Below are positions 1 to 64,000 of a stretch of 64,000 nucleotides of DNA, in pieces (position 1 is the first letter of the stretch; each line of letters begins with the position of its first letter). The notes below the pieces were generated by a model. The model was not told the DNA's origin and ran no database searches. It saw only the letters and a program-made list of their open reading frames with translations. The stretch comes from Lytechinus pictus (taxonomy: Eukaryota). The translations under genes and the position numbers were made by a program. The stretch is from the NCBI RefSeq assembly GCF_037042905.1, contig NC_087251.1, forward strand, positions 12,030,001 to 12,094,000. The letters are read 5' to 3'.

Positions 1-2782
1 TTATTTCTGAAAAAGGGACAATTTAGTTATAATGAATTTATACAAATTTTATTTCATATTTATTAATCTGTTATAAAGCCTAATGAGTGTGTGAAATTTG
101 TTGACAGTGCATGAGGCCTAAAAACTGGATATTTTAAGTATTTTTGTAATCATGAATGGGATTCATTAATTGGTTGATATATTTTTAGCAAATAATGCGA
201 GCGCAAATCGCGATCCGGAATTTTTTAATGGGGGGATTTAAGTAGTTTGTTATAAAATTAATATATAGGTATACATAACTCACCAATCAAAATGCGAGCG
301 CACAGCGCTAGCTCATAGGCCTTTATTATTTTTTTTACAATCGAGACACCTGAAAAGGTATATTTAGAGAATCTTATATGAAATATAAAAAGACAATACG
401 TAGGCCTACTTGGCATATAGTGCGAGCGCACAAAATGTTGCAAATGTTGATTCAAACCATAAAACGGACATTTTCCAGAGCACTTAAAACATAAATTGGT
501 AAATAAAACAAAATAATGAAAGATCGATGTCCGAGCTGAATTATGTTTTGTATATTGATATCAAAACTTGATATTTTAAACTACATATCAGCCTATTGAG
601 CAAGATATGTATCTCATCGAACAGGCAATGTGAGCGCGATGTGGAGCGAAACTTTAATATAGTGACATCAAATATTTTTTAAAATTGTTTTCCAAGTCTT
701 CTTCTGACCTTATTTTATTCACTCGTCTTCCACCTTTTATGTTTCGTCTTCTTTTTTCTCCTTTCTTTCCCCTTTTTTTTCTTCCCCCGTTTTTCACAAT
801 TTATTTGCTCTGTCAACAGGGGGGAGGTTGCCCTCGGGCCGCCTATGTTAGTAGTTGTTATGATGAACACGATGCATATCTATTAAGAAATGAATGCGAC
901 CGCGAAGCGCTAGCTGAAAACTTTTATAATGATGAAATGAAAAATACATTTTCAGTTGTCAGGTTAGAATATCAAATATTTTCAGCTTGTGCTTCTCGTT
1001 CGCATAAAAAACTGTAAGGTCGGGATGCGTATAATTATAACTAAACAATTTATTGATGCCAGTGCGAAGCGCGAGCTCAATTTTGTATATACTGACTTAA
1101 GAGGGACTAAGGTAGAATTCCTATTCTAATTGCTTGTCCTTTTCTCTTCCTTTTTTCTGTTTCTTACCCCTTTTTGCGCCACCATGGGGGGGGGGGGGCA
1201 AAATCTTTGCCCCCTGGATCGACCTATGTATGTTGACTTGAAAAACACTAAAACTTACATGTGGGATTGAAGCAGAGGATACATACCTCATTAATCAAAT
1301 ATTGCGAGCGCGTAGCGCGAGCTGAATTTGATAATAACCCTTTTTTGTGACCCTGAACAGGGTATCTATCTCGCTAAACAGACTTGAAACTCGAAAACAT
1401 TTTTTTTTTCTGTTATCGTAAAAACGGGATATTTTAATTCAGCCACATTAATTGAAGTTTTTTGGCAGGACATATATTTCACTATAAACAGGCAATGTTG
1501 CGTCCCCGGTCGAAAATGAATTTGCATGAAGCCCTCTAAGTTCAAGGTCAATTTGGCGCCCTCGGTTGAACATAAACTTGGCGCCCCCATGTGAAATATA
1601 ACTTTGCCCTCCCTCCCCTCTCTGAAACATGTATTTGTCGCATTATGGTCAAAATTCAAATTAGCGCTCCCCTAGTTCGAACATCAATTTGGTGCCCCGC
1701 TAGATCGAACATCAATTCGGCGCCCCATAGTTCGAACGTCATTTTGGCGCCACCAAATCAACGTCCAGGTCAACATCTCCCTCTTCCGTTTACCATCTCC
1801 TTTTCTTTCTTTTTTCTTTCTTTTATCCTCATTCCCCTTCCTTCCTTTCTCTTTCTTTCTCTCTTTCTTCCCCCCTCTTCTTTTCCCCCCTTTCTTCTCT
1901 TTCCCCATCTTTTCTTTCCCCCTTTTCTTCTCTTTTTGCTGTCTTTTCTTTCCCTCTTTTCCTCTCTCTTTTCTTGTTTTTCCTCTCTTCCCACTTACTC
2001 TCTCTCTTTTTTCTTCTTCTTTTCCCCCTTTTCCTTACTCCGTTCTTTTCTTTTCTTTCTTTTCCCTCTTCCACTTTTTTTCTCTTTTCCCCCTTTACTT
2101 CTCCCTTTTTCTTTTTCTTTCCTTCTCCCTTTTTTCTCTTTTAATCTTTTTTCTTCTCTCCCTCCCCTTCCTCCCTCTCTCTCTTTCTTCTCTTCTTTTC
2201 CCCTCTTCCTCTCTCTCTCTTTTTTCTTATCTTTCTTCCCATCTTCCTCTCTATTTAAATATTCTTCTCTTCCTTCCTCTTTGTTTTCTTCTTTTTCTTC
2301 CTTTTCCTTTCTCCTTTCTTTTCTTCTCTTCCTTTTCCCTCCTCTTTTTTCCCTCTTCTTTCCCCTTTTCTTCTCCCTTTTTTCTTTGTCTTTCCTTTCC
2401 CCTTTTTCTTCTCTTCCTTTCTCCTTCTTACTTTCTTTTCTATTCTCTTCTTTTCCCATCTTCCTCTTTCTTTTTTTATTCTCTCCCTTTTCCCCTCTTC
2501 CCCCTCTTTTTTTTTTTGAGCTGGTGGTGGGGGGGGGGGGGGTGAGGCAGTTCCCCCTCGGCCCTCCATGGATCCGCACCTGATAGAACCCCATGGCCTC
2601 GTATCATTTGACCTTTGGACCTCTCGATGACATTTGATATATCTGATCATAATTTTACACACACTGGGGACTATCGGACCCGCGGTCTATCGGACCCGCG
2701 GTCTATCGGACCCGCGGACTATCGGACCCGCGGTCTATCGGACCCGCGGTCTATCGGACCCGCGGTCTATCGGGATGTCCCC
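1..2782 (-). mobile_element. Foldback-like element copy A (partial, runs off window start), inverted sibling of copy B, carrying the same nested hAT-like insert
   Basis: 1-2782 is the reverse complement of about 4104-7043 (roughly 90-95% identity by eye). It ends in a 16-bp array and GGATGTCCCC at 2782, and shares the GGATCCGCACCTG|ATAGAACC junction with copy B. Confidence 0.9.
2669..2773. repeat. 16-bp tandem array G(T/A)CTATCGGACCCGCG, about 6.5 units
   Basis: Directly visible; forms the outer TIR domain of copy A. Confidence 0.95.
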
Positions 2783-2857
2783 GTCCCCGCGCGACCATGG
2801 GGTCTCGAAAAGGACCCTAAACAATTATTTCCTATATTCTGAAAATGCACCCCTTAA

Positions 2858-3240
2858 AGTGATTGGTTAACATTGGTTTGACTTTAAAAAAATCTGAGCT
2901 AGAAGGTCACACTTGTCACCTGTGTCTGTGATATGTTACAAAAATGAAGCCCAGAAAAAATTGAGTTCGAAAATAATTATTTAGTGCTTCAAAAATTGAA
3001 ATATAAAGTGACCGAAAACACCATCTTAATTTCATCCCATACACTTATGTGTACTATTTAGGCGTCTATAAGACGCCTATTTACAAAATCGGGGTTTGCC
3101 TTGTAGCTTTAGCTTTTAATTCTCAATAATGGTTGTTTTCAGGGTTTATTAGTTCTAATACATGCACTTGTATTGTACACATGTTTCATCTTGGTTTGAG
3201 AATTTTTTAAATTGGCTGCTCACAAAGTTAAACAATACCT
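2858..3240. mobile_element. Kolobok-type MITE (TTAA TSD, AG...CT ends)
   Basis: TTAA at 2854-2857 and 3241-3244; imperfect TIR AGTGATTGGTTAACATTG / AGGTATTGTTTAACTTTG. Confidence 0.7.
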
Positions 3241-3401
3241 TTAACAAGTATTGGCATGTGAAACCCCTACCCTTAACAGGTATTGGAAACAAAACGATAC
3301 TCTTGGCAAGTATTCCCCGAATTGAACCCCTATCTATTAAAACAAGTGCAGCGATATTTTAATTGTGTTTCGGACGTCGGTCGTACCTTTACCTACATAC
3401 C

Positions 3402-3606
3402 GAGGTTTTTTTACCCGACTGCTAAGAAAGCATGAATGCCTGTGAGCAAGCAACAAGGGGACCAACGGCTTAAGGTCCTCTCAGACTCCGAGGGACCTGG
3501 TAATGAGGATAAATGCCTTACAGGGCACTAGCGCACCACTTGGGAATCGAAGCCGGGTCACTGGAATCTGAAACCGCCGCTCTACAGACTGAGCTATCGC
3601 GACTCC
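3402..3606 (-). mobile_element. tRNA-derived SINE
   Basis: Minus strand begins GGAGTCGCGATAGCTCAGTCTGTAGAGC (A box), then GCTTCGATTCCC (B-box-like), a non-tRNA body and a short A-tail. Confidence 0.7.
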
Positions 3607-3628
3607 ATCATTGGGTTTAGTACGGTCC

Positions 3629-3798
3629 CACCCAAGCCAGGGTTCATTACATGCCGCCGCGCACAGAAAAATCAAGCCATTGAAGTCGTGTGTTGTGGAC
3701 CCAAGAAGTGAGATCCCAGCACGCGCGACCCACTAGTTAGAAATCCACTGCCAAACGCGGTTCGTGGTGCGAGGTTAGTATCGCAATACGTGTGAGTG
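3629..3798 (+). mobile_element. Small CAC...GTG element (module 1) flanked by direct repeat GTACGGTC(C)
   Basis: GTACGGTCC at 3620-3628 and 3799-3807. Inverted copy of 3957-4103 + 10255-10287. Its terminal hairpin has a 14-nt deletion. Confidence 0.7.
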
Positions 3799-4112
3799 GT
3801 ACGGTCCCACCTCCGACTCCTTGCGCGAACCATGCTCTAAACACATTGACTGTTGGGGCAAAAAGTACATCATTTATAAAACATTTGTCTTAATTTTTAT
3901 ACCCTCGCAAAGGCTAAACACATAGATTTCCTCGCGAAATACATGTAGATAGGGCCCACTCACACGTATTGCGAGGTTAGTATTAGTATACTAACCTCGC
4001 ACCACGAACCGCGTTTGGCAGTGGATTTCTAACTAGTGGGTCGCGCGTGCTGGGATCTCACTTCTTGGGTCCACAACACACGACTTCTATGGCTTGAATT
4101 TTCGGGGACATC

Positions 4113-4220
4113 CCGATAGACCGCGGGTCCGATAGACCGCGGGTCCGTTAGACCGCGGGTCCGATAGACCGCGGGTCCGATAGTCCGCGGGTCCGATAGA
4201 CCGCGGGTCCGATAGTCCGC
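4113..4220. repeat. 16-bp tandem array, about 6.5 units (left TIR of copy B)
   Basis: CCGATAG(A/T)CCGCGGGT units directly visible. Confidence 0.95.
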
Positions 4221-4303
4221 AGTGTGTGTCAAATTATGATCAGATATATCAAATGTCATCGAGAGGTCCAAAGGTCAAATGATACGAGGCCATGGGGTTC
4301 TAT

Positions 4304-7300
4304 CAGGTGCGGATCCATGGGGGGCCGAGGGGGAACTGCCTCAGCCCCCCCCCCCACCCCAGCTCAAAAAAAAGAGGGGGGGGGGGGAGAGGGGAAAAGG
4401 GAGAAAATAAAAAAAAAGAAAGAGGAAGATGGGAAAAGAAGAGAATAGAAAAGAGAGTACGAAGGAGAAAGGAAGAGAAGAAAAAAAGAGAAGAAAAAGA
4501 GGAAAGGAAAGACAAAGAAAATGGGAAAAGAAAAGGGGAAAGAAGAGAAAAAAGAGAGGAGGGAAAAGGAAGAGAAGAAAAGAAAGGAGAATGGAAAAGG
4601 AGGAAAAAGAAGAAAAAAAAAGAGGAAGGAAGAGAAGAATATTTAAATAGAGGAAGATGGGAAGAAAGATAAGAAAAAAGAGAGAGGAAGAGGGGAAAAG
4701 AAGAGAAGAAAGCGAGAGAGAGGGGAAGGGGGAGGGAGAGAAGAAAAAAAGATTAAAGAAAAAAAAGGGGAAAGGAAAGAAAAGAAAAAGGGAAAAGTAA
4801 AGGGGAAAGAGAAAAAAGAGGAAGAGGGGAAAAGAAAGAAAAGAAAAGAACGGAGTAAGGAAAAGGAGGAAAAGAAGAAGAAAAAAAGAGGAAGGAAGAG
4901 AATAATATTTAAAGAGAGAGGAAGATGGGAAAAGAGAAAAAAAAAAGAGTAAGGGGGGAGGAAGAGAAGAAAAACGAGAAAAGAGAGAGGAAAAGAGGGA
5001 AAGAAAAGACAGAAAAAGAGAAGAAAAGGGGGAAAGAAAAGATGGGGGAAAAAGAGAAGAAAAGGGGGAAAGGAAGACAATAAATGAGAGAAGAAAAGGG
5101 GAAAATAAAGAGAAGAAAAAGAGAGAGAGAGGAGGAAAAGAAGAGAAGAAGAAAAGGGGAGAGGAAGAGGGGGAAAGAAAGAGAGAAAGAAAGAGAAAGG
5201 AAGGAAGGGGAATGAGGATAAGAGAAAGAATAAAAGAAAGAAATGGAGATGGGAAACGGAAGAGGGAGATGTTGACCTGGACGTCGATTTGATGGCACCA
5301 AAATGACGTTCGAACTATGGGGCGCCGAACTGATGTTTGAACTGGAGGGGGGCGCCAAATTAATATTCGAACTAGGGGAGCGCTAATTTGAATTTTGACC
5401 ATATGGCGACAAATACATGTTTCAGAGAGGGGGAGGGAGGGCAAAGTTATATTTCACATGGGGGCGCCAAGTTTATGTTCAACCGAGGGCGACAAATTGA
5501 CCTTGAACTTAGGGGGCTTAATGCAAATTCATTGTTGACCGGGGGCGCAACATTGCTCGTATTGCCTGTTTATAGTGAAATATATGTCCTGCCCAAAAAA
5601 CTTAAATTAATGCGGCTGAATTAAAATATCCCGTTTTTACGATAACAGACAAAACCAATGTTTTTTAGTTTTAAGTCTGTTTAGCGAGATAGATACCCTG
5701 TTCAGGGTCACAAAAAAGGGTTATTATCAAATTCAGCTCGCGCTACGCGCTTGCAATATTTGATTAATGAGGTATGCATCTTCTGCATCAATCCCACATG
5801 TAAGTGTTAGTGTTTTTCAAGTCAACATACATTGGCCGATCCAGGGGGCAAAGATTCCCCCCCCCCCCCCATGGTGGCGCAAAAAAGGGGTAAGAAACAG
5901 AAAAAAAGAGAAAAAGGACAAGCAATTAGAATAGGAATTATACCTTAGTCTTTCTTAAGTCAGTATATAAAAAAATTGAGCTCGCGCTTCGCGCTGGCAT
6001 CAATAAATTGTTTAGTTATATACGCATCCCGACCTTACAGTTTTTTATGCGAACGAGAAGCAAAAGCTGAAAATATTTGATATTCTAACCTGACAACTGA
6101 AAATGTATTTTTCATTTCATCAAGTTTTCAGCTAGCGCTTCGCGGTCGCATTCATTTCTTAATAGATATGCATCGTGTTCATCATAACAACTACTAACAT
6201 AGGCGGATCCAGGCGGCCCGAGGGCAACCTCCCCCCTATTGACAGAGCAAATAAATTGGGAAAAACGGGGAAAGAAAAAAAGGGGGGAAGAAAGGAGAAA
6301 AAAAAGAAGACGAAACATAACAGGAGGAAGACGAGTGAATAAAATAAGGTCAGGAGAAGACTTGGAAAACAATTTTTGAAAATATTTAATGTCACTATAT
6401 TAAAGTTTCGCTCGCGCATCGCACTGCCTGTTCGATGAAATACATATCTTGCTCAATATGCTGATATGTAGTTTAAAATATCAAATTTTGATATCAATAT
6501 ACAAAACATAATTCAGCTCGGACATCGATCTTTCATTATTTTGTTTTATTTACCAATTTATGTTTTTAAGTGCTCTGGAGAATGTCCGTTTTATGGTTTG
6601 AATCAACATTTACAACATTTTGTGCGCTCGCACTATTTGCCAAGGAGGCCTACCTATTGTCTTTTTGTATTTCATATAAGATTTTCTAAATATACCTTTT
6701 CAGGTGTCTCGATTGTAAAAAAATAATAATAAAGGCCTATGAGCTAGCGCTGTGCGCTCGCATTTTGATTGATGAGTTATGTATACCTATATATTAATTC
6801 TATAACAAACTACTTAAATCCCCCCATTAAAAAATTCCGGATCGCGATTTGCGCTCGCATTATTTGCTAAAAATATATCAACCAATGAATCCTATTCATG
6901 ATTACAAAAATACTTAAAATATCCAGTTTTCAGGCCTCATGCACTGTCAACAAATTTCACACGCTAGGTTTAACAGATTAATAAACATTAAATAAAATTT
7001 GTATGAATTCATAATAACTAAATTGTCCCTTTTTCAGAAATAAATATCGACAAGTTTTAGGAAAAGAAATAGAAGACAGTCATCATTCGTATATGATGAC
7101 AAAATGTCCTTAGGCCTAAAATGTCTCGATCCTAGGTCAAAATAATAATAAAATATCAGCTCGCGCTTCGCGCTCGTATTATTTATATAGTGCTATCAAA
7201 TTTCACTATATACACAGTGCTGTAAACAGTGCTTAAATTGACCCTTTTCATATTGGAATTTCAAATATTATTTTCAGCTCGGGCTCTGCGCTCGCACTAT

Positions 7301-8938
7301 TGATTTTTATGATGAAAAATGAAATGTATTCAGATTGCCAGGATTCTGTCGAACTCTAAAACACGCGCACGCATGTTTTTTTGAGATACAAAGCTTGATC
7401 TTATTCAAAACGTGCTAAAATTATCCAGTTTCGAATCAGAATATCAAAAATTTTCTGCTCGCGCTTTGCGCTCGCATTATTATTGTAGGAAGATACCAAA
7501 AATTACCCATCCTTTTTCATGATTGACAAACATGAATCGAATGTCCCATTGGGGGATTTGAAATTTCATCTTTTTAGGTTGGAATATCAAAAATGTTCAG
7601 CTCGCGCTTCGCGCTCGCATTATTTAATCGTTGAAATATGTATCGTCTTAATGGCTAACTACAAAACATCCTTAACAGGTCCCTTTTCGACCAGGCCAGA
7701 ACGAATATTTAACATTTCTGCTCGCGCTTCGCGCTCGTGGTAATTATCTAGTTACATACGCGTCCTGTTCAGGTTCACAAACATTGCCCAAAATGTTCAA
7801 TTTTCAGGACAAAATACATGAAATTTCATTTTTAGATTACATAGGGCTTAAGAGATTATTACACATTTATGTGGCTTATAAAGTAAAGCTAGGAAATGAC
7901 TGTTAGGACATGGGCGTTTTGCCCACCCCCCCCCCAAAAAAAAAGAGAGAATCAAGACTAAGAAAAAATAGAGATAAAAGGAAATGGATTAGGATGAAAT
8001 ATAATATTATTTACCAAATATTATGTCAAAATCTATCACAACCTTGTATTTTTGTAATAAAAATGTCGGCATATTTGCTTGCTCGCTTCGCTCACTGGCA
8101 ACTTCTTATTAATTCTATGCGATACACCATATCGAGCCCCCTCGAAATTGTTGGCTCATTACGGCACTGGGACAACCCCTTCAAAGAAAAAAAAATCAAC
8201 TTTGAGCGGCCGATCGGGGAAAATATGGGTGAAAAATGGCCCCTCCCCCTATTGGCGGAAGCTGGGACCGCCCCTGACTTAGGCTTTCAGGATATAATAC
8301 ATGAAAAATCTATTTAAAAAAATCAGATCGCGCTTCGCGTTCTCATTATTTATTTAGGCCATGTGAGAGACCTCAATGTGTTTTTAAGAATGAAATCTCA
8401 AATTTTCTTTAACGTCTACCCCCCTCCCACTTCATTTATTTTTTTAACTTGGTGCCGTCGCCACCCCCCCCCCCCCCCCGTGCACCCATGCTGAATAAAT
8501 ACGCCACTGATGAGGAGAATTACTCGATTGCTTCGAGATTGCATTATTCCCAAGAGGTTATCATTAATATTATTGAAGGGTATTCTAAATCAACAGTACA
8601 GAAACTACAGCTCTCGTTCACACAATATTCTAGTAGGGCCTACTCTGGTTAGAAGTTACACCAATTTGAACACCCCCCCCCCCCATCGCTCGTGGTTCGC
8701 GCTCCCATTGATATCACATTATACATGTATATTGAAGGATTTTTTTTTATAGAACACATGAAAAAGTGGTCTTTGTTTTTTTAAAATGTGATTATAAGAT
8801 AATTCAAAATCCATTTAAGGCACTTAAGTTAGCCTGGCCAGGAGGGAGTGGGCGCCATTTTTCGAAAAGTACACATGGGCGCCAAAAATCAAGTCAAATT
8901 CCCCCCTCCCTCCCCACGAAATCCTGGATCCGCGCCTG
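4304..8938. mobile_element. hAT-like non-autonomous element nested in the left TIR of copy B
   Basis: TIR CAGGTGCGGATCCA / TGGATCCGCGCCTG; 8-bp TSD GGTTCTAT at 4296-4303 and 8939-8946. The foldback TIR resumes after it. No transposase ORF. Confidence 0.85.
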
Positions 8939-9163
8939 GGTTCTATAACAATAACCCAATTAGGGCAATCACCCCCTGACAACTACTTCAAGGAAAACAT
9001 TATCCCCATATTTTTACCGCCGGGGACTGTTACCCCCCCCCCCCCCCCGGAAATTTACTCTCCAGACAATTACCCCGGATAATTACCCCTAGTACGGAGC
9101 CTTGAAACTGCCATCAACGTGAAGACATGGCGTGGTACTTTATCTTGCCATGTCTTAATTAAT

Positions 9164-9492
9164 CATTGGTGGCGGAAGGCAAAAAAAAATAGGGGGTCCA
9201 CCTGAAATTTTGGGATGGACACAGGTAAAAATTTTGACAAGCAAATCAACCAAAATTTATAGGAGGGACCACCAAAATTTCTTGACAAGAAAAAAAAAGG
9301 TTATCAACCAAAATTAGGGGGGGGGGGACAAAAAGATTTTAGGGGGGGCCCACCTCAATTTAGGGGGGGTGGACGTAGAAAACAAATTGAAAAGCAAACA
9401 AAAAGGTTCTCAACTAAAAATCTAGGGGGGACCGTCCCCCACCTCAAATTTAGAGGGGAAATACCCCCCCCCCCCCGCTTCCACCGCCTAAG
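9164..9492. mobile_element. hAT-like MITE nested in copy B
   Basis: 8-bp TSD TAATTAAT at 9156-9163 and 9493-9500; imperfect TIR CATTGGTGGCGGAAG / CTTCCACCGCCTAAG. Confidence 0.75.
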
Positions 9493-10020
9493 TAATTAAT
9501 ACGCTTATTATTTCGACATAGCGATATATTCTATCTTGTCAAGTCGATATGTCCACATGGCGAGATATGAAGTGTACAAGTCCCGGCGAGAATCCCGATA
9601 TATCGCCTTGCTGACATGTAGTCGACTTGGCAAGATAAAATATCTCGCCATGTTGACATATAACTTTTTATAAGTGGACTGACTTGGCAGGATAACGTAT
9701 CGCGCCATGCGGACACATGGACATAATAAGCTTATTTAGTCGACAAGGCAAGATAAAGTATCTCGCCATGTCGTCAAGTCGATGGCATTTTAGAGGCTCC
9801 GTATGGCGTCTAGAGGGTAAATTTCCGGGGGGGGGGGGGGGGGTAACAGTCCCTGCACGATAAAAATATGGGAATAATATTTTCCTTGAAGTAGATGTCA
9901 GGGGGCGATTGTCCTTTGGGTCATCGTTATAGAACCCCATGGACTCGTATCATTGGCCTTTTGACCTCTTGATGACATTGGATCTCACTATATCCTGATC
10001 ATAATTTTACACACACCGCG

Positions 10021-10237
10021 GACTATCGGACCCGCGGTCTATCGGACCCGCGGTCTATCGGACCCGCGGACTATCGGACCCGCGGTCTATCGGACCCGCG
10101 GTCTATCGGACCCGCGGACTATCGGACCCGCGGTCTATCGGACCCGCGGTCTATCGGACCCGCGGTCTATCGGACCCGCGGACTATCGGACCCGCGGACT
10201 ATCGGACCCGCGGTCTATCGGACCCGCGGTCTATCGG
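10021..10237. repeat. 16-bp tandem array, about 13.5 units (right TIR of copy B)
   Basis: G(T/A)CTATCGGACCCGCG units directly visible. Confidence 0.95.
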
Positions 10238-10711
10238 GCTGTAACCGAATTTTCTGTGCGCGGCGGCATGTAATGAACCCTTGGGTGGATATAGGGCCTA
10301 CCCTTTTTTCATTAGTGTTTTTGACACCCTTATTACGTACGTAACGTGCCCTATCTTGAAAAAGACATCCTTTTTACAATTTTTTTGGTCGCGCATGGTA
10401 TCCACTCGTCAATGTAAGTGCCCCCCCCCCCCCCCGGGCGTCAATGTGATATTTCTTGAAATCAATTGGTTTTGTATAATTTTGTAAATATTTTGTGAAC
10501 AAAGTTGAAAAGTCCGCGAAGTTTGGACACCCCACCATACATTTTATGTTTGGTGTAATTATACTCATCTAAATATTGGTCTAAAAGTCTAACACCAAAA
10601 AAATGAGACTAGAGGTCAACACTGAACTTCAGTTCAACTGAAGTTGAAATCACTCATGTGGATTGTGGGGGCATGATTGATTAATGATTTGATGATAATT
10701 AATAATCTCAC

Positions 10712-10807
10712 CTGGTAAGCTTTACTCCGGCTTTCTTGATCAATCTCTGGGTTCATTGTGATATTAACTGCATCTATCAGCTGCAATGTCTGCTCTTCAA
10801 GCTCCAT
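10712..10807 (-). CDS. XPO5: Exportin-5-like, coding exon 1 (rest of gene presumably beyond window start)
   Basis: CAAAATG start; translates MELEEQTLQLIDAVNITMNPEIDQESRSKAYQ, then phase-0 donor CAG|GTGAGA. Resembles the XPO5 N-terminus as recalled (QLVKAVTVMMDPNSTQRYRLEALK). Confidence 0.75.
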
Positions 10808-11115
10808 TTTGAATTATTATTGTTAATCATGAACAATAATGCCTCTCTCTTAGCTTCTTGGACCAGGATACCTCTCAATCAATATCGTTCACTGCATGTG
10901 TGATGCATGTGGTGTGTATACTGTAGCTCTAAAAATACACGTGCGCCATCTCTTGTTGAACCCTGTATGTATACGGTATACAAGTCGTCATATATATCAT
11001 ATCGATACTTGAACTAAAATGGCACCGTTCTGATTGTTCTCCCCTGGAGTATCGTGATGAAAAGTGACAATTTTCGACCTGTTTTCTTAGAGCTGGGGAA
11101 AACTTTTGTTGGAGA
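10808..11115. promoter_or_regulatory. Putative bidirectional promoter and 5'UTRs between XPO5-like and ZNF318-like
   Basis: 308 bp between divergent ATGs; contains CACGTG (~10938) and YY1-like CGCCATCT (~10944) and AAAATGGC (~11016). Function is inferred. Confidence 0.6.
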
Positions 11116-12393
11116 ATGAGAAGAGGATATTCTAGACCGCCCATGGGGCGAGGATATGCTGGAGGACGTGGAAGGGGATTCGAGCAACATCGTGGTGGAT
11201 TTCGAGGAGGTGCGTCTAGGCCGACGGGCATTGACAGCCATAGTGGAGCAGGTGGAGCTCAACAACGTGGACGTGGGAGTAGCGGCTACATACCGGACAC
11301 CGGACCGCTACCGTCATCAGGCATGAACGATACGCGTCCTTCAGATCCGCGGAACAGAGCGCGGATAATGGGTGAAAATGAAATTCCACAAATGGGACCT
11401 GACTTTAGTGGGACTGGGAGTGTACAGGATATGAATAGAAATGTAGGAAATTATTCTACAAGTGCAATGTATGTAGGCCAAAGGCAAAGTGCAGAATTTG
11501 TAGAACAAGGACAAATGCATATGCACAGTCACAGGCCAGCAGGACATGGTTTTACACAAATTGCAGGGACGACAGGGTCTGGGCAAAGTGGGGTAGGGAA
11601 TTATCCAAGCCAGTACCATGCTGTGCAAGGGCCAGGTGATGGCAGGTTTGAAAGGGAAAGTTACATGGAAAGAGAAAGAAGGCAGGGCCCAGGGCAAAGA
11701 GATTATTATCCAGATATGGGAAGGTCCGACAGATACAAATCAGATTTTAAGAGCCCTAATGAAAGCAGTCCAGAGTATTTTTCAACAAATTATCCAACAA
11801 CCGAGTTGGAAGAGGAAGAATATAGAATGTATCAAACAAGGGAAACAGATGATAGGGGGAATAGAGAAGGAAGTCCGGAACCATTCCAAGAAGATGAATT
11901 TGAATACGAATGTGAGAATCCTGATTCTCAATCCGGTAATAAACGAGAATCACAATCCGATATAGATCTTAGCCCTGATCGCAGTGGCCGTAGGAGCAAC
12001 ATGTCTGATATCGAATTGACCCCCAATGAAAGGGGTCGTGAGAAAAACCTTTCTGATATTGATTTAAGCCCTGACCATGATCCAAAAGTTATTAAGAATG
12101 AAGCTCAAGGGAGTATTCAAGGCCCAAGATCAAGTAGTAGGGACTTGCAAGATAGGAAAATGGATCAAATGTCTAGTCTAAGAGAGGAACGGGATCCACA
12201 TAGGAGTGGGTCTGCACTTCAAAGAGATACTGAAAGAGGGTTTGAAAGAATGCAGAGGCTTGGACCTACATATGGAGAGAGATCTATGATGGAAGATGCC
12301 AGAGAACGTGAATCTAGGTCAAGAAGTTCCTCACTTCCAAGAGATCAGCAAGCACCTGATCTCAAAGGACGGGAGCCCAATGCGACAGATGTG
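11116..12393 (+). CDS. ZNF318: ZNF318-like exon 1 (RGG-rich N-terminus)
   Basis: Long ORF; donor GTG|GTAATT, phase 0. Confidence 0.8.
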
Positions 12394-13357
12394 GTAATTC
12401 CCAATGTGCTGTGCATCTATCATAAGTTAAACTTAGATATTGACTGGCATTTATGGATCAGATAGTTTTAAAAATAGTGTCATTCATTTTTTTTTGTAAG
12501 TCCATTCTTAAGTTGAAATTGATTGGATGCATTCTGGAAGTAAGATTTGCTAAATAATGACGATTGTCAACTTGAAAATTAGGAGTTTTCTTAAAGCTCT
12601 AATAATTGACCCAATTGTTAGCAAGTTTTGTTCTTTGTATTTCTCTTTTAGAGATAGGCCTACTCTTGGCAACTTAGATAAGTATTAAACCTTTAAATTA
12701 CAGAAAAGTTAACCTTGCATGAATTAAAAAAAATCAAATAGGCCTAAGTCATCGCGATTTTCACATATTTTCTAATTCAGATTTCGCTTGAATGGGATTA
12801 AAAGAAAATTATGTTGGCACTTTGCAGAGTTACCTGATTGGTTTTCAGGTTGAGTTTTTGTAGTGCTATGATGACCCATAGACCAACTGCAGGCAATAAA
12901 ATAGATTTTTTTAGACTACTTTTTGCATTTTACTGCCTAAATGATCTACATTTTACGAGCTTTTAACTCAATGAATGGGCATTTTCCAGGGCTCTTTCAG
13001 TAGGATGAATGTGAAAGAGTTTGTTTCATGAGACCGCGGTATCTTGATTATATTCAGTTAGTCAAGGATTGGTTTGCATATTCCACTGTCTTTGAAGGGA
13101 ACCTAGATAAATACAGCATAATTATATTTAATAGCGTAATATAGTTATGTGTACAATGATGAACTTGAATATGGGCTGCTTTGACAATGAAATCTTTTAC
13201 CATGCTTTTAGCTGTAGTATTCAGCTTTTACAATACTGTATAGATGTGATCATAGTGCCAGTTGATTCTAAATTTCTATATTTAGGGAAGATTACAAATG
13301 GTACAGAAGAAGTAAAAGCATAAATAGGAAACTAGCACAGGCACGTATAAGCACATA

Positions 13358-13840
13358 TTATATGACACCTAGATAGATCCTTGTCATTTGATTGGTAGCT
13401 TGACGTTGATCATTCAGTCCATTTTACAATGATATCATCAATGGTGCAATTTTGGATCCATGCAATTTTGTCCATTGCACATGCGTGCTAAGACCACCAG
13501 CAGTACATTATGTAAAAACACAATCGTGTTTAAACTGCTTACAGTGCGCTTGTTTGTATGTGACAATCAACAGACCGTGTTTGCACTGATGATGCACTTT
13601 TGCATTCAAGTTTAAATATAAGATTAAAAGCCAAATGACAAGGATCTATTTTTAGGTGTCGTATAAAATAAATAATGAATGTTCTTTTTCATTCATGCAA
13701 TGGACAGGATACTTCTATTCGGTGAAATATGAAATGAGTCATCCATTCAATGAGGCGTAGCCGAGTTGAATTGATCATTTCATCTTTCACCTCATGAAGT
13801 ATTCTGTCCATTGCACTCTGGAACATTCATTATTTGTATA
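13358..13840. mobile_element. Double-palindrome non-autonomous element (Crypton-like layout)
   Basis: IR1 ~13360-13390 / ~13633-13664. IR2 ~13662-13752 / ~13762-13840, centred on GAGGCGTAGCCGAG. No clear TSD; family assignment tentative. Confidence 0.5.
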
Positions 13841-14275
13841 CTTTTTACTGAAATGGTAATGATTTGGAGAAATAAATAATAAAAGAACAGCATATTTTTT
13901 TAAGTACATTCACTGTATCATATCAAAACAGTTAAAATTTGATCATAGTTGCAAGATTAAAAAACATTTGCTGTAAATTTCATTTTCTTGAAATGTTGTT
14001 TCACTCCATTATATGCGATTTTTTTTATAAATCTGTACGTAAGAGAAGTGTCATGATCGGTATATACTTTGGAGGAGATCTCATGAATTTTAGGGTGTTA
14101 CAAATAATAAATTCGGAGTGTTCAATTTCAATTGAAAATAATGCTATGCTCAATCATTTTTCATCTTTCTTACAATGCTATTCTTTTGGCAGATTGCACT
14201 TAACAAAAATTAATGAATAATGCATAAAGAAAGCACATTCTCACATTTGTGTTGTCTTCAATATATTCCTAATAG

Positions 14276-14772
14276 GAGATGATGATGAAACAGGAAGATC
14301 CAAAAACTTCACTTGTCATAACTGTGACCAATGACCAATGCCCAGAGAAGGATGGTCCCCATTCTGCTATTGACCGTCTTGGACCAGCAGTCCCTCAGAC
14401 GAAGGATGCAGCAGAAAGACTTGGACCACCTGTCTCTGCTCCTGCAGATCGTCTTGGACCACCTGTCCCTTCTGCTCTGGGTGCTGCTGCTAATCGTCTT
14501 GGTCCTTCTGTGGTAGCTCCTGCAGAAAGGCTTGGGCCATCAGTAGCTGCCCCCCAAGAGCGATTGGGTCCTTCACCTAATGTACCTACTGATCGTTTGG
14601 GCCGTCCTCTGGAGACGCCTGCTGCAGATAAGCAAGCATTTGCTCCTAAGGCTCACGCTTCAGCAGCAGCTGCCTCAAAAAGGTCAAGGACGAAAGACAA
14701 GCTACATGCCATAGCTGATGAAGACTTTGATCTTTATGCTGATATTCCACCACCAGAGAATGAAGAAGAAAA
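14276..14772 (+). CDS. ZNF318: ZNF318-like exon 2 (RLGP repeats)
   Basis: AATAG|GAG acceptor; AA|GTAAG donor, phase 2. Confidence 0.85.
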
Positions 14773-15087
14773 GTAAGAAAATGCATCAAGTACTTTTTTA
14801 TTTTGGTGCAGCCTTCATTACTGTTTTTAACGAATCATAAACATGGAAAAACACATAGAAATGTTAAGGGATGAAATTTTGTACTAATAGCATTTAAATG
14901 TATATATGATTTTTTTCCCACCCCCTCATACATTACTTGCTAGTCAAGATCATCATTTTCAAAGTATCCGTATAAGACGGTATTAAAGTGTAAATTTTTT
15001 TCTTGTGGGGGGGTGGTGTCTTTAGATTATAGATAATGATTCAATGTATTTATGGTGAATGATTTCTTGTGACTGACTTTTTTTCAG

Positions 15088-18000
15088 AATCCCAGTGAAT
15101 GAGCCAAAACAGGATCTTGTCATCACCTTTCAAGCACAAGACAAACCTGCACCTGTTACAACTGCAGCTCCAAAAATGTTTCCGGCAGCTCATGTCATGA
15201 CTGGTCCAACTGTTCATGCTCATCCAGAAGCAATGCCAAAGGAAGTGGACCCACATAGCGAACAAAGCAGTGGGAAGTCGCAAGATGCCTCTGAACCAGG
15301 AAATGAAGTTCCAGCAGTGTCTGTTGTAACTATTCCTAAGTCCAAATGGGACAGTGATGATGAAGGTTCCGATAAACATCTTATTTTGGTACCAAAATCT
15401 GCCAAAATGCCCGAACCGAAAGCTGAGATTGTAAAGACTGTCAAAAAGAGAGACCCATCTTTACATATGGGACAGATTGTTAAGGATGTAAAGTACAATA
15501 AAACTGACACAGCTAAATTACAGGGATTGATAGGTGAAACTAAGTCAAAGGAAGAATCAAAAGACAAATCTAAATCTGACGATAAACAAAATAAATCAGA
15601 AACAAAGAAAAAGGGCAAACCCAAAAGACGAAATAGAAGCCTGAGTCCAAGTAGAAGTAGAAGTAGAAGCAGGGAAAGAGGAAAGAGAGAAAAACATGGG
15701 AAAGATCGGCACAGAAGAGATCAATCAGATAGTAGAGAGAAAAGAAGGAAAGATTCTAGATCAAATAGCAGAGAGAGAAGAAGAAGAAGATCTAGGTCAG
15801 CTAGTAGAGAGAGGGGTTATTACAGACCAACACTTTCATTCAGGGGAGGTAGAGGGGGAACCTACCTAGATGGTAGAAGGAAATATCAAAGAGATTATAG
15901 ACATGATAGGAGAAGAAGTAGATCAAGGTCTAGGTCGAGAGAAAGGCGCCAATCAAGGCATGATAAACGCAGAAGTAGAAGTAGATCCAGTTCGTATTCT
16001 TCATATAGTAGCAGCAGCTCAGGGTCAAGCTCTAGCTACAGTTCCTCAAGGTCTTCAAGTAGGAGCAAGTCTCCTGAGAAAAGTAAAAAGAAAGTGAAAG
16101 ATACCAAGTCAAAGGGTGATGGTAAAAGTACTCAGAAGGAAGTTGGAAAGGCAACATCTGGTGAAGTACCAGCTGAAAAAGTTGAGTCTGAACCACTTAA
16201 AGTACAAGCAGAGAAAACATATGATATATTCACTGGAAAGCATGTTGAAGAGGAACCTCCTAAGCCGGGTAAAAAAGGAGATACTTTTGCAAAAGCTGGC
16301 GGGCTGCCTGATCCGCTTGGATTAAAGCAACTGACAAAACCAATGAAAAGCAAGGTGTATTCTGGACCAATCTATGATATGCCCCCATTGACAGTAACTG
16401 CCTCAACTGAACCAGAGACGAAACTAACAGCCCCTTTGCCTCTTGCTGCTGCAAAACCTCTGAAATCAATTTTGAAGAAGAAGAAAATGGATTTGGATGT
16501 AAAAGCAGAAGAGCCCACAGCAAGTGATGCTCCAGACCCACAGGGACCAGCAGTAGCAGCAAGTGCACAACCTGCCCCAAGTGTTAGTGGTCCTGATTTG
16601 GCTCAATTGTCATCAGTACTAGCTAATCTCGTTCCTCAAGGTGACCAGACCTCTCAGTCCTTAGCAACTCTCCTCTCTGCAATTAGTGCTCAACAACAGC
16701 AGAAACAAGAGCAAGAACAACAGCAACTGTTGCTGCAGCAGCAGCAACAACAAAACCTTATTCAACAACAGCTCCAACAACAACTATTTCTTCAGCAACA
16801 GCAGCAGCAACAACAAAGTTTGGGATTTTTCAACTCACAAAATACTTCTATTCCTGGTCTGGGAAATCAACTTGAGTTCCCTGTAGGTGCCCAAGGCCTA
16901 TTTGCTCATGGTGCTATTGGAGGACAACAATCCTCCATACCTGGTCTTGATGTAGGCTATCACAACCCGCAAGTACTTGGAGCTGGAGGGATAATGACTT
17001 CATCTGTTACTGGTCTTGGAGGTATACCTTCAGCGGCCATGAATTCCTCAATCCCAGGACTTGGAGATACTTCCCATCAGAACACACAGCCACAAGCATC
17101 CCAACAACCTAATCAGAATCTAGCAACCATTCTCCAGCAGTCTGGTCTGAAGATGACACCCGAGTTGTCAGCTGTACTTGGAAAGAAACAGCCAGATCAG
17201 TCTTCTGAAGGATTCAGTGGCCAGTCAGCATTCCAGAGTGGGGCAATGCCATCTCCACATATTCCGTTCCTGTCAGGGACAACAGCAGCTACAGAAGAAG
17301 AGGATAGCTTCTTATATGGTGAACCTCAGCAGAGTTCACAATATGCCAATCCAAATCAATACATGAACCAAAGTCAACAAGCTGCATTCCAAACTCAAGA
17401 GCAGCTCTACTCAGGACAAGTACAAGCATCTGCACCAGATGAATATATCCCAGAAGCTAAACCTGTAACAACTCAAGCAGGCTCTTCTGTAGATTCTAAT
17501 CATATCCAAAAAATTCTCTCTGCTATTGGCTTTGACTTTGACATGGCCAAAAAGGTTGAACTTGAAAAAAAATTGGGAATTCATGAAAATAAAACTCAGC
17601 CAAAATCTGTAGAACAGCTAGTGCCAAAGAGTGATTACGAACAAGTATCAGAGTATGTTAGTGCACAGCGAATTCAAGCTCAGCAAAGTCAAACTTTGCA
17701 CGCAGCAAAAAATGAAGGTGCCACTATTGCTTCAACTTCTTCTGAATACAAGATGGATGGTTTGAATCAAACTGCTTCTTTCCTTGATACTGGACTACAA
17801 GTGCCGCCAGTCAGCACTGCTGAGGACAAGTCTACTAAAAAACTAAGTAAGAAAAAGAAAAAGAAAGCAGAAAAGAAAAAGCTGAAGGAAGAGAAAGCTG
17901 CTTTAAAAATGAAGTCTTCTGAAAGTGAAAAACGGCCAACAAAGAAGGGACTCAAAGATGACCTGGAACAGAAGGAAAGAAGAAAAGGTGGCTCTAAGAG

Positions 18001-18943
18001 TCCTTTAACGGAGCCTGTGAGTGATGAAGAGCTCGCTCATGATACACCTAAGAAGCATCAGCAGTATGCGGAACTTGCCAATATCAAGATAAAAGTTGCC
18101 CAAACACCATCTTCATCAAGATCAGAGTCAAAAAGAAGGATAGTGTTGCTTCCTGATACACAAGAAGATGACCCTGAGGAACAGGAAGGAAAGAGACATG
18201 TCACCAGAGAACCAGCTGGTGGGAAATGGTCGGCACAGGAGAAGCCTTATCAAGAAGGAGATTACTACAAGCCTCAAAGTTGGGAGATGGCAGAGCGTAG
18301 ACGAATAGAGGAACAGATAAGGATGGAAATGCAAATAAAAGAAGAGAAAGAGAAGGAGAAAAGGAGAAAGGAGATGCTGAAGAAAGAACAAGAGTGGCTG
18401 ATGAGAGAGGTTGCCTTGAAGACAATGGAAGAAAAGATAAGGAGGGAAGAAGAAAAGCTACTGCAGGTCAAGGAAATAAATAAGCGTCAGGAAGAGAAAA
18501 TACGAAGGGAGGAAGAAAAGCTCATACATGATTGGGAATTAATGAGGAGACAGGAGGCAAAGAGACTGGATGCAGAAAAGTCTGGTGAAGCACGCAGACA
18601 ACAGAAGCTAAGAGAAGAAAAAGACAAGATCCAGAAGAAGTTGGTACTTCTCCAGAGAGCGCTTGAATCATTGAGGAAGCAGCAAGGAGACCTGATGAGG
18701 CGCATGAAGCACTCAAAGGAGGGACACAAAGATCCCCAGATTGCGCACAACAGCAAACTACAACAAGAGATTTCCGACCAGATCAGATCTCTGAGGAAGG
18801 CCTATGCAGATGTTGGAACCAAAGGATATGACAGGGATGCTGAGAAAAGTGGATCAGAAAGCCGCGACGGAAAGGAACAGCGAAGCTTGTCTACAGACAG
18901 ATCAAGCTCAGGCAGAGATGACAGAGACGGGGAGAGAGAAAAG
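15088..18943 (+). CDS. ZNF318: ZNF318-like exon 3 (RS domain, polyQ, coiled coil)
   Basis: TTTTCAG|A acceptor; 1299-aa ORF; AAG|GTATGG donor. Confidence 0.9.
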
Positions 18944-20093
18944 GTATGGTGCAAACTTCTATTATTGAAGTTATTCAAATGTTTGAATACTTGATATCTA
19001 TATGTAGATGGAATTCGATTGATACTTGCAAAAGTTTATTTTGAGCTTCTCATAAATCTATGATATATTTGATGAAATTCAATTTTAAAAGAATATTGAT
19101 ATTGAAACAAAATGGATATCAATCCCTAAAAACAGCAAGCTTTTCATATTATATTTTGGAAAGAAAGACCAAGATGGCTATGAATTAAAGTAAATGGAAA
19201 ATGCTCAGCAAGTCTGATGGTTCAATTGAAAAATTATGTTCTAAATCAAATATCTGTGTGTGTTATACCCATTTTTTGCAAACATCTAGTTTCTGCTTCC
19301 TATACTTTCAATTAAAATCTTGCAATTTGATTGATTTTCTCTGTTGATTTTGATAAATAATTTACCAAGTTTTTCTTGATAGAAGCATTCATTGTTTATG
19401 TTTGAAGTAGATTTATTTACTTTTCTTCAGACCAGACACATCATAGTGTGGTTAACGTTGGTTTGAACTGATAGAAAAGTGTATGGTGTTGATTATTGAA
19501 AAGAATAATTTCACTTTAAATTTTATACTTTCCAGCTCTTTGATGTCCTAGATGACCTTTTTTTTTTACTCCCTGTATGAATTCTCACTGGAACATTTCT
19601 GCCTTTTATGTAAATTATGAAGAAAAAAAAGCATTTGTTAACATATATGTCTGTTCCTTGTCTGCCAAGGGGTATTACCAGCTAAGGCCAGAGAAGAGCT
19701 ATTTGATGGAAATGAAAGAAGGTAAAATTTATACATCATGTCGTCTAGCAGAAAGTTTAAAGAACAGGTAATACAATCTTGTGTATCTTGATATCCTGCC
19801 TTTTTTATTTAAGGTGATTGATAAGGTAGGATCACCCTTTTGTGAGCTTTTTACCAAAGTCAAGAAAAAATACACCCTTTGATAAGTTTTGAGGTAATTT
19901 GCATGTTGAGTAGCATTTAATAGTTCTATTTAAAACTGGAAATAAAGTTGGGTTTAATAATTTTGAAAACTCTCAAAGCTAGAGGGTGATCCTTCCAATC
20001 ACTAAATTTGAATTTGTTAGTTGAATACCTGCACAATTTTCTGTATCCCTTTTAAACTTTTTTCTCCTTTTTATATTATGTTGAATATTGTAG

Positions 20094-20294
20094 AGTTCAT
20101 CTCATCGCAGCAAGCGGAGCTCAGCTGACTATAAGGAAGAGAGGGAACGGGAGAAAGAGAAGGAAAAGGAGAGCAAGGCTCGGTTCCAGTTCACCTACTT
20201 TGATGATGGAGACCATTGGTGTAAAGTTTGCCTGAAGGCGTTGCGAAATCTGAACGAGTTCTTCATTCATCTTCACTCAAAGAAGCATATGAAG
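20094..20294 (+). CDS. ZNF318: ZNF318-like exon 4 (matrin-type zinc finger 1)
   Basis: SSSHRSK...HWCKVCLKALRNLNEFFIHLHSKKHMK; donor AAG|GTAAG. Confidence 0.9.
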
Positions 20295-21909
20295 GTAAGA
20301 TTGTTTTTCAGTTTTGTTTTTGGCCTTTTAATTATTTTGAGGAGCTTCAGCAGTACCAGTGAGTATACATGCATTTTATAAAAATTTTTTTAGATGCTAC
20401 TATATCAATTATCATAGTTTTGACTGGGTCATAAAATTTTAGCATTTTATGAGCTCACTCGAGCTTGATAAAAGATATGAGCTAGCAATAATGGTTTATG
20501 ATAATCTTGCTTGAATTTTCTGAATTTGGAAGTAAATAACATCACCTGTTGATTCCCCTTGGGATAGTAATTGACTTCTTAAAAAGAAAAAGAAAGAAAG
20601 ATTTAAACAGCATACATTTTCAAACATTGGGAATATGAAATGTGTTGCCTAAGTTTGGGTTTTTTTTTTTTTTGGGGGGGGGGAGGGGGTGATATGAAGA
20701 ATGCCCCCCTTTGAGTTTTGTCCTCAGTTGATGTCTTTACAATTTGATATCTTTTTGGAGATATCCAATTGCATGAAGAATTACAATTTTACATCCTTTT
20801 TAGTTTCTAGACAAGCTTTACCCCCTTGTTATTTTTAAAATTATTATTATTTATTTATCGTGCTCATGTAGATGAATGATAAGAAACAAGAGGCTAAATA
20901 CAGTTTTCAACTGAATAAAGATGCTGTTTGTTTGCTATAAATATCCCGATTATTCACAAACGACCCCATTATGATAGTGAAGCACTGAGGAGTTGCTCTT
21001 GAGTGTTCATGGTCAATATAAATTTCTTAAGGAATTACAAGTGAAATGTAAGATCTTCTACATGGCTGAAGTTATGCATTTCAGAACAAATATATTCTTT
21101 TAGCTGTCACCACTGGATATGAGTATTAATTAGTTGTCGACCTTGTAACACAAAGATACTGTCAAATGTTCAATTGAGCGTAACTGTAAGTGTGTACTAT
21201 ACAGCGTACCAAAGTTAGAATCAATTGTAAATATACATCCCCTAATTGACTTGCTGGGGAGTTTTAATATTTAGAGACTTGACTTTTTATGAAAATAAGA
21301 ATGTGATTTTTTTTCCTTATTAATGCTTTCAGTTTTTGTCAATTCTTGAACCAGATTTATTACTCAGGTTTGGTTAATTCTGGTTATTGATCAGTGAGAA
21401 TTGTAAGATTGGCATGCTGTAGAGATGGGACCACCCCCTGTTGAGCATTGACTAGGAAATAAAAAGAGAGCTGAATATCGATGATGCTCTTCTACATTAT
21501 TTTTTTAGATGAAGTGTGTGTTACTAAGCTTGTCATATTCTTTTAGAATATTACAAAGTAGATCTAACCTAGATAGTCAGATACAAATGAAGCATGACCT
21601 TTGCTATACATGTAATTCTATATTGTCTATTTTGCTGGCTTGATTTCATGCATCAGTGTCTATTTTGCATTTCAAGTTACAGACATGTCTTTGTGAAAAT
21701 AATATTTTCTCCTTTATATAAGCCATTTATCAATGTATATAATAGAATGATGATATTCACCAGTGTGGGTATGTAATTCAACAATGCTATTCATGTCTGT
21801 TTGGTGTGTGTTATAGCATGTTGCAAGTTAAACATGATTTTGAATATAGCCATTGAGAATGTTATGTGGATTTCTATTGAAAGAGAGAGTTTTGATGTAT
21901 ATCTTTCAG

Positions 21910-22006
21910 TTGATTGATGCTATGGATAGACCATGGATGTCAAGTGAGGCCAAATCTGAGAAATCTGGAGGATCAACAGAAGGTCTCATCCCTGCACCTA
22001 TAAAAG
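21910..22006 (+). CDS. ZNF318: ZNF318-like exon 5
   Basis: TTTCAG|TTG acceptor; LIDAMDRPW...APIK; phase-1 donor. Confidence 0.88.
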
Positions 22007-22580
22007 GTAAATTCTTACAATTCAAATTTATGCTTCCACTTTATTACCAAAAATGGTGTTAAGAACAGTTATTGAAGGCCCTGTCACGTACTCCCTTTCT
22101 ATACTTCTATACTTTTAGCCTTTTATCTAATAATTTTTGTCAGATGGTGTCAAACAGTCCAAAATTCAATATTCAGGAGTTAAAAAATAGGTAACCACCA
22201 ATTGTCTGGTTGTCCATAAACCAGATGAAGGGCAAGTTTTAAAAAAAAATATGTAGACATATGCATCAGTTTCTTAATTTTTTTGTTAACAGTACATGTA
22301 TGTGATGTGGCCTTTATGGTCGCAGAAGATTGTGAAATTAAGCATATCCTCTTTACCCATTGCCTTCTGTCTTTGAAAAAAACAAGGATAAGTGTGGAGT
22401 CTTGTCCTAGTTTCTCCAAGTTCCATCCCTATTGTGTCTTACAGGTAGATTACACCTTATTCAAGTATTTCAACTTTGGCTACATGAAAAGTATGAAGTC
22501 TGACTTCCCAACTTTTTATTGTGTTTTACCTATTACTGTACAAGATTTATGATCAAGAACTTATTTTTTTTTTTAACCAG

Positions 22581-22699
22581 GAGCCGAGTTCATGATGCCA
22601 GTGAATGGATATTACTGTCGTCTTTGTAAGGTTTTCTCCGGTGATGGTATTGCTGGGATGGAACACATGAAGGGCCACAGTCACAATTTTGCATATCAG
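22581..22699 (+). CDS. ZNF318: ZNF318-like exon 6 (matrin-type zinc finger 2)
   Basis: AEFMMPVNGYYCRLCKVFSGDGIAGMEHMKGHSHNFAYQ; donor CAG|GTAAT. Confidence 0.9.
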
Positions 22700-23222
22700 G
22701 TAATTTCATATCCTTGTCATATCTTTGTCAGTATAAGAGAAACTTGTGGACACAGTGGACTAATCTTATTCATATTACATGCATTTCCATGATATGGAAC
22801 TACCACTGTAGTAGTGAAATTTTGCAATTTACAATCAATGGTAATTCCATAGTTGTATTTGATGTTCAGTTTTTATGCAACAAAGCCTTGGTGATGTTAA
22901 CTTTCCCAGTTCTTAATTCTCTTATGTTTATAAACATTTCAAATTCTTGTATTAGATTTATACTATAACAAGGTTTAGAGGATATTATAATTCCCTCTGC
23001 AATCATGTATCATCAGTAAGATAGAATTACAGGGAATTCTTTTGATAATTCTATGCTCCTAGTCCTATGACATCTCAACATACAATGGATGCTTAGATAT
23101 ATAATTTTTTTTTCAATGTGGAATGTTTGATTAGAATGGGTATTTTGTACTGCTTTCTGAATGCTTGAAAATAATGTAAGGCTGCTTAATATCCTTATTT
23201 ATTCAATGATATATGTTTATAG

Positions 23223-24140
23223 AAACTGTTGGATGAGAACAAGCATTATGAGAAGCAATTAGAGCTGGAGAAAGCTGCATCTTCAACCAATGCACCAATC
23301 TTCACCAAGGAAGAAGGTGACAGGGAGGAGAAAGGAAACAAACGAAAAGCCGAAGAGGTACCTGAAGACAAACAGAGCAAGCAGATAAAGACTGAAGTTA
23401 CAGATGTCAAGGTTTCAGCAAAACAGTCTGGTGGATTCGGAAAGTTCAAGTTTAACAAGGAGCAGGAGCCTTCTGAAGAAGCTGCTAAAGAAGCTGCCCC
23501 AGAAGCACCCTTGGAGCTGAGGAAGGAAACAACTCAAGGAAGCAGTGATGCTCCTGCAAAGAAGGATCCCAACAAACTGAGCATCAAGATTGGTTCCAAA
23601 CGCTTGATTCCAACCACTTTACTACGTGGCAAATCCGCTCAAGGGACACCTACAACTCCTACTGCTGAAGGTGCTACAGCTGCGACTACTACTGAGTCTG
23701 AACCTACTGTAACCATTAGAAACAGGTCAACAAGATCATCAACTTTGGCCCAGAGACCACAACCCATGATTGGTAAAAGACCAACCCGCAGATCCAGAGA
23801 TCAACCCAAAGAGCCTCCTGCAGAAGAAAAAACGATGTCTTCCTTGGATGATTTCCTCCAAGGTACTAGTGGAGAAGCACTTCCTGTAATAAGTGATGAT
23901 AAGGAAGTCAAGGAAGAAAGTCCAGTGAAGAATCCAGAAGGGAAGAAGGAGGAAGTATTTGTTTTGAAGGAGGATGACATTGCCAGTGCGTTCAAAGGAT
24001 TAGAAGAGATGGAGTTCATTCAGATTGATGAAGCGTCTGATGATGAGGCGATAGAGAATCCAGAAGTACCAGGAGGTGAAGCAGATGAGGAAGCCAGCAG
24101 CTTACCAGTTCCAATACCACCACCACCTGCAGATAATTAA
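23223..24140 (+). CDS. ZNF318: ZNF318-like exon 7 (to stop)
   Basis: TTATAG|AAA acceptor; KLLDENKHYE... to TAA at 24138-24140. Confidence 0.88.
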   Translation, partial: KLLDENKHYEKQLELEKAASSTNAPIFTKEEGDREEKGNKRKAEEVPEDKQSKQIKTEVTDVKVSAKQSGGFGKFKFNKEQEPSEEAAKEAAPEAPLELRKETTQGSSDAPAKKDPNKLSIKIGSKRLIPTTLLRGKSAQGTPTTPTAEGATAATTTESEPTVTIRNRSTRSSTLAQRPQPMIGKRPTRRSRDQPKEPPAEEKTMSSLDDFLQGTSGEALPVISDDKEVKEESPVKNPEGKKEEVFVLKEDDIASAFKGLEEMEFIQIDEASDDEAIENPEVPGGEADEEASSLPVPIPPPPADN

Positions 24141-27100
24141 CCCTGCTCCACGATTGCTTGATAAGGTAAGATGATACAAATTTTACACTTTTTTGGGGGG
24201 TTGTCTATTTCAGTATTCCAAGAACAGAAGTATCAGAAATTCACACAGCCACTTTTGTGATGGCTCAGTTGAGTTTAATTTCAAGTATAGTATAACTACC
24301 CTTACTAGGAAATTTTATTAAATTTGAAAAATATACCAGTTGTAAAAACTGTCAAGAGATTTTTGTCCCTTTTAAATATATTGTGTCAGAAAATTCAATG
24401 TAATTTGTTTCCAAAAACAGCACATTGTTTTCTAATGGTACACCCAGTCTTTGACAATCAGTATCTAAAAATACAAATTTGTGCCTTATGAAAGCTTTGT
24501 CAGAATTATCATTCAAGGAAACAAAATGAACTTATCGTCTCTACCTCTTTTTGCCTCACATAGCTATAGACTAATGCAGACCTATATACCTAAGCACCTC
24601 AAATTCATAAAATGCTTTATATATTAACTTGGCTTGAGGAAACATTCTAGGATCTATCCTTGTTGTGCAGTGTGACATCCAACGTTTTGTTGGTTTGTTA
24701 CACTGCCTCTGTACACCTCACCTAGCCATAGAATAAAACAGAGGTACATAGTACCAGTGTTATGAAGTGACTTCATTGTTACCAAACATCCACTGGCCTC
24801 CGAACCCTTAAACATTCAGCTATTCTCCATTTGTTTTTGTTGTTAGCATTTTATATGTCACCTTTGAATAGACCTTTAAGTCAAGGATAAAATTCCATTC
24901 ATTTTAATCTAGTAACAATTATTCATTTCTTTATGAAAATCAATTTGATAAATAACTGCAGAAAATTGATGCACGAAAGTTCATAATTTCTCACAGTTAG
25001 TTTTTAGAAAACAAAATGGTTTACAATAAAGCTGGAAAATATTTGTTACTGCCAGTCCCTGAAAAGCTATTTCTATAGAAAATTTTGAAAAGCTGCATCT
25101 ACATGATTTTACATTTTTAAGGTAGTATTTTTATAAAAAATAAAGTTCTAACAACCATTTTGTTTCATCACTGGTATTTAATTTTTGTTTGCCATTTTGA
25201 AATGGCATTTGTTTACTTCAATACCATTTTAAATTTCAATACCACTTATTTTTATTTAATATATTACGTAAATAGATCATAGATGGAGAGAACAGAACTG
25301 ACTGGAGCTAACCCAGAAATGCATTCTGGAGATCTTGGAATGGCTATTATCTTGGAGAAGTTCAATGCAGATAATCTCGATAATGCAGAGGAACAATTGA
25401 AAGGTTATGTTGTCATTTAAATGCCTATTTGAAATGTGTAAATAACTTCATGATTCGACTTACTAGTGCTACATATGATCTGTTTTGAGGTGAGGTAATG
25501 AGTATCTTATCTAGTGGATAAACTTTGTGTAATAGTGTACTGCCTTTTGCATTTATTTGGATATTACATGCATGTACATTGTGATGGCACAGTGAATAAA
25601 TGTACTTTATGAATCAAATGTATATTGTAAATGTATTTTTTTAGTTTTATCTGTAATTTGTCTTTATAACTACCCACCTAGTACATGTAGTATCTTCTTA
25701 TTGAAGCCATTTGGCAGTGTGTTCTACTTATGTTCACTAAAAGGATCTTTAAATTATATTGTAAGTGTAATATCTCTACCCATTCACATTTTCCTTGAAG
25801 ATGTTATTTTTCTTTTTTCCCTTCAGATAGATCTAAAATCATACATACTTGCATAGAATTATTTTCGCTGAGAATTATTTGTTCCATGCATACTCAATGC
25901 AGTTTCGGTGCTTGTTATGTTGTAGACATGAAAGTTCTGTATAAATGTACATGTATTATTAGGTAAGCTTTTCTGTGATTAATTGATTTCATGGCAGTAT
26001 AAAGAATCAAGAATGTGTACATTATTATCATTGTCAACACCAAGCACATTTTTGTAGCATGTTTGTGCTTGCAAAGTACATGCTACTTTATAGTCATATC
26101 TACTCATTCATTGTGTCTTCAGTTTCTAGTGTACATTGTCTTGCTTGTAGAGTTGAAACTCCAACCTTGAAATTTTCTCTGTATAAATACAAAATATTGA
26201 CAAACTCATGAAAGATATCAATTTGAATTACTGCTTAGTTTCTAAATTATGTCCACCAAATTCTTTTAACCTGTTAGTTTATTTTGTTTATTATAAAAAT
26301 CAATGTTTTGATACTGTTTCATTGACTTTGAAATGAACAAAGCCCATACAGATGAATGATTAAGAGATATCAGGCAAATGGTATATTTTGTTCTCTTTGC
26401 TTGACTTGCAAAGGAAGGAGGTCATTTATTATGATTGTCATTTGAAATTGTTTCATAATCTTTCATCCGACAACTGAGAATTCTTAAATGATTGCTCATA
26501 CATAAAGTCACAACTGTCACTATGGTGACTGCTGGTCAGTGCTGGATATTTACAACTTTTCAGTGCCAAAAACTTACATGCAACGGTCTCCAGGTAATGA
26601 GGATAAGAGCTGAACCAAAGGCACTTTCACAATAACATAGATGGAGAGCAAGGTCACTGGATTACTGCTGTGCCATATGCTGTTAAACCTTCAGGAAGTG
26701 TGTGCTTGGTTGTCATCTCACCGTTTGCTTCTTGTTCAAAAGATTACCTTTTGGTCACAGCTGTCAAGGCAATCCTGGATGAATAGGCCGAAGCATAGTT
26801 ATACAAAAATGTTGGGATTGTTCTACCCTATTGATGATATGTGCTTGATATTTCAACAACCAGAGAAGCATCTGCTCAGTCCTTTCTGGGAGACTTGGTA
26901 AAGGAGGTTGGGTCAATCTGGGACATCCATAATATGAGACTCAATGTATTGATATTGAAGCAACAATTTTGTTTTCTCTCTCTCATTAAGGAGGTGTATT
27001 TTTCGTTATTACTGTTTAAATATTCGTCCATAGGTGATCATAAGTTTGCACAATAGAAATATTAAAAATATGTATAGATAGAAACAATAATCATGGATAC

Positions 27101-30100
27101 ATACATGTTGAGAATAGTTAATACATGTAAGTTTCCACTTTGCAAATTACTCGATTTATAAACAGATTTTTATTGCATCATGCACAAAAAGTAAGAAAGG
27201 TGTATTTAGAAATAATTTGTATTGAACAATCTTGATTTGTTGCTCTCAGTATAAGGGATATTTACCTCAATTTAATTAAATACTGCACATCATCATTTTT
27301 CAGATAGAAATTCATTTTGCGTTGTGCTTGCAATAATTGCACGGACAGTTCAAACACTAGTAGGGTGACTAGTGATATTTTTATTATTGTAAAATGTAGA
27401 TTTGATTCTGGTTCTGAGTTCTTTTATATTTTGTGTTAGGATTGATTAAACCCTTCTTTTTTTTCAAATTCAATTATGTAAAATAAAATTCTTTGTAAAG
27501 TTATGTAACCAACGAATTGCATGGGATTTGGAAGATTCCTTTTCTTCTACTCTTATTTTTTCCTGTTTGCTTGAGCACTACCGTACTTCATGTTCTGGAT
27601 TTTAACTGTTTAATACATTTTCGAGCAAAATGCAAGTTAAAGGGAAAGTGTGAATGATTGGTTATTCAGAAGAGAAAGACAAGGAAATTAGAGAAGGGAG
27701 GAGATATGAAGAGTGAGAAGGGGAGGGGAAGAGAGTGAGAATAAACAGAACTTTCTTGAGATGATCTGAAGTACCCTTGAAACTGACCTTTGTATGGGGG
27801 TGCAGGAATCGTATTTGCAATTGATTTTAAATATGAAATAAGAATTTGTCTTGTACCATATCAATATTTACTTTCTGTTACAATGAGCAGACCAGTAATT
27901 GAAAATTCTCAATTGATTGCAGGGCTTTGATTGATTTTTAGTGCATTGTGTTCAGTTTACTATTAGGTCTATGTATGTTAAATGGTGTTTTTTTTTTTTT
28001 ATTACCGACAGCTTTGTAGGTAACATACAAGTAACATAGTAACATAGGTAGTTGCATACTGATTTCAAGTTTTTGTGGTTTGATTATGCATAAAATATGT
28101 ATAGGTTTTCCTTATGTAATACTTGTACCCACAATCTATTTTTTACCACAGGAGATATGAATATAAATACAATGACCATAAAAATATAGAGTTAGAGTTT
28201 AACATATTTTGAACCCCTATTCATAGTATGTTTAAAACACTAATTGGTATTGGACATTTTCATCAGAATTTATTAGATGTACATGTATCATCACCAGCTT
28301 CCAGGAAAATATATTTCAGCAATGAGGATACCAAATGTCTTTTGCAACTCTTCGTCAAAGGATGAGTCAGACTGCTTATAGTACAAAATCAAATTTTCAG
28401 TTTGTATGAAATGAAGAGTCTAAAGTGGAATAGCTATTCAATCAGTGTTGCATTATTGGATTTGATTTGATAGCAGTTGTAGATGGTCTACAACTGCCAC
28501 CAGCGATCACCCAAGTAGAAAGACCACCATTACTATTATTGTCAAATTCTGTCCCCTATCTCGTTATTGAAGAGTGGGATAGGAGAAAAAATTTGACAAC
28601 TATAAAAAAAAATGAAATACAGCCACTAGAAGTGGTGATTACTGATTAAATTTATTTCTTCATTTATTATTATTATTTTTTTTTTTTTTGGGGGGGGGTC
28701 TTCCAACGAGAATCTTTGGTGATGCGGAGATGTTTTCCTGATGAGGTTGGAACAGTTGACTTAAAAGTTGTTGCCGTATGCTAGATTTAAAGTTTATTAC
28801 ATTATCTTTTTTTCATTGGTAATAATGCCATGATAATCGCTGATAATTCTTAGACCTAACATTCATTTTAAGAAAATGAGATTTAAAAATCTGAGCTTTC
28901 ACTTGAATAATTTATACTGGTAGTTATTAGCACTGTCATAGCGGAAATATCCAATTAAGTACAATCATATTAATTCATATTAGAAAAAGTATTATGAACT
29001 ATTTTCAAAAACTTTGTTGTCTTGACTGGATGCTAGCAAAGTTGAATTCATTTTGCATACAGTTCCATACTTTTACAAGTATTGTACATGTATCTTGTGC
29101 GGAAAGCTAATGGACATATTAGATCCTGATTTTAATTGACATGCATTTTTATTATCACTTCAAACTTCAAAGTCTCTACTAACCCAGTTGTATTTATCAT
29201 TGGCATCTCATGTTCAACTGAGCAGTGGTAGTTTTGCCTACCTTATGAAGAGAAGGTCATGGATTCCATCTCTGACCATATGAAAGACCTGCCTTTTTTC
29301 CCTAGGGCTCGCTGTGTTGGATTGGAGAAGGATAATATTTTATGCAAGGCCGACTGCATGATCAGCTGGTACAACCTGTTTGGCTATTCTGGGTATAAAC
29401 AGAGATCTAATAAATCTGTGCCTAAGGGTTCCCTATATCACACCGTACACGTATATAAATGTATGTATTTATCAATGCCTGGGTGCATTTTTACAGGTGT
29501 TTCTATACATACATTCATACGAAATCAATCAGGGAATTTCAAGAAAGTCATGGAAAATATTTCATTTCTTGATGACAATTTGCTTGTGAAACGAGTCGTG
29601 TTATAGTTAGCAATTTTGCATGCAGGGTTGCCTTGCATCAGTTGCATGCCAGTGAGCTAATTAATACGGTAACTCAATCAGCTTGCTTGTTATATCATGA
29701 TATGAATAATTGTTGTACATGAATATTAAGTTTGCCACCACCAAAAAAGGAGTGGGGGTTGATCTGCTCTAAAAAAAATTGAAAGTTGAATTTTTATCAA
29801 AGGGGAAAGCGTACTAAACCGTTGATAGATAAAACTTTCAATGTTTGTTGTATCTTCAGAGAATACCTATATTAAGAGGTAATCATCTATTTCTAAAGAC
29901 TTCACTTCTCTTTTCTTGTGATATACAATGGGTCTTGAACCTCGATTATATTGGCTTCTTGACATCCTCTCCAAGATCATATATGAGGCTGACTAGATGT
30001 AGATTTTTTTGATTTTTTTTTGAGGGGCTGGGGCGATTGTGGAAAGAAGGGTATTTCCTACGAGTTCTGTCTCTGTTGTACCTGGAAATATACTGACAGT

Positions 30101-32873
30101 ATGATCATATTAAAATCTGCCTTTTGTATACTGTATCAACCAAGTTTTTGTATAAAAAGGTAAGTTTTCAAGCTTAAAGCTTGTGTTGTATAATTTGATC
30201 ACCTCTTCAGCATTGGTGGGTAATATTTTGTAGGAATTGGTGATCCATTAAGTGTTAGATTATGTCCTGAAGTTGTGTCATAATGTCTTATTGATTGCAT
30301 CCTTGTATATAATGTATTTTTCAAGATATGAAAAAGTCCTTTTCCCTGGAATAGGAGTGTAAATACTTGTTTCAATATTCATCTAAACATATAATCATAT
30401 TGAAAATGTTGAAATTTGTACCATGCATTTATATGTTTACCCAACAGTAACCATTGTCCCTGAGGTTTGTTTGCAAAGAAGACTGAGTGATCATCCACGA
30501 TCATTGGGTATGTGATTTATATGTCCATATCCTGTCATATTTATGGGAATCTATTCAAAAGTCTGCTGATTCATGACGAAAGCGATGGTCTGTTAACTCA
30601 AGTTCAGGTTGTCCTATCTCGAGACTGATATCGAAGAAAGGATCGTCATATTGCAAGTTGAACTAATGTCAGATTATATGATGGTCCACAGAATTTTGAA
30701 GCTGATTTCAAAAGAAAACACTCATTGAGTACTACATGCACATATGCATCAATTCTATTGAATGTCATCGCTGTTTTTCTGTTAATCTTGAATAATTCAT
30801 TTGGGATGGGGGGGGGGGGGTAAGATAAATACATGGTATACAGATTGTGATAAAATAGAGACAATTCTGATGGTTGTGGCCTCATAGAGAATTTACATTT
30901 ATGTGTATTGTAAATTTTTCTGTTCCAACTTTCCATCTCTGATTTTCCTTCTCTCTGGTTCATCTCCCCTGATATCCCTCCCCTCTCCTCGTTCCTCCCC
31001 AACATCCCTCATCCTTTAATTTCTCCCCTCCCCCCTACTTACTCCTCAATATCCTTCTCTACTTAATCCTCAGTACCCTTCTCTGTTCTTCCCCAATTTA
31101 ATTTAGGAGTCGTGAATAACAATCATTAGTGCAGGAAATGCACATGAATATTAGTGTGTGCCAATACTTTCAACAGAGATGCCACTGTTCAAACAGACGT
31201 AGCAATTCCTTTTTTTTACCAACAATTTTCAACCATAGAAAATATCCTTTTGTGCCTGAAAGTGCCCATTCAAGATGATTTTTCCTTCATGTTTATCAAT
31301 TTTTAGTGACGTCTCTGTTGTTTTAGCCATTTCCTTTTCCAATAAAAGATTCTTGTATTTTGGGAACTTTTATTTATTATACATGGCTTTGTAGCCATAT
31401 GTGCTGTACATGAAAAGCATATTTGCATTAAATTGAATGTACATAATAAAACATTTCATATTGTGTAGTCTAGCATTTGTAAATTGTTCTCAGTTAGAGT
31501 ATCAGAGCAGTGATAGTATCCCCCATGCATGATTTATATAAATTGATTTGAATAAACTGGGGTAATTTAAGTCGTGTAGTGCAAAGTTGGCACTGTTTGA
31601 TGAAGATGCACCGTTTTCAGTGTACGCACTAAATCAAGGACACTGGATTCACAAATATGCATAAACCATGGTCTTTCACAATCATCTTCAAAAGTAGATT
31701 TGAGCCACAGATGATGGAGAAATAGAAGTAGAGGAAGAACGAAAGAGCATGTTGTAATTTGTGATGGATTACTTGAGTGAACGGGAAACTGAAGGAAAGA
31801 GCTTTGAATAAGTGCAAATTTAGATTTCCAATAAATGGTGAAATTAATATCGGAGAATATTTTCCATTATATAAGAATTGCAAAGTATTCACCTTGCATT
31901 GAAATACATGTATGTTTAGTAATAAAGAATTGATATCTTTATCTTGAGTTGGTGAACTGGAAACCCAAGTTTCTGTTGCAATTTCAAAGGAGACGGGCCC
32001 AGTTTCATGAAAAGAATTTTGCAAGGATTGTTGTTTGTATTGCCAATTAATGAGATGAGGCACCTTTTGCATAGATTTTCTGAAAAGAATTTAAGCACAA
32101 AGTGGTTTCACAATGAAATTATATTGTGTATATAGTTTATTGGGATTATTTGACAACTTAATTGTAAACCTAATCGTGATAATTTTGTGAAAAATATATT
32201 TACAAATACCGTCATGCAAATTATAAATCAAAGATTTAACTAAATTGAAATAACTATGTCCGAACGAAATATGTGAAGTAGGAAAATATGAATTGATTTA
32301 CAAAATGGTGCCTCATGAAGTTGTCTTGCCTTGTAAAGATACTTTAATGAAAATGGGCCAAGAGAGTTAGGCGGGTGATGATCTTGAAGGTTGTGAAATA
32401 CGAGTGGGATGTCTAGAATGAACAGAGGTACCCGAGAAAGAGTTGAACTTCACACAGCTTTCCAGGGGACCATTGCTTAAAAGAGAGGCAAGAAAAGTCA
32501 AGGGATCCGTTTTATAAAGACTTTAATATGATAATGACAAATGCTTAATTTCTAAACCAATTTCACTACTGGCCAATCGGACACTGTATTGCAAATTTGT
32601 TATTGAAATTGTTATTGTTGAAATTGGGCCCCAGAATGCACACTTGTGATAAGAGGGAAACAATTTGATATGAGCTGTCTGTGAAAGTCTTTCTGCAATG
32701 GGCCCATGATGCTGTGACACTTATATATGAATGATTATGCAGATATGTTATTAAATTCCACCTGGGAGTTTGGAGAGAAACGCCTTTTGGTTTTCAAGGC
32801 ACTTTTTTTCTTCTTTCAATTCAATAACCCCCAATACATACCTGTAAAACAATTGAAAGTTTGAGTGGCATAC

Positions 32874-33055
32874 CAGGCACAGATCCAGTGGTGGGGGGGA
32901 GGGGGGAGTTGCAGGAACCCCCTTTAAAATGGAGTGGCAACTTTTCTGGAGACCAATGCCTTTTTTAAAGCAATTATTTTTTCTTTTTTTGGGGGGTGGG
33001 GGCTTGTCATATAATCAGGACAAAATACAATCTGGCAATCCTGGATCCGTGCCTG
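32874..33055. mobile_element. hAT-like MITE, same TIR family as 4304-8938
   Basis: CAGGCACAGATCCAG ... CTGGATCCGTGCCTG; TSD not preserved. Confidence 0.6.
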
Positions 33056-33549
33056 TGTACAGCTAAAGAACATGTGCTAATAATTAAGGAATTGCGAATA
33101 AACTTATTTTATTCTTCCAAAAGTGGCCAAAGCATGATCACATTCTAATGTATTACTCAATGGATAAGATATTGCAGTAAATATTACATTTAAATAAATA
33201 CGATAGAAGAATACAATAGCACAAGTCTTTCACAACTTTCTATTTCCAACAGAAGGCTGAATCTGCACAATTATGAAGGGGGCATCATCACTGGGGGTAT
33301 ATTTTGTTCTTAAATCCAATGGTAATCCTGTCCAAACCAGTCATCTATCTTGACTATTCTGTTGGATAAAGTGTATTGGCATCCATTTTTTTCACTGAAT
33401 AATTTGACCTGAACTTTGAAACAAGGTTTTTCCTTCCACCTCAGCGGCATTATGCTTCATATGTTTAATTCATCCATTTGCGCATAACATTCCATTATAT
33501 GGCTCGTAGAAAATCTTTTATTTCTCCTTTTGTACCACCACCAGATCTG

Positions 33550-33702
33550 GGCCCATTTCATAAGGGACTTGCAACTGTTGTTACTTTGCCATAATGGCAA
33601 CTACCATGGTAACATGGCTCAGCTGTCAATCAGAATTAAGGTTTCCATGGTAGTTGCCATAATGGCAAAGTTACCATAGTTTAACTCTTTATGAAACGGG
33701 CT
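33550..33702. mobile_element. Palindromic MITE (PIF/Harbinger-like, 3-bp CTG flanks)
   Basis: GGCCCATTTCATAA...TTATGAAACGGGCT; internal IR CTTTGCCATAATGGCAACTACCATGG. Confidence 0.6.
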
Positions 33703-34133
33703 CTGTTGTACAGATTCATTGTATGAGCTTTACTTGTTCCGATGATGTGCGTTGTACTGTATAGGGAACACAAAATCTAATTAACAAACATTCATTTATC
33801 TAAAAAAAACTAAATGAAAAAGGTATTTTAAAAAAATAAAGATTTTCAAATTAATTCATATAATTGTTACAAAACTCATAGAATAATACTGATCTAGCCC
33901 CCTCCCCTTCACCAAAGTCAATATCACTTCCTGGTGGGGGGCTTCCTGGTGGTGGGGGGGGGGGGTGTGTACAGATAAGTCTTCAAATGTGTGTTGTTTT
34001 TTATACAGGTATGTATTGAAACTGATAGGTTGTCAAACTCTATTTAATATTTCATTACATTTCAATTTTTCCTCGTGGCTAATCTGTAGGAGCAAGGAAG
34101 GAACACAGGAAGCAATCATTCACTCTTATTTAA

Positions 34134-34734
34134 AGGTCAAGTCCACCCCAGAAAATTGTTGATTTGAATCGATAAAAAAAAATCAAACAAACATAACGCT
34201 GCAAATTTCATCGAAATCGGATGTAAAATAAGAAAGTTATGACATTTTTTAAGTTTCGCTTATTTTTCACAAAACAGTTAAATGCACAACTCAGTGATAT
34301 GCACATGAGAGAGTCGATGATGTCCATCACTCACTATTTTTGTTTTTTATTGTTTGAATAATACAATATATCAATTTTTACAGATTTGACAAGAAGGACC
34401 AACTTATTACTTAATCATAAACTGTTAAAACAATGGTAATTCCACATGTTCAGGGAGAAATGAAACTTTGTTTCTATTGACGAGGAGAAAATTAGAATAT
34501 TTCATATATCATATAATAAAATGCAAAAGAAATAGTGAGTGGGTGACGTCATCAGTCTGCCGATTTGCATACCGACCAGGATGTGCATATAACTGTTTTG
34601 TGAAATTAAGCGAAACTTTAAAATGTCATAACTTTCTTATTTTACATCTGATTTTGATGAAATTTTCAGTGTTTTGCTTGTTGGATTTTTCTCCTTTTTT
34701 TCAAATCAACTTTTTGTTGGGGTGGACTTGTCCT
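34134..34734. mobile_element. Kolobok-type MITE
   Basis: TTAA|AGGTCAAGTCCACCCCA ... TGGGGTGGACTTGTCCT|TTAA; long imperfect TIRs. Confidence 0.8.
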
Positions 34735-35924
34735 TTAAGCAACCAACTAAAAGGATTCTTTTAATTCTTGGACTGTGTTGAATTCAACTTCTACAGTTGT
34801 AAATTTTCACCATATTACTTGAAATATCAAGAAAGACAGTGGATAGTTGCACAATAACAAAAAACATCTCATTCTTCCAATAAAAATACATCTATTATCC
34901 TTATCTACATACAACCCTGCATTAGTTGATTGTAATGGCGTCAATTTTAATAGACGCAAGTTTGACTTGATATTTCATAAAAGAAGATTATATCCAACTT
35001 CTGCAAGTTTGATTCAACTTTCGCAAAGTTCAGCTATAATTTAATCAAGGATCCTTACATAATTCACTTACCATGGGAAAAAAAAGGATGCTAATGCAAG
35101 TTGCCATGTGATTAGCATTTGACACAGAATTGCAATGCTATATGGGGACAAGTCTTTCTAATCTGGTGATATGCCAACATGTGTGCATACAGAAAAAGTT
35201 TACTGATATACCCTATTTAAATCGAGAACTAGGCTACGGTTCAACAGATAAACAAAATAATAATGCAATATTCAGTAAAGCTTGCATTAAAGTGCCAGGA
35301 ATTAAAAAAATAACTTTTTGAATAAATTGTTAGGTACATCATAATAATATCATAAAACATCAGAAATGAAATATGGTATAATTGGGATGGCTGAAGTGAG
35401 ATCTAGAAAGCTTGACATACAAATATTAAATATCTATCATGTCAACTACTTACATGTCTAATTCCCATATGAATAGTATAGATTTTATATTAAGTACCCC
35501 TGTGAAATTGTTAAGCTCTCTCAGGAACGATAATAAATGTAAAATTCCAGATTATAATATATTATATACTCTAACTTACAGAAGGTTGACTTAGGCAGAA
35601 ATACCTGTTATTCAAACCTTTCCCCATAAAACATAAGTAATATTGTTATGGATTAGCAGAATTTTTAAAGGAAACACACATGCAGATTTTTCTTAAACCA
35701 GAATCCTTACATAATACTATTTAATCAAAAGAATCATAACAGTTGGCATCTCCGCATTTCTCATGTAACCCATAGTGTAAACACTATTACAGAGGATAGC
35801 AGTGTTTAAAGGCAGCCAGTCCTACTGAACTTTCAAGATGGGATGGGAGGTCATTTTAGTTTGTGCTGGATGTCAACACATCTTCCCATCTTGTTCTAAG
35901 TAACTTCACAGCATGACTGAGGAC

Positions 35925-38815
35925 CACGTACGTGCAGTCGCCGCTGGCTAACGTCAGCTTAATGGACGACGCCATATTGCCAGATTCAGGCAGATTTGGC
36001 CCGCGCCCTCACCGGCTAACGCTCGAACGCCATTCACCCATACACTAATTCCCCTTGACTACCGTTGTTAAAAACCTCTGTCAAATCTTTTCCAGCATTT
36101 TTATGAATTAGCGATTTATGTTTTTCCGTTTATCAAATGTCCTTCATTATACACATATTTTTTTCATATTTATAACATTTTTATTTTAATCACAATTTCA
36201 GTCCAAACGCGGGTCAGTTTTTGTTAACCCACGTTGTTTGTGCATGCCCACGTATAGCCTTACGCGTATTGAAAGGAATGATGTTGGGTCGAAAAACAGA
36301 ATTGTTATTGTTTGTTCCTTGTTTGTTGGGGATGAAACTATGATGGCGACCAGTCACGTTTGACTGTACCGCCAAATAGTTAAGATTAATTAATTAAGGT
36401 CAAGGTGAGATAAGAGAAATGAGCAAGGGGCATTGTGGTGGGGGGGGGGGAGGGACAGAGAGAGAGGGGGGGGTTACGAGGGCCGAGTGGGGAAAACAGT
36501 TTCATCATGCAGTACAGGGCGTCGATGAACACTTTTATTTTTTTCTCCAAAATATGGAAAGTGACAGAATAATCAGAAAAAGGTTGATTGGTTCTGATTT
36601 TGAAAAAAAAACAGAATTTATCAAGATTGCTGTTATTCTTCATGGTTGTAGAATTTAATTTAGTTTCTCTGATAAGTATAATTCTTTCAAACAACTCAAA
36701 TTTTTATTAATCGTATTTCATTTATTTCACTCTTTTCTTTCGCCTCGTTTTTTTTTCTTCCAAAAAATCAGGGAGCTGAAAAATATGAGAGCTAGAACCT
36801 AAAGATATGGGGTAGCTATGACGTTGGAGGGGGCGCAGCCTCATGCACTTGCAGATCCAAATCAATTTTCATAGGGGACACTTAGAGTAGCCCCTATTTC
36901 TTTAATATTATTTTTACAAGCAAAAAGAAGTCAATGAAGACATCAGGCCACCGACAGCTGCCTCGTCAAAGGGGGGGGGGGGCGGTCGATTATTTTGAGT
37001 ATTTTTTTTCATTTTGTCCTCAATAGGGGGGGGGGGGTTCAATTAATTCTATATACACTTCTATTGTCTTTATATATGGGGGGGGGGTCTGCTACTGAGC
37101 ATGTTTTTAAAAGGGCTTAATAAGGGGCTTAATACAACAGAAATTGTACGATTTAACACAATAAAATGTATCATCGAGGTTAATACTAAATTAATACATA
37201 ATTAATAATTGTTTTAATTGAAATTGAAAATAATAAAGGCACCCATAGATCTTAACATCTCATAAATACAGGCCTAAACCTGTATTGGAAGTTGAACAGG
37301 CATAAAGTATAAATGTTTAGCTATAGCTGATGCTTTGATCCCGCAACCAAATAATGTTATCATAAACTAGTAGATGTTATATCAGTCATGTCAGCGGCGT
37401 AACAAGTGAAAATAATTGAGGGTACTACGATATGGCGTATCGATCAGGCAAAATTTATAAAATATATAGTTGCAAGCAAGCGACATAAGCATAATTTTGA
37501 CTTTTGGTTACAAAAATCCAATTGAACAATTTCGCAAGATTCTCTTACCTTTTCCTTTTTTTTTCTTGTTCGTGAATTGGGGGCATGCAAGAACCCCCCC
37601 CCCCCCATACAGCACCACTCTTTGTTGTCACTGTCTAAAATTTGATTTAAACTTTGAGAATTTGAATTTCTTATCTAAGTAATCCAAAGGGATAAGACAA
37701 AAATATTTGCAGATTACTTATTTCAAAGTATTGTTATACCTATAACTCCCCAACTCTGCTCTAGACTAGCTGCACTGCACGTTGCCTAACGGCCTTCCAC
37801 CAAAGGGCCAGGCCGACTCGCCCCGTGAGCAAGTGACCGCGTTCGCGTAAGTTCACCCGAAGCCATGACTAAATTCTGACCATAAACATCACCTAACTAA
37901 TCACTCTCTGACAATATTTCAAAGTATCTTTTATTACAGTCGATCCTTCGGGCCATTAAACGATAATATTTCCAATGTTATCATGACAAACAATTTTAAT
38001 GAGATAGTGGCATTGTAGAAAAAACAAATTTATAAGCACGAAATGGCACCAGATAAATCATCAAACATACAGCGCAGCGTTCGGGACTGGTGAGTGGTAC
38101 GGCTCGCTTGGAGTTTTCGCCCCGACGAATTCGGCGAAAACGCTACCATTGCGCCGTGCGAATGTTCAATCTGCGGCTCTCAATCAGAGACTTGAATGTC
38201 TCTTTTTGCATTATCGAAAATGTATCATAGACTTTGTTTGATTTGTTTACAAGTAAGTTGCATATCCGTCGTGATAATTAGGAAAATCCATGATGTCTTC
38301 TTCTAATTCTGTAAAAATTACCTCTTCAAAGTGCCTGTGTCAGAAAATTGCCGGAAATCGTAAAAACTTGCCTAAAATGTCTCTTTTTGAAAGTTCATCC
38401 ATGGTCTGGAAAAAAATGTTATAATTTATGTAGACGTATACCGTAAACAAATACATCCTCGATCACTGAAATGAAGTGTTTGCTAAGCTTTTATATCTCA
38501 GACCGCGTTACCATGGCAACTTGGGAAAACCTTTATTTTTTAGTAATAAAATTCTGGTTTTAAGGGTCATTTTAGAGACATAAAACTAACCATATTTTGA
38601 AGTATTGGGTTTAAATTTCACATAAAACTGAATTATCTATGTTTATACTTTCGTATATGAATATTCATATTTCTTATAGAATCTTAGTTTTTGATTGGTC
38701 AATGTTTCAGTCATGGATAATGACTGAGCGTTAAAAAATCTGAAAATGCGCATTTTATCGGCAACCAACAAGCAAGATGGCGGAACACATTAAGTTGGCG
38801 CTATGCACGTACGTG
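35925..38815. mobile_element. CAC-ended non-autonomous DNA transposon with 4-bp TSD (Chapaev/CMC-like)
   Basis: GGAC|CACGTACGTGCA ... TGCACGTACGTG|GGAC; a second TIR block is 23/32 identical. Confidence 0.75.
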
Positions 38816-39471
38816 GGACACGAGAGGTAGAAATGGAGAGACAAAATGCCAAGTCATCCTGCCAGAGCATAACTTCTGTCTCCATCCAGAGGCCAGTACA
38901 TGCCATTTACAATTATGGTAAAGTTGCCCTTAACTTCCATTGGAAACTTGATTATCATTGGCTGCTGAGCCCTGTTACCCTAGTAGTTACCATAATGGTC
39001 AAAGTCCTGTGCAGTCCGACCCAAGATCAAAGAGCAGGGCTGTTTACACAGCTGTTTGTACAGTTACTGACTTTACAAATGACTGGAATTAGAAGTGCTA
39101 AAGATTAAGCCAAAAGTCTTTCCTGATACCAGTATTTGTCTTGAATATGTGTTATATTTCATCAAAGCAAATAACATGCTTTGCACTGAGATGAATGTTA
39201 ACAGTTATAATGGAATGAACACGAGTATGTTCCACTTTGTAAAAATTTTCACAAAAAACCCAGAAACCCATTCTTTCTTTCCATATTCCAGTTATTTGTA
39301 AAGTTGTTCATGATTTACAAACGGCTTTACGAAACAACCCTAGAAGGTATTGACTCATAGACCAAGATGAGATACATACTGTCCTGCTGCTTGAAAGTTC
39401 AGTAATACTTATCATTCCAACATTCATAGAATGTAAAAGTACTTTAATTTCAAATCTTGTGGAAGACACGA

Positions 39472-39552
39472 TCAGGGTTTTGGTACGTCAGTGTGTAAAA
39501 GTCCATATTCATCTGCTGAATCCAACAGTGGACAGATAATTGAAGCTTCAAC
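39472..39552 (-). CDS. ERLEC1: ERLEC1 exon 10 (to stop)
   Basis: VEASIICPLLDSADEYGLLHTDVPKP*. Confidence 0.9.
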   Translation of the reverse strand, partial: VEASIICPLLDSADEYGLLHTDVPKP

Positions 39553-39704
39553 CTAAAAGAAAGATAATGGAATTGATAAGAGTAAGAATGAATGTTGGGG
39601 ATTGAGTAATAGGCAAACATACAATAAAGAAAAGGAAAGAACAGGATTCAGTCAAAGGGAATTTAATTTGATTTTCTTCAAAATGCACTATAAGAGATTC
39701 ATAT

Positions 39705-41068
39705 TAATAAAATAATAATAAAGGATTTGTATAGCAGACGTATCCACCTTGCTAGGTGCTCAAGGCGTTCCTATATTACCCCGGCTAAGCTGGTCTACCG
39801 ATTCTGGTGCGCACAGCTTTTTGAAGAATTACTTCCTGCCAGTACCCATTTACCTCACCTGGGTCGAGTGCAGCAGTGTGGATAAATTTCTTGCTGAAGG
39901 AAAACGCCATGCAGTCAGACTGCAGGTCCCAAGAAAGTGGCTTCTTTCATCCAAGTGATATTCATGACTTGAGATGTTTTGCATATTTAATGAGCTTGAT
40001 GCGGACCAAAACACCTCTTTTCATTCGGTCATTGCTGCTCTAATTATGCATCGAATTTCATGAATTTGGTACCATTGTAAAGAAGAAGAATCATTCTTTC
40101 AGGTCATGTGTTTGGAATTATTCAAAGATTTTGTAATATAGGTTAAAATTTTGATCTAAAATATGCTACAAAATAAATATTTTCACCTGACAAAAGCTGC
40201 TATTTTCACACTTTATTTTTGTTTGAGCCCAAATGATTTTTATATCATGATAAAGCTGAATATGTATGCTTTGAAATGATATAGGTTTCAAAATAAGAAT
40301 TGGTTTAATCGGGTCAAGATCACACTTTTCATTTGCCAAGTACATAAAGCAGCTTGAAAACAAGTATACTGCACTCTGATTGGTCAAAAAGACCACACAA
40401 TGGCAAATTCCAACGGTTCCAGTGCCTGGGTTCGTGGGAAGGTCACACTTCCCATGTGGTAATCTCCTCAAATACCCCGCGCCTGTTCTTCTGTGAACCT
40501 TATCCAGCCAATCAGAACTCTGGATTTCATGCAAGTACAAAATTTCAGAAATCTCGTCTTGTACCTTGGTGGGAAAAGTGTGATCTTGACCTGATTAAAA
40601 GGTGCCGCATATCAAGAGTGGCATTGTGAGAAAGTACAGAAGTTCAGCTTTATGGTGATATAGATATCATTGAGGCTCAAAATAAAAAGTTTTGCACAAT
40701 TTGCAAAAGAAAACAGAGGAAGAAAATTCAGTTTTGAGGCACAATTTCAGGCCAGAAATTTACTTATTTAACAAAATATTGTATACGAAATAAATGACCA
40801 ATATGAAAGAGTAACTTTTACTCTATCTGATGTTGCAATAATATTTCATTTAACTTGAGGTTAAAACAGGTAAATTCTTAGAGAAAGAAAATCTCACGAA
40901 TCACGAGATTTTGCAAGGAGGAGGATTCAGCCACGAGATGATTTGGATGAATCTGGCCTTTTTGCTCATTAGCATAGGGACCTGCGGTCTGACTGCATGG
41001 CTAGGATTCGAGCCCACGACCCTCTGTTTGAAATGTGGGAGTCAGAACCACTAGACCACGATGCACCC
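39705..41068 (-). mobile_element. tRNA-derived SINE interrupted by a DNA transposon
   Basis: 5' GGGTGCATCGTGGTCTAGTGG (A box), GGCTCGAATCC (B box); body continues left of 39908; (TAT)n tail at ~39705-39720. Confidence 0.75.
39912..40995. mobile_element. Non-autonomous DNA transposon with 4-bp CATG TSD
   Basis: CATG|CAGTCAGACTGCAGGTCCC ... GGGACCTGCGGTCTGACTG|CATG; internal IR ~40308-40330 / ~40573-40595. Confidence 0.8.
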
Positions 41069-41459
41069 AATGGCACATGGAAGCTGCAAATCCTGTATAG
41101 TTGTCTATTTCTTAGATTCAGGGTGAGATATTCTTTTTCACAGCCCTCTTTTAATTGAATATTCAGTAGGTGAGGTGACTGGATTAATGGTTTAAAGATT
41201 ACCCCAAATAGTTTCTAACTCATGGGGCCCACTTTATAAGATAAATTTTGTCAGGTGTTCAAAATATTGTGAAATGTTTTACAGAGAGAAGTATGACCTA
41301 AGGTTGTTCTTAAGCACCAACAGCACAATATCTAACATGTATTTGGCATGTTTTCCATCAGCATGAAATAAAAGCCTCTATCTTAAATATCGTTCAATTT
41401 GAACCTTGTACCATAGAAGGTTTAATAAGTAAAGCTATTTTACTGGAATTCCTACTTAC

Positions 41460-41619
41460 CCCTAAAATATAATCACACGTATATGGTTCTACAAGATATA
41501 TGGTGACAGCGTGCTGACCCAGCGATTCCTTGCATTTCAATTTCACCTGAACTTGGCGAGGTTTCCCTGTTAAATCACACATATCACCTCCAGAATAAAA
41601 ATGAGTGACTTGTTTGGTA
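41460..41619 (-). CDS. ERLEC1: ERLEC1 exon 9
   Basis: [29 protein letters not shown]...CDYILG; GT-AG. Confidence 0.92.
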
Positions 41620-42391
41620 CTGCAATACAGGAAAAAATGTAAATATATTGTGTTAAAAGGAGACAAACTGGGAATGAATTTGAGCTAGAAGATTAATGAA
41701 GGCATGATCTACATACAAATTGATTTGACAACCAAAGGTATCATTTGAAAAGATAGATTGCAAATACAGCTTTTTGGCTGTGAAAATGATAAATTGGAAA
41801 ATATTGAGAATTTTTTTTTCAAAACCTGCAAATTTTCATGTACAGTATGAATTTAAAGTAATATTGAATCATTTGTGACACTAAAAATGCAATGATGGGC
41901 AATACCGGGTACATGATAAATCATCTCTCCAAATATTGTAAGGAAAGGGGCCGGCTTCATCACACTTCAGAAAACAGTGTTTCCATGGACACCAATGAGA
42001 TAGAATCATGGAAAAGTAGACAGTATACCCACATGTAACCATAATCCAACTCACCAGGGCCTTGGGGCAATTTCATAAAACAATTTTTTTGTCCATTCGA
42101 CCTCCTTTTTTCTTCTTTCATTTTTTTAAACTTCATTTGAGAGCCTTACAACTTTTCATATGAAGCACATTAAGCAGAGACAGATCCTTTCAGGAAGGTT
42201 CCTCATACAGGTGATTGGAAATTGACCGGGGGGGGGGGGGGATATATAAGTATGAACCCTAACCACTCCAACGTTCTCCCTCCCCTCCCCCCCTCCTTTC
42301 ATTGCCTAATAATAATACAGATCACAGACGATTCATAGAAATATCTCATATCATGCAGCCCTGGTATAGATAATGTTGTCCTACTTCTTAC

Positions 42392-42492
42392 CTTGTTGAA
42401 GATTTTGTCTTTGTTTTGGCATCAGCCCACCATTTTTTATGAGCATCTTCATCCCAAGCACCTAGTAATAGTATTGTTTTCCCCGTTTTATC
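42392..42492 (-). CDS. ERLEC1: ERLEC1 exon 8
   Basis: DKTGKTILLLGAWDEDAHKKWW...; phase-2 donor. Confidence 0.9.
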
Positions 42493-43076
42493 CTATAAAA
42501 AAGTTTATATAAAAACATGGGATTGTTTGAGTTTGGAATAACAAAGGTAATGACAAAGAATGACAACTGATTTCTATATCTCTTCTGCGATCACATTACA
42601 GATAAAGGCATTGGCCAAATATCATTATGTTAAATAATAAGTTAAAATGTATTGACAAGAAATCTCTTTACCACTATTGAATTGAATGTTTCTTTTGGAA
42701 TTTTTGAATACTGAAAGTCATATAATGCCTGTAAATACAATATGATGATCATACGCGATCATGCAAATAAATTATTTTGAAGTTCTAATTCTAATAAAGT
42801 GGAAACTTACATGCATACAAATATTAAAATGAGGTTGAAAGAGAAATTAACTAATAAAGGTAATAGTGAAAGAAAGAAAAGAGGGAAAGAATGAGAAATA
42901 GAGATACACAGGGGGTAGAAGAAGACAGAGGAGGGAGAAGAAGAGAGATAGAGAGGAAATTATATAGAGAGAAATGGGTGGGGAAAAAAAACAGACAAAG
43001 ATAAAATGGTGATAGAAAGGGAGAAATGAATGTGTAGAAAGAGAAAAAACAAGAGAACTTATCATTAATCGCCTAC

Positions 43077-43265
43077 CTGATGATATTGCTGAGCATATTT
43101 TCCATAACAGAATTCAAACTTCCACCATCCCTGGCCACCGTTGAGGCAGTAGTCTCCCCGTAGAAAGTCTCTCAACAGCTGGTCATCGGCCAGAGATGTG
43201 ACTGGTCCTCTTGTAGCTCTGTCCACTGATTGGATCATTTTTGTTTCAGTATCTGTCTCAGCTTG
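43077..43265 (-). CDS. ERLEC1: ERLEC1 exon 7
   Basis: QAETD...DQLLRDFLRGDYCLNGGQGWWKFEFCYGKYAQQYHQ; acceptor position less certain. Confidence 0.85.
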
Positions 43266-44128
43266 CTTTATTAATACAAACATACAAATGGCAATCATTG
43301 TCTTGTGTCTTGAATGAGAACTGACTGTGCATATCTCAGTTATAATAGATCATGGTAATGAACAATTTCTTAGAAGTGTGGCTACAGAGTTCATATGCCT
43401 GATCATGGTAGCCAAGTATATGCAACTATTCGGAAGATTTAGATTAGCGGTATAAAATTATCATCATACGTGTTGATTATTTCCATTCTCGCCACTCTGG
43501 AGGCTTGACATTCATTATCCTTATGTTCTCTCCTCCATGTGCATTTGATTCCTGATAGAAGATGTAAAGTTCTTGTAAAGATTAAATCAATTTTGTTCAC
43601 TTTCAAATAATTGTTCATACTATCTATAAAGCAAGAATAATTCAACCAACCTACCATCATATTCAAACTATGACAAAACGCCTAAAAGTGCTTAGCAAGA
43701 ACAGCTCAGTTTTATTCTGGCTCATGGCCTAGTGGTAGAGTCACTTCTTGTCAAGATGACTTAATCTCACTGGTTCCACCAATTTCTGACATATTTTCAA
43801 GTAAAAATCAAGCATCCAAATCTTCCTAAACTAATAGTTTTCACATCAGAAAGGAAGGTGAATATACGTAAGCATTAGAGCAAAACTTTTTAATAAAATA
43901 TGAGGAAATATGTTTTATCCATTATTTTTTTAAATCTTGATATTGTTCAGAAATTTTTCATTAAATTGAGTAGTGGACATTGGTTGATTGTTGTAAGTTT
44001 ATTCATTGTTTTCAAATTTCATCAAACTTTTACCTGAATGACAGTACATATTTTGGCTTTGCTTTAATGTCCTTCCCAGTAACCTCTCCCCACTAAGCCT
44101 AAGCATCCCAAGAGGAGAAAGAAGGTAC

Positions 44129-44249
44129 CTTTGGTTGATTCACATGATGTATATTGTCTTTTCTTGTAAGAGCTTCATATGCTTCAGGAAGAACAGGTGA
44201 ACCATCCATAGCATGGCACTGAATCATATTGATCGGAGATTCCTTCAAT
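44129..44249 (-). CDS. ERLEC1: ERLEC1 exon 6
   Basis: LKESPINMIQCHAMDGSPVLP...; phases match neighbouring exons. Confidence 0.88.
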
Positions 44250-44745
44250 CTGCTCAAAAGAAACCATTTTCAAAGAATAACTTCCCCATAAAATTTAGAG
44301 TGTATACCAATAACAAAGTTCTGAGTACAGTAGCTAATGCTTGGCATTGATAAGATGATTCATGAAACACAACAAAAACCTAACACAGAGATACTCCTTA
44401 GATTTTAAATCTAACTGAAAGTAGATTTGAAATTGTTGACCTGGGACTCAAAAAATACAATTCATGATTGGTTGTAGAGTTGTTTTTTATGATTGCTGTA
44501 TTGTTCATTATATTTAATCAATCATGTAAGATCAATCAATAAGCTTCCTGTTAGAGGCCCTCATCAACCTCCGTCTTCTTATTTCCAACCAAAGTTCTCA
44601 AGTTACTGGGATTCGTTTACGACATTTAGAAAAAAAATCCACTTATTACAAGGATTTTTTTTTGTGACAATCAAACTCAACCACTAGAAACCCAACTTAT
44701 CATTTCAAAGATTCCTGGACTATATGCATCACTGACCATTGGTAA

Positions 44746-45665
44746 AACAAGTGGAATGCCTCTGGCGGTCTCACCTGCATCACGCGATTCAATATAGCAG
44801 CAGTGCTGACTTTGAAAACTACTATAACTCGCACAAGATGTTCAGTGATACTTGGTTACTCTTATGTCCACGTTTTATGAACTAGACCAATACACTTACA
44901 GAGATATGATGGTAGTTCAACAAATACCCCCAACATGGCCAAAGTTCATTGACCCTAAATGACATTTGACCTTAATCATGTGACCTAAAACTTGCACAGG
45001 ATGTTCAGTGATACTTGATTACTATTATGTCCAAGTTTCATGAATCAGATCCATAAACTTTCAAAGTTATGATGGTAATTCAACAGATACCCCCATTATG
45101 GCCAAAGTTAATTGACCTTTGACCTTGGTCATGTGACCTGAAATGCGCACAGGATGTTCAGTGATACTTGATTACTCGTATGTCCAATTTGTATGAACTA
45201 GACCAATATACTTTCAAAGTTATGATGGTAATTCAACAAATACCCCCAATTTGGCCAAAGTTCATTGACCCTAAATGACCTTTGACCTTACTCATGTGAC
45301 CTGAAACTTGCACAGGATGTTCAGTGATACTTGATTACTATTATGTCCAAGTTTCATGAATCAGATCCATATACTTATGATGGTAATTCAAAAACTTAAC
45401 CTTAGGTTAAGATCCCCCAACATGGTCTAAGTTCATTGACCCTAAATGACCTTTGACCTCAGTCATGTGACATGAAAATAAGGCAGGATGTTCAGTAATA
45501 CTTGATTAACCTTATGGCAAAGTTTCATGAACTAGGTCCATATACTTTCTAAGTTATGCTGTCATTTCAAAAACTTAACCTTTGGTTAGGATTTGGTGTT
45601 GACGCCGCCGCTGCCGTCGGAAAAGCGGCGCCTTTAGTCTCACTCTGCTATGCATGAGACAAAAA
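44746..45665 (+). mobile_element. Helentron-derived non-autonomous element (HINE-like) with ~155-175-bp internal tandem repeats
   Basis: AACAAG start; subTIR GTCTCACCTGCA / TGCATGAGAC; about 5 units containing GATGTTCAGTGATACTTG and TGACCTTTGACC; (GCC)n and a terminal stem before AAAAA. Confidence 0.7.
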
Positions 45666-45720
45666 CCCAAAGCCCCCAAATTCTGATGGAAAGAACTGGA
45701 AAGCTAGAAAGACATGAAGA

Positions 45721-47733
45721 AAACTAGCACATCAATGATGTGGAGCTCATCCAGCATCTCGCAACAAAATTTAACATAATTTTGATTTCAGCCCAGTTGA
45801 CACTACAGTGAATTATATTGGTGACATAAATTGAGGATATAGAATTGAAATTGATGAAGAAATGACATAGAAGCATTTTTTATGATCTATGAATAAATTT
45901 CATATAAATTAAGCATAAATAATTTTCTAGTCAAATTTTTTTTTTTTTTTTTTTTTTTTTGGTGAACCTCATGTAGCTCTCAGATGGAACAAAAATAATA
46001 AAAATCAATCAACAAATAAATAAGTAATTTTTGTGAGTTTTGAAAATATATGAATGAATTAGCATATTTAATGAGTTTCAAAATTCTGTGTTGAAATTTT
46101 GTATCACCACCTCGAGCTATCATATAAAGCAAACAAAATTGAAATTGATCAACAAATGAAGAAGAAAAAACGTTTTTTTGTGATTAATGAATAGATTTTG
46201 CATAAATTAGCATAAATAATTTTCTAGACAAAATTTCAAAATTTTTTGTACAAGTTTGGTGAACCTCATGCAGCTCTACTAGAAGGAAGAAAAAATCAAA
46301 ATCTGTCAACAAATAAAGAAGAAGAGGCATTTTCTGTGATTTATGAATAAATTTTGCATAAATTAGCATAAATAATTTTCTAGACTAAATTTCAAAATTC
46401 TGTGTAGAAGTTTGGTGAACCTCATGAAGTTCTATCAGATGGAAGAAAAAAAATCAAAATCTGTCAACAAATAAAGAGGCATTTTCTGTGATTTATGAAT
46501 AAATTAGCATAAATAATTTTCTAGACAAAATTTCAAATTCTGTGTAGAAATTTGGTGAACCTTATGAAGTTCTATCAGATGGAAGAAAAAAAATCAAAAT
46601 CTGTCAACAAATAAAGAGGCATTTTCTGTGATTTATGAATAAATTAGCATAAATAATTTTCTAGACAAAATTTCAAATTCTGTGTAGAAATTTGGTGAAC
46701 CTCATGAAGTTCTACCAGATGGAAGAAAAAAAAAATCAAAATCGGTCAACAATTAAAGAAAATGCATTTTAAAGGAGAATGAAACCCTTGAAACCAGCTG
46801 AATCCATATCAAAGAGAAAAATCAAAGAAACATATTGTTGAAAGTTTGAGGAAGATTGAATGAATAATAAGAGCATTTGAATATTGAGATCACTAATGCC
46901 ATGTAGATCCTCCCATTGGCAATGCGACCAAGATCTGTGATGTCACACACGTACAACTCCCTCATTACTTTAGTACTTAATTCACTTATATTCTCACTTT
47001 TATAGAGTCTATCACAAGGTGAGGTGTTCTCTTAATGAGAGGACAAGTACAGAGGTTTCACAACATTATATCATTGATGAATCGTTTGTCATATGATTAG
47101 AATGAGCAAAAAGAGATGTTTTGGGGTATATTTTCAGTTTCCAAAAGGGGAGAGTTGTTCATCTGTGACATCATAGATCTTGGTCGCATTGCCAATAGGA
47201 GGATCTCCATAGCATTAGTGATCTCGACATTCAAATGCTCATAACTCTTCTATTGCTAGTTCTATTTTACTAAAACTTTTGTTGATCTTATTCTTTGATT
47301 TTTCTGCTTTCACAAAAGCTAACTTGCTCCAAGAGTTTCATTCTCCTTTAAGTGAATTTTTAAAAATATGCATAAATTAATTTTGCATAAATTAACATAA
47401 AAATTGTTCTGGTCAAAATTCAAAAATTCTGTGTAGAAGTTTGGTAAACCTCATGAAGCTCTACCAGTTGGAAGCAAAAAATTCAAAATAGGTCAACAAA
47501 TAAAGAAGAAGCATTTTTTGTGAATTTTGAAAAATGCGCATGAATTAGCATATTTAATGAATTTCAAAATTATGTGTAGAAGTTTTGAATCCCCCACCTA
47601 GTGCTATCATATAAAGCAAACAGATTTGAAATCAGACTTGAAATGGCGAAGAAGCATTTTGAAATTGTGGACGGACGAGACGCCACGCCACGGCATAAGC
47701 CCACTTGGCCCTTCGGGCCGGATGAGCTAAAAA
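45721..47733 (+). mobile_element. Second HINE-like element with AT-rich ~120-150-bp tandem repeats
   Basis: subTIR AGCTCATCC / GGATGAGCT; 3' GGACGGACG and hairpin GGCCCTTCGGGCC before AAAAA. Confidence 0.7.
46773..47347. mobile_element. Kolobok-type MITE nested in the HINE repeat array
   Basis: TTAA|AGGAGAATGAAAC ... GTTTCATTCTCCT|TTAA; about 200-bp TIRs. Confidence 0.85.
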
Positions 47734-47821
47734 TTAGAATAAAGAAAAAAAGATAAAGAGAGAAATAGGCAAAGAAAGTGTAGATATTGTTGGAAAATCA
47801 TGACAGAAAGATGGAACAAAC

Positions 47822-48045
47822 CTGTAGAGGGGATGACTACATAGATGTGTTGAGAAGAGAATTACTTCATATTCACATGTACTAGTTTCCTTCAAAGATA
47901 AGATGTCTCCTCGGCCATTCTTGTCACACACATACTTCACCCGGGTCATTCTTGGTGTATTGTCCTTCAGGTCACATGCAGTGCCATTACCCATGATGAC
48001 TTCAAAGTAGGGAATGTCCTTTCCGTCCAGGTATATTGTAGGCAC
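47822..48045 (-). CDS. ERLEC1: ERLEC1 exon 5
   Basis: VPTIYLDGKDIPYF...MGNGTACDL...CEYEVILFSTHLCSHPLY; phase-2 donor. Confidence 0.92.
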
Positions 48046-48345
48046 CTATACCACAAAATTTCAGTGAGATGTTTTTTTTTATACCAATTACAAGCAGAAT
48101 TACCATATATGCTGCAATTTAATGTATTTTAGGGGTGTTTTAACTCCTTTTCAGCCTCAAAAGCTCATTCAATTTGTATAATGCTGTCAGGTTTTTTTTT
48201 TAATACCTTCTAAATCAACAGTGCACCACCTGACTTTTCATAACAATTAACTTTTTTTAAATTTCTATTCATAATAGTTACAATAAACTTGTATGATAAT
48301 TTTCCTTCTTTATAAAATTAATGAAGAGGATGTATAAGTACTTAC

Positions 48346-48456
48346 TTTGATATCTTTTGCTGGACCTTTAATCGTTGACACATTCTGACTGGCAAACTTC
48401 TCATCCTGAGGGAATGCAAAGTCTTTTCCCAGAAAGAATTCTTGTCTCTTTGTGTC
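48346..48456 (-). CDS. ERLEC1: ERLEC1 exon 4
   Basis: DTKRQEFFLGK...KDIK; GT-AG, phase 0. Confidence 0.9.
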
Positions 48457-48923
48457 CTGTATTATAAATAAGGAGAATTAATTTAAAGAATACTTCATAT
48501 TGACAAAGTGTATGTACCTTACAGTTTTCATGAACAGTCATTGTGATCATAAATATTTAATTTGAGAAAAAAAAATATTAAAAAGATTTGACATCTGCAA
48601 AGAACTATTAGATCCCCACCACCATATAATGTTTTCTCTTTCTCTCTAATGACTGTTGGATTTATACAGCACTCCGCCAGAGGATACAAAGCGCAACCCC
48701 AGCTTTACCCAGTTGAAGCTGCCACTTGACATACACATAATCTGTCTATCTCCCTGTACCTTTCTATCTAACATTAGGAGTGTTTTTTTTCTGAATATTA
48801 ACTGATACATGTATATTACATGTATATGTTCGATTTAAATCAAACGTACGCAAACTTCTCTGTTATGTTGGATGCTTGTTCATTTCCTAATGTGCGTAAT
48901 ACAAAATGTGCTCAATTTCTTAC

Positions 48924-49001
48924 CCTTCCTGGTAGTTTTTCTTCATGAAACTGTCGTATGTGCATGCCGTGACATAGCTCATAGGTCCAATATGTTTCAA
49001 C
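48924..49001 (-). CDS. ERLEC1: ERLEC1 exon 3
   Basis: [26 protein letters not shown]. Confidence 0.93.
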
Positions 49002-49760
49002 CTGGACAGTATACACAATGTTAACAGAATATTAATCATATTCATTATAATATAATACATTAAATTCACCAAGAACTTTATCATTTGTACAATTACATGT
49101 AACAACACCAAAAGTAATATCATTATAGCCTCTACCTTACCCATCGTATATACTTACTGTATATTTTCTAAGATGATGATAGCTACAGTATCTATAGATG
49201 TCTGTGTTTAATTTTAAATCATGTCACATAATGTATTATGACTTTTTTAAACACATACACACATATATCCAATGTACAATAAAAAGAAATAAACAGATAA
49301 GTTTCCTTGATGGAATGCTCAGACATTAATGTTTAGTCAGGTGCCATATAGGCCACAACACCTCCACTACTAAGACATTTCATTTTCATTTACCAAGTTC
49401 AATATCATTCCCTTCCTTTGACAGTTTACCTACCCAACAAAAAATGAAAGCCGATTAAAAATACACACTATTAAAATTTTCCTATTTGAATTGAGGGACA
49501 TTGAATTTGACATGTCGATAGTCCTGCCAATATAAAGATTTAAGTGGTCATCTCCCTTACAACATTTCTGTTAACACTGACAAAATATATTGATGCAACA
49601 GAACTGGGCAACCAATGTGTAAAAATGAAGTTTTTCAAATTTGTCTTCATGTGTAATTTGCATCATTTCAAGGGCATCGAAAGTAAAGTTATTGGTCAAC
49701 CAAGTTATTGGGTAAAACCAATAAATGTAGTAATTTTGTCCAGAATGGATTAAGACTTAC

Positions 49761-49934
49761 CCTAAGGGTGCAGGATCCCCCTTTCAATAGAGGTTCCATT
49801 AGCTTATTGGCTGATGGACCATGATATGACAGAACATCTTGAGCATTGGGGTCATTTTCAGGTGGAACAATACACTGATATTGCTCATTGTTTGTCGTTG
49901 TCATGGTGAGAATGTTATCGGCATACTGCTCCAA
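49761..49934 (-). CDS. ERLEC1: ERLEC1 exon 2
   Basis: LEQYADNILTMTTTNNEQYQCIVP...SCTLR. Confidence 0.92.
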
Positions 49935-50003
49935 CTGCAAAAAGAAAAAAAAAATGATTTATAAAGTTGTGCTTTAAGTATTCATATCCCTATGTCGCAA
50001 ATA

Positions 50004-50118
50004 CACTACCAGTCAGTGTATTACCTGTAAAACCAGACAACAATAGATTCAGTAGACTGAATCTATTTTCCTAGTGTTTTACAGGTAATAGTGAGTTGAA
50101 GATAGCTGACTGGTAGTG
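50004..50118. mobile_element. Tiny palindromic CACTA-ended MITE, TA flanks
   Basis: TA|CACTACCAGTCAG ... CTGACTGGTAGTG|TA; almost fully self-complementary. Confidence 0.7.
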
Positions 50119-53100
50119 TACCTTTACCAACAATTTTATACATAGCAATAAATGGCATAAAATTGTTCGTACGGTGTTCGTAAAGGTATTTGTGATAAAA
50201 CAAGACTACCGGTAGATGCTGATTTTGTTCTTCTTCTTTCATTGAAAAGAACTTAAAATCACTGACTCACGATATCAAAGTCATACTTACTAAGAGAAAA
50301 CTTTTGTTTTATTTCAACTAAAAGTAAAAAATTATGGACAATTACCCCATGAGTCTTCATGATAATCACAGGCTGGGTACACAAGCTCCGTGCTAACAAT
50401 TCCTATAGTATCTTGCAGATATTCAGCTGTGCAGCATATTCTTGCCATTATGCCAATGTTATTGGCACAGCTAAATCATGAAACCTGCGAATATGATAAA
50501 GTCCTCTGAGGTAATAACCATCCATCATTAAATGATGCATGAAGCCATGATACCACATTGTTATGGAAAGCTTACCACGTTTTTACCTTAGCTAAGGGCC
50601 CGCTATCAGATTTGAACGATTTCCCTTTCCCTTAATCTTTATTAGTTACTTTGTCATTCTCTTTGAATTTAGGGTGCTAGAGGAGTCTCGCACCTGTAAT
50701 AAACCATTTACTAATAATGTACAGAAATTATTTGATGCAGATCACTGATCTAAAAAATGTAAAAATAATGGATATTAGCTGAATACATTTTGCAAGGCAT
50801 TATTCATGAAATCATTTTGACAACTTTAGATCTGACAAGCACTTACATAATGTTGCGGGATATCTAAACCAAATACCCAGGTATCCAAAATTTGGTCTCA
50901 AAAGTTGTACAAGACATGAAAGTAAACATTCAGTGAACAGCACGGTCAAAACAAATTTGCATGGCGGATTTATTGCAAAATTTTTTTAGCCCCCCCCCCC
51001 TTGTAAGTTAGGGTTAAGATGTTTTGGTTCTTGTTTGATATATTTAATATTAATAGTAAAAATTAATATGACAAGAAATTAATATAGTCATAGATCTATT
51101 ATAGGCCTTCCCCAGTTTTATTATACTTTCTTCCTTCTTTTATAATTTTCTTCCCTAACTCATCTTTTCATTCCCTCTTCTTTTTCTTTAGCTTCCCTTT
51201 TCGCCGCCAATAGAGGGGGGGGGGGGGCGTCAGTGGCCACTTTGCCCCCATGGATTTGCATGCCTTGCCTATACATATGATCCTGTCTTCATTACAGAAT
51301 ATTTTCACTTTAAATTTCCACATAGGCGGATCTAGGGGGCCGAGGGACCGTCCCCCTTTTTTGGCGGAGCAAAAACAAAAAGAAACTAGAATTTTAATTC
51401 GTCATGAGGACGAATTAGGTGATCTGTCTCTGATTTCATGATCACGAAGACAATCAGCATGTTTATTGACATCAATACGATGATCATATTGAAAACTAAA
51501 CTTTTATTACAAAAAGAACATGATGAATACTCTTGAAAAGAAAGAAATGAGAAACTTTGGAAAATAGGTGTAAATGATACACATGGTACATGTACATGTT
51601 ATATCAAAAGGATTTTTAAAACTATTTTATTGTGCAATGTTTTAACTTATATACCTTGTAATGGTCATGAAGGACCATTTGTGAAATGTTGAAAAGAAAA
51701 AAAAAAAAAAAAAATCTCATGTTCACCCCTGGGTTCCAACCCTCGACCCTAAGAAAGCAAGTCCGATGCCTTATCAAGACTTTACACATAAGCACTATTT
51801 CCCATAGACTTTACACATAGGATCTCAAATCCAATTTTGCAAGAGAAATACGGGCATGATCCTGGCATCTGATTGGAAAATGGAGACCACACTAGCGATA
51901 GCTTACAATCTCAGCTACAACATACTCCAAGCTCAGAGAAAACCGACAAAAAGAAATGGAGATATGGCTCGCGAAATAGAAGAATGTAAAATCCAGTTTT
52001 GATAAAAAGTCATTTCCCATAGAGATTGCACACAAAATGAGCGAAAATGACATGCCTCTATAACTTGCCATTTTTCAGATTGATAAAAAAGTTTTATTCT
52101 ATGATTCTGATGAATCAAGAGAAAAAAGGGAAATAAAACCAACAGAAAGAAACCCTTACAAAGGAAATTCCAAGATTATGCATCCTGTTTATGTTTTGGA
52201 AATGCACTGATTTCTCAATAAAATGATATATAAACCGTCTTTGGGTGAACTGTGTCTGAATTTATAGACTAGTACAGTATGCACGTTGGCTATGTGTGTT
52301 TGCAGTATAATACAGTAGGCCTGAATTTCATTCACTTGTATGATACGTGTGTGTGTGTGCGAGGCCGGGATTTGTGTGTTTGTGTTGAAGAATCACTGCA
52401 GGTTTACGTAATGAGGTCAAAAACACATTTGCCCTGCACCATGCGCATGCATGGACACACTTAATTATATAATCGTACAGTAGTAAAAGGTCATGATGAG
52501 TTCAGTCCACTGGTTTGTAGTGTAGTTTCCATGTTCTCTTTTTCATGTACTGTCAGAGGGACATGAATTCATCTCCTGCCCAGAGATAATCGAGCTCTAA
52601 CCAAAACTCAGCATGTCAGTGTCAAGTTTTGGAAAACTGGCAATCCTATGGAAATAGTAATGAACTTGTAATTAATTATTGGATAAAGTTCTGTAAATAA
52701 TGACATTCAGTTCGAAAGTATATTTTTCCATAATTCGATGTAGGCCATTTCACATGGTAAACCACTAACTAACTAGGCCGGCCAAAAAAAAATGTGGGTC
52801 GGGTGTAATGTCGATATACTTAAATAGGGCCTCAATCGTCATACTTTTCCCCATATTTCAATTTTCCCCTTTCTCTTTATAACTGGCAATGGGGAAACAC
52901 TGACGCCATATTATGGGTCACCAAAATGTTACTGTTATGAATATCTGTCTCACTTCTCAGGTCTCTATGCATATATTCAGTGATCGATGTGCGCAGATTT
53001 TACCTTACTTTAGACTGAAATGAATATATGATTTTTATAAAGTGGGTTTTTTTTGGGGGGGGCTTGGTCATTTTCATGTGGAAAAATATGGCAAACAGTC

Positions 53101-53173
53101 ACTTGATCTGCAACTAACCGTCCAAATATATGTTTTGTATCCACATGAAGGAAGCACAGCGATCGATTGAACG

Positions 53174-53631
53174 AAGTCCATGCATATCCCAACAAAAATT
53201 TTATTTGAATAAAAAGAAAAATCCAAGCACTGAACATTTTATCAAAATCGGATGTAAAATAAGATTTTTTATGATCATGATTTCACAGAACAGTAATTTA
53301 TATGCCCATCCTGGTCTGTATGACTGATGACGGCACACACTTCTTTTTGTATTATATTACCTGTATATGAAATATGACTATCTAATTTCCTCATTGAAAT
53401 GTGACAAAAAGTGTTATTTGTTCCTAAATATGTAGAATAACCGTTGTGGATTACATTTTTATGGTTGCAGTCAAGTTGGTCCTTATTTTCAAATCTCTAA
53501 GACTATAATTCAAACAATTTCATTTCATTCATTTTACATCGGGTTTTTGTGAAATTTTCAAAATTATGCTTGTTAGATTTTTTTCTATTAATTGATTCAA
53601 ATCAACACTTTTTCTGGGGTGGACGTGACCT
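53174..53631. mobile_element. Decayed Kolobok-type MITE (family of 34134-34734)
   Basis: Right end TGGGGTGGACGTGACCT|TTAA and shared internal blocks; left end eroded. Confidence 0.6.
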
Positions 53632-54042
53632 TTAAACATTGAACCATGTGCGCGATGCAAAAATAGCAGGGACAATGATTTAATTATAAGCACTGATTTT
53701 CAAGTCATTATAAGCACAAGAAGAAGAAACTGAGAACGAGAAGGAAAATGCAAGAGAGAAATTAGTAGATAAAGAAAGAAAGAACTGAAGAAAGGGGGGG
53801 GGAAGCTAGGATCACATCGTTGGGAATTTGTTCTGACAATGATGGCCTCAAAACTTTATTGCAATTTTTCGTTTCTAACTTGACAAACAAGCCATGCACA
53901 TACACGTACGTCCCTCATTATAAAATGGATAAATATCCGGATATTGTCAATTGGACTGTATTTATGAGAGAAAAGCTGTAAAAAATATGTTGCGATATCG
54001 GCCTAAATTATTGCAACATAATTCATAGTGCATTGAAATAAT

Positions 54043-54143
54043 CATGGACCTGGCCACGGAGGATGATCTATATTGTTACTGGGGGTGCTGTGACAATGCT
54101 CAGCACCCTAACAATAGAATAATCCTCCGTGGCCAGGTCCATG
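54043..54143. mobile_element. 101-bp hAT-like MITE
   Basis: 21-bp perfect TIR CATGGACCTGGCCACGGAGGA; TSD GAAATAAT / GGAATAAT. Confidence 0.8.
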
Positions 54144-55000
54144 GGAATAATGTTATTTCTTCATTCAAAAATAACACACTTTCTTGTAAATAGGCCTATT
54201 TGTTCATTTGCATGGCTTATACCCCTCCTCCAACCTCACCAATCACAGAAGGTGGACAAATACTGAGCAAATATTTGACATTCATATAAAACCCCACGGT
54301 ATAAAACGTGTAATTTTTGTTTGTCACCGAAACAAAACACGAATCTCTCGTAATAAAAAGATCTCTGACTTAATAATTTTGTAGTCAAAACTATATTCAC
54401 AATGTGAGAAAGAGCAGCGGTCGAAAATACAGTATACACCCGTTTTCCCATTTTTCTTTCCACATTGGCATGTTTGGCGGATCCAGGCTGTGGGCACCCC
54501 AGGTATATTTTGAGAATTGCTAGACATTTGGCATATCTATTTACTTTAATTAATGCATTTATTAAATCATTCATTTATCATATATTCTGTTTCATTTACC
54601 CAGGGTAAGAGAGTCCTGCACAACAGAGGTAAATGTAGGAAAATTGCCATATGGTCCGGTCTGTTTTGCTATTTCCACCACTTTTTATTTGAAAATCCAA
54701 AATGATACATTTCCTATTGTTCCACGTTCATTTTACACGTTCCAATAAATAAAAAAAATCTTACTTGACATCTAACACGAAACGAGTGACCATTTTCAAA
54801 CTTTCTTCACAACGTAAAATTTTATAAGAACCTTTTTACTATAATTGGCGAGCTTGCCTGGCACATTCATTCCCATTTGATATTGACCAGTTTCAAGTTT
54901 CCAATTTGCACCTTTCTAATGAGTCTGAGCAGAAATACAATTTGGTAAAGAACTACATAGCTCCTTTGTAGAGGCATCTTTACAAATAATATATTGGATA

Positions 55001-55956
55001 CAGACACGGATCCAGCCTTCGCTGATGGGGGGGGGGGGGGGGACGGATTTAGTTTCTGCCATATTTTCCCCGATCGGCCGCTCGAAGTTGATTTGTGTAT
55101 GTTTACTTGAAGGGGTATATAGTCCTAACAGTGCACCTCTATACCGATATTCTTAAAAATAAGCATGAATATATAATAATCTCATAAGCCTTATCTAAAT
55201 AGTTCGAGCGCGAGCTACCGGGTAATTTTGTTTTTGAAATTTTATGTGTTTTGTCCTAAAATTAAATCATTCTAGGCAATGTTTGTGGTCCTGAACAAAT
55301 TGTGTATGCAACTAATATACTGCGAAGAGTGAGTAGAAATATATACGTTTTGATCTGATCGAAAAGGGACCTTGTCAAGGACTTCTTGCAGTTAGCAATG
55401 AATGCGATTATGTTTCAACAATCAAATAGTGCGAGCGCGATTTTTTTTTACCTAAAGAAGGGAAACTCTAAGCTCTTTTTGTAAACGTGAACAGGATAGG
55501 TATATCACTGAACAATGATGCGAGAGCGAAGCGCGAGCGTACTAGGTAGGCGTATAGGTAGGCCTAGAAAATAATATAGGTAGGCCTACCTAACCAATCA
55601 AATTTTACACAGCGCGAGTAGAAGATAATATTCAGACCATAAAAGTGACATTTTTACAGAACACTTTCTAAAAATCAATTTGTAACTTTTGAAATGAAAG
55701 TTCGATTACTGAGCTGAAGTATGTTCTGTATATTGACTTTAAAATTTGATACTTTAAACTCCATATTGTGCAAGATATGTAAAACACCTAGTAGGCTATG
55801 CGAGCACGAACAGTGAGCGAAAATTTTATAAAGTGACATGAAAGATTTGTTTTATTTTCCAAGTCTTCCCCTTATCTTATTTTATTCATTCTCCTTCCTC
55901 CTCTTCTTTCACTTCTCTCTTTTCCCCCTTCTTTTTCGTTTTTGTTTCTTTCCCCC
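55001..55956 (-). mobile_element. Diverged fragment related to the interior of the 4304-8938 hAT-like element
   Basis: Starts CAGACACGGATCCAG. TTTTCCCCGATCGGCCGCTC is the reverse complement of ~8203-8222; 55700-55900 resembles 530-760. Confidence 0.6.
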
Positions 55957-56650
55957 TTTTTAGGTGATCTGTCAATCGACAGATCAACTATTAATTTCGT
56001 ACGAATTTTCTTTTTTATTTTAATTTTGAGTTTCGACGCCACTTTGATGACGTCATGATAAAATTAAGGGTCAAATGTGACATGGAATCATATCTCCCAT
56101 CTATACACTATTGGAATATGAAAAAAAATCGGGGGTCAACGGACTTTTTTAAAGAGCTATAATGAATTTTGTATAGGCATGTTTTTGCACATATATTGTC
56201 TATGGTTAGTGCGCGCGCGCGTGCGTGCTGTAAACTTTGATGGAGGCTTATTCCGTTATTACTTGTCGTAAAAGGTTGATCAAGGTATCAAATTATTCAG
56301 AATTATATTATCAATGCATTGGTATAAAGAAAATAGTGACCCTATGCTCTATAGTGCCGTTACGCGCGCGCAAATTTTTGAAATGCTTAAAATGACCTGA
56401 ATCGTACTCTACTTTGGTCAAAAAGTGATTTTGAGCATTTTAAAATTTTGACGCGTGCGTACGCGCGCATCGTGACCTTTACATGACTTTTAATGACATG
56501 GACAGTTGACCCTTGACCTGAAGTTAATGTGATGTAAATATTGTTATTTTTTAAAAATAGATAATGAAGATATGATTGATAACGTGATTTTACAAAATGG
56601 CGTCTAGATGACGTCATGATGACCTTTTGACCTTGATGGCTTGATCTTGC
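55957..56650 (-). mobile_element. Probable HINE-like fragment
   Basis: TTTTTAG followed by hairpin GATCTGTC-AATC-GACAGATC; TGACCTTTGACC-type motifs; right boundary uncertain. Confidence 0.4.
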
Positions 56651-57219
56651 GTCGCGTAACGTTGGGGAAGAACAATAGAAAACAAGATGGCGGCGTAAAC
56701 ATCGGGCAAGTCTCTTCCGTCTATTCATGATATTTTTCTCATTTTTTTTGGATGAATTCTTGTCTAAAAATAAAATCCATAGCGTAGAAATGTCGGAAAT
56801 TAAGTTGTATCCCATGTACATGATTTAGGGCTAGATCTTTTTAGAAAGAAAGTAGAAATCTCGGGGGCGAAAGTTTCAGGTTTTTTGGTGGTACACGCAA
56901 AAGTATATGACGGAAGCCCTGGCTTCGTATGAGAGTGACCTTACGTTAGTAAATGATTTTTACTCTCTAGAAAGTAGAAGCCGCCTGGCTAGGGACGGTA
57001 CTATCACGAGTATAATATACTGTTGTTGGAGCTATCCCCACTGCGTGCAAAGTGAACTTGATTTCCCGTAGAGTGGGGACTGTATCACGAGTATATATGG
57101 AGAGAATCCAAGTGTAAGTGTGTTTCATTTGTGTGTGTTATCATTTCGCAAATTCTCGAGCTGTGCGAGAGTTGGGGACTGTGTTCTGGAGAAAGGAAGT
57201 GATTTTCATGCGTTCTGGT

Positions 57220-58087
57220 CACTCTAGGCGACACCCCAATACTTACCCGTGCTAATAAACTGGGACTCCACTCACGCGCATTTGGGCCGCCCTAGCTTAG
57301 AACTAAGCTTTGTTTTACTAAAAAATAAATCTTGTAATGATTCAATAAATGTTACTTAATAAATTAGTACTGTTAAATCGGTACTCACCGGTTCTTTTCT
57401 TGAATTTTCTGGCAATTTCCCACGCTTCTGGCTTCAATTCTGCGGCTGTTCCTGTCGCGGTAGACAGCTACATATGCAACTTTATTTATAAATAGAGCGC
57501 CCCTTACGATAGTTGTTAAGAACGCGGCCAAATTGTTAGGTTTTTTGCACTGTGTCCAAGGCGTTTTTATTTTGTTTGATTTTTTATTTTTTAATAAATA
57601 TTTTGTTAAATAGCGATTTTTACGTCAAATATTAAATTCATATCACAAAATATTTTTAATTGTAGAAATATATATAATATCATGCAATTATTTATTCTAT
57701 ATATATTTTATAATAAAATTTATAATTGTTGCGGTCTTTAAAAAAGGATAGTCGATCGATCAGGTGATGACTACTCGTATCACGTGATCTGAAAATCAGC
57801 TTCGTACCGCTTTGATCGCACTCGACGGGACCGGACTGACTGCCAAGAAAAGATCGAAAAAGGACTCAAATGTAAGTTTCCCTTTATTTTATAACATTTA
57901 AAGTATAGTTAATGGGTAATTTTTTAATAAATGCTAAACAAATGAGGACAAAGCTTGCATTTTTCGAGTAATAATCACTAATATCATAAAAATACTTGGG
58001 TGCAGGACTTTCTAACCTGTTTTTAACGCATTGTCGCCTATGAGGTCCATACATGTTAATGTTTGGACCTCATTGGTACTAGGAGTG
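57220..58087 (+). mobile_element. CACTC...GAGTG element L, flanked on both sides by GTTCTGGT
   Basis: GTTCTGGT at 57212-57219 and 58088-58095; hairpin 58040-58073; asymmetric subTIR TAGGCGACA. Confidence 0.8.
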
Positions 58088-58797
58088 GTTCTGGTCACTC
58101 CCACTCATGGGATCAATGCATCTCGCGTGCGAAGGATTCATATGCACATGGTGCACGCGAATTTTTCACACCCTTTTTACTAAAATAACTAAGCCATTCC
58201 TTTTAAAATAATGTTTCTAATTGTGCTATGACACTTACCGAACCATATGGATCGTTTCTTGTCTTCTCTTTGGTGTGTTTTTAAGAAAAAAAATGCATTT
58301 TCTCGTGATCTTCACGTAGATACCGCAGGGTAATTGTGGTTGTAAACTTTTGCTTAAAGAGGGCGCGCGATATTATTCACAAGATGTTTGTTTACGGTTC
58401 TGCAGCTTGTACTGCTAGCTGCATTTTAGACGCTCAGCATTATTTTCCTCTTTCTGTTTTTTTTTTTGCTGTCAAGCGGTATTTTCTATTGTAGCGCCAT
58501 CAGCGATAATGAAATGTAAAGAGTCGCCTTGAAATGAAGAAAAATTATGTCACATTAATTCGTTAGTTTGTTTCCTATTTTTTTTCACTTTTTTCTTCTT
58601 CCTCATCTATGATCAAAGGTGAATACCTTTTTTTGATATAGATGTTCTAAAAGCTGGACATTTTAAATATTTTGTTCAAGTAAATAAATCAACAGGATAG
58701 TAATCAAAATGCGATAGAGCTGCCCGAGCTGAAAATTCTGATACAAGGACTTGAAAATAAAACATTCTGAGCACTTTTTATAACCATGATGAGGAGA

Positions 58798-58799
<2 letters not shown>

Positions 58800-58847
<48 letters not shown>

Positions 58848-58901
58848 AAGTTATACATGTACTACAGCTTTGGCAACTCTTTTATTTAAATATTGTGTGA
58901 A

Positions 58902-58941
<40 letters not shown>

Positions 58942-58958
58942 CTTGATTTATTTACGCC

Positions 58959-58993
<35 letters not shown>

Positions 58994-59000
58994 ATGTATA
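58800..59000. repeat. (TA)n microsatellite cluster
   Basis: Three TA runs directly visible. Confidence 0.95.
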
Positions 59001-59839
59001 TGAAATAAGCTAACACGAAAAAAATACGTTTTGGGGACTGTTAAATAAGAATTCATGAGTGGGATAGGTAACTATCTATTCTATTCTTGTTCGTTTTCTA
59101 TTATTATTTGTGTGTTGTGTTTATTTTTCTTGAAGCACCAAAAGGTGGACATGTCCGCTAAGATATATTAACGAAGTCACCATTATTATCACAAGCTAAC
59201 GGATCAATTAAAATGTGAGCGTGAAACGTAAGCTTCTTTTTTTCTTAATTCAGTCTTAACGATACTTTTTCATCATATTTTAAAGGTGAATCTCATGATT
59301 CAAAATGATAAATGCTTGTCGCACGGGCAGAAATAGCGGGACCAATAGTTATTTTCAATATTCCGAACTGCATTCTGGACGTTGTATAAGCGCCTTTGTA
59401 TAACAATTAAAAGGTAGGTCTATTTACCTTACAAATTATGTGAGCGCTGAACTTTTGGACATTTAAACCTCAACAAATTGACATTTTTTAAATATGAACA
59501 ACATCATAAATGTCACTTACAAAAATGATGCCAGCGCGAAGCTCGCGCTTAGAGTTTTTGATATTGATGACAGGACTGTATCTAAATGAAAAATAATGCG
59601 AGGGCATTTGCGCTTAAGATTTAAATTTGGGATTTGAAAAGTCCGACAGATTACCTATACTTTTAAAAGAGGAATGACCTCCAGAATTCAAGCGCGAAGC
59701 GCCAGTAGATTTATGTTGAAGTTTAGACCTAGAACAGGGACGTTGAACCTTTATAATCATGAAAAAGATGGTATTTTTATAAATAAAACATGGGAGTCTA
59801 ATTTTGTTTTAGTGTTAATATTCAGATCTTCAAACTTGA

Positions 59840-60335
59840 CATTTTCCTATCCCCTTCATTATCCCCTCTCCTTCTCCCTTTCCCCATTTTCGTTCTCCCT
59901 TCTTTTCTTCTCTCCCTTTCCCTTCCCTTTTTCGCTTTTCCTTTCCCTTCTTTTCTTTCCTTTCTCCCTCCCCTACTCTTTTCTCGCTCTTTCCCATTTT
60001 TCTTTCCCTCTCCCTTCCCCTCTTCCTTTCTTTTGTTTTCTTTCTATTTTATGGTCTCCTTTTCCCTCTCTCTCCTCTACCTTTCCCCCTCCCCTGATCT
60101 GTCTTTTATTGTCTCTCCTTTCCTTTCCCGCCCCCTCCATTCCCTTTCTCGCTTTTTCCTTTCCCTTCTTTTCTTTCCTTTCTCCCTCCCCTATATACTC
60201 TTTTCTCGCTCTTTCCATTTTTCTTTCCCTCTCCCTTCCCCTCTTCCTTTCCTTTGTTTTCTTTCTATTTTATGGTCTCCTTTTCCCTCTCCTCTACCTT
60301 TCCCCCTCCCTTTTCCTTTCCCTTTCCCTCTGCTT
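59840..60335. repeat. Polypyrimidine tract with an internal ~140-bp duplication
   Basis: ~59952-60094 is repeated at ~60172-60311. Confidence 0.85.
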
Positions 60336-61166
60336 TTTTGTGCAAACATTAACACGAACATCTTGCTTCCTACACACACACACAAACGCCCGCTATCTAA
60401 CACACGTAATGCGAAACAATCGGGACATTATCATTTTGTTCATACATATATATGTATATTTTCTCAATGAACATTTTCATCTATTTAAAGCTTTGAAAAT
60501 GATCAAACAATGATTCCACAGGCGAAATCTCAATGATCATTAGAAAGGTACTTTACCCATTTTCATTTTATGTCATTGTGATTATTCCATACTAAGGCAA
60601 CATATTTTGGATATAAAAATACGTGAAGGATATGTTCCTCTTCTGTTTTATACTTTAACAGAAAACATTTTGTTCAACCAAATTATGATTTGTATTTCCA
60701 AGTTCCATGTAATATTTTCATTGGAAAATCTCTTAAAGGTCAAGTGCACCCCAGAAAAAATTGTTTGAATAAATAGAGAACTATGTTGATTTTTGGTACA
60801 ATTTCCTATTATGCGCCGACGACTTGAATCGAGAATGTTCGATAGGAAAATTTCGCATTTCGATTGTTGTTTGCGTAATTTCCACCGCAGTACGAAGGAT
60901 GACTAAGGACGGACCGAGCGAAGTATCCTGGTTGAGATTTGGAGGTAAGCGATAAAAACACTTTAATAAATAATTTATAATTGCTTTTTGAAATAAACTT
61001 GATCATACGATCAAGATTAACATAGTGGACAAATATTGAAAGGTTTGGCGTAGTTTAGTCCCTCACATTCGTGTGATGGATGAAAACGTCAAAATGCACT
61101 ATGAAATCACATGTGTTGTGCGAGGTTAGTATACTATTACTAACCTCGCATGTTGTGTGAGTGGGT

Positions 61167-62043
61167 CACTCCTAGTACCAATGAGGTCCAACATTACATG
61201 TATGGACCTCATAGGCGACATCAGTAGTATTTTTGGTTAGAAATCTCTGAGAACAGGATATTTATATATTATATCACAAGTACAAGCTATATTCCTTTCT
61301 CTTATTTGAATTATAATTTTATAGTGTAAATGCATCGTTAGCAACAAAAAAAAATGAAAGAAATGAAGGGGAACTTACATTTTCACGGCTTTTTCCTGAT
61401 TTTCTGGGCAGCTGCTCTTCTCTTCTGACTCGCGATCGAAGCTGATATGAAGATCACGTGATTCGCGTTCTCGTCAGCTGATCGGTTGGTTATTCTTTTC
61501 GTCAGACGTTAATAATATATATTTTATAATGCTAGCATTCATCGCTAATTTAGGTGAAAGAGATTGAAGTTAAACAGCGCCAGGTCGGAATCATAATTAT
61601 TTTGGAAGAGTGTATTTATACACTCGATCTCATACCTGACGTAGACGGCGCTATTCAACAAATGCACAATCTTCAATATAAAAAATAAAACAGAAAGAAC
61701 GCCTTGAACACAGGCCAAAATGCCTAACGATTTCTCCGCGGCATTAACAACTATCGTAAAGGGCGCTCCATTTATCAATAAAGATGGATGCTAAGCTGTC
61801 TATGGCGACAAAATTTGCCGCAAATATTTACGAAGAATTGTGAGAAATGGTCTGAAAATGCAACAAAAGAACCGGTGAGTACCGATTAAACATTATCAAT
61901 TTATTTAATAGAACATATTTAATGACTACAATGTAACAATTTCTAGATAATATTGCTTAGTTCTAAGCTAGGGCGGCCCAAATGCGCGTGAGTGGAGTCC
62001 CAGTTTATTAGCACGGGTAAGTATTGGGGTGTCGCCTAGAGTG
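61167..62043 (-). mobile_element. CACTC...GAGTG element R, inverted sibling of L
   Basis: 61955-62043 is the exact reverse complement of 57220-57308; hairpin 61181-61212; followed by GTTCTGGT at 62044-62051. Confidence 0.8.
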
Positions 62044-62362
62044 GTTCTGGTACTGGTAGGTGTTACTGTCAGTTAGTAATAATCCCCATTTTTGGATTTG
62101 GGGACTATATCACGATTAGGACCCTATGCCGCTAATGGAATGAAACATAAAGGAAAATACGTAAACTGAGCGACGATTGGGCAGCGTACGGTATGGAATC
62201 TAAGACTAAGTCTAACTTAACTTTACTTTAGTTACATTCCTCCCTCGCCTCGGGCCTAGGTCTACGTGCTAACATAGATCTGAATACTTGGGACTAAAGT
62301 AAAGAAAATTATTCCTATCCTAGTCAGAGTACGGAGTAGTCCTAATTACAGCTGCGACTTAC

Positions 62363-62497
62363 CTGGCCTGGAGCAGAAGCACCCGGAAATTGCAGTTGAA
62401 ATAAGTCATTGGCATTGTTAAATGACGCCCACGTCGCATCTAAAAGCAATAACAAAATGCTTAAAGTTGTAATCTGCGTTAAATTAAATTTCTCCAT
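62363..62497 (-). CDS. ERLEC1: ERLEC1 exon 1 (signal peptide)
   Basis: AAAATGG start; MEKFNLTQITTLSILLLLLDATWA...LFQLQFPG; donor CAG|GTAAGT. Confidence 0.88.
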
Positions 62498-62726
62498 TTT
62501 AACAGTGGACGTACCGGTGCCGTGCAAGCGCAAGCAGGTTCACAACATATACAGATGTTGTTGTCGTACGTGTCAGTATCGGCCGTGTCGGCTAGCCGGC
62601 CGCGAGGCCGGCCGGACCCGGCCTCCACGACCTATAGAGCGATGCTCTCACTGATCTATACACAAAACTCAAAAGTGAAGTAAATTGAAATATAATTATG
62701 AATTAGAAAATTATTTACTCTTGGGT

Positions 62727-63130
62727 ATTCAAGTTCAAGTTCGTCTTTATTCATCCATATTGGAAATTTGTTTTGTTTATATTATAGTCAATAACATAAA
62801 AAATGCCATATTAAACATATCATACAGTGAAAGTATATCATACCCGTTTACATAAAGACTAAAGACATAAAGCCAGAAGTGCTAACATTAATTCACAAAA
62901 GTTACTGTATTGCCTCCAGTGTGTTATCAGCATTTCATTACAATTTGAAAATTTTCCTTTAATATCAGAGCATGAATTAAGGTATATTAGCACATTAAAT
63001 CCTAATTAAGGCTATTATAATACTGTTTTGCCGTCAAAAAGAATTAAATTAGAAATTTCATTACAAGCAGTTCAGCATTTCAAAATTTCATTGACAAAAA
63101 GGAAATTTACAACGTTCATCAAACTCAATA
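62727..63130 (-). mobile_element. Possible 3' end of a decayed LINE
   Basis: (AACTTG)n tail preceded by AATAAA on the minus strand; no recognisable RT motif. Confidence 0.3.
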
Positions 63131-64000
63131 AGCGATATGAAGGGCTTAATTTGGGAACGATTTGGCCGGGGTTTTGCGTCACCCCACCAGTCTTGCTGAT
63201 AGACATAAAGCTGATTTGTGATCGAACAATACCCAAAATTTCTAACCAAGCAAAGTGCCCGGCCTCACGAACGTGTTCTGTGCCCCTTTTACCCAAGAAG
63301 GATCGACCCATTTTATGCCGTAAGCATGTGCCCCTTTGCTTTCTTATAGGTGCCCTTTCTTGTATCAGCTCCTTTTACCTAAGAAACGTGCCCCTCGATC
63401 ACAAACATGCTCTTTACCCCTTTCACCTGAGAAGGACCTGTTTTATGTTTTAATGAGTGCCCCTTTGAAACAAGAAAACAACTTTTCTATTTTTATATGT
63501 ATACTACTTATGCAGGATTTTTTTAGAGTAACCCTGATGTATCACAAAATTTGATTTTCTTTATAATAGTGTCATTTTTTTGCTCGCTCGCAACTTCTTA
63601 TAAATTTTATGTGATGCGACATATTATCTAGCGAGGGTGGGAGGGTTTGGGTATAGTTGCCTTTTGACTCTGCAAATAATGGTTTGGAAGTGCTAATTGT
63701 AGGAGGGGCAGGTTGCCTGCCCCCCAAGGCGTGTGAGTGGACACCAAGGCCAGAGAGGGTGACCACCAGGTGGGAGAGTTGTGGCCGGGACTGCGCTTTT
63801 GGGGGGTTTTGGCGGCCATTTTGGATTTTGGCCCGGCACACTTTTTTCTCGGACCCGAGACGAGAGGTGTTGTCGTTTCATGTTGAGATAAGGTAAAAGG
63901 AACACAAAAAAACTGTTCCCACAGTAAAACCAAAAATCACCCATTTATAGCCCATTCCTACTATTATGTAAACCTGACAGTTCAATTTATATATTTGTTA

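Follow-up and report, generated by a model that had tools for sequence, protein, structure and literature searches.

The question raised by this locus is whether two short and nearly identical sequences that face each other in inverted orientation are the terminal repeats of a single element or two insertions of one family and, in the second case, to which superfamily the family belongs and whether there is a rule behind the meeting of their hairpin ends. Within the window (the whole stretch of 64,000 nucleotides that was analysed) the locus consists of the following features, in which module 3 is split by a later insert.

1-2783, minus strand: partial second copy of the nested insert, inverted, with the same end facing the insert at a distance of 1,320 bp.
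3620-3628: left copy of the module 1 target duplication, 9 bp, GTACGGTCC.
3629-3798, plus strand: module 1, a 170-bp non-autonomous element, plain end on the left and hairpin-type end on the right.
3799-3807: right copy of the module 1 duplication, 9 bp, an exact match to GTACGGTCC.
3808-3947: spacer, 140 bp, part of an older high-copy repeat that seemingly continues to the left of module 1.
3948-3956: left copy of the module 3 duplication, 9 bp, GATAGGGCC.
3957-4103, minus strand: hairpin-end part of module 3, 147 bp, the 8-bp target of the insert included.
3970-4001: palindrome near the module 3 terminus (nt 14-45 from it), with a 14-bp stem, a 4-nt loop and AGGT at nt 18-21.
4096-4103 and 10247-10254: duplication of the nested insert, 8 bp, GAATTTTC.
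4104-10246: nested insert, 6,143 bp, non-coding, with GG..CC ends and a Muta1-like foldback look.
4113-4220 and 10016-10237: subterminal arrays of the insert, made of 16-bp tandem units.
10255-10287, minus strand: plain-end part of module 3, beyond the insert.
10288-10298: right copy of the module 3 duplication, GATATAGGGCC, i.e., GATAGGGCC with a 2-nt AT slip.

Once the insert and one copy of its duplication are removed, module 3 measures 180 bp. Its end-to-end alignment with module 1 contained 2 substitutions, one 4-nt indel and one 14-nt indel, so that 99% of the aligned positions are alike, and the similarity ends at the element termini. The changes private to module 1 are a 4-nt gain near 3635-3640 and a 14-nt loss starting after nt 17/18 from its right terminus. 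The modules had been described in an earlier note as inverted copies about 160 bp apart, and the measured distance is 158 bp (140 bp between their duplications). We also agree with that note that they are two separate insertions of one family and not the inverted repeats of one element, because each has its own, different 9-bp duplication; the flanks of 3629 and 10287 have no duplication in common. The length given before, 8-9 bp, can be narrowed, since it was 9 bp in the three family members found (both modules and element M, see below), and the slip in the module 3 copy is of 2 nt. An exact 9-mer duplication is expected by chance with a probability of about 1e-6. A 7-bp duplication with CCAC..GTGG ends fits as well as the 9-bp one, given the three G-N7-C sites; for module 1, a length of 13 bp was rejected because the right junction does not agree with it.

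The surroundings of module 1 (2790-4012) form a nest, a high-copy repeat that has received several insertions. Four of 24 sequencing runs were mapped, onto this stretch only, and inspection covered the best 15 of 173 joints together with 32 of about 29,970 pieces. The spacer was assigned to the repeat from the depth, the loose ends at 3851 and 3886 and the joints 3632->3846 and 3632->3861. Repeat copies that appear to join the left and right of module 1 without the module may be taken as a weak hint of separate insertion; among the joints listed, those that skip module 1 have short sides (23-27 letters, the tool threshold being 31). The public contigs that cover 3681 with the family letter numbered 29, 69, 4 and 75 in four runs, indicating many diverged copies. 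The letters common to both modules made up 3-15% of the depth in organism B and 54-85% in organisms A and C. An argument for a local hop based on a rare subfamily was dropped, as it reverses between organisms; a local hop is not provable because the shared letters are rare in organism B but common in A and C. No RNA run was listed among the sequencing runs that contain the sequence, and none of the runs contained more than 0.18 of its words.

Three related elements were found far to the right in the window.

57212-57219 and 58088-58095: duplication of element L, 8 bp, GTTCTGGT.
57220-58087, plus strand: element L, 868 bp, of a sister family.
58093-58101 and 61164-61172: duplication of element M, exact 9 bp, GGTCACTCC, overlying the junction between L and R together with nt 1-6 of R.
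58102-61163, plus strand: element M, 3,062 bp, of the same family as modules 1 and 3 by both ends.
61167-62043, minus strand: element R, 877 bp, a sister of L in inverted orientation that entered the 8-bp site of L, with a third copy of the duplication at 62044-62051.

The hairpin ends of module 3 and M are identical at 41 of 46 positions and their interiors do not align, in full agreement with what had been noticed before. The relationship extends to the plain ends (15 of 21 positions, the best score among 1,365 other CAC-starting 21-mers in the window), and because M and module 3 have this plain end in common the start of M was placed at 58102. The inclusion of L and R in one family has to be qualified: their hairpin end matches at only 17 of 46 positions and their duplication is of 8 bp, indicating a different, sister family. 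Likewise, the geometry attributed to both pairs is the same in orientation but not in spacing, since L and R originally had no spacer, and a single 8-bp duplication, present three times, was used twice at one site. Both carry an exact 9-bp subterminal inverted repeat (nt 6-14 and 46-56, with the palindrome at nt 15-45); in an unpositioned shuffle test the p values were 0.06-0.09 for L and R, 0.17 for M and 0.76-0.95 for modules 1 and 3.

All ten ends of these five elements have CAC..GTG termini. The hairpins folded better than all of 200 shuffles each in module 3 (z -6.0), M (-5.2), L (-5.0) and R (-4.1). The hairpin quoted earlier for both modules is thus real in module 3, but in module 1 14 nt of it have been deleted and the remnant folds no better than shuffled sequence (z 0.11; 96 of 200 shuffles as good). 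At the 5' ends of module 1 and L the same test detected no hairpin. AGGT occupies nt 18-21 in the four intact hairpin ends, which amount to two families and not to four independent tests. As a reference, this was the case at 36 of 8,427 CA-starting sites and, among 69 CACTC sites, at four, all of them these hairpin ends. The AGG motif was found at nt 18 in none of the five plain ends. The palindrome is common to both families, and at five positions of the stem both arms have changed. The unusual point is that one end has the nt-18 motif in duplicate, arranged as a palindrome, and the other end lacks it. The pattern CACTC-N11-GAGGT with one mismatch gave 5 matches against 1.66 expected, which is weak alone, as 5 of 100 shuffles reach that number. 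The stems match the THAP-site pattern only loosely (T-x-x-G-x-G-x-T), a kind of match that occurs 11.8 times per kb anyway, and the strict pattern was not found in them.

Taking these features together, we regard the CAC..GTG elements as probable non-autonomous members of the P superfamily, with no transposase seen, because the ends, the 9- and 8-bp duplications, the P-like half-sites and the AGGT register agree. The rebuilt target half-sites of the 9-bp family read T-R-G in five of six cases (three sites, P 1.2e-7), and P was 5e-4 when only the two bases just beyond the duplication were counted; the exceptions to T-R|G are the L/R site and one half-site of M. P elements have the target motif ATR|G and CA..TG termini of which only the first 3 nt are well kept, and these 3 nt restore a palindromic motif (PMC2577343). 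Their cleavage takes place 17 nt inside the end and local hopping is known (PMC7776569), and in the guide sequence for the fly P TIR AGGT is found at nt 18-21 (PMC11368186). Inverted P pairs separated by one duplication were predicted and seen (PMC2577343), as in L/R and the singed-weak type, and in a screen head-to-head tandems were frequent and double insertion common (bioRxiv 10.1101/158386). The elements described here resemble the Drosophila melanogaster P element in CA..TG ends that restore the target motif, in the T-R|G half-sites, in the one-duplication spacing of the inverted pair L/R and in AGGT at nt 18-21, and perhaps in nearby re-insertion and the 17-nt register, but differ from it in that P has 31-bp perfect TIRs and 8-bp duplications, its natural tandems are mainly head-to-tail (55 of 85 strains versus 8 of 85) and a one-sided palindrome is not part of the published descriptions we drew on. 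The inverted or subterminal repeat that P elements have around nt 15-31 at both ends is seen here, by its AGGT, at the intact hairpin ends only; this lowers the case for a typical P element and not the case for one that works like P.

Another parallel is the MITE BuT5, which together with its P partner is known from the Drosophila repleta group and has 3-bp TIRs and 8- or 9-bp duplications (9 bp in 13 of 17), with 7-, 8- and 9-bp duplications listed in the supplementary tables (PMC3698922). The right-end primer in its primer table opens with CAC and carries AGG at nt 18-20, if the primer start is the terminus, as the lengths given in the paper suggest (PMC3698922). Like the present family, BuT5 is non-coding, has conserved ends around unrelated interiors, agrees at one end in the CAC start and the position of AGG and is a secondary coloniser of repeat nests. 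Unlike it, BuT5 has a 16-17-bp subterminal repeat at both ends, a known P partner and listed duplications without the G-N7-C bias, and its description, in the sections available to us, mentions no hairpin. The literature listings consulted pointed to no member of the P superfamily whose hairpin is one-sided; Repbase or Dfam may already contain this family.

We consider it fairly likely that one young, miniature, BuT5-like family of the P superfamily gave rise to modules 1 and 3 by separate insertions, with the following history. A transposase encoded elsewhere would cut the CAC..GTG ends and join them with a 9-bp stagger to a target, preferably T-R|G-N7-C|Y-A, and repair would generate the 9-bp duplication. 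The second copy would have landed 140 bp from the first in the repeat nest, by a local hop or at a hot spot, and its inverted orientation would be a frequent habit of P elements. Module 1 would then have lost 14 nt from nt 18, the expected cut position of the non-transferred strand, and module 3 would later have been interrupted by the unrelated 6.1-kb foldback element. The palindrome would most simply represent an inverted pair of the nt-18 motif recognised by the transposase, i.e., candidate double-stranded binding sites. At its hairpin-type end module 1 retains exactly nt 1-17/18, a single event, and ordinary repair of a break at the palindrome centre would fit too; after this loss module 1 is probably immobile. 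If the P assignment holds, the family offers a compact 180-bp natural substrate for a non-insect P/THAP9-type transposase and joins BuT5 as a second example of 3-bp TIRs combined with 9-bp duplications.

The alternative that survives best, unlikely in our opinion, is that the two insertions come from another DDE group (Zisupton/KDZ, a short-TIR type of MuDR or an unclassified lineage), a reading helped by the fact that no transposase was seen that would decide. Zisupton elements have subterminal inverted repeats, as L and R do, and their 8-bp duplications would fit L/R, but not the 9 bp in all three of modules 1, 3 and M. MULEs produce duplications of 8-10 bp and their ends are long TIRs starting with GGG (PMC5499845); here the duplication length fits, and long TIRs (>100 bp) starting with G are absent. 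Against all these groups, the nt-18 AGGT register and the T-R|G targets agree with P and BuT5. The hAT superfamily was rejected because its third terminal nucleotide is always G, while here it is C at all ends, with 9-bp duplications against the 8 bp of hAT, and Transib and EnSpm (CMCT) because, in spite of fitting CAC..GTG ends, they make duplications of 5 and 2-5 bp, respectively, versus 9 and 8 bp here.

A proposal compatible with the P assignment, quite unlikely to us, is that the hairpin end attracts and orients incoming copies, a palindrome-bound transposase capturing the new transpososome; it would be a built-in self-targeting signal. Each of the three insertions that came later within the window (M, one of L and R, one of modules 1 and 3) is on the hairpin side of a resident element, both pairs face hairpin to hairpin, and random placement would rarely give so close a pair unless there were thousands of copies (genome size and copy numbers being assumed). 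Yet the special hairpin-inward rule suspected earlier was not established: its p value is 0.0625, post hoc, from two of two pairs, the unrelated GG..CC insert and the copy at 1-2783 form the same inverted pair with the same end facing within the same 10 kb, and inverted neighbours are documented for P, in which inverted reuse of a site is already explained by target restoration through the terminal 3 nt (PMC2577343). In addition, modules 1 and 3 do not abut; a spacer of 140 bp lies between them, in a high-copy nest. Inverted neighbours are known P behaviour, and only the one-end hairpin is unusual. Doubtful as well is a P-like lineage whose cut-site motif, present once at each end in P elements, became part of a palindrome at a single end (a Helentron-like layout on a DDE element), a palindrome that would both drive asymmetric end pairing and draw later copies to land beside it hairpin to hairpin. 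Inverted copies lying close together provide substrates for deletions and inversions.

Rather improbable is a rolling-circle origin (Helentron/Helitron2, HINE or DINE-1), in which the 3' hairpin would be the stop signal of a HUH transposase, here with duplications. HINEs have a subterminal repeat 2-4 nt from the 5' end and again 38-60 bp from the 3' end, with the palindrome 8-35 bp from the end (PMC4067079), a layout that L and R match closely, and some Helitron2 derivatives have 7-19-bp duplications (PMC3627910). The asymmetric ends and the single 3' subterminal palindrome (lost in module 1) are shared, and in L/R the offset repeat may be as well. However, HINEs enter T-rich sites and leave the target unchanged (PMC4067079), and Helitron2 duplications vary in length and follow TTTT-like tetramers (PMC3627910), while the duplications here are fixed, GC-rich and palindrome-biased, both ends are CAC..GTG, the subterminal repeat reaches significance neither in modules 1 and 3 nor in M and the 5' hairpin is lacking in module 1 and L. 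For curators, a one-sided 3' hairpin alone does not imply a Helitron. Finally, that 3629-10287 is one compound element with the modules as long TIRs, or an inverted duplication generated locally during repair, hardly deserves consideration in spite of their inverted near-identity, since the duplications flank each module and not the whole unit, the similarity stops at the element ends and the spacer belongs to another repeat.

The P-superfamily reading is kept for a locus that, as it stands, is a well-behaved transposon nest, chiefly for transposon specialists. With Pfam no transposase family was detected in module 1, L, M, R and the interior of the insert, from which 98 reading frames were compared (frames <38 aa, most low-complexity frames and 4104-5279 were left out); eight of the 98, all short, gave weak matches below the curated cut-off, none to a transposase. 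None of three host ORFs matched Pfam, a 1,305-aa ORF had no match >=0.9 in the Atlas, ARAGORN predicted no genes and the only Rfam match in 2784-4110 (E 0.24) was taken as chance. Scans for relatives of the family gave no matches in metagenome contigs, viral contigs or prokaryote genomes. A looser pattern gave at least 120 viral loci, with a stem of at least 9 bp in 5 of the 120 listed, and the most L/R-like among the matches listed lies inside a 1,482-aa phage ORF and was attributed to chance.

The nested insert conforms to the MULE layout, and a 6-bp duplication with CGG..CCG ends fits its letters equally well. Muta1, a foldback MULE of Aedes aegypti, starts with GG and has a terminal motif, tandem subterminal repeats and an 8-bp duplication (PMC5499845). 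The insert shares with it the GG start, the short motif at the terminus, the tandem subterminal repeats next to this motif and the duplication length; it differs in that no transposase was seen in it and in the repeat unit, which is of 12 bp in Muta1 and 16 bp in the insert.

As the earlier note had claimed, modules 1 and 3, two facing inverted copies of one family, are two insertions and not one element, since each has its own 9-bp flanking repeat and none was found around the pair as a single unit. The repeat is exact on both sides of module 1, and module 3 is flanked by a different one whose right copy carries an AT slip. The insertions are real, and the elements are most likely MITEs of P-like type, unusual in bearing a palindrome on one side.

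Features of the modules, the insert and the neighboring gene
3629-3798, module 1
10287 to 3957, minus strand, module 3, split by the insert at 4104-10246
4104-10246, the insert, a nested element of 6,143 bp between two copies of a separate 8-bp duplication, GAATTTTC
1-2783, incomplete second copy of the insert, inverted, 92% alike in the first 1,790 nt and 96-98% in some arms
11068-24140, large exons with open frames of 465, 166, 1,305 and 305 aa, RS-, Q- and K/E-rich protein

Once the insert is removed, module 3 is 180 bp long and lies 158 bp from module 1. Both align end to end with only two substitutions besides indels, module 1 having 4 more bases near its plain end and 14 fewer in the other, the hairpin end, where the family has a subterminal palindrome. 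The hairpin previously claimed for both is present in module 3, with a 14-bp stem (z -6.0), but was not found in module 1 (z 0.11). The 14-base loss is private to module 1, because the contig pieces listed over this module (14 of 14) end within 3639-3782 and contig depth drops over the deletion but stays high where module 3 has its intact hairpin. The letter at 3681 is likewise private to module 1. Statements on the family are based on the window's five elements and on contigs from four public runs, in which 29, 69, 4 and 75 distinct contigs cover 3681 with the family letter; most pieces among those listed differ from module 1 by 10-17 letters. The family is multicopy and diverged in the three coded organisms (A, B and C).

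The proposed link to the element M (58102-61163) through its hairpin end held up, with 41 of 46 positions identical to module 3 and an interior unrelated to that of modules 1 and 3. Started at 58102, M has an exact 9-bp duplication, GGTCACTCC, and the plain end is shared with module 3 too (15/21, the top non-self score among 1,366 CAC-starting 21-mers compared). For L (57220-58087, plus strand) and R (61167-62043, minus strand) only the opposite orientation could be retained from the claim of a common geometry and family. They are a different family, their hairpin end matching that of the 9-bp family at just 17 of 46 positions, and they sit at one 8-bp site within 57212-62051 with three copies of the duplication GTTCTGGT. 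M inserted afterwards over the L/R junction, and its 9-bp duplication takes in the first 6 nt of R. The first 89 nt of L and R are identical and the last 50 nearly so, the interiors being far less alike. Kinship between both families is seen in CACTC and in GAGGT at nt 17-21 (counted inward from the terminus), and their plain ends show a weak likeness (7/12 shared columns, p 0.02). Five stem positions differ between the families on both arms with pairing kept, so that either the palindrome was under selection or each family acquired it by its own fold-back event. Inside L and R there are an E-box-like TCACGTGAT and motifs resembling splice donors in both directions, as if a two-way promoter, or else what is left of a two-gene element, had been kept.

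The best match for the family is the P superfamily, an assignment that we consider probable. AGGT is found at nt 18-21 in the four intact hairpin ends (4/4), against a background of 36 in 8,427 CA-starting sites, and at the same place in the fly P TIR, as printed for a guide target in PMC11368186. The paper on BuT5 and its P partner (PMC3698922) gives 3-bp TIRs, duplications of 9 bp (13/17) or 8 bp, and a BuT5 right-end primer whose first bases are CAC and in which AGG occupies nt 18-20. This primer would start at the element terminus, judging from the subTIR offsets (32/30 bp) and the 55 bases left unsequenced there. The P target preference appears in PMC2577343 as ATR-GTCCGGAC-WAT, the motif being restored by the terminal three bases of P. 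When rebuilt, the targets of modules 1, 3 and M show T-R-G in five of six half-sites; CAC or GTA/TAC flanks two of them, close to the GTG/CAC expected from restoration by the ends. P cleaves the non-transferred strand 17 nt inside, according to PMC7776569. The module 1 deletion starts past nt 17 or 18. Palindromes are subject to centre-break repair, however, and the deletion may represent common palindrome breakage. Also against P, the nt-18 motif is absent from all five plain ends, the target of L and R departs from the P motif, THAP-type sites are indistinguishable from background and no autonomous partner was seen. No transposase remnant was found in the 98 frames searched.

Another DDE group is unlikely. 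Zisupton elements have subterminal repeats. The third terminal base of hAT is always G, making hAT improbable for the module family, and duplications are 5 bp in Transib and 2-5 bp in the CMCT group, versus 9 bp and 8 bp here. Very doubtful are rolling-circle elements, since HINEs, although L and R share their offset subTIRs and 3' palindrome (PMC4067079), are described in PMC3627910 and PMC4067079 as lacking duplications and having T-rich target sites. PMC10983969, PMC3688188, PMC1131882, PMC4455052, PMC12730594 and PMC9297572 were also consulted.

For P-like elements, the pairing and orientation of modules 1 and 3 are ordinary. Local hopping, site reuse and inverted pairs one duplication apart are documented for P in 10.1101/158386, PMC7776569 and PMC2577343, and L and R are exactly a P-type inverted pair with one duplication between. 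With genome size and copy numbers assumed, random placement would seldom bring two copies within 160 bp of each other unless copies of the family number in the thousands. Letters common to modules 1 and 3 are rare in organism B and common in A and C. In one coherent scenario, module 3 would have hopped from module 1, and repair of this donor would have slipped at the cut site; we give independent use of a hot spot about the same weight. An orientation rule specific to the hairpin would account for the inward hairpins in both pairs (2/2), and, suggestively, each of the three later insertions lies next to a hairpin end. We regard such a rule as improbable, because p is 0.0625 and the unrelated insert forms the same inverted same-end pair with its copy at 1-2783, 1,320 bp apart. 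What is unusual is the end design: both families have the nt-18 motif doubled into a palindrome at one end, whereas the opposite end lacks it. No parallel was found in the literature listings searched, a search whose scope lay outside Repbase and Dfam.

The insert is a separate event, after module 3. Its GG..CC ends, brief terminal motif, tandem arrays of a 16-bp unit (6.8 and 13.9 copies) and 8-bp duplication follow the layout of foldback MULEs such as Muta1 (PMC5499845), and its letters fit equally well a 6-bp duplication and ends of the form CGG..CCG. The copy at 1-2783 has the same end toward the insert, its other end being outside the window. Near the right end of the insert, an inverted pair (8938-9154 and 9742-9937, 78%) is apparently a further nested element. 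Pieces at 55053-55961 are 72-83% similar to the insert interior (CTCGCGCTTCGCGCTCG-type repeat), indicating that the insert is partly made of a common interspersed repeat.

The locus around modules 1 and 3 is a nest of repeats. In all but one of the four runs, contigs cover every bin of 2790-4012 deeply. The joints (contig junctions skipping a stretch) among those listed include 3366 to 3606, 3366 to 3851, 3632 to 3846 and 3632 to 3861. They hint at one older repeat, reaching into the spacer and interrupted by a SINE-like piece (about 3367-3605) and by module 1, and this is a hint only because the joint sides are just 23-27 letters. The stretch at about 3367-3607 is probably a tRNA-derived SINE: it has a tRNA-like head on the minus strand that stops about 12 bp to the left of the duplication flanking module 1, is high-copy in public contigs and is skipped by joints from 3332 or 3366 to 3606. 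Neither ARAGORN nor Rfam gave a call there. Adjoining the nest on the left, the repeat at 2854-3332 has a very high copy number (depth above 1 million in two runs) and contains short repeats of its own.

The window is of eukaryotic origin and has a G+C content of 36.7%. Long low-complexity exons begin at 11068, and their frames, up to 24140, had no Pfam family match and no clear Atlas hit; the nest lies upstream of this gene or within an intron of it. Two diverged (70-79%) inverted copies (34129-34721 and 53188-53636) represent a small element that has long TIRs and ends of the TTAAAGGTCA type, and a fragment of such an end lies inside M near 60735. Tandem units of 140-170 bp form arrays at 44822-47632, where one piece (47152-47360) is inverted; in four of the units, CAC is followed by AGGT at nt 18-21.

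Follow-up and report, generated by a model that had tools for sequence, protein, structure and literature searches.

The window analysed here, a 64,000-nucleotide stretch of the Lytechinus pictus genome, contains a 4.8-kb block in which three related units, L, M and R, lie end to end, and the question it raises is how they came to be stacked. We consider it probable that each unit arrived independently, by cut-and-paste, at one common hot spot, so that the block is a pile-up of three insertions. The stack lies within a host repeat (56640-57211). Sequence related to this repeat also flanks three other M loci that were fetched, and at locus L050 M sits inserted in it; position 57176 corresponds to the start or end of RNA molecules from paralogues of the repeat.

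Features are on the plus strand unless otherwise stated. The 8-bp target-site duplication (TSD) GTTCTGGT is present three times, as first read from the sequence: a left copy (57212-57219), a middle copy common to L and R (58088-58095) and a right copy (62044-62051). The first two enclose L (57220-58087), a non-autonomous element of 868 bp with an L-type core, a constant 89-bp plain (A) tip and, on the right, a hairpin (B) tip, in which the subterminal repeat TGTCGCCTA (58032-58040) runs into the hairpin (58040-58073). R (61167-62043, minus strand; 877 bp, R-type core) is inverted with respect to L, its hairpin occupying 61181-61212 and its subterminal repeat 61212-61220. These boundaries and the CACTC/GAGTG tips agree with the earlier note, which had placed M at 58096-61163. 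Because dispersed M copies start CACTCATGGG, the start of M must be reset to 58102, giving a non-autonomous element of 3,062 bp (58102-61163) of the 9-bp-TSD group. In the loop of its hairpin (61120-61149), 6 nt are duplicated compared with the commonest M form, and apart from low-complexity ones M has no coding frames. The "GGT" previously taken for a spacer between M and R belongs to M's own 9-bp TSD, GGTCACTCC. The left copy of this TSD (58093-58101) is made up of the 3 nt that end the shared TSD, followed by the original R tip CACTCC (58096-58101), and the right copy (61164-61172) includes the GGT and a second copy of the R tip. Since M has its own TSD and CACTCC is the original tip of R, the single 8-bp site proposed for all three units is shared by L and R, and M is nested 6 bp inside the R tip, being the last arrival. 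The suggestion that the whole block resembles a composite transposon fared less well; the L-M-R layout was found in none of the 29 other M loci fetched, the outer TSD is the shared site, and movement of the block as a composite is without support. Elsewhere in the window the M group has a mini member of 170 bp (3629-3798), flanked by a 9-bp TSD, and there is a second hairpin tip of the mini type (3957-3998, minus strand).

Genome-wide there are 643 hairpin-side ends of the L group and 1,978 of the M group, approximately 2,600 together. The TSD of the L group is 8 bp in 23 of 28 spans, 9 bp in four and 10 bp in one, the longer spans matching chance extension of an 8-bp TSD. In the M group it is exact in 21 of 24 copies with both tips, and 9 bp long in 19 of those 21. 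Dispersed copies thus have TSDs of 8 or 9 bp rather than only 2 bp, and GTTCTGGT, found at this locus alone among the 28 L-group spans, is not a constant part of the consensus. The tips follow the pattern CAC(T/C)C...GAGTG, with one plain end and one hairpin end. The one-sided hairpin 14 nt from the tip is borne out by comparison with shuffled sequences (z of -6.5, -6.3 and -4.9 for the three hairpins), while the ends opposite hold no hairpin (z of +1.1 and -0.5). The terminal repeat of the group amounts to only 5-6 nt, and a 9-nt subterminal repeat is displaced from it; this repeat is exact in L and R (TAGGCGACA/TGTCGCCTA). The pairing of 10 of 13 bases described for M after CACTC is to be read otherwise, as the real partner is M's own tip and the repeat is weak in the sister families. 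These data support the view that L, R and M belong, as non-autonomous members, to young families of DNA transposons with 8- or 9-bp TSDs and asymmetric ends.

L and R are collinear; inside, their identity is approximately 70-75%, while their splice donors and promoter-like blocks do not vary. All five units (L, R, T, F41 and F10) measure between 868 and 961 bp, and the subfamilies are built as mosaics in which the tips are constant, the core is of one of two types and the arms vary. Donor motifs read outwards on both sides: in L, a candidate GTGAGT towards the A tip (57383-57388, minus strand) and GTAAGT towards the B tip (57872-57877); in M, at 58238 (minus) and 60945 (plus); in R, at 61378 (minus) and 61875 (plus). 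The GTGAGT motif of L lies inside a 23-nt block invariant across five aligned copies, and minus-strand RNA depth adjoins it, splicing being evidenced at the other donor: in a paralogous copy the L-type GTAAGT is spliced in RNA to a single-copy exon 5.9 kb away. The RNA evidence comes from two runs assigned by species label, none of the listed holders of the stretch being recorded as RNA. These non-coding elements contain a conserved core, divergent in its two outward directions, with promoter-like blocks and outward splice donors, and their outward-reading promoter can splice into host RNAs.

Stacked junctions are commoner than chance, as had been proposed. Two counts gave 9 (L group) and 10 tip-to-tip junctions against 0.009 and 0.016 expected, about 1,000-fold over uniform chance; they concern only a few per cent of copies (9 among 643 L-group ends). 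The junction spacers are spread, from 5 to 15 nt at the nine L-group junctions and from 2 to 20 nt in the second count. One of the nine has proven to carry one TSD on both outer flanks, two are compatible on the side seen, five are offset or lie within a tip and one is without assignment; the outer flanks were beyond probe reach on one side at four junctions and on both sides at one. Besides this locus, just one other has been proven to carry an exactly shared TSD. With spacers so variable and five of nine junctions offset or in a tip, exact re-targeting of the resident TSD, as envisaged in the earlier note, is not supported as the rule, and neither are its repeat-separated cassette arrays, the longest stack seen having three units. 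A triple at C6:7.04 Mb is best read as two insertions separated by 132 bp, with unequal exchange in addition.

The elements are clustered on a larger scale as well. Five L-group ends occur in 87 kb of M flanks (0.069 expected) and seven in 81 kb of L flanks (0.064 expected); on C1, an M-group tip is found no more than 3.5 kb away from 8 of the 32 L-group ends, a number that averaged 0.46 and never exceeded 6 in 2,000 rotations. The target motifs, derived from the same few sites that they score (22 and 16), are weakly palindromic: GTCWWGAC in the L group (2.6 bits) and YYW-GGYYNRRCC-WRR in the M group (3.8 bits). By motif score the M target at this locus ranks among the best 1.1% of positions in the window, and resident tips either preserve the target score or increase it. 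As a target for L, the empty site here is poor (43% of positions in the window score equally well, and 10% after a tip is added), and for this reason the motif alone fails to explain the stack. Enrichment of CTA/TAG in the flanks was not significant (p 0.16). The roughly 100-fold local clustering and the palindromic motif account for most of the tip-adjacent enrichment. A hand calculation from regional clustering gives an expectation of about one L-group junction, compared to nine observed; narrower hot spots and the motif narrow this gap in part, and a 2- to 8-fold excess of junctions remains.

Our reading of the block as a pile-up is as follows. A transposase acting in trans would make a staggered cut of 8 bp for the L group or 9 bp for the M group, and the families would prefer the same narrow open regions, probably promoter-proximal, together with the weak palindromic motif. 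Either L or R would have come first, and the other would have inserted at the duplicated site, made a better target by the resident tip; M would then have taken the target formed by the junction of TSD and R tip. The TSDs, the nesting of M, the clustering and the motif are observed directly; the cut-and-paste chemistry and the open chromatin are what we surmise from them. Insertions inside tips or hairpin loops are seen at C5:9546974, C3:45027216, L048, L058 and L059, and among 21 L-core copies seven tip duplications fall in 85 terminal nt compared to one in 794 interior nt; the small duplications in tips and loops are probably scars of insertion followed by excision. In M the tip excess is weak (3 small insertions at tips versus 39 in the interior, many of the latter microsatellite). 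The pile-up does not explain the one-sided hairpin, the scarred tips or the conserved splice donors and promoter-like blocks.

A looser form of the re-targeting idea, to which we give a modest chance, is that a transposase bound to a resident end captures an arriving transpososome and places it no more than about 20 bp from that end, across families, which would make stacking an active property of the enzyme. The leftover excess of tip-adjacent insertions above regional density would be accommodated by such tethering, as would the low motif score of the empty site here, the many insertions 3-24 nt within tips and the tip duplications, found in 7 of 21 L-core copies. Against it, there are only nine junctions among all the L-group ends, neighbours 67-260 bp away turn up in the fetched loci as often as neighbours at 20 bp or less, and the tips themselves hold CTAG-type sequence that fits the target motif.

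Somewhat less likely is a model in which the units of 0.87-0.96 kb represent the terminal repeats, in solo form, of an autonomous element of composite-like build (repeat-INT-repeat, cf. KolobokP). From the two outward donors of the units, splicing would run into a pair of convergent genes inside that element, for example a transposase and a helicase. This would account for the conserved length of the five units named above, the promoter core and the donors, including the one spliced in RNA, and for invariant donors and promoter-like blocks amid L/R interiors that have diverged and subfamilies that are mosaic. In KolobokP, as far as it is described in PMC9587614, solo LTDRs are abundant, mobile and constrained in length, and genes lie on opposite strands, and on C5 (55.93-55.96 Mb) a DUF6589 match (plus) and a DEAD match (minus) are convergent, 20 kb apart. 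However, no repeat-INT-repeat copy was found: both same-orientation pairs probed (C3:45.02 Mb and C5:49.85 Mb) were negative, one member having its own TSD, and at C1:7.60 Mb and C1:41.35 Mb two long pairs of tips (11 and 14 kb), also considered as autonomous copies, are ordinary copies with nested DNA. Further candidate pairs are two L-core copies at a distance of 7.5 kb (C1:7833101-7841520) and two F10-type tips at a distance of 7.7 kb (C2:34117165/34124887). The C2 copy of the helicase exon has no nearby tip among the matches listed (mini-type tips left out), and the spliced exon is single-copy. KolobokP further differs in its RR..YY tips and 3-5-bp TSDs, both absent here, the likeness in constrained length and many mobile solo units applying if our units are terminal repeats (PMC9587614, in the part consulted). 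The fuller version, a composite unit with a bidirectional promoter, two outward first exons, 8- or 9-bp TSDs and an enzyme drawn to resident hairpin ends, is equally doubtful.

Helentron-like rolling-circle or single-strand movement, in which the hairpin would be a termination signal and stacks tandem products, recalls the order of subterminal repeat and 3' palindrome in HINEs (clear in L and R, weak in the M group), but is highly improbable and largely refuted by the 8- or 9-bp TSDs, Helitrons having none in the available text of PMC7492417, and by units within stacks that differ in subfamily and orientation.

The genome was searched for an autonomous partner with KDZ, DUF6589, P-type RNaseH, RecQ Zn-binding, MULE, Mutator-like PF20700, hAT and DEAD models, and none was found by comparison with the tips listed, which are the first 100 of each pattern and cover C1 to part of C3 (L-core donors to C8, T arm to C11). 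KDZ gave one matching locus; its nearest tip is 92 kb away among the matches listed, the 20 kb fetched there hold no CACTC element bounded by a TSD, and a second related locus is on C18. P-type RNaseH gave 41 matches, the sole C1 match near a tip lying outside that element; hAT matches on C1 are at least 21 kb from tips among the matches listed; and the 17 MULE matches listed all lie outside C1 and C2, for which tips had been listed. MuDR/MULE elements make TSDs of about 9 bp. A DUF6589 family encoding 1,689 amino acids, DUF6589 being what we take as an Academ marker, was rejected as the partner when paired probes put its end at TAG. The L tip gave no hits in metagenome and viral scans and there were no viral hits overall; the M hairpin pattern gave 26 metagenome hits, none with a TSD-bounded tip pair, and Rfam only microsatellite-level matches far under gathering scores. 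A literature search revealed no description of the element group, which is weak evidence as Repbase entries lay outside it.

Because no autonomous partner was found, we leave the superfamily open. Zisupton and AcademH, named in the earlier note as nearest, both stay candidates, though no link to any transposase was found. An AcademH-like affinity is our tentative first choice. AcademH has a helicase and a 9- or 10-bp TSD (as cited in PMC10045372, seen in part), which the M group matches (19 of 21) and the L group, with 8 bp, does not. Two outward promoters would suit a two-gene element, and TAGGCGACA of L resembles TAGGCGGCA in the TAG-ended tip of the DUF6589 family in the same genome; that one family with a mapped end terminates in TAG, not CACTC. 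KDZ is slightly less plausible. In the available text of PMC12730594, Zisupton and Dileera have an 8-bp TSD, matched by the L group and not by the M group, and Kyakuja has a 7-bp TSD, CA..TG tips and no TIR. The CA...TG tips and near absence of a TIR (5-6 nt) here are Kyakuja-like, and the TSD length is not. A long TIR is absent here, in contrast to KDZ. Some other or undescribed superfamily is unlikely, a P-like one more so, and hAT, whose 8-bp TSD fits the L group only, least probable. The CA..TG termini of CMC/EnSpm/Transib (PMC12730594, in part) are matched, and their 2-5-bp TSDs are not.

The P element offers a published precedent for the stack. In Drosophila, tandem dimers arise by double insertion, with one 8-nt TSD between the elements (McGurk and Barbash, 10.1101/158386), and P favours promoters and hops locally (PMC7776569); we rely on parts of both sources. 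The likeness extends to two elements split by one 8-nt TSD copy, CA...TG tips, the junction consensus (GTCTAGAG in P, GTCTAGAC here), presumed promoter-proximal hot spots and, in the L group and not the M group, an 8-bp TSD with a palindromic GTCTAGAG-like target. Terminal inverted repeats of the P superfamily measure 31 bp in P and 13 bp in the zebrafish element (PMC7776569, in part); here there is no 31-bp TIR, and there are a one-sided hairpin, a 9-bp-TSD sister group and stacking across families.

By this analogy, the stacking represents a process already known, P-element double insertion having been published, and adds little in itself. Possibly of more note are the size and youth of this unclassified group, with its sister families one base apart in TSD length, a hairpin at one end and conserved outward donors used in RNA. 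The autonomous partner, once found, would place the group and allow the role of the hairpin to be tested. If the units were terminal repeats of a composite element, thousands of solo copies would be mobile two-way promoter/first-exon cassettes. Whether or not they are, each insertion may give neighbouring host sequence a new first exon.

The stack lies within C7:12030001-12094000 of the 812-Mb assembly, and the three copies of GTTCTGGT, the outer units L (57220-58087) and R (inverted, ending at 62043), the CACTC/GAGTG tips and the one-sided hairpins were all re-found as claimed in the earlier note. The first 89 nt of L match those of R exactly and the last 55 nt almost exactly; internally the two have strongly diverged, with 75% identity over one 257-nt block. 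The bounds previously assigned to M were wrong; dispersed M copies begin with CACTCATGGG, which places this unit at 58102-61163, with GGTCACTCC on either side. This 9-mer comprises the final three bases of the shared target site duplication (TSD) and the first six bases of R, and M is therefore the latest insertion, 6 bp within the hairpin-side tip of R. A credible coding frame is absent from L, R and M. Compared with the paralogue consensus derived from RNA reads, the right flank (62052-62090) holds additional short duplications, which resemble scars from previous events here.

Exact motif matches, counted genome-wide, give 385 plain tips and 643 hairpin tips for the L group, 183 L-core donors, 169 copies of T, a third type of arm, and 949 hairpins and 1,978 hairpin-side tips for the M group. 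Many copies are 98-100% identical. TSDs were surveyed at 60 fetched loci, the best 30 L and best 30 M matches. Exact TSDs of at least 8 bp were found at 28 L-group spans (23 of 8 bp, four of 9 bp and one of 10 bp), three of which enclose a second copy; the script reports TSD-bearing spans only, and none was obtained at locus L027 or at the truncated L021-L024. Twenty-one of 24 two-tipped M copies have an exact TSD (19 of 9 bp, one of 8 bp and one of 10 bp), and 9 bp is also found in the M-group members F41 (868 bp), F10 (961 bp, at least 40 copies) and a 170-bp mini. At two internal positions that have one motif each in M, F41 (L041:552-1419) has series of short duplications instead, which suggests internal hot targets. 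Elsewhere in the window, mini-type M-group tips (3629-3798 and 3957-3998) sit between or beside two alike purine-rich blocks (1576-2686 and 3957-5450), inverted to each other.

As the earlier note held, Helentron membership is ruled out by the presence of 8/9-bp TSDs and CMC membership by TSD length. Kyakuja tips are like those here, but the TSD length differs. Zisupton and AcademH had been proposed as nearest; Zisupton/Dileera agrees with the 8-bp (L) group and AcademH with the 9-bp (M) group; hAT and the P superfamily fit 8 bp too. MuDR TSDs are about 9 bp. The literature consulted was PMC12730594 for KDZ and CMC, PMC7492417 for Helentrons, PMC10045372 for AcademH, PMC9587614 for KolobokP, and 10.1101/158386 and PMC7776569 for the P element; PMC4455052, PMC11343200 and 10.1101/2025.05.19.654958 were consulted as well.

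KDZ, DUF6589, P-type, RecQ, MULE, PF20700, hAT and DEAD matches in this genome gave no transposase link when compared with the tips listed. The single family mapped to its end, with DUF6589 (which we take to be an Academ marker), is TAG-ended. This family of about 13 kb (C5:12271270-12284126 and C5:13.58-13.60 Mb; 1,689-aa frame, 4 matches) has one end TAGTAGGCGGCAAG, and the opposite end resembles the same repeat, truncated in the copy read. A DUF6589 match at C5:55936791 (+) and a DEAD-helicase match at C5:55956999 (-), convergent and 20 kb apart, form a candidate AcademH element; the helicase exon has a second copy at C2:8456181. An apparently single-copy, multi-exon KDZ-matching gene (C1:37903793-37912503) has a 43% identical relative at C18:9505131. 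PF20700-matching frames (696-723 aa) lie in long tandem arrays that repeat about every 4.35 and 4.46 kb (C5:35.92-35.97 Mb, C8:21.26-21.30 Mb, and contigs C109, C157, C174, C200, C214, C219, C273 and C361), agreeing in size with KolobokP multimers. Window 11068-24140 holds large host-gene exons with RS-rich and Q-rich low-complexity frames (465, 166, 1,305 and 305 aa).

Stacked junctions exceed chance genome-wide. L-group tip-to-tip junctions with spacers of at most 16 nt number 9 against 0.009 expected (reversed-pattern control, 0). In 10 of 12 matches, against 0.016 expected (control, 1), an M-group tip is joined to an L plain tip no more than 20 nt away. The spacers are 13, 5, 10, 10, 8, 9, 15, 9 and 8 nt in the former and 10, 10, 16, 20, 3, 8, 8, 9, 8 and 2 nt in the latter. 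The proposed re-targeting of resident TSDs is not supported as the rule: of the nine L-group junctions, eight could be classified from their outer flanks, as one exact triple (C16:27565770), two compatible on the side reached, and five offset or within a tip. Because spacers and outer flanks vary, exact TSD sharing is one outcome within a spread around resident tips, involving a few per cent of copies. A cassette-array system lacks support.

One reason for the piling-up is that the families share narrow insertion regions. With two duplicate loci and the window locus excluded, the 1.5 kb around a focal copy hold other L-group ends in 70- to 110-fold excess, and on C1 8 of 32 L-group ends have an M-group tip no more than 3.5 kb away, where rotations give 0.46 on average. 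The host repeat of the window stack also adjoins three other M loci; because RNA molecules from its paralogues begin or finish at 57176 (departing from the reference at 57217-57219), we infer that transcription starts some 40 bp from the insertion site. A second reason is a palindromic target preference, with motifs GTCWWGAC for L (2.6 bits, 22 un-nested sites) and YYW-GGYYNRRCC-WRR for M (3.8 bits, 16 un-nested sites). A resident tip does not lower the target quality of the duplicated site (mean scores 3.65, 3.92 and 3.81), and M's junction target ranks among the best 1.1% of positions in the window. Against the motif as an account of the window stack, its empty site is a mediocre L target, which 43% of positions equal (10% with the tip). 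By hand arithmetic, insertions close to tips are still 2- to 8-fold more frequent than regional clustering predicts, so end-tethering is a rival of lower but real probability. Overall, the stack is best read as double insertion of the P-element kind, as described in 10.1101/158386, together with nesting, in a hot spot that these unclassified families have in common.

Hot sites also seem to be used repeatedly. Short direct repeats average 2.8 at 39 un-nested insertion sites (10 nested sites dropped) against 1.3 at 100 bp away (p 0.0012). Among 21 L-core copies, seven small duplications fall in the terminal 85 nt against one in 794 interior nt; in M, three are terminal against 39 interior. Among the first 50 M-group hairpins listed, 24 distinct loops were counted by hand. 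Small tip duplications could alternatively arise from imprecise end repair. We read them as excision scars, because actual insertions within tips and loops were found among the fetched and probed loci.

Every long unit, in the M group too, carries an outward-facing splice-donor motif 135-220 nt from each tip. Between L and R the donor motifs, together with several promoter-like blocks, have stayed unchanged amid diverged sequence. Subfamilies combine constant tips with one or other of two core types and with variable arms, in mosaic fashion. In RNA run X24, 25 reads exit L precisely at the + donor (57871), upstream of which coverage favours one strand (26.9 against 1.1); a second run, X23, lacks this bias (15.7 against 13.3), about 6% of each run being covered. 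Beside the minus donors in X24, opposite-strand depth is low yet one-sided. Because the consensus of donor-exiting reads has a single exact genome match (C5:680793), 5.9 kb downstream of the same-strand L-core donor C5:674884, what these reads show is splicing of an L paralogue as a first exon. Conservation of donors is unexpected in non-coding elements, which suggests that the long units derive from an element with two genes or from a solo terminal repeat of the KolobokP kind; a composite repeat-INT-repeat arrangement was negative at both pairs probed. The chief value of these families lies in an unclassified end design and an outward promoter core, not in the stack.
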